A program made the translations under genes and the position numbers. The notes beneath the pieces were generated by a model. The model was not told the DNA's origin. It made no database searches and saw only the letters and a program-made list of their open reading frames with translations. From Pecten maximus (Eukaryota): a DNA stretch of 64,000 nt. Where the stretch lies: assembly GCF_902652985.1 (NCBI RefSeq), contig NC_047030.1, positions 14,508,001 to 14,572,000 of the forward strand, read 5' to 3'. How positions within the stretch are numbered: the stretch's first letter is position 1; each line of letters begins with the position of its first letter. This document shows, piece by piece, positions 1 through 64,000 of this stretch.

Positions 1-1133
1 CATCACTTTTAACAGCTATTAAAAGTTAAATTAAAAAAGAACAAAATTACCAGTAAAACTTTCAGCTTAATAGCTTCACTGAAAGTCACATGACCTAGTT
101 ATGTTATGTGACTTTGTTAGGTCATATGACTTCAGTAGGTCAAAAGATAAACTAGACATAGTCTATCATGAAAAAATGAAAAAAATACCATCACCAACAA
201 CGTTTTATCATTGTAAGTACAACAGTACGGAAATTTTGCTATGGATATCTTATGATGCTTTGACCTTTGACAAAGACAATATAATCCTTCCTTGTGATTC
301 TGATAAGATATACAAGAGACAGTTACGAAAAAACACCACCACCGATGCAGTTATATCATACTGTATATAACAATTCAGGTGTTAGGCTCTGGATAAAATA
401 TTATCTTATAATGCTTTAACCTTTGGGGCCTTTTGATAATGACCTTGGGATCAGAGACATAACATGTGATTCACTCGGTGACATTTTATCAAATAACATT
501 CAGCAGTTCTGGTGTAGATAATTATGTTAATACAAATGGATGGGAAAATGGCAATGTAACGTTTCAGCTTTCAAAACCCGAAGTGTTAAAATGTAAGGGA
601 TGAGTCTGGAGAAGAGATGTAATTAATAAATAAATTATATACTATATCAGAATTATCACAAAATTTCATCAGGATTAGACAAAATTTCCCTCTTGCACTC
701 AGTGACCCCTTATGGCTTCCTGATAATGCATCTTGTGTAATACAGGTATATCAAAAGACACATGTACATAAATTCTAAGAGCAAGTTGTTTTGGGTTTTT
801 TTTTTTCAAAATAAAATAAAAATATCTTTATATCTCAATTAGAAGGTAATGTAAGGAAAATTGGTTTTCTGTTGGAGTTATCTCCCTTTTACATACAATT
901 GTTAAGCACTGTTTTATCTCATTGGTTATCGGATGATTACTAATTAATGGTGGGATTGTATAGATTGAAAATGATTCCTAAATATACCTTGATTGATAAG
1001 AAAGATAATATACCATGTAAATGTGTTTGTATATAAAGATGATACAAAGTTTTAGAGCGAAATGTGCAATATGCAAATGAATGGAACCACTAGCTCGCCG
1101 AATAGCCTGGCACATAAATAGCCAGCTACAAAC

Positions 1134-2155
1134 TGTGATCGGGGGAGAATATGCCGCTGAAAAGTGGGCGTGATTCTAATTGAAACTGACAGGTTTCAAA
1201 CCCCGGTAGCTACGAAGGCTGAGTAAGTCTTTGTGGAGAGACTGAGAAGTCTCTCATGTAGCGTTTGGTGGTCGCTGAATAAGTGCCCATTAGTCGTGAG
1301 GTAGTGTGTTGTTGCGCTGTACGCGGCAGATGCACAAGGTTACAGTGCCGGGAGCACTCGTATTGCTGTGGGAAGCTGGTGCGCAAGTTTAACCACTACC
1401 AGGTTCCAGTGTCGGGAGCAATTGTATGGTTGGTGCGCTGAAGGAAGCTGGTGCGAGGTTCCACTGCCGGGAGCAATTGCATTGCTGTTGCGCAGGGCTG
1501 GATAAGCCAGTGCGCAAGGTAGACACTGGGAGCACTTGCATTACTACTGCGCTTCATAAGCTGGTGCGCAGGTAGCCGGTGCGCTGTGCAAGCACTTGTA
1601 ATAGGCGTGCTTGATCTAGCATTGCCTGTTCCCGAGGTAGCCGGCGTGCATGATTGGTCATTGCCGGCGCGCACGACAGCCACGGCTGGTACCAGTGCAT
1701 GGCGAGAGCACATGCGTTAGGCATTTGTGGGCGTCAATACCTACTATAGTTATATTTGTATGGTAGTTTTAGAGGTTCCGTGGCAAGCAGCACGGCCGTT
1801 TTATCTGTTCTTATATGTCACATATAGATTAATCATTTGTAAATATTGCCGATTATATTCCGATTGAGAGTAGATTAGACAAGTGCGCTTAAGGCACAGC
1901 GTATCCCAGAGGACACTTGGGACGGACCAGGTGCACGTTACAGTAACTATGAGTTCTAATGAAAAAATTAAGGAACAAAACAATGTTTTATATTATCGAC
2001 ATAACTTTGCATCAATATTACGTTTTAAAGTTGTTAACTATGAGACATTAATAAGAGACTTTTTATGTCGGATACTGTTTTACAATAATAAGAACATTTA
2101 ATACAACCTGAAGTTCATACCTGTTCTGTACAATACTTGTGAATGACCGACAACA
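1134..2155. mobile_element. Unclassified GC-rich interspersed repeat, possibly a solo LTR
   Basis: GC-rich block with recurring agctggtgcgc motifs; TG...CAACA ends are possible; no target-site duplication (TSD) found. Confidence 0.25.
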
Positions 2156-2374
2156 TATTACATTGATCTGGCCTTTCTTTTTAACACAATAAGTACATGG
2201 TACTGATATGATTTATTGATAACTGTCAAACATCTAATGGACAACTGTACGGACACTAAACCAACAGATCAGTCAATGTTATACTCAATGGCTGTTTCTA
2301 AAGTTTTTGTAAACATTGTATAGGTACCATGTACGATTTATGCCGGTCTCTTTCAGCATAATAAAATATTAGTA

Positions 2375-2558
2375 GAATTATTCCCCTACCTCGATGAGTG
2401 ACAAACAAATCTCCAACCCAAGGAGGTATGCTTTGTAGACTAAACCCAAGGCTCTGACCTTTAACCCGTTGCTCTGCCAAGGTTTAGAGGGTCAAGAATA
2501 CCACCCTGAGGGTTGGAGATTTCTGTCATGTCCTCAACGTAGGGGGTGATTATTTTCC
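2375..2558. mobile_element. Small degenerate MITE-like foldback
   Basis: cccctac...aaatctccaaccc is inverted against gggttggagattt...gtagggg. Confidence 0.4.
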
Positions 2559-2604
2559 AACCATCATTCTATTTCATTTACACTAGATGGCAGAGATTTT
2601 ATAC

Positions 2605-3945
2605 TCTAGGGGGGTAACAGAGAAATCATACCCTAGGGGTGACAGAGAAATCATACCCTAGGGGTGACAGAGAAAGCATACCCTAGGGGGTGACAGAGAA
2701 ATCATAGCCTAGGGGGTAACAGAGAAATCATACCCTAGGGGTGACAGAGAAAGCATACCCTAGGGGGTGACAGAGAAATCATACCCTAGGGGTGACATAG
2801 AAATCATACTCTAGGGGTGACAGAGAAATCATACCCTAGGGGTGACAGAGAAATCATAGCCTAGGGGGTGACAGAGAAGTCATAGCCTAGGGAGTGACAG
2901 AGAAATCATAGCCTAGGGGGTGACAGAGAAATCATAGCCTAGGGAGTGACAGAGAAATCATAGCCTAGGGGGTGACAGAGAAATCATAGCCTAGGGGGTG
3001 ACAGAGAAGTCATACCCTAGGGAGTGACAGAGAAATCATAGCCTAGGGGGTGACAGAGAAATCATAGCCTAGGGGGTGACAGAGAAATCATACCCTAGGG
3101 GGTGACAGAAATCATACCCTAGGGGTGACAGAGAAATCATAGCCTAGGATGTGACAGAGAAGTCATAGCCTAGGGAGTGACAGAGAAATCATAGCCTAGG
3201 GGGTGACAGAGAAGTCATAGCCTAGGGAGTGACAGAGAAATCATAGCCTAGGAGGTGACAGAGAAGTCATACCCTAGGGAGTGACAGAGAAATCATAGCC
3301 TAGGGGGTGACAGAGAAATCATACCCTAGGGGGTGACAGAAATCATACCCTAGGGGTGACAGAGAAATCATAGCCTAGGAGGTGACAGAGAAGTCATAGC
3401 CTAGGGAGTGACAGAGAAATCATAGCCTAGGGGGTGACAGAGAAGTCATAGCCTAGGGAGTGACAGAGAAATCATAGCCTAGGGGGTGACAGAGAAATCA
3501 TAGCCTAGGGAGTGACAGAGAAATCATAGCCTAGGGAGTGACAGAGAAATCATAGCCTAGGGGGTGACAGAGAAGTCATAGCCTAGGGAGTGACAGAGAA
3601 ATCATAGCCTAGGGGGTAACAGAGAAGTCATAGCCTAGGGAGTGACAGAGAAATCATAGCCTAGGGGGTGACAGAGAAATCATACCCTAGGGGGTGACAG
3701 AGAAGTCATAGCCTAGGGAGTGACAGAGAAATCATAGCCTAGGGGGTGACAGAGAAGTCATAGCCTAGGGAGTGACAGAGAAATCATAGCCTAGGGGGTG
3801 ACAGAGAAGTCATAGCCTAGGGAGTGACAGAGAAATCATAGCCTAGGGGGTGACAGAGAAATCATACCCTAGGGGGTGACAGAAGTCATAGCCTAGGGGG
3901 TGACAGAGAAATCATACCCTAGGGGGTGACAGAGAAATCATTAGA
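2605..3945. repeat. Minisatellite, ~26-bp unit (ctagggggtgacagagaaatcatagc)
   Basis: About 50 direct tandem copies. Confidence 0.95.
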
Positions 3946-4938
3946 TATACCTGAGAGGGTCACAGAGAAATCCAAGAGGAGATAAATCTGTAAATGATGG
4001 GAGAAAGGTGAATCAGGGAATGTCTTACATGGAATGATAATCTTACATGGGCCTGTTCTGTTGATAGGGATATCAGTGTAAGAGTTTGGCTGGTCAGCAT
4101 GAGGCTTGCCAACATGAGAGATGAAATATCACTGTCCACGATATAGGCTCCCTTTGATTATGTTTCTCACATACTGTGCTTAAAAATCTTTGTATCTTTG
4201 TGAATCGCGCTATTCTGAAAAGGTGCATCAAAATTGATGATTTTATTGGTGTGGGTACGCTACATAAAATGAGGGCGTTATGCTATTGTAAGTGGCGTCA
4301 TAGCGTGTGCCAGTTGTCGTTCCTGTAAGACTGATTTATTCTATCCCTAGCAACCAGAGTATGAGAGAAAATGTCTATTCACTCTAAATGGGATGACATT
4401 TGATACAAACTGAAGTCAATCAAGCTGAACATAACTGTGGCAGGTTCTAGTTGTACAAAGGAATAAGCCACATTTTAGGTTTGCACTTAAAAGAAATTTC
4501 ATTTTCATTTTTAACTAGAAAGTTGAAGGTGGAAAGGTCAATTCTGGATGGAAAAAGAACATTGGCCTTACAGGTAAGTTACCTGGTACTTTGATGAAAA
4601 CTTGTATGTGTATACAGGGTTTCATCTACGGTATTTAACTTTTACGGTAAATGTAACATGTAGTAATATCTCACATGTCCCTCTTCTCACAGTCCAGCTG
4701 ATGGTAATTTGTAGAGAAGCTTCAGAATCTGAAATGTGTGTTTGGATGGCAATACAAGGGATGATTGATATGTCGTGAGCCTTGTATTTAAGGAGATCCT
4801 CAAGTATGGCCATGTACCTAAGGACTGGTCTCATTTGGTTAGTTAATATCGACAAGGTAGCACTTTAAAGTAAACAAAACACAAGAGGCTTTTGCAAAAT
4901 GGACAAAATTGGTTAGGGTTAGGGTAAGGGTAAGGGTG

Positions 4939-5265
4939 AGAGAGTCTGTCATTGCCATGGCTGCTATTCACGATTGCAGCTTTAAATTGATTGAGCATCC
5001 ACCTTATTCACCTGATCTCGCTCCATCAGACTTTCATCTATTTCCAAAACTGAAAACAGCTATTTCAGGCACCCTTACCCTAACCCTAACATGTAGTGGA
5101 TGACTTTCTGAACAGCCAAGAATTGTGGCACTGACGCCCTTAAACACCTGGCAAAAGTGTATAGATACTGAAAGGGATTATGTTGAAAATCAATACAATA
5201 TGTAAAAATATGTAAAATTCAAAACCTTCAATATAAGGCTTGCAATATATCAATCAGCCCTCATA
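4939..5265 (+). mobile_element. Mariner transposase 3' remnant with right terminal inverted repeat (TIR)
   Basis: HPPYSPDLAPSDFHLF motif, degenerate WQKCI..GDYVE tail, and TIR-like aatatatcaatcagccctca followed by TA. Confidence 0.8.
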
Positions 5266-5929
5266 AGTATTTGCCAGGATTGGATACAAAAACAAATGTA
5301 CTTAGATACAAATTAAACTCAACCACTAGCTAAACAGGAAAAACTTTAACATTGTAAAATTTAACAACAGTCCAGTTATACTAATTAACAGTAATTAGTG
5401 AAAGAAATTCAGAATCTGAAATGTGTGTTGGGATGACTACCCATAGATATAAGTATATTCAAAATACATGAACTTAGAGAGAAACTATAAGCTCAACTCC
5501 CAGCTAAACAGCAAAACTTTTACATTCATTTGATATTACCCCATTAGCAAAGTCCATATAATCATAATGAAAATCATGTGCTGCGACACCCTTGCTTAAA
5601 TATATATATATCAACTAGTATAAACATGTTTAGTGATAATTTTGTAATTTTTTGGTAATTAATGAACAACTTTAGTTTGTAACATAAATGATGCTGCTAT
5701 CGACAGAAAAGCAAAAAAATATGTCTTACTCTGATTCCATCTCACATGAGACAAATATCATACTGAGTAAATTCAACTGGAGGTAAAAATATATTTCTAT
5801 GAAAGGGAAGGGAAGGGGGATAAAGGGAAAACTGTTCCCTTTATACAGTATGCTCTATAAGATGTTTCATTCTTCATTCATTACGGTAATATTGACTTTC
5901 CTCAGGAACTAGCATGCTCAATGTTTGCC

Positions 5930-6050
5930 ATTTTTCTTCTCTCCTGTTAAATGTTTTTTTGATGTATTTTTCTCTCTCCTGTTAAATGTTTTTGATGTAT
6001 TTTTCTCTCTCCTGTTAAATGTTTTTGGATGTATTTTTCTCTCTCCTGTT
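5930..6050. repeat. Short tandem repeat (~31 bp, 3-4 copies) in the SDR 3' UTR
   Basis: tttttctctctcctgttaaatgttttttgatgta repeated. Confidence 0.85.
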
Positions 6051-6097
6051 CTTCATATCACAGTCTCAACATAATCACACACCTCACTGACCAGGCG

Positions 6098-6209
6098 CTA
6101 ACTTGACTTGACCTTTGAGGGCGAAGACCTCGGAGACATAAAGTTGTCCATTGCTGTATCTGTACCCAGGAACTTGTAAACAGGCAATAAAACACTCTGG
6201 GGGAAAATT
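6098..6209 (-). CDS. SDR exon 6 (IFPQSVL...FLGTDTAMDNF...stop)
   Basis: Acceptor CAG; TAG stop at 6100-6098; SDR16C-like C-terminus. Confidence 0.85.
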
Positions 6210-9200
6210 CTGAAATGAAAAGGAAAGACATATATATCTTATTTACAAAAGATTATTTTTATCACCATGTACAGTACATTTCCTATGTATATACCTCTTT
6301 TCAATTTCCTGTATCTATATACCAAACTTATTTCCACCTCAAAATATTCAAAGTATGGAAATCTGTATAAGAATAAACTGTTACTGACAGTCTAATCAGT
6401 GTCTAATCAGGTCATGACAATCAAACTATTATGGATAATCCTGAAAATTTTCACTTATTTGTTGAAATGAAAACCAAAGAAAACACAACCCTGTTCCCAT
6501 TGATAGGACTGTTTAACCATATGTGTCACAATACTGAGCCACACATTACAAGACTGATAATCCAACCCTCCACAACTCAGCAACATTAGTGACTTCTAAT
6601 GTACAGAAAATCTCAACTGGCCCCTGTGGTACTTTATTGACCCACAAGATGCAAGGCTGACCTCTGTGGTACATTATTGACCCCTAAGATACAAGGCTGA
6701 CCTGTGGTACATTATTGAACCCACAAGATACAAGGCTGACCTCTGTGTTACATATTGACCCCTAGATACAAGGCTGACCTCTGTGGTACATTATTGACCC
6801 ACAAGATACAAGGCTGACCTCTGTGGTACATTATTGACCACAAGATACAAGGCTGCCTTTGTGGTACATTATTGACCCACAAGATACAAGGCTGACCTCT
6901 GTGGTACATTATTGACCCACAAGATACAAGGCTGGCCTCTGTGGTACATTATTGACCCACAAGATACAAGGCTGACCTCTGTGGTACATTATTGACCCAC
7001 AAGATACAAGGCTGACCTCTGTGGTACATTATTGACCCACTAAGATACAAGGCTGACCTCTGTGGTACATTATTGACCCACAAGATACAAGGCTGACCTC
7101 TGTGGTACATTATTGACCCCTAAGATACAAGGCTGGCCTCTGTGGTACATTATTGACCCACAAGATACAAGGCTGACCTCTGTGGTACATTATTGACCCC
7201 TAAGATACAAGGCTGACCTCTGTGGTACATTATTGACCCACAAGATACAAGGCTGGCCTCTGTGGTACATTATTGACCCCTAAGATACAAGGCTGACCTC
7301 TGTGGTACATTATTGACCCCTAAGATACAAGGCTGACCTCTGTGGTACATTATTGACCCACAAGATACAAGGCTGACCTCTGTGGTACATTATTGACCCC
7401 TAAGATACAAGGCTGACCTCTGTGGTACATTATTGACCCACAAGATACAAGGCTTGCCTCTGTGGTACATTATTGACCCCTAAGATACAAGGCTGACCTC
7501 TGTGGTACATAATTGACCAACAAGATACAAGGCTGACCTCTGTGGTACATTATTGACCCACAAGATACAAGGCTGGCCTCTGTGGTACATTATTGACCCA
7601 CAAGATACAAGGCTTGCCTCTGTGGTACATTATTGACCCCTAAGATACAAGGCTGACCTCTGTGGTACATAATTGACCCACAAGATACAAGGCTGACCTC
7701 TGTGGTACATAATTGACCCACAAGATACAAGGCTGGCCTCTGTGGTACATTATTGACCCACAAGATACAAGGCTTGCCTCTGTGGTACATTATTGACCCA
7801 CAAGATACAAGGCTGACCTCTGTGGTACATAATTGACCCACAAGATACAAGGCTGGCCTCTGTGGTACATTATTGACCCACAAGATACAAGGCTGGCCTC
7901 TGTGGTACATTATTGACCCACAAGATACAAGGCTGGCCTCTGTGTTACATTATTGACCCACAAGATACAAGGCTAGCCTCTGTGGTACATTATTGACCCA
8001 CAAGGTACAAGACTTGCCTCTGTGGTACATTATTGACCTACAAGATACAAGGCTGGCCTCTGTGGTACATTATTGACCCACAAGATACAAGGCTTGCCTC
8101 TGTGGTACATTATTGACCTACAAGATACAAGGCTGGCCTCTGTGGTACATTATTGACCCCTAAGATACAAGGCTGACCTTTGTGGTACATTATTGACCCA
8201 CAAGATACAAGGCTGACCTCTGTGGTACATTATTGACACCTAAGGTCACAGGACTAACCTCTGAGCTAGGATGATGATATACATGATCCGTGGCATAATG
8301 ATGTATGATGTGTTAGTAAGTATGGCTTGTACAGTCCGCTCCGCTACATATGTCTCAGATAAGGAAGGAATCAGTCTAGGAAATCTGTAAGGAAAGGACA
8401 GACACATATGTCTCTGAACATTCAGTTACGTAATGCAGAAGTATTTGAGTGAAATATTTCATCTGGACAAATGTTCCGAACATTTTTTTCACAAATTTGA
8501 ACAATAACTTCACAGATCTGTGCATACAAGTCACATGACACAGGTACACAGGGTTTAGATAATTATAAGCTCAGCATAAAAAATTCTCTGATTTAACAAC
8601 TTTTAGAATGTCTTTCATGGGAAATTATATAAGAAAAATTTGAAATAAGATTTAGAGCTGAAATTCCACATACTTAGGTATGATACATATATAAATTTTT
8701 ATTTCACTACAGTTTGGAAACACATTATGTCAAGCATGCTGGGTATTGCTAAAGAAATACATGACCTCTACCTGCCCCCATTAAACGTAATATGTGACCT
8801 TGACCCAAAAACCCTGAAACTCGATCTTGATCTGTAGCTACTCATTCTGAAGCTACATGCAATCTTTCACCAACATACCTTAAAGCATGGCTTAGAAAAG
8901 TGCGGAAAATGTGGACTGGCGGACAGAAGGACGGGGAGGAAACATTCAGCCCCCCCCCCCCCCCCCCAGTTTCACCTGTAGCGGACTTACAATTTGAATC
9001 ACTCTTGTTTGCTCTGAAGGAAGTGTGCGAGGGGTCTTAGTGTGGAAGGAAGCCAGAGAAAAGCAATGTGATGGGCATATTACCTCCATACCTTCTCATG
9101 TCCGATCGGGGAATAAAACCTAATGTTATACATACCTGAGCTTCATTGATGAGAACATGTCGTTAGTCACCAGGTATGGATGTATAGATGTGATAAAGAT

Positions 9201-12200
9201 GTTTGAGTACTCCTCAATCTCCCAGTAGAGGGCCTCTGAAAGCCCAGTTGTGGAAAACTTGGAGCTGCAGTAGTCCGACAGGCCAGCCATACTCATCATA
9301 CTTAATACAGAACTCATTGTTACAATGTGGCCCTTACCTCTGTCTATCATATCTGGTAGGAATGCTTTGAGTGTCTGAAAAACACAAATAACACCAGATA
9401 TCACTTATATTCTCACACATCATCTGGTAAAAACTTAATTTCAATACATGAAAATTGACATATTGGTTCAACATCTGATATAAGTTTTAAATGCATCCCA
9501 AATAAATATGTAGTTTGAAAATCATAACTAAAATACATCATATACATATATATATCTATATCTCAATTGACTCTATGTTTAAATGTGCTACTGCAATAAA
9601 TATATCTGAATTACAGTACCATATTTCAATCTGTACTATGCCCAGGGTGCCAACACAAACTTTGAATCAGCATTTTTATTGAAATGCCATGGACAGGGCT
9701 TGTTTGTTTGTTTTGGTTTAACGTCCTATTAACAGCCAGGGTCATTTAAGGACGTGCCAGGTTTTGGAAGTGGAGGTAAGCCGGAGTACCAGAAGAAAAA
9801 CCACCGACCTCTGCCAGTACCTGGCAACTACCCACATAGGTTTCGAACTCGCAACCCAGAAGGTGGAGGGCTAGTGATAAAGTATTGAAATACCTTGACC
9901 ACTCGTCGCCCCCCCCCCCCATGGATAGGGATGGGCCTATTACCAAACATGGGCTTACTGTGAGATAAATATCAGGTCAATACAATATTGAGTACCATGT
10001 CAAGGTATGATCATCAGAGTAGCAACATCAGAAATTTGCTAGGGACTGTCTGCAGAACATGGGAACATTACAAATTGTTAATGAAGTTTATTTTTCCTAA
10101 TGAATCACCAAAATCTCAAAATTTTTATCTCTTTTTTATGTGATAACATGAAATTCAGGAATTCATTTCCATCCTTATTTTAGTTTTGCTGCACAAAAAA
10201 AAATCCCAATTATCTCCAGGTGGCAATTCCCCAAAATAGTCAGAAAACACACACACACACCATTCCAGGGAGCCAGATGGGCAGGAAAAAGACGGAGTCT
10301 ATTCAAGGGAGCCAGACAGACAGGAAAAACATGGAGTCTATTCAAGGGAGCCAGACAGACAGGAAAAACATGGGGTCTATTCCAGGGAGCCAGACAGACA
10401 GGAAAAACATGAGGTCTATTCCAGGGGGCCAGACAGACAGGAAAAACATGGAGTCTATTCCAGGGAGCCAGACAGACAGGAAAAAGATGGAGTCTATTCA
10501 AGGGAGCCAGACAGACAGGAAAAACATGGAGTCTATTCCAGGGAGCCAGACAGACAGAAAAACATGGAGTCTATTCCAGGGAGCCAGACAGACAGGAAAA
10601 ACATGGAGTCTATTCCAGGGAGCCAGACAGACAGGAAAAAGACGGAGTCTATTCCAGGGAGCCAGATGGGAAGGAAAAAGACAGAGTTTATTCAAGGGAG
10701 CCATATGGCCAGGAAAAACATGGAGTCTATTCAAGGGAGCCAGATGGGCAGGAAAAAGACGGAGTCTATTCAAGGGAGCCAGATGGCCAGGAAAGACATG
10801 GAGTCTATCCCAGGGAGCCAGACAGACAGGAAAAACATGAGGTCTATTCCAGGGGGCCAGACAGACAGGAAAAACATGGAGTCTATTCCAGGGAGCCAGA
10901 CAGACAGGAAAAAGATGGAGTCTATTCAAGGGAGCCAGACAGACAGGAAAAACATGGAGTCTATTCCAGGGAGCCAGACAGACAGGAAAAACATGGAGTC
11001 TATTCCAGGGAGCCAGACAGACAGGAAAAAGAAGGAGTCTATTCCAGGGGGCCAGATGGGCAGGAAAAACATGGAGTCTATTCCAGGGAGCCAGATGGGC
11101 AGGAAAAACATGGAGTCTATTCAAGGGAGCCAGATGGGCAGGAAAAACATGGAGTCTATTCAAGGGAGCCAGACAGACAGGAAAAACATGGAGTCTATTC
11201 CAGGGAGCCAGACAGACAGGAAAAAGAAGGAGTCTATTCCAGGGAGCCAGATGACCAGGAAAAAGAAGGAGTCTATTCCAGGGAGCCAGATGGGCAGGAA
11301 AAACATGGAGTCTATTCAAGGAAGCCAGACAGACAGGAAAAACATGGAGTCTATTCCAGGGAGCTAGACAGACAGGAAAAACATGGAGTACATTTCAGGG
11401 AGCCAGGCAAACAGGAAAAACATGGAGTCTATTCCAGGGGGCCAGATGACCAGGAAAAAGAGGGAGTCTATTCCAGAGAGCCAGATGGGCAGGAAAAACA
11501 TGGAATCTATTCCAGGGAGCCATATGGGCAGGAAAAACATGGAGCTTATTCACGGGAGCCAGATGGCCAGGAAAGACATGGAGTCTATTCAAGGGAGCCA
11601 GATGGGCAGGAAAAAGAAGGAGTCTATTCCAGGGAGCCAGATGGGCAGGAAAAAGAAGGAGTCTATTCAAGGGAGCCAGATGGGCAGGAAAAAGAAGGAG
11701 TCTATTCAAGGGAGCCAGATGGGCAGGACCTAATTAAGTGAGTAAACAACCGAAGGTTTGATATACTTCTATCTACTAACCCATATGTGAGCCAGGCTGT
11801 TGACAGCAAATGTAGCGTCCAACTCCTCATCAATGCTGTCCACAATTTTGCGTCCTGTCACCATTCCTGCATTATTGACCAGAATTGACACAGGGCCTAT
11901 GGTGTCTTTGATCTCCTGTGCCTGAAATACAATAAGAGTTTTGTAAAAGTTGAGGAAATTTATAAACTTTATTGAGTAGATTGTATGGTGACTGTCTATT
12001 TACAAGTTATCACTGTTTTGTTCGATATACCGGCTGTTTATACTATTCGGAACTCCTTAGTCATTTGACAGTGAAACTATTCCGAGTACAGGTAATTTGC
12101 CGCGAATATTGCACATGCGGAATGCCGTGGTTGTCTATATAAGCCAGTACACCTGTGTAGTTCGTCAGTCAGATGGAAAGTCTTTATAAAAATCCAAGAG

Positions 12201-15200
12201 GGTCAACTTGTAGACCATTTTGTTTTCCTGATAAAAACTAGAACTGTCGCCAGAATGGCTGACTTATACCCCCGCAATCTGCACGAGTCAATGCTATTAA
12301 TACGAGGCTAACTAAGATAACCCAGTAATATAGTGACCAGTTGTCATAGCAACCATAATTTTGAGAAAAAAAAAGTGACATGCACATCTACACATGGTCC
12401 TCCATATTTGTGTGAAGTTTCATTGAAATCGGCCCTTCGGTTAAGGAGGTTTTGTCCGGACAAACTGAAAGTTATGGTTCTCATCAGAAAACCTGTTTAT
12501 AGTGACCAGTTGCCATAGCAACCATAATTTTGAGAAAAAGAAAGTGGCATGCACATCTACACATGGTCCTCCATATTTGTGTGAAGTTTCATTGAAATCG
12601 GCCCTTCGGTTAAGGAGGAGTTGTCCGGACAAACTGAAAGTTATGGTTCTTATCAGAAAACCTGTTTATAGTGACCAGTTGCCATAGCAACCATAATTTT
12701 GAGAAAAAGAAAGTGGCATGCACATCTACACATGGTCCTCCATATTTGTGTGTAGTTTCATTGAAATCGGCCCTTCGGTTAAGGAGGAGTTGTCCGGACA
12801 AACTGAAAGTTATGGTTCTTATCAGAAAACCTGTTTATAGTGACCAGTTGCCATAGCAAACATAATTTTGAGAAAAAGAAAGTGGCATGCACATCTACAC
12901 ATGATCATTAATATGTGTGTGAAGTTTCATTGGAATTGGCCAATTGGTTTAGGAGGAGTTGTCCTGACAAAATGTGTCTACAGACAGATGGACGGACGGA
13001 CGGACGGACAACCTGATTCCAGTATAATAAAACAGACACAACTAGGGATAGATGAGACTTACATGTTAAATTATATTAAGCATACAAATCAAACACTATT
13101 TACACTGATATAGAAAATTAGACATTTAGTATTTGGCTAACAACAGAGAGTGGCCAAAGTAATGATACTTAACACAAAAAATATAGATGTACAGCTAATA
13201 TATTATCTAGTTACAATATACTCAGTAATTCTTATATGTATCTGTACTACTGTAATTTTAGAATTAGAATCTGATTTCCATACTCCAGTCCAGCATGCAT
13301 GGGATTTAGTTACATATATCTTTATACTTCTTCATTAGGATGTTTTTAATATCCTTTTTCTTTTAATTTTAACACATTTTACCTTTGCATATATCTGTTC
13401 TCGGACTCCTACATCACAGGACATGCAAGAACATTCGATTCCGAGGCTTCGCACATCAGCAGCTGTTGACTCCAGATGTGCCAGATTTCGACCCCACAAC
13501 ACAATCTGATTAACAAAAAATCCTTTCTTTAAAATGTTATTTATATTTCTTAAAGATTTGGTGTAAATACTATGAACTACTAACAAGATTGTAGGTGTGA
13601 TCATGCAGTTTATTTACATGTATATCTATAAAAGAAAATAATTATAAATGATGCACAGTTTTCTCATGCATAAAATAAGAACTCAAATGTTTCTATGTTC
13701 CCATCCCTCATATGCATATTTTAACTTATAAATGTACACGTAAACATCTGATTTCCACATTTTTTTTGTTTGGCAATGTATACTATGTTAAACAATTGTG
13801 GCAGAATGGCATCTCATTTTTAGTTCTCTGGGGCTATTTATAGCCCCGAGAACTATAGCCATCAGTCGAAAAATGTGCTGCTTTGCACCTTGTAAACAGA
13901 TTTTTAGTCTAACTGTGCATTCATGGCTGTATGTTGTGATGCCAGATAATAGGTATTGTGAAGTTGTTGAGTTGATAACAATAAGAATATTCGATATCAA
14001 CTGGAATTCTTTAATTTAAGAAAATTTAATTTTTAATGTCTATATTTAGTAACAACAGTGAAGCACATGTATACCAGTGTATGTACATGTATAAGCTATA
14101 CCTCCTACTAGGCACCGTCTCAACACAATTAGAAGCGTAGGCAGTGCACCACCTCAAATAGGGATCGTTTTTACTGTTGTTCCTCTCTATCTGATTCTTT
14201 TCTATAAAACTAGTAAATATGAACGTATTTTGAATAATTTTAATTCCCTCAAATGTAAATATGCAGATATTCAAAATGTCCATTATAACCATAGTTTATA
14301 ACGTACAAACATTGACAACATTAACATCATTCGGACGACGACAACTATAGAAATAAAAATAATCATAAATGGAATGAGGTTATAGGACTCTTGTTTGTCA
14401 TCGGAAAGTTAAACGTAAAAATATAGCGGGCACATAATTCACAAGATAAGTACTGCGATACATCATAATAACCTTGTTAGCAATTGTTCAAAATAGATCA
14501 TTCATCAGTAATCATGATCAATTATTGATTTTCTTCAGTTATCGATTTTTGATTGATGATAAAATTTAAGCAGTTATTCGGTTACAGATTGATTGATAGT
14601 CAGTTGATTGTTGATTTACGGTTGCCGACTGAGCAGAAAGTTTGAAATTTTAGCTGAGAAAGTCGTAAGAGCTGCTCTGTAAAAGATCGTTTGCAGTTGG
14701 TTCTGACAAAAAAATTACAATTACCAAATGCAAGAAAATTGACATCAATAATAATAATACCGGTACCATGCCGGGCCCAGAGAACTACGTGGCCCTTGGT
14801 CTCTTGTTAAACCAAGATCATGATCAGTTTAGTTGGTATGTCATATACATATATGTAGGTAGAACATTTACAATGTAACTACACACCCATATACACACAC
14901 ACATTAATTTTCACATTTTCTCCATGCATGCTTATGTCCATGACATTATACTGTAAGAGTGATTTATAACCAAATTAGTGCTTTAGCTGTATAGATTACA
15001 AGCATATATATATGGTACATGTAGACATTTACAATAGACATAAATAATCTCTATGTGGTAGGATCTAGTTATATGTTTACTGTTATACTTTTTAAGTGGT
15101 ATTGGTATGAGCAGGGACAGTGTATGGAAAATGCCTGACTGGTGTTTTCCCAGCACTGTAGCTATAGGCTACAGGGCTACACTGAGCCCCGTTCGATTTG

Positions 15201-17975
15201 CACTCTTCTCATTCTAGAATATATCTTCCGGTCACTCGATTTGTAGCTCTTCTGCTTCTGGAAGATCTTCTACCTCTTCCGTCTCGAAGCTAGAAGATTT
15301 ATCTTCCAAGATGGCGGCAACCATGTTTTAAGTGTGCGAGTGATGAGTTTCACTAGAGAAGGATTTATGACACATACATCCATATGTTTGTGTCATAGTG
15401 TTTGAGAAAACTTAAAAACTTGTTTGTTTTGGGTTATATTCTACCGGTTTACTCGTATTACATATAACGGAATACGATCTTCTTAGAAGGCTTCTCTTCT
15501 TAGAAGAGTGCAAATCGAACGGGGCTCTGGTGAGCTGGCTCCAAGGACACAGCTAGGATTGATTGGCATAGGCTAGGTAAGCCAGAGTTTCCTCTGACCT
15601 ACTCCCAACAATTCCAGAGGCAAGAAACTTTTGACAGGGCAATGTAACAAAGTCGGCACAATAATGTCAGAAAAAGAAACCAGGTCTTTTTTCACTGGTT
15701 TGGGATGGGGCCTTTTGTGTCATTTTGGGAAGAAAATTGGTGAATTAGGAAAGTCAGGGGTAAAATGCAAACTTTGGGAATTTAATGGCTTAAATATAAA
15801 ATCATTTTACTTCAGAATGGGTCCTGTTAACAGCCCCAAATTAAAAAAGCACTTTAAAAATCCATGTAAACAGCTGACCAGTGGCCTCCTATGTTATAGG
15901 AGTATAACTGGCCCTGGCACCAGACTGGCAAATAGATGTCTGGTGTAGGCTACACCTGACATTTAAATGTATCTGCCAGAATGTCCAATACTAGTTTCGA
16001 CAGGGCTAGTACTCCTATAGCTATAGGTAGCACACTACAGTAGGACAGCCTGGCCATGGGCGATTTTTGTGTTAAGCAAATAACTTTTGTATTATGATAT
16101 GCATAAAAAATGAAAAAATAAATGTACACTATAATTGGTATATTCATTTATTATGAAGTAGTACATACAGGCTTCACATTTGTTAAAACTAATTAAACAA
16201 GGATGGATAGTATTGCAGCAGCAATACAAAGTCCCCTGCCTTACCCAGGAGTGCAACTATTTATTTCCCATTTTTTAAACTACATGTTATACTGATCAAG
16301 TATACCAAGTTTCGTTAAAATCAGAGTAGTACTTTAGGATTGTCCGGACACACCTCAAGCAATGAGAAGCCGGCGGCCATTTTGAAAAATGTTTTATTTC
16401 GAAAAGAAAAATTGGGATGCACAACTACATGTTATACTGATCATGTATACCAAGTTTCATTAAAATCAGAGTAGTACTTTAGGAGGAGTTGTCCGGACAA
16501 GCCTCAACCAATGAGAAGCCGCCAGCCATTTTGAAAAATGAATTTTTGAAGAAAAAAAATGTGGGATGCACAACTACATGTTATACTGATCATGTATACC
16601 AAGTTTCATTAAAATCGGAGTAGTACTTTAGGAGGAGTTGTCCGGACAAGTCTCAACCAATGAGAAGTCGGCAGCCATTTTGAAAATTGGTTTTTGGAAA
16701 AAAAAAATGTGGGATGCACAACTACATGTTATACTGATCATGTATACCAAGTTTCATTAAAATCGGAGTAGTACTTTAGGAGGAGTTGTCCGGACAACTA
16801 TTGCGTGACAGACAGACAGACAGACGGACAGACAGACAGACGGACGGACAGACGGACGGAGGGTAAACCTATAGTCCCCCCGTTTTTCAAACGGCAGGGG
16901 ACTAATAAATTGGGCATTTTTACTGTACACTGCTACCTATAGTACAAGAGGTGGCTGTCATTCAGCATTTATTATCTGATATTGTGCCAATTATGTTACA
17001 AGGCATCGCACCAACATAAGTTTCTCGTTGTGTACTCCGATCCTCCGACATTGTTGAAGTGGAGTGTCGGAGCCAGAGAAAACTCAGGCTATATATAACT
17101 ATGTGAAACAAGATTCGATGCCCATCATGTATCATGATCATGTATATACATGTATATATATATTTATCCCTGATAAAATGCTAGCAGCAATATACCTCTA
17201 GCAAGAGAGAACTTCTCTTAAGTTTGAGCGGCTGAGCATAAGACTAGTAAGCCAGCTGTCCCTCAATCTCTTCAGCAGAAATCATAAGCTCTGTTACATT
17301 GACGCCCATGTAGGGACTAGGGAATTATACTTAAGAGTTTCTTGTGAAAGCATCACTGTAAACCCTGGAAACTTCAAGGACAAGTTTTTCCCTAGAGGGA
17401 GATCAGAGGGATTAATATTTTAATTTAATTGTAACCCTGGTAAAATACTAGATGCAATATATATACCTCTTATCTGAATTAGAGAGAACTTCTCTTAAGC
17501 TTGATCAGTTGAGCGAAAGACCAGTAATAAGCCAGAGGTCTAGGGTGTGATCCCTAGTGGAGGTAGTAATTTAAATCTAATTAATAATATAATCATACTC
17601 CTTGTTACAAGTAATAATAAAGTAAAGGATAAGAAATAATTGTATTTGACACTTCACTTCTCTACAATTTTTTTTAATAATATGCGTGTTTAACTATTAG
17701 GTGATGAGGACACACACGAGATAATAGGTCAGTTTAACTGTCACACTCACGTGTTCTGGTTTGTATTTGGTTAGTTCCAATGCCAACTGTCGCCCAATTC
17801 CTCGACTTCCGCCAGTTATCAACACGACGTCATTTGAAATATCCTTCAGTTTTGCAGGATATAAACTAATAACCAGAGATTTACAACACAAAAATGGAAT
17901 TTTTAAGACGAGAAAAGCAAGTTGCAAGAAATATCTATATGTATCTAACCGTTTGTTTACATCCTGTTCCGTCAT
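6098..17975 (-). CDS. Short-chain dehydrogenase/reductase, SDR16C family (retinol dehydrogenase / 17-beta-HSD11-like), 6 coding exons, 321 aa
   Basis: Exons (minus strand): 17751-17975, 13383-13505, 11781-11921, 9136-9374, 8259-8384, 6098-6209. All introns are GT-AG with consistent phases; 966 nt total. Motifs: N-terminal hydrophobic anchor, TGGSRGIG (Rossmann), CDV, LVNNAG, catalytic Ser and YCSSK. Confidence 0.92.
6620..8245. repeat. Minisatellite, 40-bp unit (ctctgtggtacattattgacccacaagatacaaggctgac), SDR intron 5
   Basis: About 40 tandem copies. Confidence 0.96.
8259..8384 (-). CDS. SDR exon 5 (FPRLIPSL...IILAQ)
   Basis: AG/GT flanks, phase 2-2. Confidence 0.87.
8760..8990 (+). mobile_element. 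HINE/Helentron-like non-autonomous element, 3' fragment
   Basis: tgaccttgacc motif, ggac-type microsatellite remnant, degenerate terminal hairpin. Confidence 0.4.
9136..9374 (-). CDS. SDR exon 4 (TLKAFLP...YCSSK...MKL)
   Basis: AG/GT flanks; catalytic YxxxK. Confidence 0.93.
9699..9918 (-). mobile_element. tRNA-derived SINE (V-domain-like)
   Basis: Same family as 59167-59393; TSD ccatggacaggg/ccatggataggg; (ttgt)n tail. Confidence 0.85.
10262..11728. repeat. Minisatellite, 39-bp unit (gtctattccagggagccagacagacaggaaaaacatgga), SDR intron 3
   Basis: About 37 tandem copies; the unit length is a multiple of 3, which produces spurious ORFs. Confidence 0.96.
11781..11921 (-). CDS. SDR exon 3 (AQEIKD...LVNNAG...NSLAHIW)
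   Basis: AG/GT flanks; NNAG motif. Confidence 0.92.
12237..13025 (+). mobile_element. HINE/Helentron-like element with internal 169-bp tandem monomers
   Basis: agtgaccagttg recurs at 12332, 12501, 12670 and 12839; (gacg)n microsatellite near the 3' end. Confidence 0.7.
13383..13505 (-). CDS. SDR exon 2 (IVLWGRN...CDVGVREQIYAK)
   Basis: AG/GT flanks, phase 0-0. Confidence 0.9.
15185..15526. mobile_element. MITE, PIF/Harbinger-like
   Basis: 25-bp perfect TIR agccccgttcgatttgcactcttct; 3-bp TSD CTG. Confidence 0.85.
16195..16906 (+). mobile_element. HINE/Helentron-like element with ~148-bp tandem monomers
   Basis: Subterminal agtcccctgcc / ggcaggggact inverted repeat, about 3.5 monomers, (gaca/gacg)n, 3' hairpin tagtcccc...ggggacta. 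Confidence 0.78.
17751..17975 (-). CDS. SDR exon 1 (MTEQ...TGGSRGIG...KPEH)
   Basis: ATG at 17975; donor GTGAGT at 17750. Confidence 0.88.
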
Positions 17976-18284
17976 GGTGAACTTTGAACTTTCGCGCTAA
18001 CTTCACATTTATGACAAAAAATGCACTAAATTTGCAACTCACATGACCCGTGCCTTAGTAGTCTTTCGTAATTATTCCTGAATATTCTATGATACGTATA
18101 ATATCGAATAGTCAATACTACGGTGCATTTTGATGTTGAAGTGGTACCGGTGTGGACGGAACGAAGCAAACTCGCCTTCCCAGAAGAGAACTCTCTTTAG
18201 TGTGAGTTAATAAAGTGACATGGTTTTCGGAACATCTTTTGACTCTTCAAAGAAATTTACGTAAAAAGTTCTATTGTCATTCGT
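17976..18284. promoter_or_regulatory. Probable bidirectional promoter and 5' UTRs shared by the SDR and SCLY genes
   Basis: The two start codons diverge with only 309 bp between them. Confidence 0.6.
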
Positions 18285-18331
18285 ATGTCAGCCGCTGAAG
18301 CGAAGGAAACCTTCCACATGGACCAGAACAA
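18285..18331 (+). CDS. SCLY: SCLY exon 1 ([15 protein letters not shown])
   Basis: ATG plus a phase-2 donor compatible with exon 2. The donor (AA|GTATTA) is weak and the peptide is poorly conserved. Confidence 0.65.
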
Positions 18332-21300
18332 GTATTAATTTGCTATCTTTCTCCCGCATCGCTTTGCTGAAAATGGTTTTAACAAATTAAGTTATCATGC
18401 TTAAACATATATGTTTATAAATGTATTTATTCCGTTGTAAAATGCTCTGTATATAGTTTATCAGATTGAATGGTTATTGCTGCTTTCAGCTTTTTTGTCA
18501 TCCATCTCATGGTTTGGTATAATACAAAGGTTGAGTGAAAATGTGTGTCTGTAACATATTTGCATTCAGATAAATGCAGCAGAGTGTCAATAACAGCTGG
18601 GAGATGATCATAGCCCAGTACAATCATACCAGGTGAAATCTCGTTTCTCTCGCGTATTGTTCCATCAACTCCACCATAAATATTTTCTGTTGCAGTTATT
18701 CCCCTTTAGGTACCCTCATTAAAATTTCCCTCAAGCCAATTGTCACGACTGTGCATGACTTCTAATTCTGGTGAAGGAGAATCAATGTTGTACCAGTGAC
18801 GTTAAGTTCACTAAAACTGAATATAAACGCAGGCTCCAAAATTCTGATATATCAGCAATTATGATAAGTTTTAGCAGACTACCTGGAAACTGACACTCGA
18901 TCATCTCAAGTGCAGCTATCAATAACAAATTTCTTCATGTATTTGATATGAAACAGGAAATGCCTGAAATAAGCACAGCATCAAAATATTTTCATTTCTA
19001 AGAAACATTATTTAAGATATTATTTATAAATCTGTTTTACAGTTATGGAGCAATCTTGATAAAAAAATAAAGCTTAATCATATATATATGTAGTATTTAT
19101 AATATATCTACTATAATATATCTACTTTATATAATTAACTATAACTCATTTTATAACATGTCTCTGGAAACCAGCTTCGCCAACATCTGTCATCAGTCTA
19201 CATTCTCACATCATATTTAATTAAAGATTTTACAATATCAGAACTTTTAGCTAATGGTAATCTGTATAAAATCTTAAGTCCTTCTTAATTTACTTATCAG
19301 GATTTATCTGGACTACAATGCAACAACTCCCTTGGAACCAGATGTCCTTGGGGCCATTTCTACAGCACTGTCTGAGGCATGGGGTAATCCAAGTAGCTCC
19401 CATGATGCAGGTAATACATACTTTGAGGTAGCATGCATATATGCATGATAGTTTGATTGTGGGTTTCTTATACAGTGATATGTTAAATTAAAAACTTTGG
19501 TGCAAACCTAACATTGCCAATATCGATATTTATCAGTAAAATTGGAGAACAATGAGTTTTGTTTTACCCTGATTTTCGGTCTCGATCCCAATGCAAAATT
19601 TTTATCCAAATACCCAAATGGAAATGTTTAAAACAAAAATATAAAAGTTTAAATTGTAATGTAATAAATTGTTCTGTTTACTTTTGTGAAATGCAACAAA
19701 ACTCTGTCAATTGAAAAACTATCCCTTGTATTATCATGTACGTAAATGTTTCCCAATCTTTCCTAAAAAAAAAACACTGGATAAATCTTAAACAAGTCAT
19801 TTGATCAGGTAAACAAAATCACTAACATGCAAACATCTTGGATTTTGACAGTTTAAATTTCTTGAGAAATACCAGAAGGATATTTCTCAAACATCATATG
19901 AAGGTCCCGCTGGTTATCAAATGATTAAGAGGAAGAGCAGAAAGAAGGGGAAAAGTGTAGACCCATGCACCTCTTTTTGAGAAAAGATCGATCAGACTCA
20001 GGGTCTCCAACTTACTACTGTGACACTCTATAAGTTGAACTGAAGAGAAATTCTTCTGGCCTGAGTCTGTATAAACCAGCTAATATCTTACTAGGGTGAC
20101 ATCTTTATATAGTGTTTATCAGTATTATTGAAATATGATCTTAGTTTAATATGAAAATCTGTTAATTTAAGGTGTAAAGGCCAAAGCAGTAATTGATGGT
20201 GCCAGGACCAATATAGCCACAATGGTGGGAGCCAAGTCCTCAGGTAAAATGTTTTAAAAGCTTCTCCAGTTTTGACAGCCCATGGTTGGTTTGGGTTTAT
20301 TTTGTTTAAAATACTATTAATAGCCAGAGTCATTTAAGGACGTGCCAGGTTTGGAGGTGGAGGAAAGCCGGAGTACCCGGAGAAAAACCACCGGCCTCCG
20401 GTCAGTACCTGGCAACTGCCCCACGTAGGTTTCGAACTCGCAGCCCAGAGGTGGAGGGCCAGTGATAAAGTGTTGGGACACCTTAACCACTCGGCCACCG
20501 CGGCCCATAGTCCTGATATTTTGATTTTCTGGTGGTAAAAAATTACCTCATAAAATACCTTGACCTATATCTTCAGAAAGATTCATCAGTTTGGAAATAT
20601 GTGATATCAAAATGAATGTTGCTTTTTACAAAAAGACTTGAAACGTTGCGACATGCTGAACATGTACATTGTTTGTGTAAAAAGTAATTTTCATTTTGAT
20701 AACTTAACCTATGTTCAAGGTCACAGGAGTTAAATATGTTAATAAATACCAAAACACTATCTGAGGAAACAAAGATCTACAGTAAAGACTCCTTAGTAAG
20801 TTAGTTGGACTAACATTGTGAATCTTGTTTTGAACACATTGTGTCCAGATCATTGTCAACTAAAGTTGGAACATTCAGACCAAGCCAGGTCAACTAATGA
20901 GGTAAAAATTGAAGTGAATATCTCCAAAAATGCAATAGACTCTCTTTATGTCATGATAATGTATTTTATTTACTGAAGTAAACCTTTAAGATTTCATATT
21001 TTGTTTCAGACATTCTTTTCACATCAGGAGGAACAGAGGTGAGTGGTCATAGATGTATGTGAAGATTTTAAATGATGTCATGAAGTTCAGCTAAAAAGCT
21101 CTGATATATATTTTCTTATGTACGTGTATATATACATTTATAATAATCTTTGTGTATATATGTTCATGTTCTTATATATATATGTATGATACTGAATCTT
21201 TGTGTTATCACAGGCAAACAACATGATCCTACAGACAGCTCTCAAACATTTCCACCTCTGTCATGAAATCACTAACGGGACTGATTCCAGTAGGGGAGAT

Positions 21301-24300
21301 AACTCTGACCAGCTGCCACACTTCATCACCTCTAATATGGAACATGACTCTGTAAAACTTGTACTGGAGAACCTGGCTGAGGAGGGAATTGCTAGTATGT
21401 ATATAAGGAGGAGAACAAGTTAGCCTGTAGTGCTCTGGTCCTAACTCCTGATCATTAATATATACATACAGAACCTAAGATGAGTTTTCATTTGATACAA
21501 GGTTTTGTGAAATATGTAAAACAAGCCTTAACAAGACAAAACTTAAAGTTTCATCATCTCTCATATGAAATAAATATACATAAAGGACACTTTTATCACA
21601 TAACTCAGAAAACTTAACACATTTTGACAGGTTTTAAAGTCAACATATAGAGGACAAAATTAAACAGAGACAGCCATTTTGTGACACCATTTTTCAATTC
21701 CATGACATAACATCAATGTAATATTATGACATCACAATCAATTTCTGACTGGCACAGCAAAAAAAAAAAATGTCCAGGGAAAATTACACTAGTGATATAT
21801 GCCAAAATATTACTTGGATAAATTCACTTAATAACAGGCTGATTATGTGATGAGATATAATACCGTATATCGGGTTTTTTTGGCGTATGCCAAATTTCGC
21901 GTTTTCTGTACAAAACGACACGTTTTATTTTTAGCGTATTTCATTTTTAGCGTTTTCACAACGTATAATTCAAATTTTAGCGTACATATGAAACATATTT
22001 TCATATACAACAAAAACGAAGAAGTACAGTAATAATAATTTATTTACATGTTTGTTTGCTTCAGCAAACTCAGGTCTGTCCCTGACCGGATTTTCTTTGT
22101 TCTTCCGTGTAACGGTTACAAATCGTAGCATGGCCATGTTTCACTTGGCAATGCCACTCTCGTTATGATTTCAAAACGATCTACATTGTATACAAAGGAC
22201 AAAACATAAGATCAACTGTGAGTAAATTTTTATTGAATAAAACAGTTCAGTCGAGTCACGGCCAATTAAGCACACCTGTATACGGTATGTGTAAACAGGT
22301 GACCGGACAATGACAACACTCCTTCAAGGGAGCTAACGCTTACTGTAAAATGTGACCAATTTTAGCGATAACTTATTTTTCGCGACCGAGTCTGGTCGCG
22401 AAAATAGCGAAAATTAGACACTCGCTAAAAAAAACCGATATACGGTAATTGAAGGTTTACCATCAATGCTAATCAAATCTACATACTTTTTTGTACTTAA
22501 CATGCATTTGACCTTTAAAATGAAATTATTGTTGGACAGGTGTGACATTTGTACCTGCCTCCCAGAAAACTGGTTGTGTTATGAAAGAGGATGTGATAGC
22601 TGCAGTCCGTCCATCTACTTGTATGATCACCATTATGTTAGCTAACAATGAGACAGGTGTGATACAGGTATGTTGGGTAACAATGAGACAGGTGGGTATG
22701 TTGGCTAACAATAAGACAAAGGTTATACAGGTATGTTAGCTAACAATAAGACAGGAGTTATACAGGTATGAAAGCTAAAACAATACAGGTGTAATACAGG
22801 TATGTTGGCTAACAATATAGGTGTGATACAGGTATGTTGGCTAACAATACAGGTCTAATACAGATACCTTGGCGATTAATACAGGTATGTTCATCAACTT
22901 GTTTCTAAATTCCATTTGAATGTTGTGTGTTGTTCCTCCTTGTGTTTCTTTAGTTTTTGATATGATCAGAACAAAAGTAGAATCACATTTGTCCAATACA
23001 GCATGTCAATGAAACAACAAATTATGTAATTTGTTGAGCACCAACATGATTGACAAGGTCCCTCTCACCTCGATACTCCAAGAATTATGATCACATATGC
23101 TCTCTTCACATCGAATGTAATACTAAACCTCTTGAGTTTCGAGGATGGCTCCCTCGGGATCTTTCTAAACTTTACTGGCAAACTCTAATAAGAAAATTAC
23201 TAGGATTTGATAGAAAACCTGACATTATATTTAATACATGAACTGAATATTTTGTATATTTTCAGCCAATAAAGGAGATATTTGAGAGTATCCGCCACAT
23301 CAATTTGAGTCGTAAGAACATGCCTCGCATCCTGCTGCACACAGATGCAGCCCAAGCTATTGGTAAGATAGAGGTTGACGTTGTGGAGCTGGATGTGGAT
23401 TATCTCACCATTGTGGGCCACAAGGTACTCTATTATCTAACTCACGTCCTCCATGCTATATATACTTATATATGTATACCAGTGTTATTTTTGACAATCG
23501 TTAATGACATTATTCGTTAGAATACAAAGATTCCCCTTGTTTCAGTTCTATGGCCCACGGATTGGAGCTGTGTATGTGAGAAATCTTGGCAGTAAAGAGG
23601 TACCTCTGTATCCTATGTTGTATGGAGGGGGACAGGAGCGGAACTTTAGGCCAGGGTATGTAAAGTAGGGTAAATAGTAAATTGATTAACATCTTCCTTA
23701 TAATTTTGTAACTGACACCCTCTGTATTGAATGGTAGCTAGACTGACACCCTCTATGTATGTAATGGTAGCTAGACTGACAACCTCTGTGTATGTAATGG
23801 TAGCTAGACTGACACCCTCTGTGTATGTAATGGTAACTAGACTGACACCCTCTATGTATGTAATGGTAACTAGACTGACACTCTCTGTATGTAATGGTAA
23901 CTAGACTGACACCCTCTATGTATGTAATGGTAACTAGACTGACACCCTCTATGTATGTAATTGTAACTAGACTGACATCCTCTATATATGTAATGGTAAC
24001 TAGACTGACACTCTCTATGTATGTAATGGTAACTAGACTGACACCCTCTGTATGTAATGGTAACTAGACTGACACCCTCTATGTATGTAATGGTAACTAG
24101 ACTGACACCATCTATGTATGTAATGGTAACTAGACTGACACCCTCTATATATGTAATGGTAACTAGACTGACACCCTCTGTATGTAATGGTAACTAGACT
24201 GACACTCTCTGTATGTAATGGTAACTAGACTGACACCCTCTATGTATGTAATGGTAACTAGACTGACACCCTCTATGTATGTAATGGTAACTAGACTGAC

Positions 24301-27300
24301 ACTCTCTGTATGTAATGGTAACTAGACTGACACCCTCTATGTATGTAATGGTAACTAGACTGACACCCTCTATGTATGTAATGGTAACAAGACTGACACC
24401 CTCTATATATGTAATGGTAACTAGACTGACACCCTCTATGTATGTAATGGTAACTAGACTGACACTCTCTGTATGTAATGGTAACTAGACTGACACCCTC
24501 TATGTATGTAATGGTAACTAGACTGACACCATCTATGTATGTAATAGTAACAAGACTGACACCCTCTATATATGTAATGGTAACTAGACTGACACCCTCT
24601 GTATGTAATGGTAACTAGACTGACACCCTCTGTGTATGTAATGGTAACTAGACTGACACCCTCTTTGTATGTAATGGTAACTAGACTGACACCCTCTATG
24701 TATGTAATGGTAACTAGACTGACACCCTCTATGTATGTAATGGTAACTAGACTGACACCCTCTGTGTATGAAATGGTAACTAGACTGACACCCTCTATGT
24801 ATGTAATGGTAACTAGACTGACACCCTCTATGTATGTAATGGTAACTAGACTGACACCCTCTGTATGTAATGGTAACTAGACTGACACCCTCTGTGTATG
24901 TAATGGTAACTAGACTGATACCCTCTATATATGTAATGGTAACTAGACTGACACCCTCTGTGTATGTAATGGTAACTAGACTGACAACCTCTATGTATGT
25001 AATGGTAACTAGACTGACACCCTCTGTGTATGTAATGGTAACTAGACTGACACCCTCTATGTATGTAATGGTAACTAGACTGACACCCTCTATGTATGTA
25101 ATGGTAACTAGACTGACACCCTCTGTATGTAATGGTAACTAGACTGACACCCTCTATGTATGTAATGGTAACTAGACTGATACCCTCTATATATGTAATG
25201 GTAACTAGACTGACACCCTCTGTGTATGTAATGGTAACTAGACTGACAACCTCTGTATATGTAATGGTAACTAGACTGACATCCTCTATATATATAATGG
25301 TAACTAGACTGACATCCTCTATATATATAATGGTAACTAGACTGACATCCTCTATGTATGTAATGGTAACTAGACTGACATCCTCTATGTATGTAATGGT
25401 AACTAGACTGACACCCTCTATGTATGTAATGGTAACTAGACTGACACCCTCTATGTATGTAATAGTAACTAGACTGACACCCTCTATATATATAATGGTA
25501 ACTAGACTGACACCCTCTATGTATGTAATGGTAACTAGACTGACACCCTCTATATATATAATGGTAACTAGACTGACACCCTCTATATATATAATGGTAA
25601 CTAGACTGACATCCTCTATGTATGTAATGGTAACTAGACTGACACCCTCTATGTATGTAATGGTAACTAGACTGACACCCTCTATGTATGTAATGGTAAC
25701 TAGACTGACACCCTCTATGTATGTAATGGTAACTAGACTGACACCCTCTATATATATAATGGTAACTAGACTGACACCCTCTATATATATAATGGTAACT
25801 AGACTGACACCCTCTATGTATGTAATGGTAACTAGACTGACACCCTCTATGTATGTAATGGTAACTAGTCTGACACCCTTTTACTATTACATGATAAGGC
25901 ATAAGTTGTGTGTTACGCCAACTTTTCACTAATATTGAACATTCAGTTGTTGATACTGTCAAACCTGTTTATTACAACCACAAAAGGGATAAAGTGATAT
26001 TTACATTATTTAGAGGTTAATATAAATCAATTGTACATTTGTGGTCCTGAGTCAAAAACCTTTTTACACAATTATTATTCAATAAGTAAATATTTTGATT
26101 TAATTTACTGTTTCAGGACCGAAAACACTGGTATGATAGCAGGCCTGGGAAAGGTATGTTGTATCAGACGTACTGATTGACTAATACAATACAATAACCT
26201 TATCTGTGGATGATGAAAATATTATACAATTGTCATCAGTATCAGTTGTACATGATCCAATACCAATAAATCCTGGATTCAGAGAATAAAATGTTCATTG
26301 GACAATTCCCTTATGAAATAGGCAGAGTTTCAGGACTTTCAACGACACTGACTTATGCATGTGTCTGACTTTGTCATATAACATAACTCATTTGATCATA
26401 TTATATATATACACATTTGATCATGACTTATGCATGTGTCTGACTTTGTCAAATAACATATTAACTCATTTGATCATATTATATATATACACATTTGATC
26501 ATGACTTATGCATGTGTCTGACTTTGTCATATAACATATTAACTCATTTGATCATATTATATATATACACATTTGATCATGACTTATGCATGTGTCTGAC
26601 TTTGTCATATAACATATTAACTCATTTGATCATATTATATATATACACATTTGATCATGACTTATGCATGTGTCTGACTTTGTCATATAACATATTAACT
26701 CATTTGATCATATTATATATACACACATTTGATCATGACTTATGCATGTGTCTGACTTTGTCATATAACATATTAACTCATTTGATCATATTATATATAT
26801 ACACATTTGATCATATTATATATATACACATTTGATCATGACTTATGCATGTGTCTGACTTTGTCATATAACATATTTACACATTTGATCATATTATATA
26901 TATACACATTTGATCATATTATATATATACACATTTGATCATATTATATATATACACATTAGATCATATTATATATATACACATTAGATCAGCGCTGGCT
27001 GCGGGTAAACTGCAATCCTAAATTAAACTTCAGTTATACAACATCAATACCGATAAAAATCGTAGATTAAGTAGCACCAGTACTAATAATATCGATAGCC
27101 TGTGTCTGATTATGGAGATACACAAACATGTTGGGATAGTGACAGTTCTGTCTGCAAACTCAACTAGATTGGCTCAATGACAAACAGGATACACTGTTAA
27201 TATTATTCTAACACTAAATATTGCAAATTCCTGTTTCTGTCATTATTCTGATCAGTGTGAATACAAAATCATGTGCCAAATTTAATTTGCGTTTTCTGAT

Positions 27301-30300
27301 GTCATCAGTATTTAATCCGAACTCTGTCTACAGCCAATCATCGCGATCATAGCACAAGTGGGATGCAAATTACTGTTTGTGTCAGTACATTCAATAACAT
27401 CAATACTCGTCAAAGTTTTGAAGTCCTTTCATCGTCCACAGATAAGGTCTAACAAAATTAATGGATAGATCTGTTGTTATAAAAACACTTTTAATGTAGA
27501 TATTTTCTGATAGGATACTGTCTCTTTCATCATACATTCAGAGTTTCTTGAAACCAAACTGTTCCCAGTTTCATCAATGTTCCTTCACTTAAGGAAATTC
27601 TTAAACTTCAAACATTTTCTGTAGGAAAGCATTGTTGGATTAAAGGGAAAAAATCTGAGTGAACTTTCCTTTAATTCGGTAATGCTGTCCTATGGAAAAT
27701 TTTAGTCTGTTTTGGAAATTTTTGGTTTAATCTAGAAAGATTACTGGTATAAAAGAATTTTATTATAAATTCTAACACAGACAAAATACATTGAAATGCT
27801 TATTTGTAACATTCAGTTCATGAAAGTATGAAAAATTGGTTCATTCAGAACAATTCGATAGTGCAATAAAAAATATCTTATATAAATTGTTCTGAATCTG
27901 AAATGATAAATCATTTTCAGAAGAAGAACCTGCACACAAATTCTGTTATTTTTCTAACATTACACAATGCAAATTAATTAACTGTTTTGTGTTCAGGCTG
28001 CGGAGTTAGTGGCACAGTATCTAGACAACTACAGGAAACACATGGCTACAGTGAGAGACTATCTAGAGACACGCCTCCAGGTACGGTATAAATAGTATTA
28101 TTATACCTCACTTTTGTTAGAATTCTTTTCATTGGACGAAAACATATCACCTGACATTTTATAAATCGAATATCCCCCGACAAATGCCGTCGCCGGGGTA
28201 TAACCCATCGAATAACCATGTAGCCATGGCAGCAGAGTATTATACCCCGGTGTATAACCCCTCCGCCCGATGAATAACCCTTCGTCATCGAACGCGCCTG
28301 CATTGGAAGTCGGGCAGTGGAACTCTTTTGCGTATGTTTACTACAGAGTGTTAACTAGACGGTGTTGTCCGAAATTTAATACCTGTAAACTAATTCCTTC
28401 CCTATACCGTGTTGTATGAAATTTAATACCTGCAAACTAATTCCGACCTATACCATATTGTTCGAAATTTAATACATGGTACCTGCAAACCAATTCCAAC
28501 CTATACCATGTTGTATGAAATTTAATACCTGCAAACTAATTACGACCTATACTGTGTTGTACGAAATTTAATACTTGCAAACTTATTCCGACCTGGATAA
28601 TCCTGAAATATTTAGTTGCCATGTCTGTGAAATTTACAACTTTAAAGCATACACTTCATTAAAGTGACCTTTTCTTATTCCATAACTTTGACAATTCATG
28701 ATATCTTTGCTTATTCTCTGATCATTTGTTTTTTCTAGATGTTTTATTTTTGTTTTCTTTCGTATCTAAGAATACCATATCTTTTTGTATATATTTGGCT
28801 GTGAGTGCAACTAAAGTTTGATGTAATGTTTTAGTTCCTGTGTTTGTTTATTGTAATATTTGTTAAAAAGGAAGACAGAAAAGAAACTCTATATAAGAAA
28901 AAATGACAATATCAGGATTAACTTCTGTCGTAGGATGAGGATAGACAAAGCCAAAGGGAGATGACTCACGATTGTGACATACATACTGGTATTATCAAAT
29001 TTTTTGGTATGTGTTAAAATGAATATTCCTTTTTTGCATTTCTTTCATATGATTTCATTTTAGGATGTGTTTGGGGACCGAATTCATATCAATGGGAAGT
29101 TTGTTACCAGTGAACGTCTCCCTAATACGTGTAATGTGTCCATCTTAGGACACGGATTATTTGGTACGTATACAGGCTGTGATATAGCTGTGATGATGTT
29201 AATGTGATTAAAATCATCAGTTCATGGCTTTGTTGCCGTATTTCTCATGAACAGATGATTTTAATCAGATTGTGATAATGTATCCTCTCCGAGAGACCTT
29301 TTATGTACCGTATTGTCTCGGTAAGGCTACACAAGGTTCCCTTGTCTGATAATTGAGCAAAATCAAAAGTATTAAGTCCAAAATATGGCATATATAGAGG
29401 TTACACAACAAGTGGTTGTTAGATATGGAATTTATTTCACTCAAGTAAGTTATTTTTTAAAAGTTGCAAAAGAACTTTCATAGAACAAGACATGTGCATC
29501 ATTTTTGAGGTCTAGGAGCTCCGTTTGTATATTAGAATTTTCATTTTCTGTATATTGCTCCAAGATAATTTCAAGAGAGCACCTATCTTGAGTACTATAA
29601 TTGTTTAGCTGTGGCTTAGTTTTCATTTACACCTGAAAAAAGTCTCACTGATGAATTGTATTTAAACCCTTTGCTAACTTGCAATTTACCCTGACCCACC
29701 TTGAAGAGTTTAATTTACCCTGACCCACCTTGAAGTGTTTAATTTACCCTAACCCACCTTGAAGAGTTTAATTTACCCTGACCCACCTTGAAGTGTTTAA
29801 TTTACCCTAACCCACCTTGAAGTGTTTAATTTACCCTGACCCACCTTGAAGTGTTTAATTTACCCTGACCAACCTTGAAGAGTTTAATTTACCCTAACCC
29901 ACCTTGAAGAGTTTAATTTACCCTGACTCACCTTGAAGAGTTTAATTTACCCTGACTCACCTTGAAGAGTTTAATTTACCCTGACCCACCTTGAAGAGTT
30001 TAATTTACCCTGACCCACCTTGAAGAGTTTAATTTACCCTGACTCACCTTGAAGAGTTTAATTTACCCTGACCCACCTTGAAGAGTTTATTTGGTATATT
30101 GAATTTACACCCTGTTTTGACTGGCAGAGTTTATATTAAAACGTATGTTACAGGTCACATGGTGTTGTCTCACTGCGACAGACTGCAGGCTAGCGTTGGG
30201 GCAGCGTGCCATGCCCAGAACAGGTCAGTGTCCATTTTTTAAATGTTTTATTCAGCCTTGATAAATATGTATGTGAAAAGTCATTTGTGTATCACATGTA

Positions 30301-33292
30301 TAGGATTGTAGAGCAACGTTTTAGTGATTAAATTGTCGTCTTCATCAGGCAAATTACCAGTGAAGGGTACAATGTATATACACTAAGGTGTGAAGGGTAT
30401 GAGATTGTAATAAAAAAGACAGGTCTATTTAGATATGTACACGGAGGTGGGTTCATGCACATCTATGATAAGATTTTACACAAAGCGCACCCAAATTGAC
30501 CTGAACAGTATTTACGACCTCAGCTATGGGTGAGAACTCCAGCAAGTCTATTACACTAAATGATATTTGTTCAGTAATTTTTATATATAAAACATCAGAA
30601 TACAAACATTTGGGGATAAAAAATATAGCTCAATGCTGACTTCAATCTACATTTCAAAAACTGCTGTTTGTATGTTAATTATCACTTGCCTTTTATCCCC
30701 CGCCTTTACCGAAACAAGGGATATTAATTTGGGTTCTTCCATCCGTCTGTGCAATGACTGCAACAAATGTTTATGGTTTTTTCTTCAAAATTTGTAACAA
30801 TGTTTAAAGCCTTAAGTTAAGGGTTCTACCAAATTTGATTGCCACTTTTGCCGGACTTTATTTGACAGAGTTATGGCCGAATCATTAACTGAAAACTTTG
30901 TTTTCTACTGTTTCCGTGAAATGACTTTAACAGTTTTTTGAAAACAGATTTTCTTCAACCTTTATTGCAAGGTTAAGATTAAGAGCTAGTCCAAGTTTGA
31001 TTGCCAGTTTTGCCAGACATTATCTGGCAGAGTTATGGCCCCTTGATAAATGAACAGATCTGTTTACTGCTGTTTCCATAAAATAACTCCTACAAATATT
31101 ATTCAATTATCATCAAATTTAGTAAGAGAATTATCATCCCTTGATTTATGAAAAACATTGTTACTTGCCATTAAATAACTCTCCCAAAATATTTTCTGAA
31201 ATTCATCAAGCTAGGGAATAGGATTCAATGTATTAAGTTTGTGATAGGGTTTGGTAAATGCAGATGAGAAGAAAAGTCTACATTATCCAATAATACAAGT
31301 TCAATAAAATGTGTAACTTCTGTATAAGGCTTTACATTTTTCTTTGAGTTTCAAGCTCAACAGAATTTCTCATTCTGTCAAACTTAAATGACATGTTTAC
31401 TCCTAACCTCAAAAATATTTTCCTACAAAAGCGGTGGATATGAATTCCGCAAATTTGCTTGTTTACACCGGGGAAGTAACAGCAAGCCGTGATTGAGAAG
31501 GACCATTCGTCGAAACTTCCTTCTCTCCATCTGTCTGTTCACTGCCACAAATAGGTTAAAGTTGTTGGGGACGAAGTAAAGTGGGGAACGAGGCATTCAT
31601 GTTGGGGACGAAGTAAAGTGGGGAACAAGGAATTCATGTTGGGGACGAAGTAAAGTGGGAAACGAGGCATTCATGTTGGAGACAAAGTAAAGTGGGGAAC
31701 AAGGAATTCATGTTGGGGACGAAGTAAAGTGGGGAACGAGGCATTCATGTTGGGGACGAAGTAAAGTGGGGAACAAGGAATTCATGTTGGGGACGAAGTA
31801 AAGTGGGGAACGAGGCATTCATGTTGAGGACAAAGTAAAGTGGGAAACAAGGAATTCATGTTGGGGACGAAGTAAAGTGGGGAACGAGGAATTCATGTTG
31901 AGGACAAAGTAAAGTGGGAAACAAGGAATTCATGTTGGGGACGAAGTAAAGTGGGGAACGAGGAATTCATGTTGGGGACAAAGTAATGTTGGGAGCAAGG
32001 CATTCATGTTGGGGACAAAGTAAAGTGGGGAGCGAGGCATTCATGTTGGGGACAAAGTAAAGTGGGAAACGAGGCATTCATGTTGAGGACAAAGTAAAGT
32101 GGGAAACAAGGAATTCATGTTGGGGACAAAGTAAAGTGGGGAACAAGGAATTCATATTGGGGACGAAGTAAAGTGGGAAACGAGGCATTCATGTTGGAGA
32201 CAAAGTAAAGTGGGGAACGAGGCATTCATGTTGAGGACAAAGTAAAGTGGGGAGCGAGGCATTCATGTTGGGGACAAAGTAAAGTGGGAAACGAGGCATT
32301 CATGTTGAGGACAAAGTAAAGTGGGGAACAAGGAATTCATATTGGGGACGAAGTAAAGTGGGAAACGAGGCATTCATGTTGGAGACAAAGTAAAGTGGGG
32401 AGCGAGGCATTCATGTTGAGGACAAAGTAAAGTGGGAAACAAGGAATTCATGTTGGGGACGAAGTAAAGTGGGGAACGAGGAATTCATGTTGAGGACAAA
32501 GTAAAGTGGGAAACAAGGAATTCATGTTGGGGACAAAGTAAAGTGGGAAACGAGGCATTCATGCTGGGGACAAAGTAAAGTGGGGAACAAGGAATTCATA
32601 TTGGGGACGAAGTAAAGTGGGAAACGAGGCATTCATGTTGGAGACAAAGTAAAGTGGGGAACGAGGCATTCATGTTGGAGACAAAGTAAAGTGGGGAACG
32701 AGGCATTCATGTTGGAGACAAAGTAAAGTGGGGAATGAGGCATTCATGTCGCACCAACATATATCTAGTTTACTTCAGTGGTTTTCATTACACTTTGTTT
32801 CACATTTATTTCATTTTACAAAAATCTTTTTATATTACAATCATTAAGCAAAATGATATCCTGATCTACATTTTTTCAAACATGATCACTTCCCATGGCA
32901 ATTTGTTCTATATTTTAGATATTTCTAAGAGTTATGCCTTTTTTCTGAGTTCAATTTATAAGAATTCGTTTTTGGAAGAAGTTATTCAGTTATTAGTCAG
33001 TACACAAGTTGATTACCTTAAGAAACTGATTTAATCCGATAGTATTTCAACTGGGAGCAAATGTCGGTATCATTAAACATTGGTCATCTTTGTAAAAAGC
33101 TGATGTTGTTTCAGACCGTCGCACATACTGCTGGCTATTGGTATTCCCGAGTCTGTGGCCAGAAATGCACTTAGACTATCAGTAGGAAGGGAGACAACTC
33201 TAGCCGATATTGACGCCATCATTGAGGACCTGAAACAATCTGTGGAATTCATCGAAAATGACTCCCATACTACCGAAGCTATCACTTGCTGA
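18285..33292 (+). CDS. SCLY: Selenocysteine lyase (class V PLP-dependent, NifS-like), 13 coding exons, 434 aa
   Basis: Exons: 18285-18331, 19301-19410, 20172-20243, 21010-21038, 21214-21394, 22540-22667, 23266-23424, 23546-23655, 26117-26153, 27997-28080, 29064-29163, 30154-30223, 33115-33292. All GT-AG, 1305 nt in frame. Motifs: [29 protein letters not shown] (Asp typical of Sec-specific SCLY; NFS1 has EHK), [22 protein letters not shown] (PLP Lys), [22 protein letters not shown] (catalytic Cys). Confidence 0.95.
19301..19410 (+). CDS. SCLY: SCLY exon 2
   Basis: [10 protein letters not shown]...WGNPSSSH; AG/GT flanks. Confidence 0.93.
20172..20243 (+). CDS. SCLY: SCLY exon 3
   Basis: [20 protein letters not shown]; AG/GT flanks. 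Confidence 0.88.
20284..20506 (-). mobile_element. tRNA-derived SINE (V-domain-like) in SCLY intron 3
   Basis: A-box and B-box on the minus strand; ttctccgggtactccggctttcctccac core. Confidence 0.88.
21010..21038 (+). CDS. SCLY: SCLY exon 4 (29-nt microexon)
   Basis: ILFTSGGTE; AG acceptor, GTGAGT donor. Confidence 0.9.
21214..21394 (+). CDS. SCLY: SCLY exon 5
   Basis: ANNMI...[13 protein letters not shown]; AG/GT flanks. Confidence 0.92.
21863..22445. mobile_element. MITE, Tc1/mariner-type (TA TSD)
   Basis: ta-ccgtatatcgggttttttt ... aaaaaaaaccgatatacgg-ta. Confidence 0.8.
22540..22667 (+). CDS. SCLY: SCLY exon 6
   Basis: VTFVP...[11 protein letters not shown]; AG/GT flanks. Confidence 0.92.
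22636..22890 (+). repeat. Degenerate tandem duplication of the SCLY exon 6 3' end and splice donor
   Basis: tgttggctaacaat...tacag|gtatg repeated about 7 times. Confidence 0.88.
23266..23424 (+). CDS. SCLY: SCLY exon 7
   Basis: [10 protein letters not shown]...VGHK; AG/GT flanks. Confidence 0.93.
23546..23655 (+). CDS. SCLY: SCLY exon 8
   Basis: FYGPRIGA...[10 protein letters not shown]; AG/GT flanks. Confidence 0.93.
23710..25878. repeat. Minisatellite, 31-33-bp unit (gtaatggtaactagactgacaccctctatgtat), SCLY intron 8
   Basis: About 65 tandem copies. Confidence 0.96.
26117..26153 (+). CDS. SCLY: SCLY exon 9
   Basis: [12 protein letters not shown]; AG/GT flanks. Confidence 0.9.
26197..27448. 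mobile_element. TIR-bounded non-autonomous element containing a satellite
   Basis: accttatctgtggatgatgaaa (26197-26218) is inverted against tttcatcgtccacagataaggt (27427-27448), 1 mismatch. Confidence 0.55.
26349..26990. repeat. Satellite, 78-bp unit with ~26-bp subrepeats
   Basis: tgacttatgcatgtgtctgactttgtc...catttgatca repeated, ending in runs of the subunit alone. Confidence 0.92.
27997..28080 (+). CDS. SCLY: SCLY exon 10
   Basis: AAELV...[10 protein letters not shown]; AG/GT flanks. Confidence 0.9.
28365..28595. repeat. Degenerate tandem repeat (~47 bp, 5 copies)
   Basis: gaaatttaatacctgcaaactaattccgacctatacc recurs. Confidence 0.8.
29064..29163 (+). CDS. SCLY: SCLY exon 11
   Basis: [11 protein letters not shown]; AG/GT flanks. 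Confidence 0.9.
29683..30088. repeat. Minisatellite, 29-bp unit (aatttaccctgacccaccttgaagagttt), SCLY intron 11
   Basis: About 14 copies. Confidence 0.95.
30154..30223 (+). CDS. SCLY: SCLY exon 12
   Basis: ASVGAACH with catalytic Cys; AG/GT flanks. Confidence 0.92.
30690..31465 (-). mobile_element. Degenerate HINE-like element
   Basis: ttttatcccccgc... start, ccatccgtctgt microsatellite remnant, cagagttatggcc monomers, cttgttt end. Confidence 0.4.
31562..32748. repeat. Minisatellite, 37-bp G-rich unit (catgttggggacgaagtaaagtggggaacgaggcatt), SCLY intron 12
   Basis: About 32 copies. Confidence 0.96.
33115..33292 (+). CDS. SCLY: SCLY exon 13
   Basis: PSHILLAIG...[11 protein letters not shown]...ITC then TGA at 33290-33292. 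Confidence 0.9.
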
Positions 33293-34159
33293 GGGAGAAA
33301 ACCATTCATACATATTTATTTTCATTTGCAGCAAATCAAAATTTAGTCATTTTTAATTTCATAAACTTAAATCTTTGATTTTTAGATCATTTTGTATGTG
33401 ATGCTTTAGGCTAAAATTGGTTGATTATAATCATATTTATAAGCTAATTTTTGGTATATTGTTGTATTGTAAATATTTTCAAAGGATAATGAAACAAAAT
33501 TAACCAATTGTTCCTTGTTTCATATAAAAAGTGCTAGAGTACATAGAAAGTAATTACCATTGGCATTCTGCACAGGAAGGATCATTGCTTGGTGCATTCG
33601 TGTCTTACAGACTCTGTAGTTTGCTAATTTCAATCTTTTTGTATGTGAAAATCAATATATCAGTTAAATGAAATAAGATAATATCAGTCTAGTTTACTGT
33701 CTGTACAAACAGTAATATCACATATCTTACCAGGATACTGCCAGACTTCTTGGTTGTGATGTGTATACATCAATAGTTTACACAACTCCATATCTCAGTA
33801 CATATCTGAAATAGCATTTTCATGGAATGAGGAAACTTTTCTGGGATGAACTTTTCCACCAGAAACTATAGTATGGTATTAAATCTATACTTAGAAAATT
33901 ATACTTGTGACGTTTCTGAATGCATTATGATATAATTGTTACAATATTTATTTTATTAAAATGTACAACATCATTGTATTGTAACTTCCCACCGATGCTC
34001 ATTATGTGTGGTCACATTCCATTAATTTAAACCCCTCCATGTATGTTGATATTGTTATGCATGTTTATCTTTGTAGGATTCTTTATTACATATTGTGTCA
34101 TATATAACTAGATATTTTGTTGAAGTAAAACAATGAGATGTTAAATGGTAGGCTTGCCA

Positions 34160-35040
34160 TGACCTTTATAGCTGGATATATTACCTCCCCTGATCGGGTG
34201 GATCTGTCCTTAAAAGCTGAATATATTACCTCCCCTGATTAGGTGGATCTGTCCTTAATAGCTGAATATATTACCTCCCCTGATCAGGTGGATCTGTCCT
34301 TTATAGCTGGATATATTACCTCCCCTGATCGGGTGGATCTGTCCTTAATAGCTGAATATATTACCTCCCCTGATTAGCTGATCTGTCCTTTATTAGCTAG
34401 AGATATTGTCACACATTACCTCCCCTGATTAGCTGATCTGTCCTTTATTAGCTAGAGATATTGTCACACATTACCTCCCCTGATCAGCTGATCTGTCCTT
34501 TATAGCTGGATATATTACCTCCCCTGATCAGGTGGATATGTCATTTATTAGCTGGATATATTACCTCCCCTGATCAGGTGGACCTGTCCTTTATAGCTGG
34601 ATATATTACCTCCCCTGATTAGCTGATCTGTCCTTTATTAGCTGGAGATATTGTCACACATTATCTCCCCTGATCAGCTGACCTAACCGGTTCGTCAGTT
34701 TTTGAATGTAATATTTCAAACATACAATTTTGTATATCTTGACGGACCTGCAAATGTTAATACAGGCCTTGGGAGTCTTTGTCAAGGCTCTTCTGAAAAC
34801 AATATAAAATCGCCAGGTCTGTCTTTATTTCATAAACGAACAACACCGGTCCAACTGGTCTGTCCGTTTGGACCGCAAAAACGAAAACGGCCTTAGTTAC
34901 CTCCCCTGATCAGCTGACCTGTCCTTTATAGCTGGAGATATTGTCATAGTTGGTTACCTCCCCTGATCAGTGAACTTGTCTTATATAGCTGAAGATATTG
35001 TCATAGTTATATTACCTCCCCAATCATTTGACATGTCCTA
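34160..35040. repeat. Minisatellite, ~46-57-bp unit (atattacctcccctgatcaggtggatctgtcctttatagctg), interrupted at ~34684-34896
   Basis: ttacctcccctgat recurs throughout. Confidence 0.9.
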
Positions 35041-35504
35041 TAACTTGATAATACTATACCTCTAAACAAAATGAAGCAAATACATTACTAATCTTATCGA
35101 GAGTGAATCTCCGTTTAATGGCGAGTGAGCTAAATATAGTTCTGTGATAAGAGGATGCTTATTTCGGTTTAAATCTGTTGCTTGTTGTTAATTTGTTAAT
35201 GTTTTACTTTGTTATTTCATAACCCACTTTATTTGTTTACCTGAAGTTTTCTACAGAAACTCTGTAGATCTGGTATTATTGTCTCTACACTGTATTTGTA
35301 CATCTGCATCAGTTAAGTGTTTTAATGTTATTTTACTGCAAAGCACATGGATGATGCTGATTAAAGAGAGTTCTGTAATTGATATGAATGGTTCCAGCCT
35401 GGTATTTGACAGTTCTACATTCAATACTTCAACATTATTCTATAAAATCTCCAAACAGATAAATAAATTAATTTAGGTCTCCTTACCCAAGGATCGTCTT
35501 TAGA

Positions 35505-35936
35505 CAATCTAATTAAAATCTAGATGGTCACTCTCACTACGTTACATGAACATCTAACAACATCCCATAAGGGGTCACGTTCTGATGACCTTTGGGATGT
35601 GTGTATTTCACTTTCAGGACGAATTGTCAATTTGTCGATGTCCTCGAAGCAAACCATTTCGTCACAGCATGCATCTGAAGCAAACCATTTCGGCACAGTT
35701 GTATATAGCTATATGCTATGTTGGACGAAATGACTTGAAACAAATTGACAGATTATGCAAGCTATGCACTCTAATCATGCTAATTCGGACATGTAAAATT
35801 CACTTCCATGATTCTGGAAGTAGTCATTTGATTGCATGGCTAATCAAAAAGGTCACCCCGACGTGACCCCTTATGGGATGTTGTTAGATGTTCATGTAAC
35901 GTAGTGAGAGTGACCATCTAGATTTTAATTAGATTG
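35505..35936. mobile_element. MITE with long TIRs, Mutator-like
   Basis: ~76-bp perfect TIR caatctaattaaaatctagatggtcac...ggggtcacgt; 9-bp TSD gtctttaga/atctttaga. Confidence 0.85.
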
Positions 35937-37491
35937 ATCTTTAGAATACAGATTATCAGATACTGGATACTGCTCCTCCCAATACCCAAACAAATCTTTA
36001 ATTATTCCTTGTCATTTCACCCAAGTTAAAAAAAATTGCTGTACTTTAAAAGATCGACTATGACATGATTATTGGGTGAGGAGGTATTTGAAAGTATTGT
36101 ATAGTGGCTTGCCTGTGGCCAGTTACATAGTTAAAAACCTATCTTTCCAGTATAAAATGGTTACAAGGTATGTTTCAGAATTATTTTGTTGTTCACTTCA
36201 CCTACTGGTATTGTATTTCATGCATCTTTAAGATAGTATCGTGATTATAATGATTAATAATGTGATATTAAGAATAACTGTTTTATAGTGGTGAAAACAT
36301 GTTCAGTAAGAGTACACACAATATTGTTTCCACCTCATAACATATCATGTTTTGTGTTGGAGTTTTGTTAGAGCCACTTTTTTTTTCTTGATGAGATGAG
36401 AAAAAAAAGTCCTCCAAATTTATTGGAGGTATTTTGTAAATATTTGGCATCATGTAGATGTCATTTGTAATCCTAGCTACAAAAGATTCAGCATTAGTTT
36501 TCTAGTCAATGCATACCATTGCCATGGTAATACTTTGTAACACACATGGAAATCACACACTATATGTATCATAATCTATATTATTTTACAAGAGTTAGAT
36601 AAGGCATGTTACTCTGTAAGTCCTCCCCTTGCCCTGGGGAAATTCCCTATGTTAAGGAATTTCCTTAACTTCAGGAAATTCCCTATCTTATTAGGTATAA
36701 GGGCAGTCCTGAGCTTGACATTTATGAACTTAAGGTAATTCCCTGTTTTAAAGACATTCTTTTACTTTATTACATTATTTAAATTAAAATTTTCCATAGA
36801 AAAGTATATTCTTTAAATTAAAGTTTCCCATAGAAACGTATTACAGATGTTAAGAATAATTTCCTACTGAAGATTTCCCCCTAAGTTATGGTTGATGAAG
36901 GCCCGAGTAGCTGTTAGTCTACTATAATACATGTACATTTATGTAACAGGTAAACCTTTAAGATAATGACATCACTTTACATATAACTTTCATTTCACAC
37001 ATTCGTTTTCCCTTATTCTTATTTACAATGAAATGATTACATATTTTGATAATTAACATTTATGATATGTTGTTTTTTGGGGCTTTTTGAAAAATATATT
37101 TGCTCAACTATGAATTTGTTTATTTTCTTATCCATTTACTAGCTTATCTGAAAGTAAGTTTCAAAATTAAATATCACTTGATATTATCAATTTTACCATT
37201 ATCCCGGTAGTACTAATGATACTGTTTCCTAAGTGTTGTAATATTTAGTATTGTTGTATTTTGTGTTTAATCCTAATCTTTGTTGGAGCTTAATTGAAAG
37301 GTCTTGACATAGATTGTGAGTAATTATAAGGTCTGGAACATCGTGAGAACTTCGTGAAATGTACGACCTTATGTTTGTATCACAGATCCGTGACCTACCT
37401 TTCAGCGATACTTTGCTGAAGCTTCAGTAGGAGACTGATCTTTTTGACATATTCAGGGTTTATTTGTCATTTGGCATTCTTTAGACCACAG

Positions 37492-37706
37492 GGCCCAGTT
37501 GTTCAAAAAGTGATTACCTTAATTACTTGATTAGTGACAATTTCATTCCTCCTTCACTTGAAAATCTGTGTATGTGTGATCCTTAAAACAGACAGGTAGC
37601 AAGAGATCAAAGAGTGTTTTATAGTTCCATAAAAGTTAATATTTCCAGAGATTTTTAAATTGTTGTTAAACTGTGATTAGCCTAATCACATTTGAACTAC
37701 TTGGCC
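37492..37706. mobile_element. Degenerate MITE (Harbinger-like ends)
   Basis: ggcccagttgttcaaa ... tttgaactacttggcc. Confidence 0.5.
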
Positions 37707-39700
37707 TAGGTCTATATGAAAGATACTGAGAGTTATTTTTGAAATATTCACGGTTTATTTGCCATGTTTAGAAGTTTTTGAAACTCCAGGTCTATACTAA
37801 AGATACTGAAATTATAGATATTTTTGACATATTCAAGCGATTTTTTTAGCCTACAGGCCAAGATATCATTGCCATTTAATTTGTATTTCTTCATAATCTA
37901 CTTCCACAATGTAATACTGCTGATGTACCGCTGTACAGTGATGTGATAAGCCTCTGATATTGTGTTGTGTCTGTGCTGTCTATAAAGTGGACCCTCGGTA
38001 CTTGACCCTGTGGTTGATATCTATCACTGTCACACATGACTGCACATGTTTAATGGTACATATTTTAATGTTATATAAGAGTCTTGTCAATAAAATTGGA
38101 AGCATCATCTGGTGTACAACTTGTTTTATTGCACAAAGTTCTCATAAATCCTCCATTTTACAAAACTTTAGGATCTCGAATCATCATGTGTTACCTATAG
38201 TAAACTGTATACGTTACTCATTAGAAAGTAAATACTCGACCATTGGATAACTTGCTGTTAACCATAGTGACTGTATGAATTTCAGAAATAAAATCACTAA
38301 CAATGGCAATATTAAATGTTGCCATACCTAACAGCCACATACGAAGGGAGGTAACTCTAAAAACTAAACCAAACGATAATCTGTAATGCGAATAGATGTG
38401 TTTGCTAAACACATCCAAGATCACTGCTCAAACAGACAAAATCCAAGATCACTGCTCAAACAGACAAAATCTTAAAATGTTAAAACAAATTAAAATCTAT
38501 ACAAACAGAAATAGAATTAAGAAATCATAGAGTAAATAAATTCAGACTTCAAGCTGTGTAAAAAGGCCGCCCTAGAAACTTCATTCAAAATATGACCTTG
38601 ACCTAGATTCAATGGCATATGATTCAGCCGTTTTAAGATCTTTGAATCAACTTATTATCTTTGTGACATGTAGCCTGCAAGAGTAAATGGGTATAAAGTT
38701 AATAAAATGGGCCACCTTGACGCATCACCAGGAACAGTGTTGCATTATTAAGGTTAAACTATATATTGGTCTATCGACGTATGGACTGAAAACCTAAGTA
38801 CTCTGAATTTGTGTAAAGAAGTCGCTCATTTTGATACCATCAATGTCGTGTCCACTTTCCACGAAATGCACTTCTTAACAGAAGGTATGGACTCATATCA
38901 ACTATTATGAAGAACATTTTTAAAACATTCGAAAAACTTAACTCCAGACCAAAGTTGCTTCCTGTATGTTTATATCACTGACCTGTTATTCTTTTTAAAT
39001 GTTACAAATATAATAAAGAATTAAAAATGGTTCAATCAACAGAGCGAATAAAAAAAAACTCCACGGGATAAAAAAGAGGTAAAGTTACGGTTCACACTAC
39101 AAAGACTGAATAACATGATATCGTGATAAAAAAGTGGAGATCGTGCAATTCATTTGAAATAGCAATGATCGTATAGAAATACCAAACGGTTGTTTGTTAC
39201 CCGAGTAGCAATGAACTATTTTAGTATTTTTATGATAGAATTACCCTACTGGTCTCCATGGAACCATCAATAACATATTATAGGGGGGGAAATACATCGA
39301 ACACTTAATGACCGTGACACAAATACACAAACGTATTGAAGAAAGCCGGCAAAATTGACGTAAAAATGATAAAACTTTGAATAATTTTGTTTAAGTTCAT
39401 TTTATTAAAAAAACAACTGCACCATACAAACTGCCAGGTTCATTGTTCTAAAAAGATGTTTTTTTTCCTAGAGTACAACTTGTATTTAAATCAATCAGCC
39501 AAGTTATCTTTCTTACATGGTCCTACAGTCTGTCTCATCTTATTATTTCAGATTTCAAGGGTGTATATACATGCGACTTTGTTCAACCACTGAAATCGTA
39601 GTTGTCTGAAAAACTCGACCGAAAGGTAAACGAAAGGACCATACGATACCTCTTCAAACTTGATACTGCGTTAAATAGCAGTCTCCAAAAAGCAGATTTC

Positions 39701-41423
39701 TTTTTTAGCCCACCATCATCAGATGGTGGGCTAAATTCGCCTTGCTCAAATCGTCTTGCGTCCGTGGTCCGTCTGTCCCTTCGTCCGTCCCTCCGTCCCT
39801 CGGTCCGTCCATAAACAATTCTTGTTATCGCTATTTCTGAGAAAGTACTAAAGGGATCTTTCTCAAATTTCATATGAAGGTTTCCCTTGGTCTGTAGTTA
39901 TGCATATTGCATGTTGAGACCAATCGGAAAAAACATGGCCGACAGGCAGCCATCTTGGATTTTGACAATTGAAGTTTGTTATCGCTATTTCTGAGAAAGT
40001 ACTAAAGGGATCTTTCTCAAATTTCATATGTAGGTTCCCCTTGGTGCCTAGTTATGCATATTGCATTTTGAGACCAATCGGAAAACAACATGGCCGATAG
40101 GCAGCCATCTTGGATTTTGACAATTGAAGATTGTTATCGCTATTTCTGAGAAAGTACTGAAGTGATCTTTCTCAAATTTCATATGTAGGTTCCCCTTGGT
40201 GCCTAGTTATTCATATTGCATTTTGAGACCAATCGGAAAACAACATGGCCGACAGGTAGCCATCTTGGATTTTGACAATTGAAGTTTGTTATCGCTATTT
40301 CTCAATAGATACTGAAGGGAACTTTCTCAAATTTCATATGTAGGTTCCCCTTGGTGCCTTGTTATGCATATTGCATTTTGAGACCAATCGGAAAACAACA
40401 TGGCCGATAGGCAGCCATCTTGGATTTTGACAATTGAAGTTTGTTATCGCTATTTCTGAGAAAGTACTGAAGTGATCTTTCTCAAATTTCATATGTAGGT
40501 TCCCCTTGGTGCCTAGTTATTCATATTGCATTTTGAGACCAATCGGAAAACAACATGGCCGACAGGCAGCCATCTTGGATTTTGACAATTGAAGTTTGTT
40601 ATCGCTATTTCTCAATAGATACTGAAGGGACCTTTCTCAAATTTCATATGTAGGTTCCCCTTGGTGCCTAGTTATGCATATTGCATTTTGAGACCAATCG
40701 GAAAACAACATGGCCGACAGGCAGCCATCTTGGATTTTGACAATTGACGTTTGTTATCGCTATTTCTCAGAAAGTACTGAAGTGATCTTTCTCAAATTTC
40801 ATATGTAGGTTTCCCTTGATGCCTTGTTATGCATATTGCCTTTCGAGACCAATCGGAAAACAACATGGCCGACAGGCAGCCATCTTGGAGTTTGACAATT
40901 GAAGTTTGTTATCGCTATTTCTGAGAAAGTACTGAAGGGATCTTTCTCAAATTTCATATGTAGGTTCCCCTTGGTGCCTAGTTATGCATATTGCATTTTG
41001 AGACCAATCGGAGAACAGCATGGCCGATTGGCAGCCATCTTGGATTTTGACAATTGAAATTTGTTATCGCTATTTCTGAGAAAGTACTGAAGGGACCTTT
41101 CTCAAATTTCATATGTAGGTTCCCCTTGGGGCTTAGTTATGCATATTGCATTTTGAGACCAATCGGAAAACAAAATGGCCGACAGGCAGCCATCTTGGAT
41201 TTTGACAATTGAAGATTGTTATCGCTATTTCTGAGGAAGTACTGAAGGGATCTTTCTCAAATTTCATATATAGCTTCCCCTTGTTTCAAAAGTACTAGAG
41301 GGATGTTTCTCAATTTACACAGATTAGTAAGAGGAAGGGAAAAATAGAGAAAAGATCAATCTGACATGGAACCTATAAAGATCGTTCAATGGTGGGCGCC
41401 AAGATCCCTCTGCGATCTCTTGT
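39701..41423 (-). mobile_element. HINE/Helentron-like element with ~9 tandem 155-bp monomers
   Basis: Hairpin agcccaccatc..gatggtgggct at 39707-39732, (ccgt)n, tttgacaatt every 155 bp from 39961 to 41201, subterminal tggtgggc at ~41390. Absent from the homologous positions in the other array units. Confidence 0.85.
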
Positions 41424-42310
41424 AAATTTTTTCACTCTCTTCACCTTTGACCTTGTGGTCAAGGTTGCAACGATCAAATACAGAGCAAAACACGTCGTTA
41501 TTGGGGCGATAAAGTTATGCCGCAACTTTCATTGAAATATCTTTATCAATTTAAAAGTTATCGCCGGATAAGCAATTATTAGCAAAAATGTTTTTGACTT
41601 TGAAATAAAGGTCAAAATACCCTTACGTAGTTCGTTACACATCGCCTTCAGGTAGTGCAAGTCTAAGTTGCAAGTTATATCAAGATATCTTCAACCGTAT
41701 TGAAGATATGGCTCGGACATACATTTGACCGTGAGGTCAAGGTCGCAAAGATTCAATGGCAGAGCAATTCAATTTTTCAGTGGGTGATAAAGGTTACAAC
41801 AACTTTCATTAAAATGTCGTTAACGATTTAGAAGTTCCATTCAGTACTTTCAAGAAATAGCGATCAAAAACTCCAACTGTTAAAATTCAAAGATGACCGC
41901 CTGTCGTCGGAAGAAGACGAATATGTCTTCCTTCATTCAAAGGGTGCTGAAAATCTGTAAAAAAAAAAAAAAAAAACAGATAGTAAGGTGTTTATACTTT
42001 CGACTCCATCAGACCACGGGGGTTGCAAGTTCTACTTAAAAATAGACATATGTATGAACAATAAACCGATCGGAAGCGTTATATTCCTGCCATATTCGTG
42101 CATTGCCTTGAGTAACATTCCATCACGTGATGGGTTGGAAAATCAGTGTGTCAAGTCTCTGTGCGGGTACAAAGCTTTCAAATCCAATCCTGAAATATTC
42201 TCTTTGAAGTCAAATAGCAAACTTAAAATGGAGTGAAATTTACGAGAAAATATGCGTCATATATTAGACACTACTATAGTGGCAGTGGTTCAAACACCTA
42301 TTTCATGTTA

Positions 42311-43030
42311 AGGCCCTGTCACACTGTTGCGTATCGTACTAGCGTATGCCAGCGTATGAAAAATTATCACTCATTACGCTGGTATACGCTGACATACGCT
42401 AGGGGTACGTTAGGCATAGGTGTATACGTTTCAAACACGCTGGCATACGCTGGGATACGCTGGCATACGCTGAGGCAGAAATAGATTTTTGAGCATGTTC
42501 AAAAATTTTGTGCGTATGCAGACGTATGGTTAATACGCTAAGCATACGCTAGGCATACGCTGAATACGCTAGAGGTACGATATAGGTACGTTACTCATAG
42601 GTCGAGTACGCTGGACGTAAGTTGCCATACGTTGGCGGAAAGTGTATCGTGCAACGAATATAGACATCTTGGCGTATGCCTGACGATTGAGTAACGTATT
42701 TAACGTACAACTAGCGTATTATTGGCGTATGGCCAGCGTATTCTCAGCGTATTGCCAGCGTTTTGATAAAGTGTATATATAGGCTCCCATTTCTAGCTCA
42801 TCTTCAGTTCTTCGTACGCTGGGCATACGCAGTTCATACGCTACTCATACGCTAGCCATACGCAGAGTACGCTGGCCATACGCTGGTCATACGCTACTCA
42901 TAGGTTCAATACGGTAAGTATACGCACAATTCTGTATTTTCAAGGGCTTTTTGTGCGTATGAAAATTATATTATGAATTTTCATTCGCTACTCATATATT
43001 TCTCTCATACGCAACAGTGTGACAGGGCCA
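42311..43030. mobile_element. PIF/Harbinger-like MITE in unit 1
   Basis: TIR ggccctgtcacactgttgcgtat; TTA TSD confirmed by the empty site catgTTAgatg at ~57171 in unit 3. Confidence 0.9.
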
Positions 43031-43414
43031 TTAGATGTGAAAATACACGTCATATATTAGATAAGACTATAGTGGCAGTGGTTCAAACACCTAGATGTGG
43101 ATACTAACGGTCCCATTGCAATCCCCTCTGGATCACTGGTCAAAACCGAAATATCTGTGATATTCATTCTTCAGTAGTACATCTTGTATTGTTAAAACGT
43201 AATGTACGTTTGATTAAAGACTTAGTCAGCAGGATGTGTTAGAGTTAAATAAGTTATATGGTTTAAATATATTTCTATTTACACTCCAGATAATAAATAG
43301 GATGGTGGCGGATCTGGCGCGGAGCTATTTATAGTTATTACTAATGCACTATCTGTATAAGGGTGGATCCCGTGTACTTTAGATGGAAGGAAACTTTTAC
43401 GGACGACAGGTGTG

Positions 43415-43582
43415 TATAAAGACAGTTTCATTGTGCTGGTGTATGCTAGTGATCTGATACTTATAATTGGTGTTTAAAATAAGAGGTGTCTTAGACACTA
43501 TATACTATTTGATAATAGTTTATCTACGGTAGTACAATAACAACAACGTGACTTACATTTACATATCAGCAAACAACACTAT
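43415..43582 (+). promoter_or_regulatory. Candidate TATA box and upstream non-coding exon of dioxygenase copy 1 (equivalents in copies 2 and 3)
   Basis: TATAAA at 43415 and a possible donor AT|GTAAGA at 43582/43583, which could pair with the acceptor at 44879. Motif-level evidence only. Confidence 0.25.
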
Positions 43583-43921
43583 GTAAGATACATTGTGCTT
43601 GATGATTAGCTATATATAACAATGTAACAGAAATGACGCAGGAAGACAATGTTTGACTCGTGCCCTGTCCGAGTCTCCAACGATACGTATACAGTGTGGT
43701 GGTCATTCCTGTTTCTATGTTAGATATATGTACCAATATATAATATTTATACTATACAGTGGGACAGTAAATCTTTTTTGAAGTGTATGCTTTAAGTACG
43801 TTATCCAGGGGTTGGCAGCTCCTGTTTGGGTCTAAAGTGGTCAGGAATGAGTTTTCGTGTCTTCAAAATGACACCCAACTAATTTTACAGTGAATGAAAC
43901 GACATGCTCTGAATGAAAGCT

Positions 43922-44560
43922 TCACCCCTTGATCCTTCCCTCGTTATTAAGTAGCCTTGTGTCCTGTTTGGGTACTAGGTGGTCGAAGAAACCTAGGAAA
44001 AACGTTATTTTCCAGTAGTACTTGGGGTCGTCCACGGCCTGATTCGCGTCATGACGTTGTGTTCCAGCCCTTCTAGGTGCTGCTGGCGCAATATCGAACT
44101 CGGTAGCAATGGTAATAGCTTCGTCATACAGCGTGTCCCAGACCATGCCATCAGCGCGTAAAATCTTGATGACTTTGTTCTCTGTAATTGCCAGGAATAC
44201 GTTTCACTGGGTGTATGAAGCTCGTTTGACCGGGATACACAGTACTGCTCAGGATATAATATGCCATCATCAATCCGATGATTAATTAAAACTACAGAAT
44301 CACACCTAGCCGCTCAACTGCCTTACTATCCTTTATATATTCAAGGCTACATGTATTTATGACAACTGTGAAAGATGCTTTGAATGTTTTGAGGGCGTTT
44401 GTCCTGCTAGAGTCCATAGTGTAGTTCTTTTCTCCAGTTCGTACCGCGCGTTTTCATTTTTGTGATAGTCCCTGTGATACATAGATGTCTTTTTCGCCTT
44501 GATGTTGTATAATACATACCATACAATTTCGACTGTTTTCTAGTAAACACATGTATACAA
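43922..44560 (-). pseudogene. hAT transposase remnant, unit 1
   Basis: PRRAGTQRH...YYWKITFF..FDHL peptide; homologous to the longer remnant in unit 3. Confidence 0.7.
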
Positions 44561-44891
44561 ATCACAGGGAGCAGGGCAATTTGACCGGGTTGGCCTTGTC
44601 ACCCTTGAGACCCTAGATACAAATATATATAACAGTATATTATGTAGTTGTTTTAACAATTACGAAATAGTTAGACCTGTTTGGAAAATTGAATTTGTGT
44701 GCAAAATACTACGTGGAGGTCAGAAAGGAAAGACGGACACTATTATACATTGACTTTGCAATTAATTCACTTTGATAAAGCTCATTTCTCATAAATCATG
44801 ATAATGAGAAAGAGATAGATGTTCGCTTTATACAATCCCATACAATCTCCTTTGAAAACCAGATGCTTTTTCTCTGCAGAACTCAACGATT

Positions 44892-45884
44892 ATGGGGTTT
44901 ACGGAACGAAATCGCACGGAGCTGGAGGAGAAAGGCTACACCGTGGTGGAAAACGTTCTCACCGAAACCGAATGTGGGGAATACATCCGGGCATTCAGGG
45001 ATTGGCTCACCGAATTCCCGGAGGGCGAATGGCCGTCCTCCGCTCATTCTCTCATTCAGGAATATAACATTGGCCATCATGAGGCTGCGTGGAGTACCCG
45101 CCTCAAAGCTAAAGCCGTCTTTTCCAAATTGTGGAAGACGGACAAGCTTCTTACTAGTGTCGACGCCATTGCAATAGGCCGGCCGCCAGAGGACGGAAAA
45201 GAGCTATTCGCGGAGGAAGGTCTCCATTGGTTACACGCTGATCAGGATGCAGAGAAGGTTGGTCTGCATGCTTACCAAGGGACAGTGTACCTGGAGGCGG
45301 TGGCTGAGGACGACTGGACATTCCACGTGATGGAAAGGTCACATCTCTACCTCAATAGTCTCTATGACCGGAACCAGAAAGCAGCACTAGAGAGTTCAAT
45401 TAATAAAAACCATTACATTCGGGATGATGACGAAGAATGGCTTATCTCTAAAGGTTGTGTCACAAAGCGTGTGGCGGTACCACGTGGGGGAATGGTTCTG
45501 TGGGACTCGAGACTTATACACGCAAATGCTCGTCCAAAAGAAGGGAGGGCACATCCAGATAGGTGGCGCTTTTGTGTGATGGTCTGTATGACTCCGGCAG
45601 CGTGGGCGACCGAAGAGGACCTGGAGACCAAGAATGAGGCTTACAGGGACGTAGCCATGACAACACATTGGCCTTCACAAGATGTTCAGATCATGTCTTC
45701 TTTATTTCCTTCAAAATATTCAAATAATATCGGCTGGTTGAAACAACTCCCAGAAAATGCAAAAACAACGGAAGTGAAGCAGATGTGTGGTGTGGTGTCG
45801 TATGATTTCAAAGACGGCGAACCAAACGGCCCCGAATGGATTCCCGTTTGGAATAAGGACAGTAACCAGGAAACAATGCCGTAA
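44892..45884 (+). CDS. PhyH-like (phytanoyl-CoA dioxygenase family) 2OG/Fe(II) oxygenase, copy 1, 330 aa
   Basis: Uninterrupted ORF with N-terminal ELEEKGYTVVENVLT, HxD (WLHADQD), YQG, GGMVLWDSRLIHAN (distal His) and a downstream Arg (RFCVMVC). A splice acceptor (tttttctctgcag) ends at 44879, 12 nt in frame upstream of the ATG, so the N-terminus could be longer. Confidence 0.82.
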   Translation: MGFTERNRTELEEKGYTVVENVLTETECGEYIRAFRDWLTEFPEGEWPSSAHSLIQEYNIGHHEAAWSTRLKAKAVFSKLWKTDKLLTSVDAIAIGRPPEDGKELFAEEGLHWLHADQDAEKVGLHAYQGTVYLEAVAEDDWTFHVMERSHLYLNSLYDRNQKAALESSINKNHYIRDDDEEWLISKGCVTKRVAVPRGGMVLWDSRLIHANARPKEGRAHPDRWRFCVMVCMTPAAWATEEDLETKNEAYRDVAMTTHWPSQDVQIMSSLFPSKYSNNIGWLKQLPENAKTTEVKQMCGVVSYDFKDGEPNGPEWIPVWNKDSNQETMP

Positions 45885-47049
45885 GTCATGATGTTAAAAG
45901 AGACTGGCCATGACGTCAGGGATAAGTCTTTTGGATGGCTTTGTAGCTTGGGCTGTCATCAAGTACGTTAGACAATGAATAAGAAACAGTTTTAGATCTA
46001 CATGAAGGATAGAAAGCCATGATGGAACTGGTCCTAAAATCACAATTTCACACTTACAATACACGAATACAATGTTGATTTACGAATACGAGGGAGGAAA
46101 GGCCCACCTAGTATATCTATTAGGTTGATATTTATACTATATTTATATTTAATCTGCCCAAGTTTGCCGAATTATTTAATTGTGAGCAATACATGAACCC
46201 CGTACAATATAAAGAGATAAGGAGAAGGTGAATTGGTGAACAGAGATGAGAGGGACATACCAGATAGCGCATGGCCCATTCTAACATCCAATGAGGGATG
46301 AAATGGATACACCATCATCTGTCCCTCATACTGTCTGCAGTATTGGTACCAATGGGACGAAAATGCGTCTTGACAATTTGCCATTTGACTTAACACGTTT
46401 GTTCCATCACCATCAGCGGTCGTCAAAGCTCAGTCATTTACAATCTTTGCTTGAAAAATAAATCAGACTTTCAAGAGGTTGCAAAGACAGTTTTCATTTT
46501 GGTGTTAAAGACTAAACTTGTGAAAATCATACTTGTAATGTGCGTTCCTCTATGATACATTTGTAGTGTGTCGTAGAGTATCGTAGAGGAGGGGAAATTA
46601 CAAGTCTGATTGTAATAAGATTGTGTTAAAGACAAACATTTTTCCAAGCGATGAATAAATCCGTATACCTTAATGAAGATATACAAAGCAAATAACTCCT
46701 GTACGGAATGATAAGTTTACAAATGTCGAGTGTTGTAGAGAGAAGCAACTAAAGGCGACTGAGAGGACATTTGTAGGAACAAGCTTCATGGGGACTTCAT
46801 CAATTGTAATTTCCGATAAACAGTGGTATCCATGTTCTCCAGCCATTGATCATTTTTGCGAGTCATCAACAAAAAACATTGACAGTATTTGTTGATAGTG
46901 TTGTGAACTAAATCTGTGATAATTATTTTTATTTTAAGAGGAACATTATTTTAATTAAAATATAATTGTTTCAATCATTTCGTCTTCTACATTTTGTGAT
47001 CATGTGTTTGACATGATTGTCAACACAACGGGCAAAGTATACCAGTCCA

Positions 47050-47372
47050 AGAAACAAGTGGCCCAATGAGCAGTAGGTAAAGGTCATTTATCCTACCAAA
47101 TACTGGCACAATATAACCCTGGGCCCTTTGGTTAGTTAGCTGTTTTGATAGTTTAACACATTTGGAACGAGTAACCTTAAAGGTAGCTTAAGATAATTCT
47201 TTTAAACAAACTTTGGTAGCCTGACCTCCTATAATGCTAAAGGTCCAATATATTGACACTGCCTTTTGGTTATTGAGAATCAACTATTAAAAGTGAAAAT
47301 TGATGCCTGGCGGACAATGATGCTGCACCACGGCATCAGCTCACTTGCCGTTAGGGCAGGTGACCGAAACAT
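47050..47372 (+). mobile_element. Degenerate HINE-like element (also at ~54470-54790 and ~61517-61835)
   Basis: aaacaagtggcccaatg start; tcacttgcc...ggcaggtga 3' hairpin. Confidence 0.45.
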
Positions 47373-49763
47373 AACTAAATACCCTGGACGTATTCAGAAT
47401 CATTCTTGTTTTTTTCCTTAATGAGATGAATTGAAAAGTCCTCCAAATCTATTGGAGGTGTTGTATAAATATTTGCTATCATGTAGATGTCATTTGTAAT
47501 TCTAGCTGCAAAAGATTCAACATTAGTTTTCTAGTCAATGTAAGTCGTTGCCATGGTAATACTTAGTAACACACATTGAAAGCACACACTATATGTATCA
47601 TTAATTATATTTATTATTTTAGATAAGGCAGATAACTCTGTGGGTTCTCGTGTTTGATTAAGTGTTCATACCTGGCCATCTTGGTGATAGACAAGGGTCT
47701 GCATCACCTCGCTTCTGGTAAATTCACAACCTAAAGAACATTTCTTAATTTATTTTTTTGACCCAGGTTCAATGTCATAAGATTTAGCTGTGTTTTTCAA
47801 GAATAGCAAAGCTCAGTGATATTATCTTTGTGGTCATTAGCTTTGCAAGAGTAAATGGTTATAAAGTTGATAAAATGGGCCACCTTGACACATCGCCAGG
47901 AACAGTGTTTCATCTAAGGTTAAACTAGATATTGGTCTATCAATGTATGACTGAAAACCCAAGTACACTGAATAAATTTAAAGTGGCTTGTGAAAACAAG
48001 TTACTCCTTTTAATTTCCTGAAACCGCATTTATGTCGAAGCAGAAGCTATGGAGTCACGATATAAACTGTTATTAACAACATTTTTAAAACATTCGAAAA
48101 ACTTAACTCCAGACCAAAGTTGCTTCCTGTATATTTATATCACTGACCTGTTATTCTTTCTAAATGTTACAAATATAATTAAGAATTAAAAATGGTTCAA
48201 TCAATAGAGTGAATCAGCATTGACAATATTACGTTAATCGCCTTACTAGTTTTACATACATGAAGACATATATAAGAGGAAAAGTTAAAAAGGCGATATT
48301 TTGCAAGGCTACATCTACAAAAAATAGTCTTCGGGATAGCAAAGAAGAATAAATCCTGTTGACTGAATTACACCATATCGTGATAAAAGTGTAGCTGATT
48401 GAAATTGCCTCATATCGTGGTAAAAGTTTAGCTGATTAAAATTACCTCATATCGTGGTAAAAGAGTAGACCAACTTAATTACATCATACCGGGGTAAAAG
48501 TTAAGAAAACTTAATTACGTCATATAGTGATAAAAGTGTAGACCTACTGAAATACATCATATCGTGTTAAAAGGGGTACAACTTGTACTTCAATCAATCG
48601 GCCAAGTTATTTTCCTTACAAGGTCATGCAGTCTTTCTCATCTTATTATTTCAGATTTCAAGGGTGTATATACATGCGACTTTGTTCAACCACTGAAATC
48701 GTAGTTGGTCTGAAAAACTCGACCGAAAGGTAAACGAAAGGACCACACAATACCTCGTTAATCTTGATACTACGTTAAATAGTAAAAGTAGATTTCTTTT
48801 TTATATCCTGATTATTGTTACGATTATTGATTAAACTATACATTGTTTTGGTCAACAAAAAAACATTTATTTTTATTTGTTTCACTCGCTCTACCCTTGG
48901 CCTTGAGGTAAAGGTTGCAACGATCAAATACAGAGCAAAACACGTCGTTATTGGGGCGATAAAGTTATGCCGCAACTTTCATTGAAATATCTTTATCAAT
49001 TTAAAAGTTATCGCCGGATAAGCAATTATTAGCAAAAATGTTTTTGACTTTGAAATAAAGGTCAAAATACCCTTACGTAGTTCGTTACACATCGCCTTCA
49101 GGTAGTGCAAGTCTAAGTTGCAAGTTATATCAAGATATCTTCAACCGTATTGAAGATATGGCTCGGACATACATTTGACCGTGAGGTCAAGGTCGCAAAG
49201 ATTCAATGGCAGAGCAATTCAATTTTTCAGTGGGTGATAAAGGTTACAACAACTTTCATTAAAATGTCGTTAACGATTTAGAAGTTCCATTCAGTACTTT
49301 CAAGAAATAGCGATCAAAAACTTCAACTGTTAAAATTCAAAGATGGCCGCCTGTCGTCGGAAGAAGACGAATATGTCTTCCTTCATTCAAAGGGTGCTGA
49401 AAATCTGTAAAAAAAAAAAAAAAAAAAAACAGATAGTAAGGTGTTTATACTTTCGACTCCATCAGACCACGGGGGTTGCAAGTTCTACTTAAAAATAGAC
49501 ATATGTATGAACAATAAACCGATCGGAAGCGTTATATTCCTGCCATATTCGTGCATTGCCTTGAGTAACATTCCATCACGTGATGGGTTGGAAAATCAGT
49601 GTGTCAAGTCTCTGTGCGGGTACAAAGCTTTCAAATCCAATCCTGAAATATTCTCTTTGAAGTCAAATAGCAAACTTAAAATGGAGTGAAATTTACGAGA
49701 AAAAATGCGTCATATATTAGACACTACTATAGTGGCAGTGGTTCAAACACCTATTTCATGTTA

Positions 49764-50459
49764 AGGCCCTGTCACACTGTTGCGTATCGTACTAGCGTAT
49801 GCCAGCGTATGAAAAATTATCACTCATACGCTGGTATACGCTGACATACGCTAGGGGTACGTTAGGCATAGATGTATACGTTTCAAACACGCTGACATAC
49901 GCTGGCATACGCTGAGGCAGAAATAAATTTTTGAGCATGTTCAAAAATTTTGTGCGTATGCAGACGTATGGTTAATACGCTAAGCATACGCTAGGCATAC
50001 GCTGAATACGCTAGAGGTACGATATAGGTACGTTACTCATAGGTCGAGTACGCTGGACGTAAGTTGCCATACGTTGGCGGAAAGTGTATCGTGCAACGTA
50101 TATAGACATCTTGGCGTATGCCTGACGATTGAGTAACGTATTTAACGTACAACTAGCGTATTATTGGCGTATGGCCAGCGTATTCTCAGCGTATTGCCAG
50201 CGTTTTGATAAAGTGTATATATAGGCTCCCATTTCTAGCTCATCTTCAGTTCTTCGTACGCTGGGCATACGCAGTTCATACGCTACTCATACGCTAGCCA
50301 TACGCAGAGTACGCTACTCATACGCTACTCATAGGTTCAATACGGTAAGTATACGCACAATTCTGTATTTTCAAGGGCTTTGTGCGTATGAAAATTATAT
50401 TATGAATTTTCATTCGCTACTCATATATTTCTCTCATACGCAACAGTGTGACAGGGCCA
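49764..50459. mobile_element. PIF/Harbinger-like MITE in unit 2 (same insertion, duplicated)
   Basis: Same TIR, TSD and flanks as 42311-43030. Confidence 0.9.
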
Positions 50460-51340
50460 TTAGATGTGAAAATACACGTCATATATTAGATAAGACTATA
50501 GTGGCAGTGGTTCAAACACCTAGATGTGGATACTAACGGTCCCATTGCAATCCCCTCTGGATCACTGGTCAAAACCGAAATATCTGTGATATTCATTCTT
50601 CAGTAGTACATCTTGTATTGTTAAAACTTGTACGTTTGATTAAAGACTTAGTCAGCAGGATGTGTTAAATAAGTTATATGGTTTAAATATATTTCTATTT
50701 ACACTCCAGATAATAAATAGGATGGTGGCGGATCTGGCGCGGAGCTATTTATAGTTATTACTAATGCACTATCTGTATAAGGGTGGATCCCGTGTACTTT
50801 AGATGGAAGGAAACTTTTACGGACGACAGGTGTGTATAAAGACAGTTTCATTGTGCTGGTGTATGCTAGTGATCTGATACTTATAATTGGTGTTTAAAAT
50901 AAGAGGTGTCTTAGACACTATATACTATTTGATAATAGTTTATCTACGGTAGTACAATAACAACAACGTGACTTACATTTACATATCAGCAAACAACACT
51001 ATGTAAGATACATTGTGCTTGATGATTAGCTATATATAACAATGTAACAGAAATGACGCAGGAAGACAATGTTTGACTCGTGCCCTGTCCGAGTCTCCAA
51101 CGATACGTATACAGTGTGGTGGTCATTCCTGTTTCTATGTTAGATATATGTACCAATATATAATATTTATACTATACAGTGGGACAGTAAATCTTTTTTG
51201 AAGTGTATGCTTTAAGTACGTTATCCAGGGGTTGGCAGCTCCTGTTTGGGTCTAAAGTGGTCAGGAATGAGTTTTCGTGTCTTCAAAATGACACCAACTA
51301 ATTTTACAGTGAATGAAACGTCATGCTCTGAATGAAAGCT

Positions 51341-51975
51341 TCACCCCTTGATCCTTCCCTCGTTATTAAGTAGCCTTGTGTCCTGTTTGGGTACTAGGTG
51401 GTCGAAGAAACCTAGGAAAAACGTTATTTTCCAGTAGTACGTGGGGTCGTCCACGGCCTGATTCGCGTCATGACGTTGTGTTCCAGCCCTTCTAGGTGCT
51501 GCTGGCGCAATATCGAACTCGGTAGCAATGGTAATAGCTTCGTCATACAGCGTGTCCCAGACCATGCCATCAGCGCGTAAAATCTTGATGACTTTGTTCT
51601 CTGTAATTGCCAGGAATAGGTTTCACTGGGTGTATGAAGCTCGTTTGACCGGGATACACAGTACTGCTCAGGATATAATATGCCATCATCAATCCGATGA
51701 TTAATTAAAACTACAGAATCACACCTAGCCGCTCAATTGCCTTACTATCCTTTATATATTCAAGGCTACATGTATTTATGACAACTGTGAAAGATGCTTT
51801 GAATGTTTTGAGGGCGTTTGTCCTGCTAGAGTCCATAGTGTAGTTCTTTTCTCCAGTTCGTACCGCGCGTTTTCATTTTTGTGATAGTCCCTGTGATACA
51901 TAGATGTCTTTTTCGCCTTGATGTTGTATAATACATACCATACAATTTCGACTGTTTTCTAGTAAACACGTATAC
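51341..51975 (-). pseudogene. hAT transposase remnant, unit 2
   Basis: Near-identical to the unit 1 remnant. Confidence 0.7.
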
Positions 51976-52308
51976 AAATCACAGGGAGCAGGGCAATTTG
52001 ACCGGGTTGACCTTGTCACCCTTGAGACCCTAGATACAAATATATATAACAGTATATTATGTAGTTGTTTTAACAATTACGAAATAGTTAGACCTGTTTG
52101 GAAAATTGAATTTGTGTGCAAAATACTACGTGGAGGTCAGAAAGGAAACACGGACACTATTATACATTGACTTTGCAATTAATTCACTTTGATAAAGCTC
52201 ATTTCTCATAAATCATGATAATGAGAAAGAGATAGATGTTCGCTTTATACAATCCCATACAATCTCCTTTGAAAACCAGATGCTTTTTCTCTGCAGAACT
52301 CAACGAGT

Positions 52309-53301
52309 ATGGGGTTTACGGAACGAAATCGCACGGAGCTGGAGGAGAAAGGCTACACCGTGGTGGAAAACGTTCTCACCGAAACCGAATGTGGGGAATA
52401 CATCCGGGCATTCAGGGATTGGCTCACCGAATTCCCGGAGGGCGAATGGCCGTCCTCCGCTCATTCTCTCATTCAGGAATATAACATTGGCCATCATGAG
52501 GCTGCGTGGAGTACCCGCCTCAAAGCTAAAGCCGTCTTTTCCAAATTGTGGAAGACGGACAAGCTTCTTACTAGTGTCGACGCCATTGCAATAGGCCGGC
52601 CGCCAGAGGACGGAAAAGAGCTATTCGCGGAGGAAGGTCTCCATTGGTTACACGCTGATCAGGATGCAGAGAAGGTTGGTCTGCATGCTTACCAAGGGAC
52701 AGTGTACCTGGAGGCGGTGGCTGAGGACGACTGGACATTCCACGTGATGGAAAGGTCACATCTCTACCTCAATAGTCTCTATGACCGGAACCAGAAAGCA
52801 GCACTAGAGAGTTCAATTAATAAAAACCATTACATTCGGGATGATGACGAAGAATGGCTTATCTCTAAAGGTTGTGTCACAAAGCGTGTGGCGGTACCAC
52901 GTGGGGGAATGGTTCTGTGGGACTCGAGACTTATACACGCAAATGCTCGTCCAAAAGAAGGGAGGGCACATCCAGATAGGTGGCGCTTTTGTGTGATGGT
53001 CTGTATGACTCCGGCAGCGTGGGCGACCGAAGAGGACCTGGAGACCAAGAAGGAGGCTTACAGGGACGTAGCCATGACAACACATTGGCCTTCACAAGAT
53101 GTTCAGATCATGTCTTCTTTATTTCCTTCAAAATATTCAAATAATATCGGCTGGTTGAAACAACTCCCAGAAAATGCAAAAACAACGGAAGTGAAGCAGA
53201 TGTGTGGTGTGGTGTCGTATGATTTCAAAGACGGCGAACCAAACGGCCCCGAATGGATTCCCGTTTGGAATAAGGACAGTAACCAGGAAACAATGCCGTA
53301 A
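52309..53301 (+). CDS. PhyH-like 2OG/Fe(II) oxygenase, copy 2, 330 aa
   Basis: Identical to copy 1 except one N>K change (ETKNE vs ETKKE). Confidence 0.82.
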   Translation: MGFTERNRTELEEKGYTVVENVLTETECGEYIRAFRDWLTEFPEGEWPSSAHSLIQEYNIGHHEAAWSTRLKAKAVFSKLWKTDKLLTSVDAIAIGRPPEDGKELFAEEGLHWLHADQDAEKVGLHAYQGTVYLEAVAEDDWTFHVMERSHLYLNSLYDRNQKAALESSINKNHYIRDDDEEWLISKGCVTKRVAVPRGGMVLWDSRLIHANARPKEGRAHPDRWRFCVMVCMTPAAWATEEDLETKKEAYRDVAMTTHWPSQDVQIMSSLFPSKYSNNIGWLKQLPENAKTTEVKQMCGVVSYDFKDGEPNGPEWIPVWNKDSNQETMP

Positions 53302-55764
53302 CTCATGATGTTAAAAGAGACTGGTCATGACGTCAGGGATAAGTCTTTTGGATGGCTTTGTAGCTTGGGCTGTGATCAAGTACGTTAGACAATGAATAGA
53401 AAACAGTTTTAGATCTACATGAAGGATAGAAAGCCATGATGGAACTGGTCCTAAAATCACAATTTCACACTTACAATACACGAATACAATGTTGATTTAC
53501 GAATACGAGGGAGGAAAGGCCCAACTAGTATATCTATTAGGTTGATATTTATACTATATTTATATTTAATCTGCCCAAGTTTGCCGAATTATTTAATTGT
53601 GAGCAATACATGAACCCCGTACAATATAAAGAGATAAGGAGAAGGTGAATTGGTGAACAGAGATGAGAGGGACATACCAGATGGCGCATGGCCCATTCTA
53701 ACATCCAATGAGGGATGAAATGGATACACTATCATCTGTCCCTCATACTGTCTGCAGTATTGGTACCAATGGGACGAAAATGCGTCTTGACAATTTGCCA
53801 TTTGACTTAACACGTTTCTTCCATCACCATCAGCGGTCGTCAAAGCTCAGTCATTTACAATCTTTGCTTGAAAAATAAATCAGACTTTCGAGAGGTTGCA
53901 AAGAAAGTTTTCATTTTGGTGCTAAAGACTAAACTTGTGAAAATCATACTTGTAATGTGCGTTCCTCTATGATACATTTGTAGTGTGTCGGAGAGTATCG
54001 TAGAGGAGGGGAAATTACAAGTCTGATTTTTATAAAATTGTGTTAAAGACAAACATTTTTCCAGGCGATGAATCAATCCGTATACCTTAATGAAGATATA
54101 CAAAGCAAATAACTCCTGTACGGAATGATAAGTTTACAAATGTCGAGTGTTGTACAGAGAAGCAACTAAAGGCGACTGAGAGGACATTTGTAGGAACAAG
54201 CTTCATGGGGACTTCATCAATTGTAATTTACGATAAACAGTGGTATCCATGTTCTCCAGCCATTGATCATTTTTGCGAGTCATCAACAAAAAACATTGAC
54301 AGTATTTGTTGATAGTGTTGTGAACTAAATCTGTGATAATTATTTTAATTTTAAGAGGAACATTATTTTAATTAAAATATAATTGTTTCAATCATTTCGT
54401 CTTCTACATTTTGTGATCATGTGTTTGACATGATTGTCAACACAACGGGCAAAGTATACCAGTCCAAGAAACAAGTGGCCCAATGAGCAGTAGGTAAAGG
54501 TCATTTATCCTACCAAATACTGGCACAATATAACCCTGGGCCCTTTGGTTAGTTAGCTGTTTTGATAGTTTAACACATTTGGAACGAGTAACCTTAAAGG
54601 TAGCTTAAGATAATTCTGTTAAACAAACTTTGGTAGCCTGACCTCCTATAATGCTACTGGTCCAATATATTGACACTGCCTTTTGGTTATTGAGAATCAA
54701 CTATTAAAAGTGAAAATTGATGCCTGGCGGACAATGATGCTGCACCACGGCATCAGCTCACTTGCCGTTTGGGCAGGTGACCGAAACATAACTAAATACA
54801 CTGGACGTATTCAGAATCACTCTTGTTTTTTTCCTTAATGAGATGAATTGAAAAGTCCTCCAAATCTATTGGAGGTATTTGCTATCATGTAGATGTCATT
54901 TGTAATTCTAGCTGCAAAAGATTCAACATTAGTTTTCTAGTCAATGTAAGTCGTTGCCATGGTAATACTTAGTAACACACATTGAAAGCACACACTATAT
55001 GTATCATTAATCATATTTATTATTTTAGATAAGGCAGATAACTCTGTAGGTTCTCGTGTTTGATTAAGTGTTCATACCTGGCCATCTTGGTGATAGACAA
55101 GGGTCTGCATCACCTCGCTTCTGGTAAATTCACTACCTAAAGAACATTTCTTAATTTATTTTTTTGACCCAGGTTCAATGTCATAAGATTTAGCTGTGTT
55201 TTTCAAGAATAGCAAAGCTCAGTGATATTATCTTTGTGGTCATTAGCTTTGCAAGAGTAAATGGTTATAAAGTTGATAAAATGGGCCACCTTGACACATC
55301 GCCAGGAACAGTGTTTCATCTAAGGTTAAACTAGATATTGGTCTATCAATGTATGACTGAAAACACAAGTACACTGAATAAATTTAAAGTGGCTTGTGAA
55401 AACAAGTTACTCCTTTTAATTTCCTTAAACCACATTTATGTCGAAGCAGAAGCTATGGAGTCACGATATAAACTGTTATTAACAACATTTTTAAAACATT
55501 CGAAAAACTTGACTCCAGACCAAAGTTGCTTCCTGTATAATATCACTGACCTGTTATTCTTTCTAAATGTTACAAATATAATTAAGAATTAAAAATGGTT
55601 CAATTAATAGAGTGAATCAGCATTGACAATATTACGTTAATCGCCTTACTAGTTTTACATACATGAAGACATATATAAGAGGAAAAGTTAAAAAGGCGAT
55701 ATTTTGCAAGGCTATATCTACAAAAAATAGTCTTCGGGATAGCAAAGAAGAATAAATCCTGTTG

Positions 55765-56050
55765 ACTGAATTACACCATATCGTGGTAAAAGTGTAGCTG
55801 ATTGAAATTACATCATATCGTGGTAAAAGTGTAGCTGATTGAAATTGCCTCATATCGTGGTAAAAGTTTAGCTGATTAAAATTACCTCATATCGTGGTAA
55901 AAGTGTAGCTGATTGAAATTACATCATATCTGGGTAAAAGAGTAGACCAACTTAATTACATCATACCAGGGTAAAAGTTAAGAAAACTTAATTACGTCAT
56001 ATAGTGATAAAAGTGTAGACCTACTGAAATACATCGTATCGTGTTAAAAG
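55765..56050. repeat. ~39-bp tandem repeat (catatcgtggtaaaagtgtagctgattgaaatt); fewer copies at 48370-48570, similar array at 62510-62790
   Basis: Direct repeats whose copy number differs between array units. Confidence 0.85.
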
Positions 56051-58099
56051 GGGTACAACTTGTACTTCAATCAATTGGCCAAGTTATTTTCCTTACAAGG
56101 TCATGCAGTCTTTCTCATCTTATTATTTCAGATTTCAAGGGTGTATATACATGCGACTTTGTTCAACCACTGAAATCGTAGTTGTCTGAAAAACTTGACC
56201 GAAAGGTAAACGAAAGGACCACACGATACCTCGTCTCCAAAAAGTAGATTTCTTTTTTATATCCTGGTTATTGTTACGATTATTGATTAAACTATACATT
56301 GTTTTGGTCAACAAAAAAACATTTATTTTTATTTTTTCACTCCCTCTACCTAGGTTGCAACGATCAAATACAGAGCAAAACACGTCGTTATTGGGGCGAT
56401 AAAGTTATGCCGCAACTTTCATTGAAATATCTTTATCAATTTAAAAGTTATCGCCGGATAAGCAATTATTAGCAAAAATGTTTTTGACTTTGAAATAAAG
56501 GTCAAAATACCCTTACGTAGTTCGTTACACATCGCCTTCAGGTAGTGCAAGTCTAAGTTGCAAGTTATATCAAGATATCTTCAACCGTATTGAAGATATG
56601 GCTCGGACATACATTTTACCGTGAGGTCAAGGTCGCAAAGATTCAATGGCAGAGCAATTCAATTTTTCAGTGGGTGATAAAGGTTACAACAACTTTCATT
56701 AAAATGTCGTTAACGATTAAGAAGTTCCATTCAGTACTTTCAAGAAATAGCGATCAAAAACTTCAACTGTTAAAATTCAAAGATGGCCGCCTGTCGTCGG
56801 AAGAAGACGAATATGTCTTCCTTCATTCAAAGGGTGCTGAAAATCTGAAAAAAAAATGAAATATATTTACACACAACAGACAGCATGCTGTATATATTTT
56901 CGACACCATCAGACCACGGGGGTTGCAAGTTCTACTTTAAAATAGACATATTTATGAACACTAAACCCATTCGAAGCGTTATATTCCTGCCATATTCATG
57001 GACAATCAGTGTGTCAAGTCTCTGTGCGGGTACAAAGCTTTCAAATCCAATCCTGAAATATTCTCTTTGAAGTCAAATAGCAAACTTAAAATGGAGTGAA
57101 ATTTACGAGAAAATATGCGTCATACATTAGACACGACTATAGTGGCAGTGTTTCAAACACCTATTTCATGTTAGATGTGAAAATATACGTCATATATTAG
57201 ATACGACTATAGCGGCACTGGTTCAAACACCTAGATATGAATATCAACGGTCCCATTGAAATTCCCTCTGGATCACTGGTCAAAACCGAAATATCTGTGA
57301 TATAGGATGTGTTAGAGTTAAATAAGTTATATGGTTTAAATATATAAATATGTGTTTGATCTATGATGTAATCTATATTTCTATTTACACTCCAGATAAT
57401 ATATAAATAGGATGGTGGCGAATCTGACGCGGAGCTATTTATAGCTATTACTAATGCACTATCTGTATAAGGGTGGATCCCGTGTACTTTAGATGGAAGG
57501 AAACTTTTACGGACGACAGGTGTGTATAAAGCTTGGGATCTGATACTTAATTGGTGTTTGAAATAAGAGAAGGTGTCTTAGACACTATATACTATTTGAT
57601 ATTAGTTTATCTACGGTAGTGCAATAACAATAACGTGACTTACATTTACATATCAGCAAACAACACTATGTAAGATACATTGTGCTTGATGATTAGATAT
57701 ATATAACAATGTAACAGAAATGACGCAGGAAGACACTGTTTGACTCGTGCCCTGTCCGGGTCTCCAACGATACGTATACAGTGTGGTGGTCATTCCTGTT
57801 TCTATGTTAGATATATGTACCAATATATAATATTTATACTATACAGTGGGACAGTAAATCTTTTTTGAAGTGTATGCTTTAAGTACGTTATCCAGGGGTT
57901 GTCAGCTCCTGTTTGGGTCTGAAGTGGTCAGGAATGAGTTTTCGTGTCTTCAAAACGACACCAACTAATTTTACAGTGAATGAAACGTGATGCTCTGAAT
58001 GAAAAGCTGACAAAATACAATATTTCATAATCGACAGGCAACAAAAAGCTATTTATCTATCAGTTATACATACACACTCAGGCCTCTACTGTGTATGAA

Positions 58100-59150
58100 T
58101 CCTAGCTTCAGATGATGTGCAACGGTCTCTTGTCTAATTTCGCATTGGCGAACGTCTCCACAACTGTCCAAACATCCTCTTCCCTGCGTATTTTCTGTTG
58201 TCATCGTAGATCAAAGGTAGGTCTTGACCCTCTTTATACTACTGAATGATCTTTCTGCAGTGACAGTTGTCACCGGTATTGTGAGTAGTACTGGTAACAT
58301 TAGGATACAACAAGGGGTCCGTCTGATTTAGGTACTTGATAATATCTGCTGCTTCTTCTGTCAGATGAAACCATTGACCATCGAGTCTTCCAGTTTTCTA
58401 TCTCAAGCTGGTATTTATCGGACTTGGTCCGATCGACGTCGTAAGCATTTGCATCGTAAATGGCCTGGAATACTTCAGAGATGAGCTCTATAGCAAGTTT
58501 TGCAAGAAGAAAGCTTCACCCCTTGATCCTTCCCTTGCTATTAAGTAGCCTTGTGTCCTGTTTGGGTACTAGGTGGTCGAAGAAACCTAGGAAAAACGTG
58601 ATTTTCCAGTAGTACGTGGGGTCGTCCACGGCCTGATTCGCGTCATGACGTTGTGTTCCAGCCCTTCTAGGTGCTGATGGCGCAATATCAAACTCGGTAG
58701 CAATGGTAATAGCTTCGTCATACAGCGTGTCCCAGACCATGCCATCAGCGCGTAAAATCTTGATGACTTTGTTCTCTGTAATTGCCAGCAATAGGTTGCA
58801 CTGGGTGTATGAAGCTAGTTTGACCGGGATACACAGTACTGCTCAGGATATAATATGCCATCATCAATCCGAAGATTAATTAAAACTACAGAATCACACC
58901 TAGCCGCTCATTTGCCTTACTATCCTTTATATATTCAAGGCTACATGTATTTATGACAACTGTGAAAGATGCTTTGAATGTTTTGAGGGCGTTTGTCCTG
59001 CTAGAGTCCATAGTGTAGTTCTTTTCTCCAGTTCGTACCGCGCGATTTCGTTTTTGTGATAGTCCCTGTGATACATAGATGTCTTTTTCGCCTTGATGTT
59101 GTATAATACATAGCATACAATTTCGACTGTTTTCTAATAAACACATGTAT
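58100..59150 (-). pseudogene. hAT transposase remnant with C-terminal dimerisation motif, unit 3
   Basis: The minus strand reads VLLTIPVTTVTAERSFSSIKRVKTYL*STM (~58200-58293), with stops and frameshifts. Confidence 0.8.
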
Positions 59151-59166
59151 ACAAATCACAGGGAGC

Positions 59167-59393
59167 AGGGGCCGCGGTGGCCGAGTGGTTAAGGTGTACC
59201 GACACTTTATCACTAGCCCTCCACCACTGGGTTGCGAGTTCGAAACCTACGTGGGGCAGTTGCCAGGTACTGGCCGTAGGCCGGTGGTTTTTCTCCGGGT
59301 ACTCCGGCTTTCCTCCACCTCCAAAACCTGGCACGTCCTTAAATGACCCTGGCTGTTAATAGGACGTTAAACAAAAACAAAACAAACCAAACC
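59167..59393 (+). mobile_element. tRNA-derived SINE (V-domain-like), specific to unit 3
   Basis: ggggccgcggtggccgagtggttaagg A-box, gagttcgaaacc B-box, ttctccgggtactccggctttcctccac core, A-rich tail, TSD aatcacagggagc/aatcagagggagc. Absent at the equivalent sites in units 1 and 2. Confidence 0.92.
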
Positions 59394-59639
59394 AATCAGA
59401 GGGAGCCGGGCAATTTGATTATGAAATAGTTAGACCTGTTTGGAAAATTGAATTTGTGTGCAAAATACTACGTGGAGGTCAGAAAGGAAAGACGGACGCT
59501 ATTATTCATTGACTTTGCAATTAATTCACTTTGATAAAGCTCATTTCTCATAAATCATGATAATGAGAAAGAGATTGATGTTCGCTTTATACAATCTCCT
59601 TTGAAAACCAGATGCTTTTCTCTGCAGAACTCAACGAGT

Positions 59640-60632
59640 ATGGGGTTTACGGAACGAAATCGCACGGAGCTGGAGGAGAAAGGCTACACCGTGGTGGAAA
59701 ACGTTCTCACCGAAACCGAATGTGGGGAATACATGCGGGCATTCAGGGATTGGCTCACCGAATTCCCGGAGGGCGAATGGCCGTCCTCCGCTCATTCTCT
59801 CATTCAGAGATATAAGATTGGCCATCATGAGGCTGCGTGGAGTACCCGCCTCAAAGCTAAAGCCGTCTTTTCCAAATTGTGGGAGACGGACAAGCTTCTT
59901 ACTAGTGTCGACGCCATTGCAATAGGCCGGCCGCCAGAGGACGGAAAAGAGCTATTCGCGGAGGAAGGTTTCCATTGGTTACACGCTGATCAGGATGCAG
60001 AGAAGGTTGGTCTGCATGCTTACCAAGGGACAGTGTACCTGGAGGCGGTGGCTGAGGACGACTGGACATTCCACGTGATGGAAAGGTCACATCTCTACCT
60101 CAATAGTCTCTATGACCGAAACCAGAAAGCAGCACTAAAGAGTTCAATTAATAAAAACCATTACATTCGGGATGATGACGAAGAATGGCTTATCTCTAAA
60201 GGTTGTGTCACAAAGCGTGTGGCGGTACCACGTGGGGGAATGGTTCTGTGGGACTCGAGACTTATACACGCAAATGCTCGTCCAAAAGAAGGGAGGGCAC
60301 ATCCAGATAGGTGGCGCTTTTGTGTGATGGTCTGTATGACTCCGGCATCGTGGGCGACCGAAGCGGACCTGGAGACCAAGAAGGAGGCTTACAGGGACGT
60401 AGCCATGACAACACATTGGCCTTCACAAGATGTTCGGATCATGTCTTCTTCATTTCCTTCAAAATATTCAAAGAATATCGGCTGGTTGAAACAACTCCCA
60501 GAAAAAGCAAAAACAACGGAAGTGAAGCAGATGTGTGGTGTGGTGTCGTATGATTTCAAAGACGGCGAACCAAACGGCCCCGAATGGATTCCCGTTTGGA
60601 ATAAGAACAGTAACCAGGAAACAATGCCGTAA
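59640..60632 (+). CDS. PhyH-like 2OG/Fe(II) oxygenase, copy 3, 330 aa
   Basis: ATG at 59640; 13 amino-acid differences from copy 2; all metal-binding motifs intact. Confidence 0.82.
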   Translation: MGFTERNRTELEEKGYTVVENVLTETECGEYMRAFRDWLTEFPEGEWPSSAHSLIQRYKIGHHEAAWSTRLKAKAVFSKLWETDKLLTSVDAIAIGRPPEDGKELFAEEGFHWLHADQDAEKVGLHAYQGTVYLEAVAEDDWTFHVMERSHLYLNSLYDRNQKAALKSSINKNHYIRDDDEEWLISKGCVTKRVAVPRGGMVLWDSRLIHANARPKEGRAHPDRWRFCVMVCMTPASWATEADLETKKEAYRDVAMTTHWPSQDVRIMSSSFPSKYSKNIGWLKQLPEKAKTTEVKQMCGVVSYDFKDGEPNGPEWIPVWNKNSNQETMP

Positions 60633-63600
60633 GTCATGATGTTAAAAGAGACTGGTCATGACGTCAGGGATAAGTCTTTTGGATGGCTTTGTAGCTTGGG
60701 CTGTCATCAAGTACGTTAGACAATGAATAAAAAACAGTTTTAGATCTACATGAAGGTTAGAAAGCCATGATGGAACTGGTCCTAAAATTACAATTTCACA
60801 CTTACAATACACGAATACAATGTTGATTTACGAATACGAGGGAGGAAAGGCCCACCTAGTATATCTATTAGGTTGATATTTATACTATATTCATATTCAA
60901 TCTGCCGAAGTTTGCCAAATGATTTAATTGTGAACAATACATGAACCCCGTACAATATAAAGAGATAAGGAGAAGGTGAATTGGTGAACAGAGATGAGAG
61001 GGACATACCAGATGGCTCATGGCCCATTCTAACATCCAATGAGGGATGAAATGGATACACCATCATCTGTCCCTCGTACTGTCTGCAGTATTGGAACTAT
61101 TGGGACGAAAATGCGTCTTGACAATTTGCCATTTGACTTAACACGTTTGTTCCATCACCGTCAGCGGTCGTCAAAGCTCAGTCATTTACAATCTTTGCTT
61201 GAAAAATAAATCAGACTTTCGAGAGGTTGCAAAGACAGTTTTCATTTTGGTATCAAAGACTAAACTTGTGAAAATTGTAATGTGCGTTCCTCTATGATAC
61301 ATTTGTAGTGTGTCGTAGAGTATCGTAGAGGAGGGGAAATTACAAGTCTGATTTTAATAGGATTGTGTTAAAGACAAACATTTTCCCAAGCGATGAATCA
61401 ATCCGTATACCTTAATGAAGATATACAAAGCAAATAACTCCTGTACGGAATGATAAGTTTACAAATGTCGAGTGTTGTACAGAGAAGCAACTAAAGGCGA
61501 CGTATACCAGTCCAAGAAACAAGTGGCCCAATGAGCAGTAGGTAAAGGTCATTTATCCTACCAAATACTGGCACAATATAACCCTGGGCCCTTTGGTTAG
61601 TTAGCTGTTTTGATAGTTTAACACATTTTGAACGAGTAACCTTAAAGGTAGCTTAAGATAATTCTTTTTAACAAACTTTGGTAGCCTGACTTCCTATAAT
61701 GCTACTGGTCCAATATATTGACACTGCCTTTTGGTTATTGAGAATCAACTATTAAAAGTCAAAATCGATGCCTGGCGGACAATGATGCTGCACCACAGCA
61801 TCAGCTCACTTGCCGTTTGGGCAGGTGACCGAAACATAACTAAACACCCTGGACGTATTCAGAATCATTCTTGTTTTTTCCTTAATGAGATGAATTGAAA
61901 AGTCCTCCAAATCTATTGGAGGTGTTGTATAAATATTTGCTATCATGTAGATGTCATTTGTAATTCTAGCTGCAAACATTCAACATTAGTTTTCTAGTCA
62001 ATGTAAGTCGTTGCCATGGTAATACTTAGTAACACACATTGAAAGCACACACTATATGTAACATTAATTATATTCGTTATTTTAGATAAGGCAGATAACT
62101 CTGTAGGTTCTCATGTTTGGTTAAGGGTTCATACCTGGCCATCTTGGTGATAGACACGTGTCTGCATCACCTCGCTCCTGGTAAATTCTCTACCTAAAGA
62201 ACATTTCTTAATTTAATTTTTTGACCCAGGTTCAATGTCATAAGATTTAGCTGTGTTAAGATTTTAAATCAATTGATTTTCAAGAATAGCAAAGCTCAGT
62301 GATATTATCTTTGTGGTCATTAGCTTTGCAAGAGTAAATGGTTATAAAGTTGATAAAATGGGCCGCCTTGACACATCGCCAGGAACAGTGTTTCATCTAA
62401 GGTTAAACTAGATATTGATCTATCAATGTTTGACTGAAAACCCAAGTACACTGAATAAATTTTAGTGGCTTGTGAAAACAAGTTAAAGAATAAATCCTGT
62501 TGACTGAATTCGCCATATCGTGGTAAAAGTGTAGCTGATTGAAATTACCTCATATCGTGGTAAAAGTGTAGCTGATTGAAATTGCCTCATATCGTGGTAA
62601 AAGTTTAGCTGATTAAAATTACCTCATATCGTGGTAAAAGTGTAGCTGATTGAAATTACATCATATCTGTGTAAAAGAGTAGACCAACTTAATTACATCA
62701 TACCGGGGTAAAAGTTAAGAAAACTTAATTACGTCATATCGTGGTAAAAGTGTAGACCTACTGAAATACATCGTATCGTGTTAAAAGGGGTACAACTTGT
62801 ACTTCAATCAATCGGCCAAGTTATTTTCCTTACAAGGTCATGCAGTCTTTCTCATCTTATTATTTCAGATTTCAAGGGTGTATATACATGCGACATCGTT
62901 CAACCACTGAAATCGTAGTTGGTCTGAAAAACTTGACCGAAAGGTAAACGAAAGGACCACATGATACCTTTTCAAACTTGATACTGCGTTAAATAGCAGT
63001 CTCCAAAAAGCAGAATACTTTTTTAGATCCTGGATATTGTAACGATTATTGTTTAAACTAAACATTGTTTTGGTCAACAAAAAATCATTTCTCCCTTGTT
63101 TTTTTCACTCGTTTTACCTTTAGGTCAAGGTTGCAATGATCCAATTATCCAATGATCCAATGCAGAGCACAATACGTCGTTTGTGGGGCGGTAGAGGTAT
63201 TCAATAACTAAAAAGTTATCGCCGGATAAGCAATTATAAGTAAAAATGCTTTTTGACATTGAAATAAAGTTCACTTACGTAGTGCGTTACACATCAGCTC
63301 GAGGTTGTTCAAGTCAACTGCAAGTTACGTCAAGATATCTTAATTCAACGGTATTGAAGTTATGGCTCGGACATAATTTGCACTTCTTTTACCTTTAACC
63401 TTGAGGTCAGGGTCGCCTTAGTTGATAAAGTAACAACAATTTTCGATAAGAAGAAGACTTCAACTGGCCGCCTGTCGAAAGAAGAAACATGCTCTCCTTC
63501 ATTCGAAGGGGAAGCGTAATTCATCGCTCAAAAGGTGTTAACGTACAACAGACAACAAAGTTTTTTATAGTTCCAGGTTCTACTGAAAAAAATAGTAGAT

Positions 63601-64000
63601 ATAGATGTATAAACAACAAACCGATTGGGGCGTCATATTCCTGTCATTTTTATGCGTTGCATGGAGTATGCATTCCATTAGGCGATAGGTAGGTAAATCA
63701 ATGTGTCAAGTCTCTGTGTGAGGTACAAAGCTTTCTATCTTTCTAATCATCAAATAATCTCTTTGAAGTCATATTTACGAGAAAATATACGTTATATATT
63801 AGATAATACTATGGTGGGAGTGGTTCAAACACTGATTTCTTGTTAGATGTGAAAATTGCCCTTTGGTGTTTTTTTTTTTTTTTTTTTAAATAGTTATCTG
63901 TCCAAAGAAATCTCTTTGGATCACTGGTCCAAACCAAAACGTCCGTGTGATATTAATTTTTTTCAGTAGTATTGTAAAGTGTACGTTTGATTAAAGACTA

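What the first reader, a model, noticed from the sequence alone, without database searches (positions are those of the whole stretch)
44892..60632. Recently amplified tandem array of intronless PhyH-like 2OG/Fe(II) dioxygenases
Seen: at least three intact, uninterrupted 330-codon ORFs in ~7.4-kb tandem units, whereas the neighbouring genes have 6 and 13 coding exons. The ORFs are visibly more GC-rich than their flanks. Known: HxD...H plus a downstream Arg is the 2OG/Fe(II) facial-triad architecture, and GYxVVENVL / LWDSRxxH are PhyH-clan-like. I do not recognise the protein as a PHYH or PHYHD1 orthologue. Inference: an uncharacterised oxygenase subfamily, possibly retroposed or horizontally acquired, expanded by dosage for specialised metabolism or detoxification.
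Basis: partly seen in the sequence, partly recalled or inferred. Interest (0 to 1): 0.75.

Follow-up and report, generated by a model that had tools for sequence, protein, structure and literature searches.

The report
Scallop oxygenase copies lost membrane anchor
A scallop has four tandem copies of an uncharacterised, mollusc-wide gene for a likely iron/2-oxoglutarate oxygenase, and three have lost the predicted membrane anchor while that shortened form is still transcribed, so they likely make a soluble version; the genes have introns and follow the mollusc family tree rather than a recent gene transfer.

Summary
The three 330-codon ORFs are real, but they are neither intronless nor full-length. 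Each unit has a short 5' exon. RNA contigs from 3 of 4 runs splice it to the main exon (GT-AG, 1,470 nt). A fourth copy just beyond the window ends in a hydrophobic helix, like 58 of 116 mollusc relatives. Copies 1-3 share a 14-bp deletion that removes this helix, and RNA contigs in 3 runs cross that junction without a gap.

The protein keeps H115-D117-H210 and R226 and folds nearest Gig2/YbiU (Z 21.0/20.1), ahead of PHYH (14.5). It nests among bivalves inside a lophotrochozoan clade, so recent transfer and recent retroposition fail. The catalytic domain stayed under purifying selection (dN/dS 0.39) while the tail remnant decayed. Conserved residues 173-176 changed. A MITE supplies an extra upstream exon to copy 2.

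Copies 1 and 2 differ by 1.24%, within allelic range, so true copy number is uncertain. The substrate is untested. Verdict: a likely relocalised duplicate of an uncharacterised oxygenase family; moderate interest.

The parts
41427..48876 (+). Repeat unit 1 (approximate ends)
   Evidence: Self-alignment 41427-49763 to 48877-57173, 96.2%; 1.24% substitutions over 8,213 aligned bases
42311..43030 (+). MITE upstream of copy 1: terminal inverted repeats, TTA target duplication; carries TATATATA (42774), a TCAGTT initiator-like site (42804) and a splice donor after 42913
   Evidence: Empty site TTTCATG-TTA-GATGTG in unit 3; motif positions; dispersed relatives on many contigs of G000
43290..43409 (+). 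5' exon of copy 1; ATG at 43383 encodes MEGNFYGRQ in frame with the main exon; TATA-like TATAAG at 43356
   Evidence: tblastn of P0001; joint 43406/44877 GT..AG in runs X2, X4, X12
43410..44879 (+). Intron, 1,470 nt, GT-AG
   Evidence: table 5; donor and acceptor positions
44892..45884 (+). Copy 1 ORF, 330 aa, tail-less; H115, D117, H210, R226 kept
45879..45880 (+). Site of the 14-bp deletion shared by copies 1-3, which brings in the stop
   Evidence: Alignment with copy 4; crossed without a gap by RNA contigs in X2, X4, X8 (records 13, 21, 28)
45880..45978 (+). Out-of-frame remnant of the hydrophobic tail, with two further stops in the old frame and Val-to-Asp inside the helix
   Evidence: 16 of 99 bases differ from copy 4
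45885..46971 (+). 3' untranslated region; ATTAAA at 46954; poly(A) loose end after 46971 in one run
   Evidence: tables 2 and 7
49764..50459 (+). MITE upstream of copy 2; source of an extra upstream exon (donor after 50344)
   Evidence: the X2 joint geometry fits this copy's MITE, one contig in one run
50710..50829 (+). 5' exon of copy 2
52309..53301 (+). Copy 2 ORF, 330 aa, tail-less; the tail-less type best matched by RNA
   Evidence: copy-2 alleles at 45885, 46107, 46401 carried in 4 of 4 runs; with its 5' exon it equals P0124
57396..57519 (+). 5' exon of copy 3 (no MITE upstream)
59169..59390 (+). Short interspersed repeat inserted in the intron of copy 3 only; looks tRNA-derived (my reading of the sequence)
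   Evidence: Other copies at 20286-20506 and 9702-9905; sequence
59640..60632 (+). Copy 3 ORF, 330 aa, tail-less; 14 amino-acid-changing and 1 silent difference from copy 2. Copy 4, with the tail, follows outside the window at G000:C16:14574597-14575694
   Evidence: with its 5' exon copy 3 equals P0122

Best explanation
The window holds three of four tandem copies of a scallop gene for an uncharacterised PhyH/Gig2-like protein that likely uses iron and 2-oxoglutarate to hydroxylate a small molecule; these three share a 14-base deletion that removes the C-terminal hydrophobic helix (a predicted membrane anchor) kept by the fourth copy, so they would make a soluble form of the enzyme. SHOWN: fold, metal ligands, gene structure, the deletion, transcription and splicing of both a tail-less and a tailed form, and descent within molluscs. 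INFERRED from established chemistry of this class: H115/D117/H210 bind Fe(II), R226 holds 2-oxoglutarate, O2 is split to give succinate, CO2 and an Fe(IV)=O that abstracts a hydrogen from the substrate. INFERRED: copy 4 is a tail-anchored, cytosol-facing organelle-membrane enzyme; the duplicates are released to the cytosol; changes at residues 173-176 (FYYL to NHYI) and loss of basic residues in copies 1/2 alter what binds; a MITE gave copies 1/2 a second promoter. My bet for the substrate is a diet-derived small organic molecule handled in the digestive gland (about 35%), ahead of an endogenous lipid or amino-acid derivative (about 35% together) or a protein/RNA (about 25%).
For: Fold: model pLDDT 88.7; best solved matches Gig2 6akz Z 21.0, rmsd 3.4, 278 aligned, and YbiU 4rgk Z 20.1, rmsd 3.3, 264 aligned. 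Ligands: H115 in 270 of 270, D117 in 270 of 270, H210 in 268 of 270, R226 in 267 of 270 other family rows. Tail: copy 4 model has a separate helix 350-377 after a low-confidence linker; hydropathy 1.99 against -0.04; 58 of 116 members of the mollusc clade carry such a tail and 0 of 105 proteins outside it, so the tail-less state is normal for the wider family and does not cut into the domain. Selection: dN/dS 0.38-0.39 for copies 1-3 against copy 4; the 99-nt remnant differs at 15-16 sites and has two extra stops, while the 990-nt ORFs have none (crude p about 0.01). Expression: spliced 5' junction in 3 of 4 runs, deletion junction crossed in 3 of 4 runs, copy-4 alleles in 4 of 4 runs. Residue 174 is W/F/Y in 76 of 76 viral and 47 of 49 bacterial rows; N173 occurs in 0 of 119 mollusc relatives, H174 in 4, I176 in 6. 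[quoted passage not shown]
Against: No activity, substrate, protein or localisation data. Among tail-less copies dN (1.8-2.0%) is close to non-coding divergence (2.1-3.5% in four of five segments, 6.9% in the fifth), and 15:1 is not significantly above neutral (binomial p 0.11), so relaxed constraint fits as well as adaptation. The 173-176 changes could simply damage the enzyme; I had no coordinates, so their place at the substrate site is recalled from PhyH-clan structures, and a paper to check it was not held. Coding alleles private to copy 3 were not among the 40 variant rows shown (38 were hidden), and five of the seven copy-1-only sites listed showed the other allele in all runs. I could not show that the 9 queen scallop genes belong to this family. 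The family's presence in giant viruses, Chlamydiae and fungi argues for a commonplace substrate, not an algal one. The MITE exon rests on one contig.
Confidence: 0.6

Rival explanations
1. The tail-less copies are young duplicates on the way to becoming pseudogenes: still transcribed from the inherited promoter but losing function; only copy 4 matters.
For: Loss of a tail conserved across bivalves and gastropods; rare residues at conserved sites 173, 174, 176; dN close to the non-coding rate between copies 2 and 3; the same genome holds broken paralogues at C16:13.15-13.16 Mb.
Against: No stop or frameshift in three 990-nt ORFs while the tail took three lesions; dN/dS 0.39 against copy 4; all family-invariant residues kept; about half of the mollusc clade lacks the tail; tail-less transcripts in several studies.
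Confidence: 0.25
2. The array is partly an assembly artefact or a private copy-number variant: copies 1 and 2 are two alleles of one locus placed in tandem, leaving two tail-less genes plus one tailed gene. This can hold together with the best explanation.
For: Copies 1 and 2 differ by 102 of 8,213 bases (1.24%), below the 1.71% heterozygosity reported for Pecten maximus (10.1101/2020.01.08.887828); one coding difference; RNA contigs of other animals mix copy-1, -2 and -3 marks in the 3' UTR and mostly show one allele per site.
Against: Three tail-less variants cannot all be alleles of one locus in a diploid, so at least two tail-less loci exist. A very recent real duplication or gene conversion gives the same pattern. 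Contigs drop rare variants. That paper reports haplotig purging and 3.3% duplicated BUSCOs.
Confidence: 0.35
3. One reading: an intronless gene recently gained by horizontal transfer or retroposition and amplified for dosage.
For: The catalytic domain is in one exon, while a second subfamily in the same genome has an intron at codon 103; the wider family is common in giant viruses (169 of 178 candidate stretches) and Chlamydiae-titled genomes (27 of 53 loci).
Against: 5' intron spliced in RNA; tree follows mollusc taxonomy; the intron-bearing paralogues are only 37-56% identical and form a clade shared with gastropods; 7 of 12 bivalve-like contigs have the same single-exon domain and 9 of 11 tested have an acceptor within 15 nt of the ATG (L010 and L011 are near-identical); GC is not anomalous.
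Confidence: 0.03

Closest known systems
Gig2-like / DUF1479 oxygenases (Candida albicans Gig2, 6akz; YbiU, 4rgk, 2csg; PF07350)
   Same: Best structural matches, Z 21.0 and 20.1 over 264-278 residues; distant members of the family carry both PF07350 and PF05721; both have no established substrate (recalled; searches found nothing on it).
   Different: 14-17% identity; PF07350 does not hit the scallop protein; the match starts at residue 61-65 of those 416-451 aa chains; a C-terminal hydrophobic tail was found only in the mollusc clade of this family.
PhyH-clan small-molecule oxygenases (ColD, SnoK/SnoN, proline hydroxylase H11, EctD, AusE, KanJ)
   Same: Same fold and HxD...H...R site; Z 15.7-17.0; profile hits SnoK E 2.6e-5 and EctD E 7.8e-5.
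   Different: 9-18% identity; microbial biosynthetic enzymes; the scallop family has further near-invariant residues (R70, D91, H259). A shared fold does not give the substrate.
Animal PHYH and PHYHD1
   Same: Same Pfam family at marginal score; same fold (Z 14.5 and 14.2).
   Different: 12-14% identity; profile E 0.042 and 0.019; the genome holds other, stronger PF05721 genes on C7 and C2; no PTS1 ending and no PTS2-like nonapeptide by inspection.
Giant-virus 'phytanoyl-CoA dioxygenase' proteins (CeV-01B, Tupanvirus, Solumvirus, Pithovirus; a nimavirus Scv136-like protein)
   Same: Same family: Foldseek E 1e-21 to 1e-18, TM 0.70-0.77; same invariant residues.
   Different: 19-35% identity; no tail; uncharacterised; no conserved gene neighbourhood; animals do not nest among them.
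Relocalisation of a duplicate by loss of a membrane anchor (general pattern; e.g. soluble and tail-anchored cytochrome b5 or b5 reductase forms; recalled, no call)
   Same: One catalytic domain in anchored and soluble versions.
   Different: Here it arises by tandem duplication plus a frameshifting deletion, seems to recur within one mollusc family (up to 15 losses by Dollo count, an upper bound), and comes with a transposon-derived exon.

Membership tests
PhyH-clan Fe(II)/2OG oxygenase (PF05721) | HxD...H iron ligands | tested here: met
   H115, D117, H210 in all four copies and nearly all relatives
PhyH-clan Fe(II)/2OG oxygenase (PF05721) | Arg on the last core strand for 2-oxoglutarate | tested here: met
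   R226 begins strand E226-235; 267 of 270 rows; its role is inferred
PhyH-clan Fe(II)/2OG oxygenase (PF05721) | Double-stranded beta-helix fold of PhyH type | tested here: met
PhyH-clan Fe(II)/2OG oxygenase (PF05721) | Pfam gathering score | tested here: met
   23.2 and 23.0 bits against cut-off 22, marginal
PhyH-clan Fe(II)/2OG oxygenase (PF05721) | Fe(II)- and 2OG-dependent turnover | not testable with these tools
   needs enzyme assay
PHYH / PHYHD1 orthologue | Sequence orthology | tested here: not met
   12-14% identity, profile E 0.042/0.019; stronger PF05721 genes elsewhere in G000 (I did not confirm those are PHYH/PHYHD1)
PHYH / PHYHD1 orthologue | Peroxisomal targeting signal (PHYH) | tested here: not met
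   No PTS1 ending; no PTS2-like motif by inspection of the N-termini (consensus recalled)
Gig2-like / DUF1479 (PF07350) | Nearest solved fold | tested here: met
   Z 21.0 and 20.1, next 17.0
Gig2-like / DUF1479 (PF07350) | PF07350 profile match | tested here: not met
   Not hit at E up to 1
Recent processed retrocopy | No introns | tested here: not met
   1,470-nt intron spliced
Recent processed retrocopy | Close intron-bearing parent in the same genome | tested here: not met
   Paralogues 37-56% identical, separate old clade
Recent processed retrocopy | Genomic poly(A) remnant and target duplication | not tested
   Not searched once the two features above had failed
Recent horizontal acquisition | Nested among non-animal sequences, absent from relatives | tested here: not met
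Recent horizontal acquisition | Compositional anomaly | tested here: not met
Tail-anchored membrane protein (copy 4) | Single C-terminal hydrophobic helix with a short basic end | tested here: met
   Helix 350-377, ends KYVRQ; prediction only
Tail-anchored membrane protein (copy 4) | Membrane insertion and organelle | not testable with these tools
   needs localisation
PIF/Harbinger-type MITE (label recalled) | Terminal inverted repeats, 3-bp TTA/TAA duplication, empty site, dispersed copies | tested here: met
PIF/Harbinger-type MITE (label recalled) | Autonomous partner element | not tested
   No transposase search made

The most novel reading that the evidence does not exclude
This family is an unrecognised phase-I detoxification system of filter-feeding molluscs: Fe/2OG oxygenases that hydroxylate algal metabolites, possibly the proline-like toxin domoic acid. 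It would have entered early lophotrochozoans from a giant-virus or protist pool, gained a membrane tail in molluscs, and repeatedly spun off soluble, retuned duplicates. The scallop array would catch one such event in progress: anchor lost, pocket changed, transposon promoter gained.
Probability: 0.08. Interest if true: 0.85.

Novelty: new variant of a known kind. Interest (0 to 1): 0.42.

Why it matters
If the tail-less copies are active, the locus is a compact natural experiment: a membrane-bound and a soluble version of one enzyme, 92-93% identical, differing in a handful of candidate pocket residues. That makes substrate discovery for a whole uncharacterised family tractable; the family has thousands of members in molluscs, annelids, fungi, amoebae, Chlamydiae and giant viruses. 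A role in handling algal compounds would bear on why king scallops retain domoic acid so long (recalled), a fisheries problem. If the copies are decaying, or copies 1 and 2 are alleles, it is an ordinary young duplication in a genome rich in them.

Tried and rejected
Recent transfer, recent retroposition and a GC anomaly: rejected. PHYH/PHYHD1 orthology: rejected.

Positive selection between copies 2 and 3 (14:1, apparent dN/dS about 4): not accepted. Binomial p 0.11 against neutral; the Fisher contrast with copy-4 comparisons gives p 0.013, but dN only matches the non-coding rate and dS is unusually low, which gene conversion could cause.

Gene neighbourhoods of 53 bacterial and 79 viral loci gave no shared partner: no neighbour cluster in more than 7 of 132 loci. 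NCBIfam gave no family over cut-off for 5 of 5 proteins. A single-sequence PDB search gave nothing. The Atlas returned only PhyH/Gig2-like unnamed-function clusters and holds no model. Earlier scan notes: none.

Literature, 10 searches: no paper describing this family or these genes was found; six gene and protein identifiers gave 0 papers. The library lacks most subscription journals, so this is weak evidence of absence. In the queen scallop supplement only the first 4.0 million characters are held: no PF05721 label, and four 11-base motifs hit only unrelated transcripts; Files S2 and S3, which would decide whether the 9 genes are this family, were not visible.

The idea that residue 174 matches a substrate-stacking Phe of SnoK comes from the alignment plus memory; it could not be confirmed. 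The careful tree did not finish; the quick IQ-TREE tree (48 rows) and two FastTree trees (221 and 271 rows, length-filtered) were used, and test_one_clade was not run. Contig depth was not used to rank copies. Whether copy 3's own coding sequence is transcribed remains open. No complex prediction was run, as no binding is claimed.
Full report
1. Observation. Three 330-codon ORFs lie at the stated places, in units of about 7.4 kb; units 1 and 2 align at 96.2% over 8.4 kb and unit 3 aligns in pieces. The window is G000:C16:14508001-14572000, and a fourth copy starts 2.6 kb beyond it. A DNA search with the 3' part found four copies in G000. The closest named proteins are from scallops: Pecten maximus at 93% (copy 4 is P0001; copies 2 and 3 with their 5' exon are P0124 and P0122), then Argopecten, Ylistrum and Mizuhopecten at 77-80%.

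2. The genes are not intronless. A pyrimidine tract and AG lie 12 nt upstream of each ATG, and a short exon encoding MEGNFYGRQ (a variant in copy 4) lies upstream in all four units. I laid 4 of the 24 runs offered, one from each of four studies. Three of the four join 43409 to 44880 across a 1,470-nt GT-AG intron; cover is confined to the exons, a 1.1-kb 3' UTR and repeats, and one run shows a poly(A) end after 46971. Only one of the four is on record as RNA; the splicing pattern shows the others to be transcripts. The layout is old. Of 20 metagenome loci, 12 have nearest proteins in the same mollusc clade: 7 carry the domain in one stretch, 4 have introns at later positions, 1 is cut short, and none of the 11 that span codon 103 has an intron there. 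Nine of 11 tested have an acceptor within 15 nt of the ATG. A second subfamily in G000 (C16, 7.16-7.29 and 13.15-13.17 Mb) has an intron at codon 103 and includes broken copies. GC of the ORFs (0.50, GC3 0.53) is within the range of neighbouring exon pieces (0.43-0.50, GC3 0.45-0.59).

3. The three copies are truncated. Copy 4 runs 365 codons from the same ATG and ends in MVVTSGISLVVGFAAWAVIKYVRQ, modelled as a free helix after a low-confidence linker. Copies 1-3 share a 14-bp deletion after codon 329 that brings in a stop. The tail survives out of frame with two more stops and an Asp inside the helix; it differs from copy 4 at 15-16 of 99 bases, against 44-47 of 978 in the ORFs. RNA contigs in X2, X4 and X8 cross the deletion site without a gap, so it is real and carried by several animals; copy-4 alleles are also present in all four runs. 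By a hydropathy test, 58 of 116 members of the mollusc clade have the tail and 0 of 105 proteins outside it. The tail is therefore a mollusc addition that has been dropped several times (at most about 15; some will be incomplete gene models).

4. What the protein is. Pfam gives PhyH at the margin. The model (pLDDT 88.7) matches Gig2 and YbiU best (Z 21.0, 20.1), then microbial PhyH-clan enzymes (15-17), then PHYH and PHYHD1 (14.5, 14.2). H115, D117, H210 and R226 are kept in every copy and in 267-270 of 270 other rows; R70, D91 and H259 are nearly as constant. The family is large: 3,461 representatives at E up to 0.001, 420 at 1e-30. It includes giant viruses, bacteria (27 of 53 loci titled as Chlamydiae), fungi and a dictyostelid. 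Named animal members in the three searches (best 120, 78 and 120 rows) were all molluscs, annelids or a brachiopod; this does not prove absence elsewhere. In the quick ML tree these animals form one clade (SH-aLRT 100). The window copies sit with copy 4 (99), then Argopecten (96), pectinids (100), pteriomorphs (90) and bivalves (93). The sister of the animal clade is unresolved: a fungal-dictyostelid group and one long viral branch. Recent transfer is rejected; ancient transfer is open.

5. Divergence after the tail was lost. Against copy 4, dN/dS is 0.38-0.39 at dS about 0.09. All tail-less copies read NHYI at 173-176 where copy 4 reads FYYL; N173 is seen in 0 of 119 mollusc relatives, H174 in 4, I176 in 6, and 174 is aromatic in nearly all viral and bacterial members. 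This stretch lies in the insertion between core strands IV and V, which in PhyH-clan enzymes covers the substrate (recalled). The five changes specific to copies 1/2 all remove a basic residue: R57E, R111L, K167E, R266Q, K278N. Copies 2 and 3 differ by 14 replacement and 1 silent change; this is not significantly above neutral and dN is near the non-coding rate, so relaxation and adaptation cannot be told apart.

6. A transposon exon. Units 1 and 2 carry a 0.7-kb element with terminal inverted repeats and a TTA duplication; unit 3 has the empty site. Relatives are spread over G000 (133 matches, lower bound). It holds TATATATA 32 nt before a TCAGTT site and a donor about 100 nt further on; such TATA-initiator pairs occur 3 times in the window, two of them in these elements. 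One X2 contig joins element sequence to the 5' exon, with a geometry that fits copy 2's element and a GT-AG splice. The longer leader has two short upstream ORFs. Contigs cannot show a start, so the promoter is inferred.

7. Copy number. Copies 1 and 2 differ by 1.24%, less than the 1.71% heterozygosity reported for P. maximus (10.1101/2020.01.08.887828, passages). RNA contigs mostly show one allele per site, favour copy-2 alleles, and mix marks of copies 1, 2 and 3 in the 3' UTR. At least two tail-less loci and one tailed locus are needed; whether copy 1 is a third is open.

8. Function. The chemistry is inferred from the fold and ligands. No neighbourhood, family model or paper names a substrate (and the ten searches listed under Tried and rejected). 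The one lead is Table 6 of PMC6410316: PF05721 enriched, 9 genes, mostly up, in queen scallop digestive gland after toxic diatom exposure, along with P450s and other detoxification families. I could not tie those genes to this family.

9. Papers seen. PMC6410316: passages, supplement list, part 1 and two searches of a supplement cut at 4.0 million characters. 10.1101/2020.01.08.887828, PMC12006828, PMC11817969, PMC8174845 and PMC9324277: passages only; the last three added nothing firm (a PF05721 gene of unknown family near an outlier marker in a mussel; a PHYHD1-named transcript; a reference title). All others: search listings only.

10. Verdict. A real, young tandem duplication of an old, inherited, uncharacterised oxygenase, whose notable feature is loss of the predicted membrane anchor with continued transcription. 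New variant of a known kind; interest 0.42.

Noticed in passing
window 9129-17996, minus strand: Three exon pieces of a short-chain dehydrogenase gene (adh_short).
   Followed up: partly
window 23242-23517, plus strand: Exon piece of an aminotransferase class V gene; the gene was not identified further.
   Followed up: partly
window 10262-11728, 23711-25879, 26349-26991 and other arrays: Long minisatellites that give spurious repetitive ORFs of 158-267 codons.
   Followed up: no
window 59169-59390; also 20286-20506 and 9702-9905: A short interspersed repeat, apparently tRNA-derived, inserted in the intron of copy 3 only.
   Followed up: partly
G000:C16 7.16-7.29 Mb and 13.15-13.17 Mb (L004-L009): At least seven paralogues of a second subfamily with an intron at codon 103 and no tail, also in tandem; at least three have stops or frameshifts. 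All family members found lie on one chromosome-scale contig.
   Followed up: partly
fold search, rank 5: An 824-aa 'Scv136-like' protein of a shrimp nimavirus contains this family's domain (TM 0.77, E 4e-19): an animal virus carrying it.
   Followed up: no
L017, L018, L020, L028: Clam-like members of the same clade have introns in the 3' half of the domain that other members lack, which suggests intron gain.
   Followed up: no
L037-L082 and L083-L161: The family is frequent in environmental Chlamydiae and giant viruses, both tied to protist hosts, with no conserved neighbours.
   Followed up: partly
L164, L165, L167: Three of four other MITE copies examined keep the splice donor and one keeps the TATA-initiator pair, so this element may donate promoters elsewhere.
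   Followed up: no
window 43376 region: In run X12 a cDNA adaptor joins a copy-4-type contig about 31 nt before the first donor, downstream of the TATAAG box, hinting at the ancestral start site.
   Followed up: partly

Follow-up and report, generated by a model that had tools for sequence, protein, structure and literature searches.

The window analysed here, a 64,000-nucleotide stretch of the Pecten maximus contig NC_047030.1, contains three tandem units of ~7.3–7.4 kb on the plus strand (41427..63570), each of which carries one gene for a PhyH-like dioxygenase (Table 1). A search of the species' own genome found a fourth copy, which the earlier sequence-only reading had not seen, 2.6 kb beyond the window edge. 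Copies 1–3 share a deletion, likewise missed in that reading, that removes the C-terminal hydrophobic tail kept in copy 4, and they differ from one another almost only by amino-acid changes. We would give an even chance to the reading that these genes are recent tandem duplicates, likely to encode soluble enzymes, and that their differences are variants at tolerant sites under relaxed constraint combined with gene conversion.

Table 1. Positions of the PhyH-like genes and their features in the window, and amino-acid changes between copies 2 and 3
Feature	Position	Strand	Remarks
Unit 1	about 41427-48876	+	
Unit 2	about 48877-56351	+	
Unit 3	about 56352-63570	+	
Unit 4, start	63570..64000	+	its gene, copy 4, lies beyond the window
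Copy 4 gene	from G000:C16:14574597 (L019:2597-3691)		364 aa, predicted transmembrane tail
Copy 1 CDS	44892-45884	+	330 aa
Copy 2 CDS	52309-53301	+	330 aa; E57, E167, A237, Q266, N278
Copy 3 CDS	59640-60632	+	330 aa, PhyH-like Fe(II)/2-oxoglutarate dioxygenase (predicted), no C-terminal hydrophobic tail
Copy 3 exon 1, 3' part	57462..57519	+	in-frame ATG would add 13 residues; donor GT at 57520
Copy 3 intron	57520..59627	+	2108 bases
Copy 3 motif codons	H115 at 59982, D117 at 59988, H210 at 60267, R226 at 60315	+	
Deletion site, copy 3	60627..60635	+	by alignment to copy 4
Former tail-coding DNA, copy 3, now 3' UTR	60633..60726	+	14 of 91 bases differ from copy 4
Copy 2 to copy 3 changes, N-terminal part			32 I>M, 57 E>R (2 adjacent bases), 59 N>K, 82 K>E, 111 L>F
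Copy 2 to copy 3 changes, middle			167 E>K, 237 A>S, 242 E>A
Copy 2 to copy 3 changes, C-terminal part			266 Q>R, 271 L>S, 278 N>K, 289 N>K, 323 D>N

The short 5' exon of copy 3, placed by its 3' part, ends at 57519 and is spliced to 59628. The 343-aa database models fit the 13 extra N-terminal residues from the exon 1 ATG. Among the P. maximus models of LOC117314842 / LOC117314843, P0121 corresponds to copy 3 and P0124 to copy 2, each with these 13 residues added, and P0001 and P0123 correspond to copy 4; the orthologue of the scallop genes is LOC110455311. The two P. maximus loci carry only the label 'uncharacterised', and copy 3 is listed as an isoform of the copy-4 locus. One annotated isoform (P0001 / P0121 models) splices an exon 1 of the copy-1–3 type onto the copy-4 exon, which is either an annotation artefact or a case of read-through splicing that would choose between an anchored and a soluble form. 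The intron of copy 3 also harbours a 226-base dispersed repeat (59170-59395) that copies 1 and 2 do not have. This repeat is 90–92% like window positions 20286-20505 and 9702-9905, has a short flanking duplication and occurs at very high depth in RNA-type contigs; we take it to be, likely, a SINE.

Two more clusters of the family lie at about 7.16–7.29 Mb and 13.15–13.17 Mb of G000:C16 (L005–L018, 37–54% identical). These loci have an intron near residue 102 that is absent from the window copies. A retrocopy origin of copies 1–3 was rejected since the 5' intron is retained, despite the missing internal intron. A stop near the start in L013 and a frameshift in L010 and L017 were also observed, and the family clusters on this contig look like products of birth-and-death evolution. 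Elsewhere in the window, six minisatellite arrays were located (2585-3972, 6616-8263, 10261-11728, 23711-25897, 26349-26991 and 31563-32749), three of which yield spurious repetitive ORFs, and a segment of about 720 bases between units (42311-43030), with near-complementary ends and missing from the other units, is possibly a small inserted element.

Copies 2 and 3 scored 23.0 and 23.2 bits against the PF05721 profile, a narrow margin over the curated cut-off of 22. The final structure model, built on 123 sequences, reached a pLDDT of 95.3, falling to 67 at residues 321–330; an earlier model from 16 sequences was weak (pLDDT 72.4), and the Foldseek search used that weak model. The best structural matches (VIA-align, Z 15–20) were all Fe/2OG oxygenase-type chains, and in the model copy 3 takes the double-stranded beta-helix fold of the PhyH type. 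By sequence, phmmer returned a single unrelated match among solved structures (E = 0.28) and the profile search none. H115 and H210 were invariant in all 123 rows, R219 and R226 were invariant as well, and D117 was present in 16 of 16 alignment rows; R226 is presumably the 2-oxoglutarate-binding basic residue, a putative assignment by the family topology. The homologue search gave 252 proteins at E ≤ 1e-10 among 988 candidates, and the best 120 of the 252 were molluscan where named, the closest named being from P. maximus, Argopecten, Ylistrum and Mizuhopecten. Hydroxylation by Fe(II)/2-oxoglutarate chemistry is established for this fold, and by analogy the role of these enzymes is most likely the hydroxylation of a small molecule or lipid. 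Among the Atlas look-alike clusters of copy 4, one was 78% bacterial and one 90% viral (mostly Nucleocytoviricota), a lead only on the wider range of the family.

Relative to copy 4, copies 1–3 have in common a 14-nt deletion with TAA straight after codon 330, and the remnant of the tail-coding DNA ends at 45978 in copy 1 and at 53395 in copy 2. The earlier statement that there are no stops or indels therefore holds among copies 1–3 but not against copy 4, where the comparison shows this deletion with its immediate stop and one extra codon near 272. The tail of copy 4 has a Kyte-Doolittle 19-residue maximum of 2.1 followed by a short basic end, whereas copies 3 and 2 are without a hydrophobic segment (maximum –0.27 and –0.25) and the end of copy 1 equals that of copy 2. 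A tree built without copy 1 nests copies 2 and 3 in the scallop clade, with copy 4 as their sister. Because the hydrophobic tail is kept in copy 4 and in all five other scallop-clade sequences, the loss in copies 1–3 is recent. Proteins whose tail anchor finishes in a short basic stretch are generally targeted to the membranes of organelles. Copies 1–3 are thus likely to make a soluble enzyme after losing a predicted membrane anchor.

Across the family, the tail was found in 60 of 123 rows and was absent from 63, with 14 gains or losses on the tree, at least 9 of them forced by well-supported branches; these counts come from a tree that was built quickly, and gene models that are incomplete may be present among the tail-less rows. 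Six other family loci in G000 showed no such tail when inspected by eye. Since about half of the rows are without it, a tail-less enzyme appears to be a normal form in this family.

Codon comparison reproduced exactly the differences first listed between copies 2 and 3, namely 14 non-synonymous bases in 13 codons (Table 1) and one synonymous base, which lies in codon 160. Copy 1 is copy 2 with K248N and no other difference, L111 sits four residues ahead of H115, and the metal ligands are untouched, all as previously described; H115, D117 and H210 are present in all four copies. The net charges of copies 1, 2 and 3 are –17, –16 and –8. The reported shift of +8 was right in size but not in direction. 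When the changes were polarised with copy 4 and orthologues as outgroup, R57E, K167E, S237A, R266Q and K278N were derived on the copy-1/2 side (charge –6, to which copy 1 adds K248N), while I32M, N59K, K82E, L111F, E242A, L271S, N289K, D323N and the silent change were derived in copy 3. Five of the six copy-1/2-side changes remove a Lys or Arg. A gain of positive charge by copy 3 was rejected as the description, the polarised change being +2; most of the +8 comes from basic residues lost in copies 1/2.

Charge was altered by 9 of the 13 changes (P = 0.03), and the charge difference went beyond a simple null (P about 0.006), which is overstated because that null allows single-base changes only and omits the two-base type seen at codon 57. 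The changes are scattered from codon 32 through 323. The 14 changed positions all fall below 70% conservation, a level reached by 44% of all positions (120 homologues; entropy test, P = 0.0008).

Eight of the 24 listed sequencing runs were compared, all as assembled contigs, in which depth is only a rough guide and does not equal copy number. The deletion form was present in all three DNA-type runs, which come from three studies and one of which may be the assembly's own source, at depths of 66, 19.7 and 133; the copy-4 form in the same runs had depths of 34.5, 16.9 and 50.5. Contigs of X4, X10, X11 and X13 span the deletion site gap-free, and one of X5 does so with only a 3-base gap elsewhere. 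The X10 contig joins 57516 to 59625 (exon 1 to exon 2, GT..AG), and X13 record 1 starts with exon 1 of the copy-1–3 type, as a 55-base loose end; X10, X11 and X13 were taken as RNA by guess, and X1 and X3 are RNA on record. In X1 and X3, intron bins outside repeats had depths of 0–2.3 against 69–602 in coding bins. The truncated form is thus present among spliced RNA-type contigs. Because they are spliced, appear in RNA contigs, keep the HxD...H motif and are changed only at variable sites, the truncated copies look functional. Two extra alleles, N325D and E327G (60612 and 60619; X1 and X11), were seen in a truncated-type contig; both are non-synonymous, fall in the poorly modelled C-terminal end and are the only extra alleles among the rows listed.

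These data bear on two other explanations. If the tandem copies were alleles placed in tandem, or their differences base errors, one of copies 1 and 2 might be an allelic duplicate, as they are near-identical over intron and CDS. F111, the site singled out by the sequence-only reading, and K289 were seen in 0 of the 8 runs, although contigs drop minor variants and this is no proof of error, and N248 of copy 1 appeared in no row listed across the 8 runs. However, six copy 3 letters (M32, K59, E82, A242, S271 and N323) were each seen in one run or more, with K59 and some others read off from differences in depth, and the deletion form in all three DNA-type runs reached roughly 1.2, 1.9 and 2.6 times the copy-4-form depth, so that we consider such an assembly artefact very improbable. 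The copies could also be young pseudogenes whose function ended with the deletion in copies 1–3, leaving all sites neutral. Compared with every close orthologue they do show a frameshift and a premature stop, omega among them is not below 1 (see below), and other family members on the contig have a stop or frameshift (L013, L010). However, changes spared the conserved positions, the genes are spliced in RNA-type contigs with a near-uncovered intron, and the stop falls after the modelled domain in a family of which about half has no tail, which makes this explanation improbable. A pseudogene or pure artefact is accordingly an unlikely account of the array.

Several observations point to exchange of sequence among the copies. 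The 39 fixed differences between copy 4 and the truncated copies are patchy, with 2 in codons 50–161, 11 in 162–180 and 0 in 181–209. Silent differences between copy 4 and copies 1–3 leave a gap of 117 codons (P = 0.004), and they amount to 19 over some 243 sites, compared with 80 of 590 sites across neighbouring non-coding stretches. Scanning for the cluster at codons 162–180 gave P = 0.0004 for 60 bases and 0.058 for 100 bases; here the truncated copies have derived N173, H174 and I176 in place of Y, Y/F and L in other scallop-clade sequences, and the cluster is a possible divergence peak between copy 4 and the truncated copies. In addition, the divergence of copy 1 from copy 2 is 0.3% in the intron (5 of 1470 sites) vs 2.2% in the 3' UTR (19 of 867 sites). 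In the available text of PMC3924837, shared polymorphism and new haplotypes are given as marks of conversion, and divergence peaks as a mark of selection against it.

The run contigs combine copy-2 and copy-3 letters, and the differences can therefore no longer be taken, as they had been at first, for fixed divergence of paralogues. M32 occurs together with E57 in X1 record 4, E167 together with S237, A242 and R266 in X3 record 30, and E82 together with E167 in X2 record 12. In X2 and X4, an arm with E57 and an arm with S237/A242 reach depths that cannot be accommodated without overlap (by a rough minimum of 50% and 62%). As assembled contigs these mosaics may be chimeric, and X13 record 1 mixes copy-4 letters with E57. 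Majority voting among the four window haplotypes, however, cannot yield M32 with E57 or E167 with A242. The differences between copies 2 and 3 thus likely segregate rather than mark paralogues, judging from these contig sequences. At codons 270–283 (60446-60486), X5 record 31, a contig of the truncated type, has the letters of copy 4; either this stretch was possibly converted from copy 4 or the contig is chimeric.

Under a codon model, omega among copies 1–3 was 4.8 and omega on the copy-4 branch was 0.33 (two-ratio LRT, p = 0.001). A Fisher test of 15:1 among copies 1–3 against 20:19 on the copy-4 branch gave p = 0.004. Over all codons, however, omega = 1 was not rejected (p = 0.057), and a separate exact interval ran from 0.73 to 204. 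The probability of at most one synonymous change among 15 was 0.058–0.124 for kappa from 4 to 1, 0.073 with the local mutation spectrum and 0.092 with codon 57 counted as one event. Uniform constraint on silent sites was rejected as the sole cause of the deficit, since those silent differences that separate copy 4 from the other copies form clusters (P = 0.004). For comparison, pN/pS was 0.45 in an older tandem pair of the family (L006/L007).

Of 3338 sites compared in the DNA flanking copies 2 and 3, 98 (2.9%) differ. At this rate 21.4 amino-acid changes would be expected and 14 were seen, and 7.4 silent changes would be expected and 1 was seen (P = 0.005). In tolerant codons, the 14 amino-acid changes compare with 11.8 expected at the flank rate (P = 0.30), whereas measured against silent sites they are too numerous (p = 0.007 with the 70% cut and p = 0.027 with the 90% cut); these thresholds were picked after the data had been seen, and the pair had been chosen for its extremeness from a large scan. 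The two yardsticks disagree: the flanks favour relaxation and the silent sites favour selection. Positive selection, which had been put forward first, is borderline and not shown: the contrast of omega 4.8 with 0.33 and the charge bias speak for it, while the test of omega > 1 and a rate of change no faster than that of the flanks do not.

Diversifying selection would nevertheless be an alternative to relaxed constraint. Under this explanation the anchor-less copies were tuned at surface or substrate-entrance residues, mainly by charge, while conversion wiped out silent differences and selection kept or spread the amino-acid variants. The omega contrast with the copy-4 branch, the tolerant-codon excess over silent sites, the charge difference with its overstated P, and conversion evident within the coding sequence all fit such a course. 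Derived E57 and A242 were found in all three DNA-type runs and E167 in two of them (X5 has no cover there), and the 11-difference cluster that separates copy 4 from the truncated copies, including N173, H174 and I176, is of the sort that PMC3924837, in its available text, reads as selection against conversion. However, the overall test for omega > 1 gave only p = 0.057–0.12, the amino-acid rate does not exceed the flank rate, and the changes are spread over the whole of codons 32–323, with post hoc tolerant thresholds and a pair picked as extreme. Moreover, a selected difference held for long would carry linked silent divergence, and none surrounds the copy-2/copy-3 changes; F111 and K289 were in none of the runs. 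We regard diversifying selection as a real rival, though the less likely one. A fuller scenario, in which an anchored enzyme became soluble by the 14-base deletion and diversifying selection on charge then outran conversion and is still polymorphic, is in our view rather unlikely. Its sites would be the Lys/Arg losses at 57, 82, 167, 248, 266 and 278 and the remodelled 173–176 segment, and it would amount to a retuning of substrate use, possibly for hydroxylating dietary algal compounds.

The reading that we prefer, of tandem duplication with relaxed constraint and conversion, starts from what was observed directly: four tandem units with the tail only in copy 4, and a truncated form that three DNA-type runs contain and that also appears in spliced RNA-type contigs. 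No change falls at conserved positions, and selection would still guard the catalytic core. Redundancy among the copies may free the tolerant sites, with omega near 1 there, and the mosaic contigs and patchy divergence suggest that copies exchange sequence through unequal crossing-over and gene conversion. That so few silent changes are seen would be partly chance, picked out after the fact. This reading needs some luck to accommodate the tolerant-codon excess over silent sites, because neutral conversion would lower the silent and amino-acid classes alike. The charge bias and the two further alleles N325D and E327G, both non-synonymous, also speak against it.

If it is true, this is an ordinary young tandem array with a recent tail loss, in which parent and daughters still lie next to each other, and an uncharacterised mollusc dioxygenase family repeatedly gains or loses a C-terminal hydrophobic tail. 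The tail-less copies would be a natural soluble construct for finding the substrate of the family. If selection is true instead, the array would make a workable example of how relocalisation and adaptive retuning proceed under gene conversion, in a species that is fished. A literature search that had subscription papers outside its scope found no publication on the locus or its identifiers and no report of tail loss in this family. As a weak functional lead, Table 6 of PMC6410316, in the available part of that study of the queen scallop digestive gland exposed to domoic-acid-producing diatoms, places PF05721 within the 20 most enriched families, with 9 genes that were mostly up; the 9 genes may include an orthologue of the genes described here.

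Compared with known systems, the scallop copies share the intact HxD...H motif of PhyH-like PF05721 enzymes, among which the mollusc group often bears a C-terminal hydrophobic tail. Human PHYH and PHYHD1 match the fold with Z of 15.1 and 14.6 at just 12–13% identity; for PHYH, no PDB sequence match was found at E ≤ 1, and at 13% identity the likeness is one of shared fold only. The best structural match was Candida Gig2 (6akz; Z 20.4, rmsd 3.5, 281 aligned), followed by YbiU (DUF1479; 4rgk, Z 19.5, rmsd 3.5, 265 aligned), to which the scallop copies are 14–16% identical while being about 100 residues shorter. Although these are the best fold matches, neither copy 2 nor copy 3 had PF07350 (DUF1479) among its listed profile matches at E ≤ 0.1; an Atlas neighbour cluster has this profile in 29% of its members. 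At the level of the array, the scallop copies resemble the opsin-type duplicates under conversion described in the available text of PMC3924837 in their patchy divergence and mixed haplotypes, but they differ from an opsin-type divergence peak in that, among copies 1–3, no silent divergence flanks the amino-acid changes.
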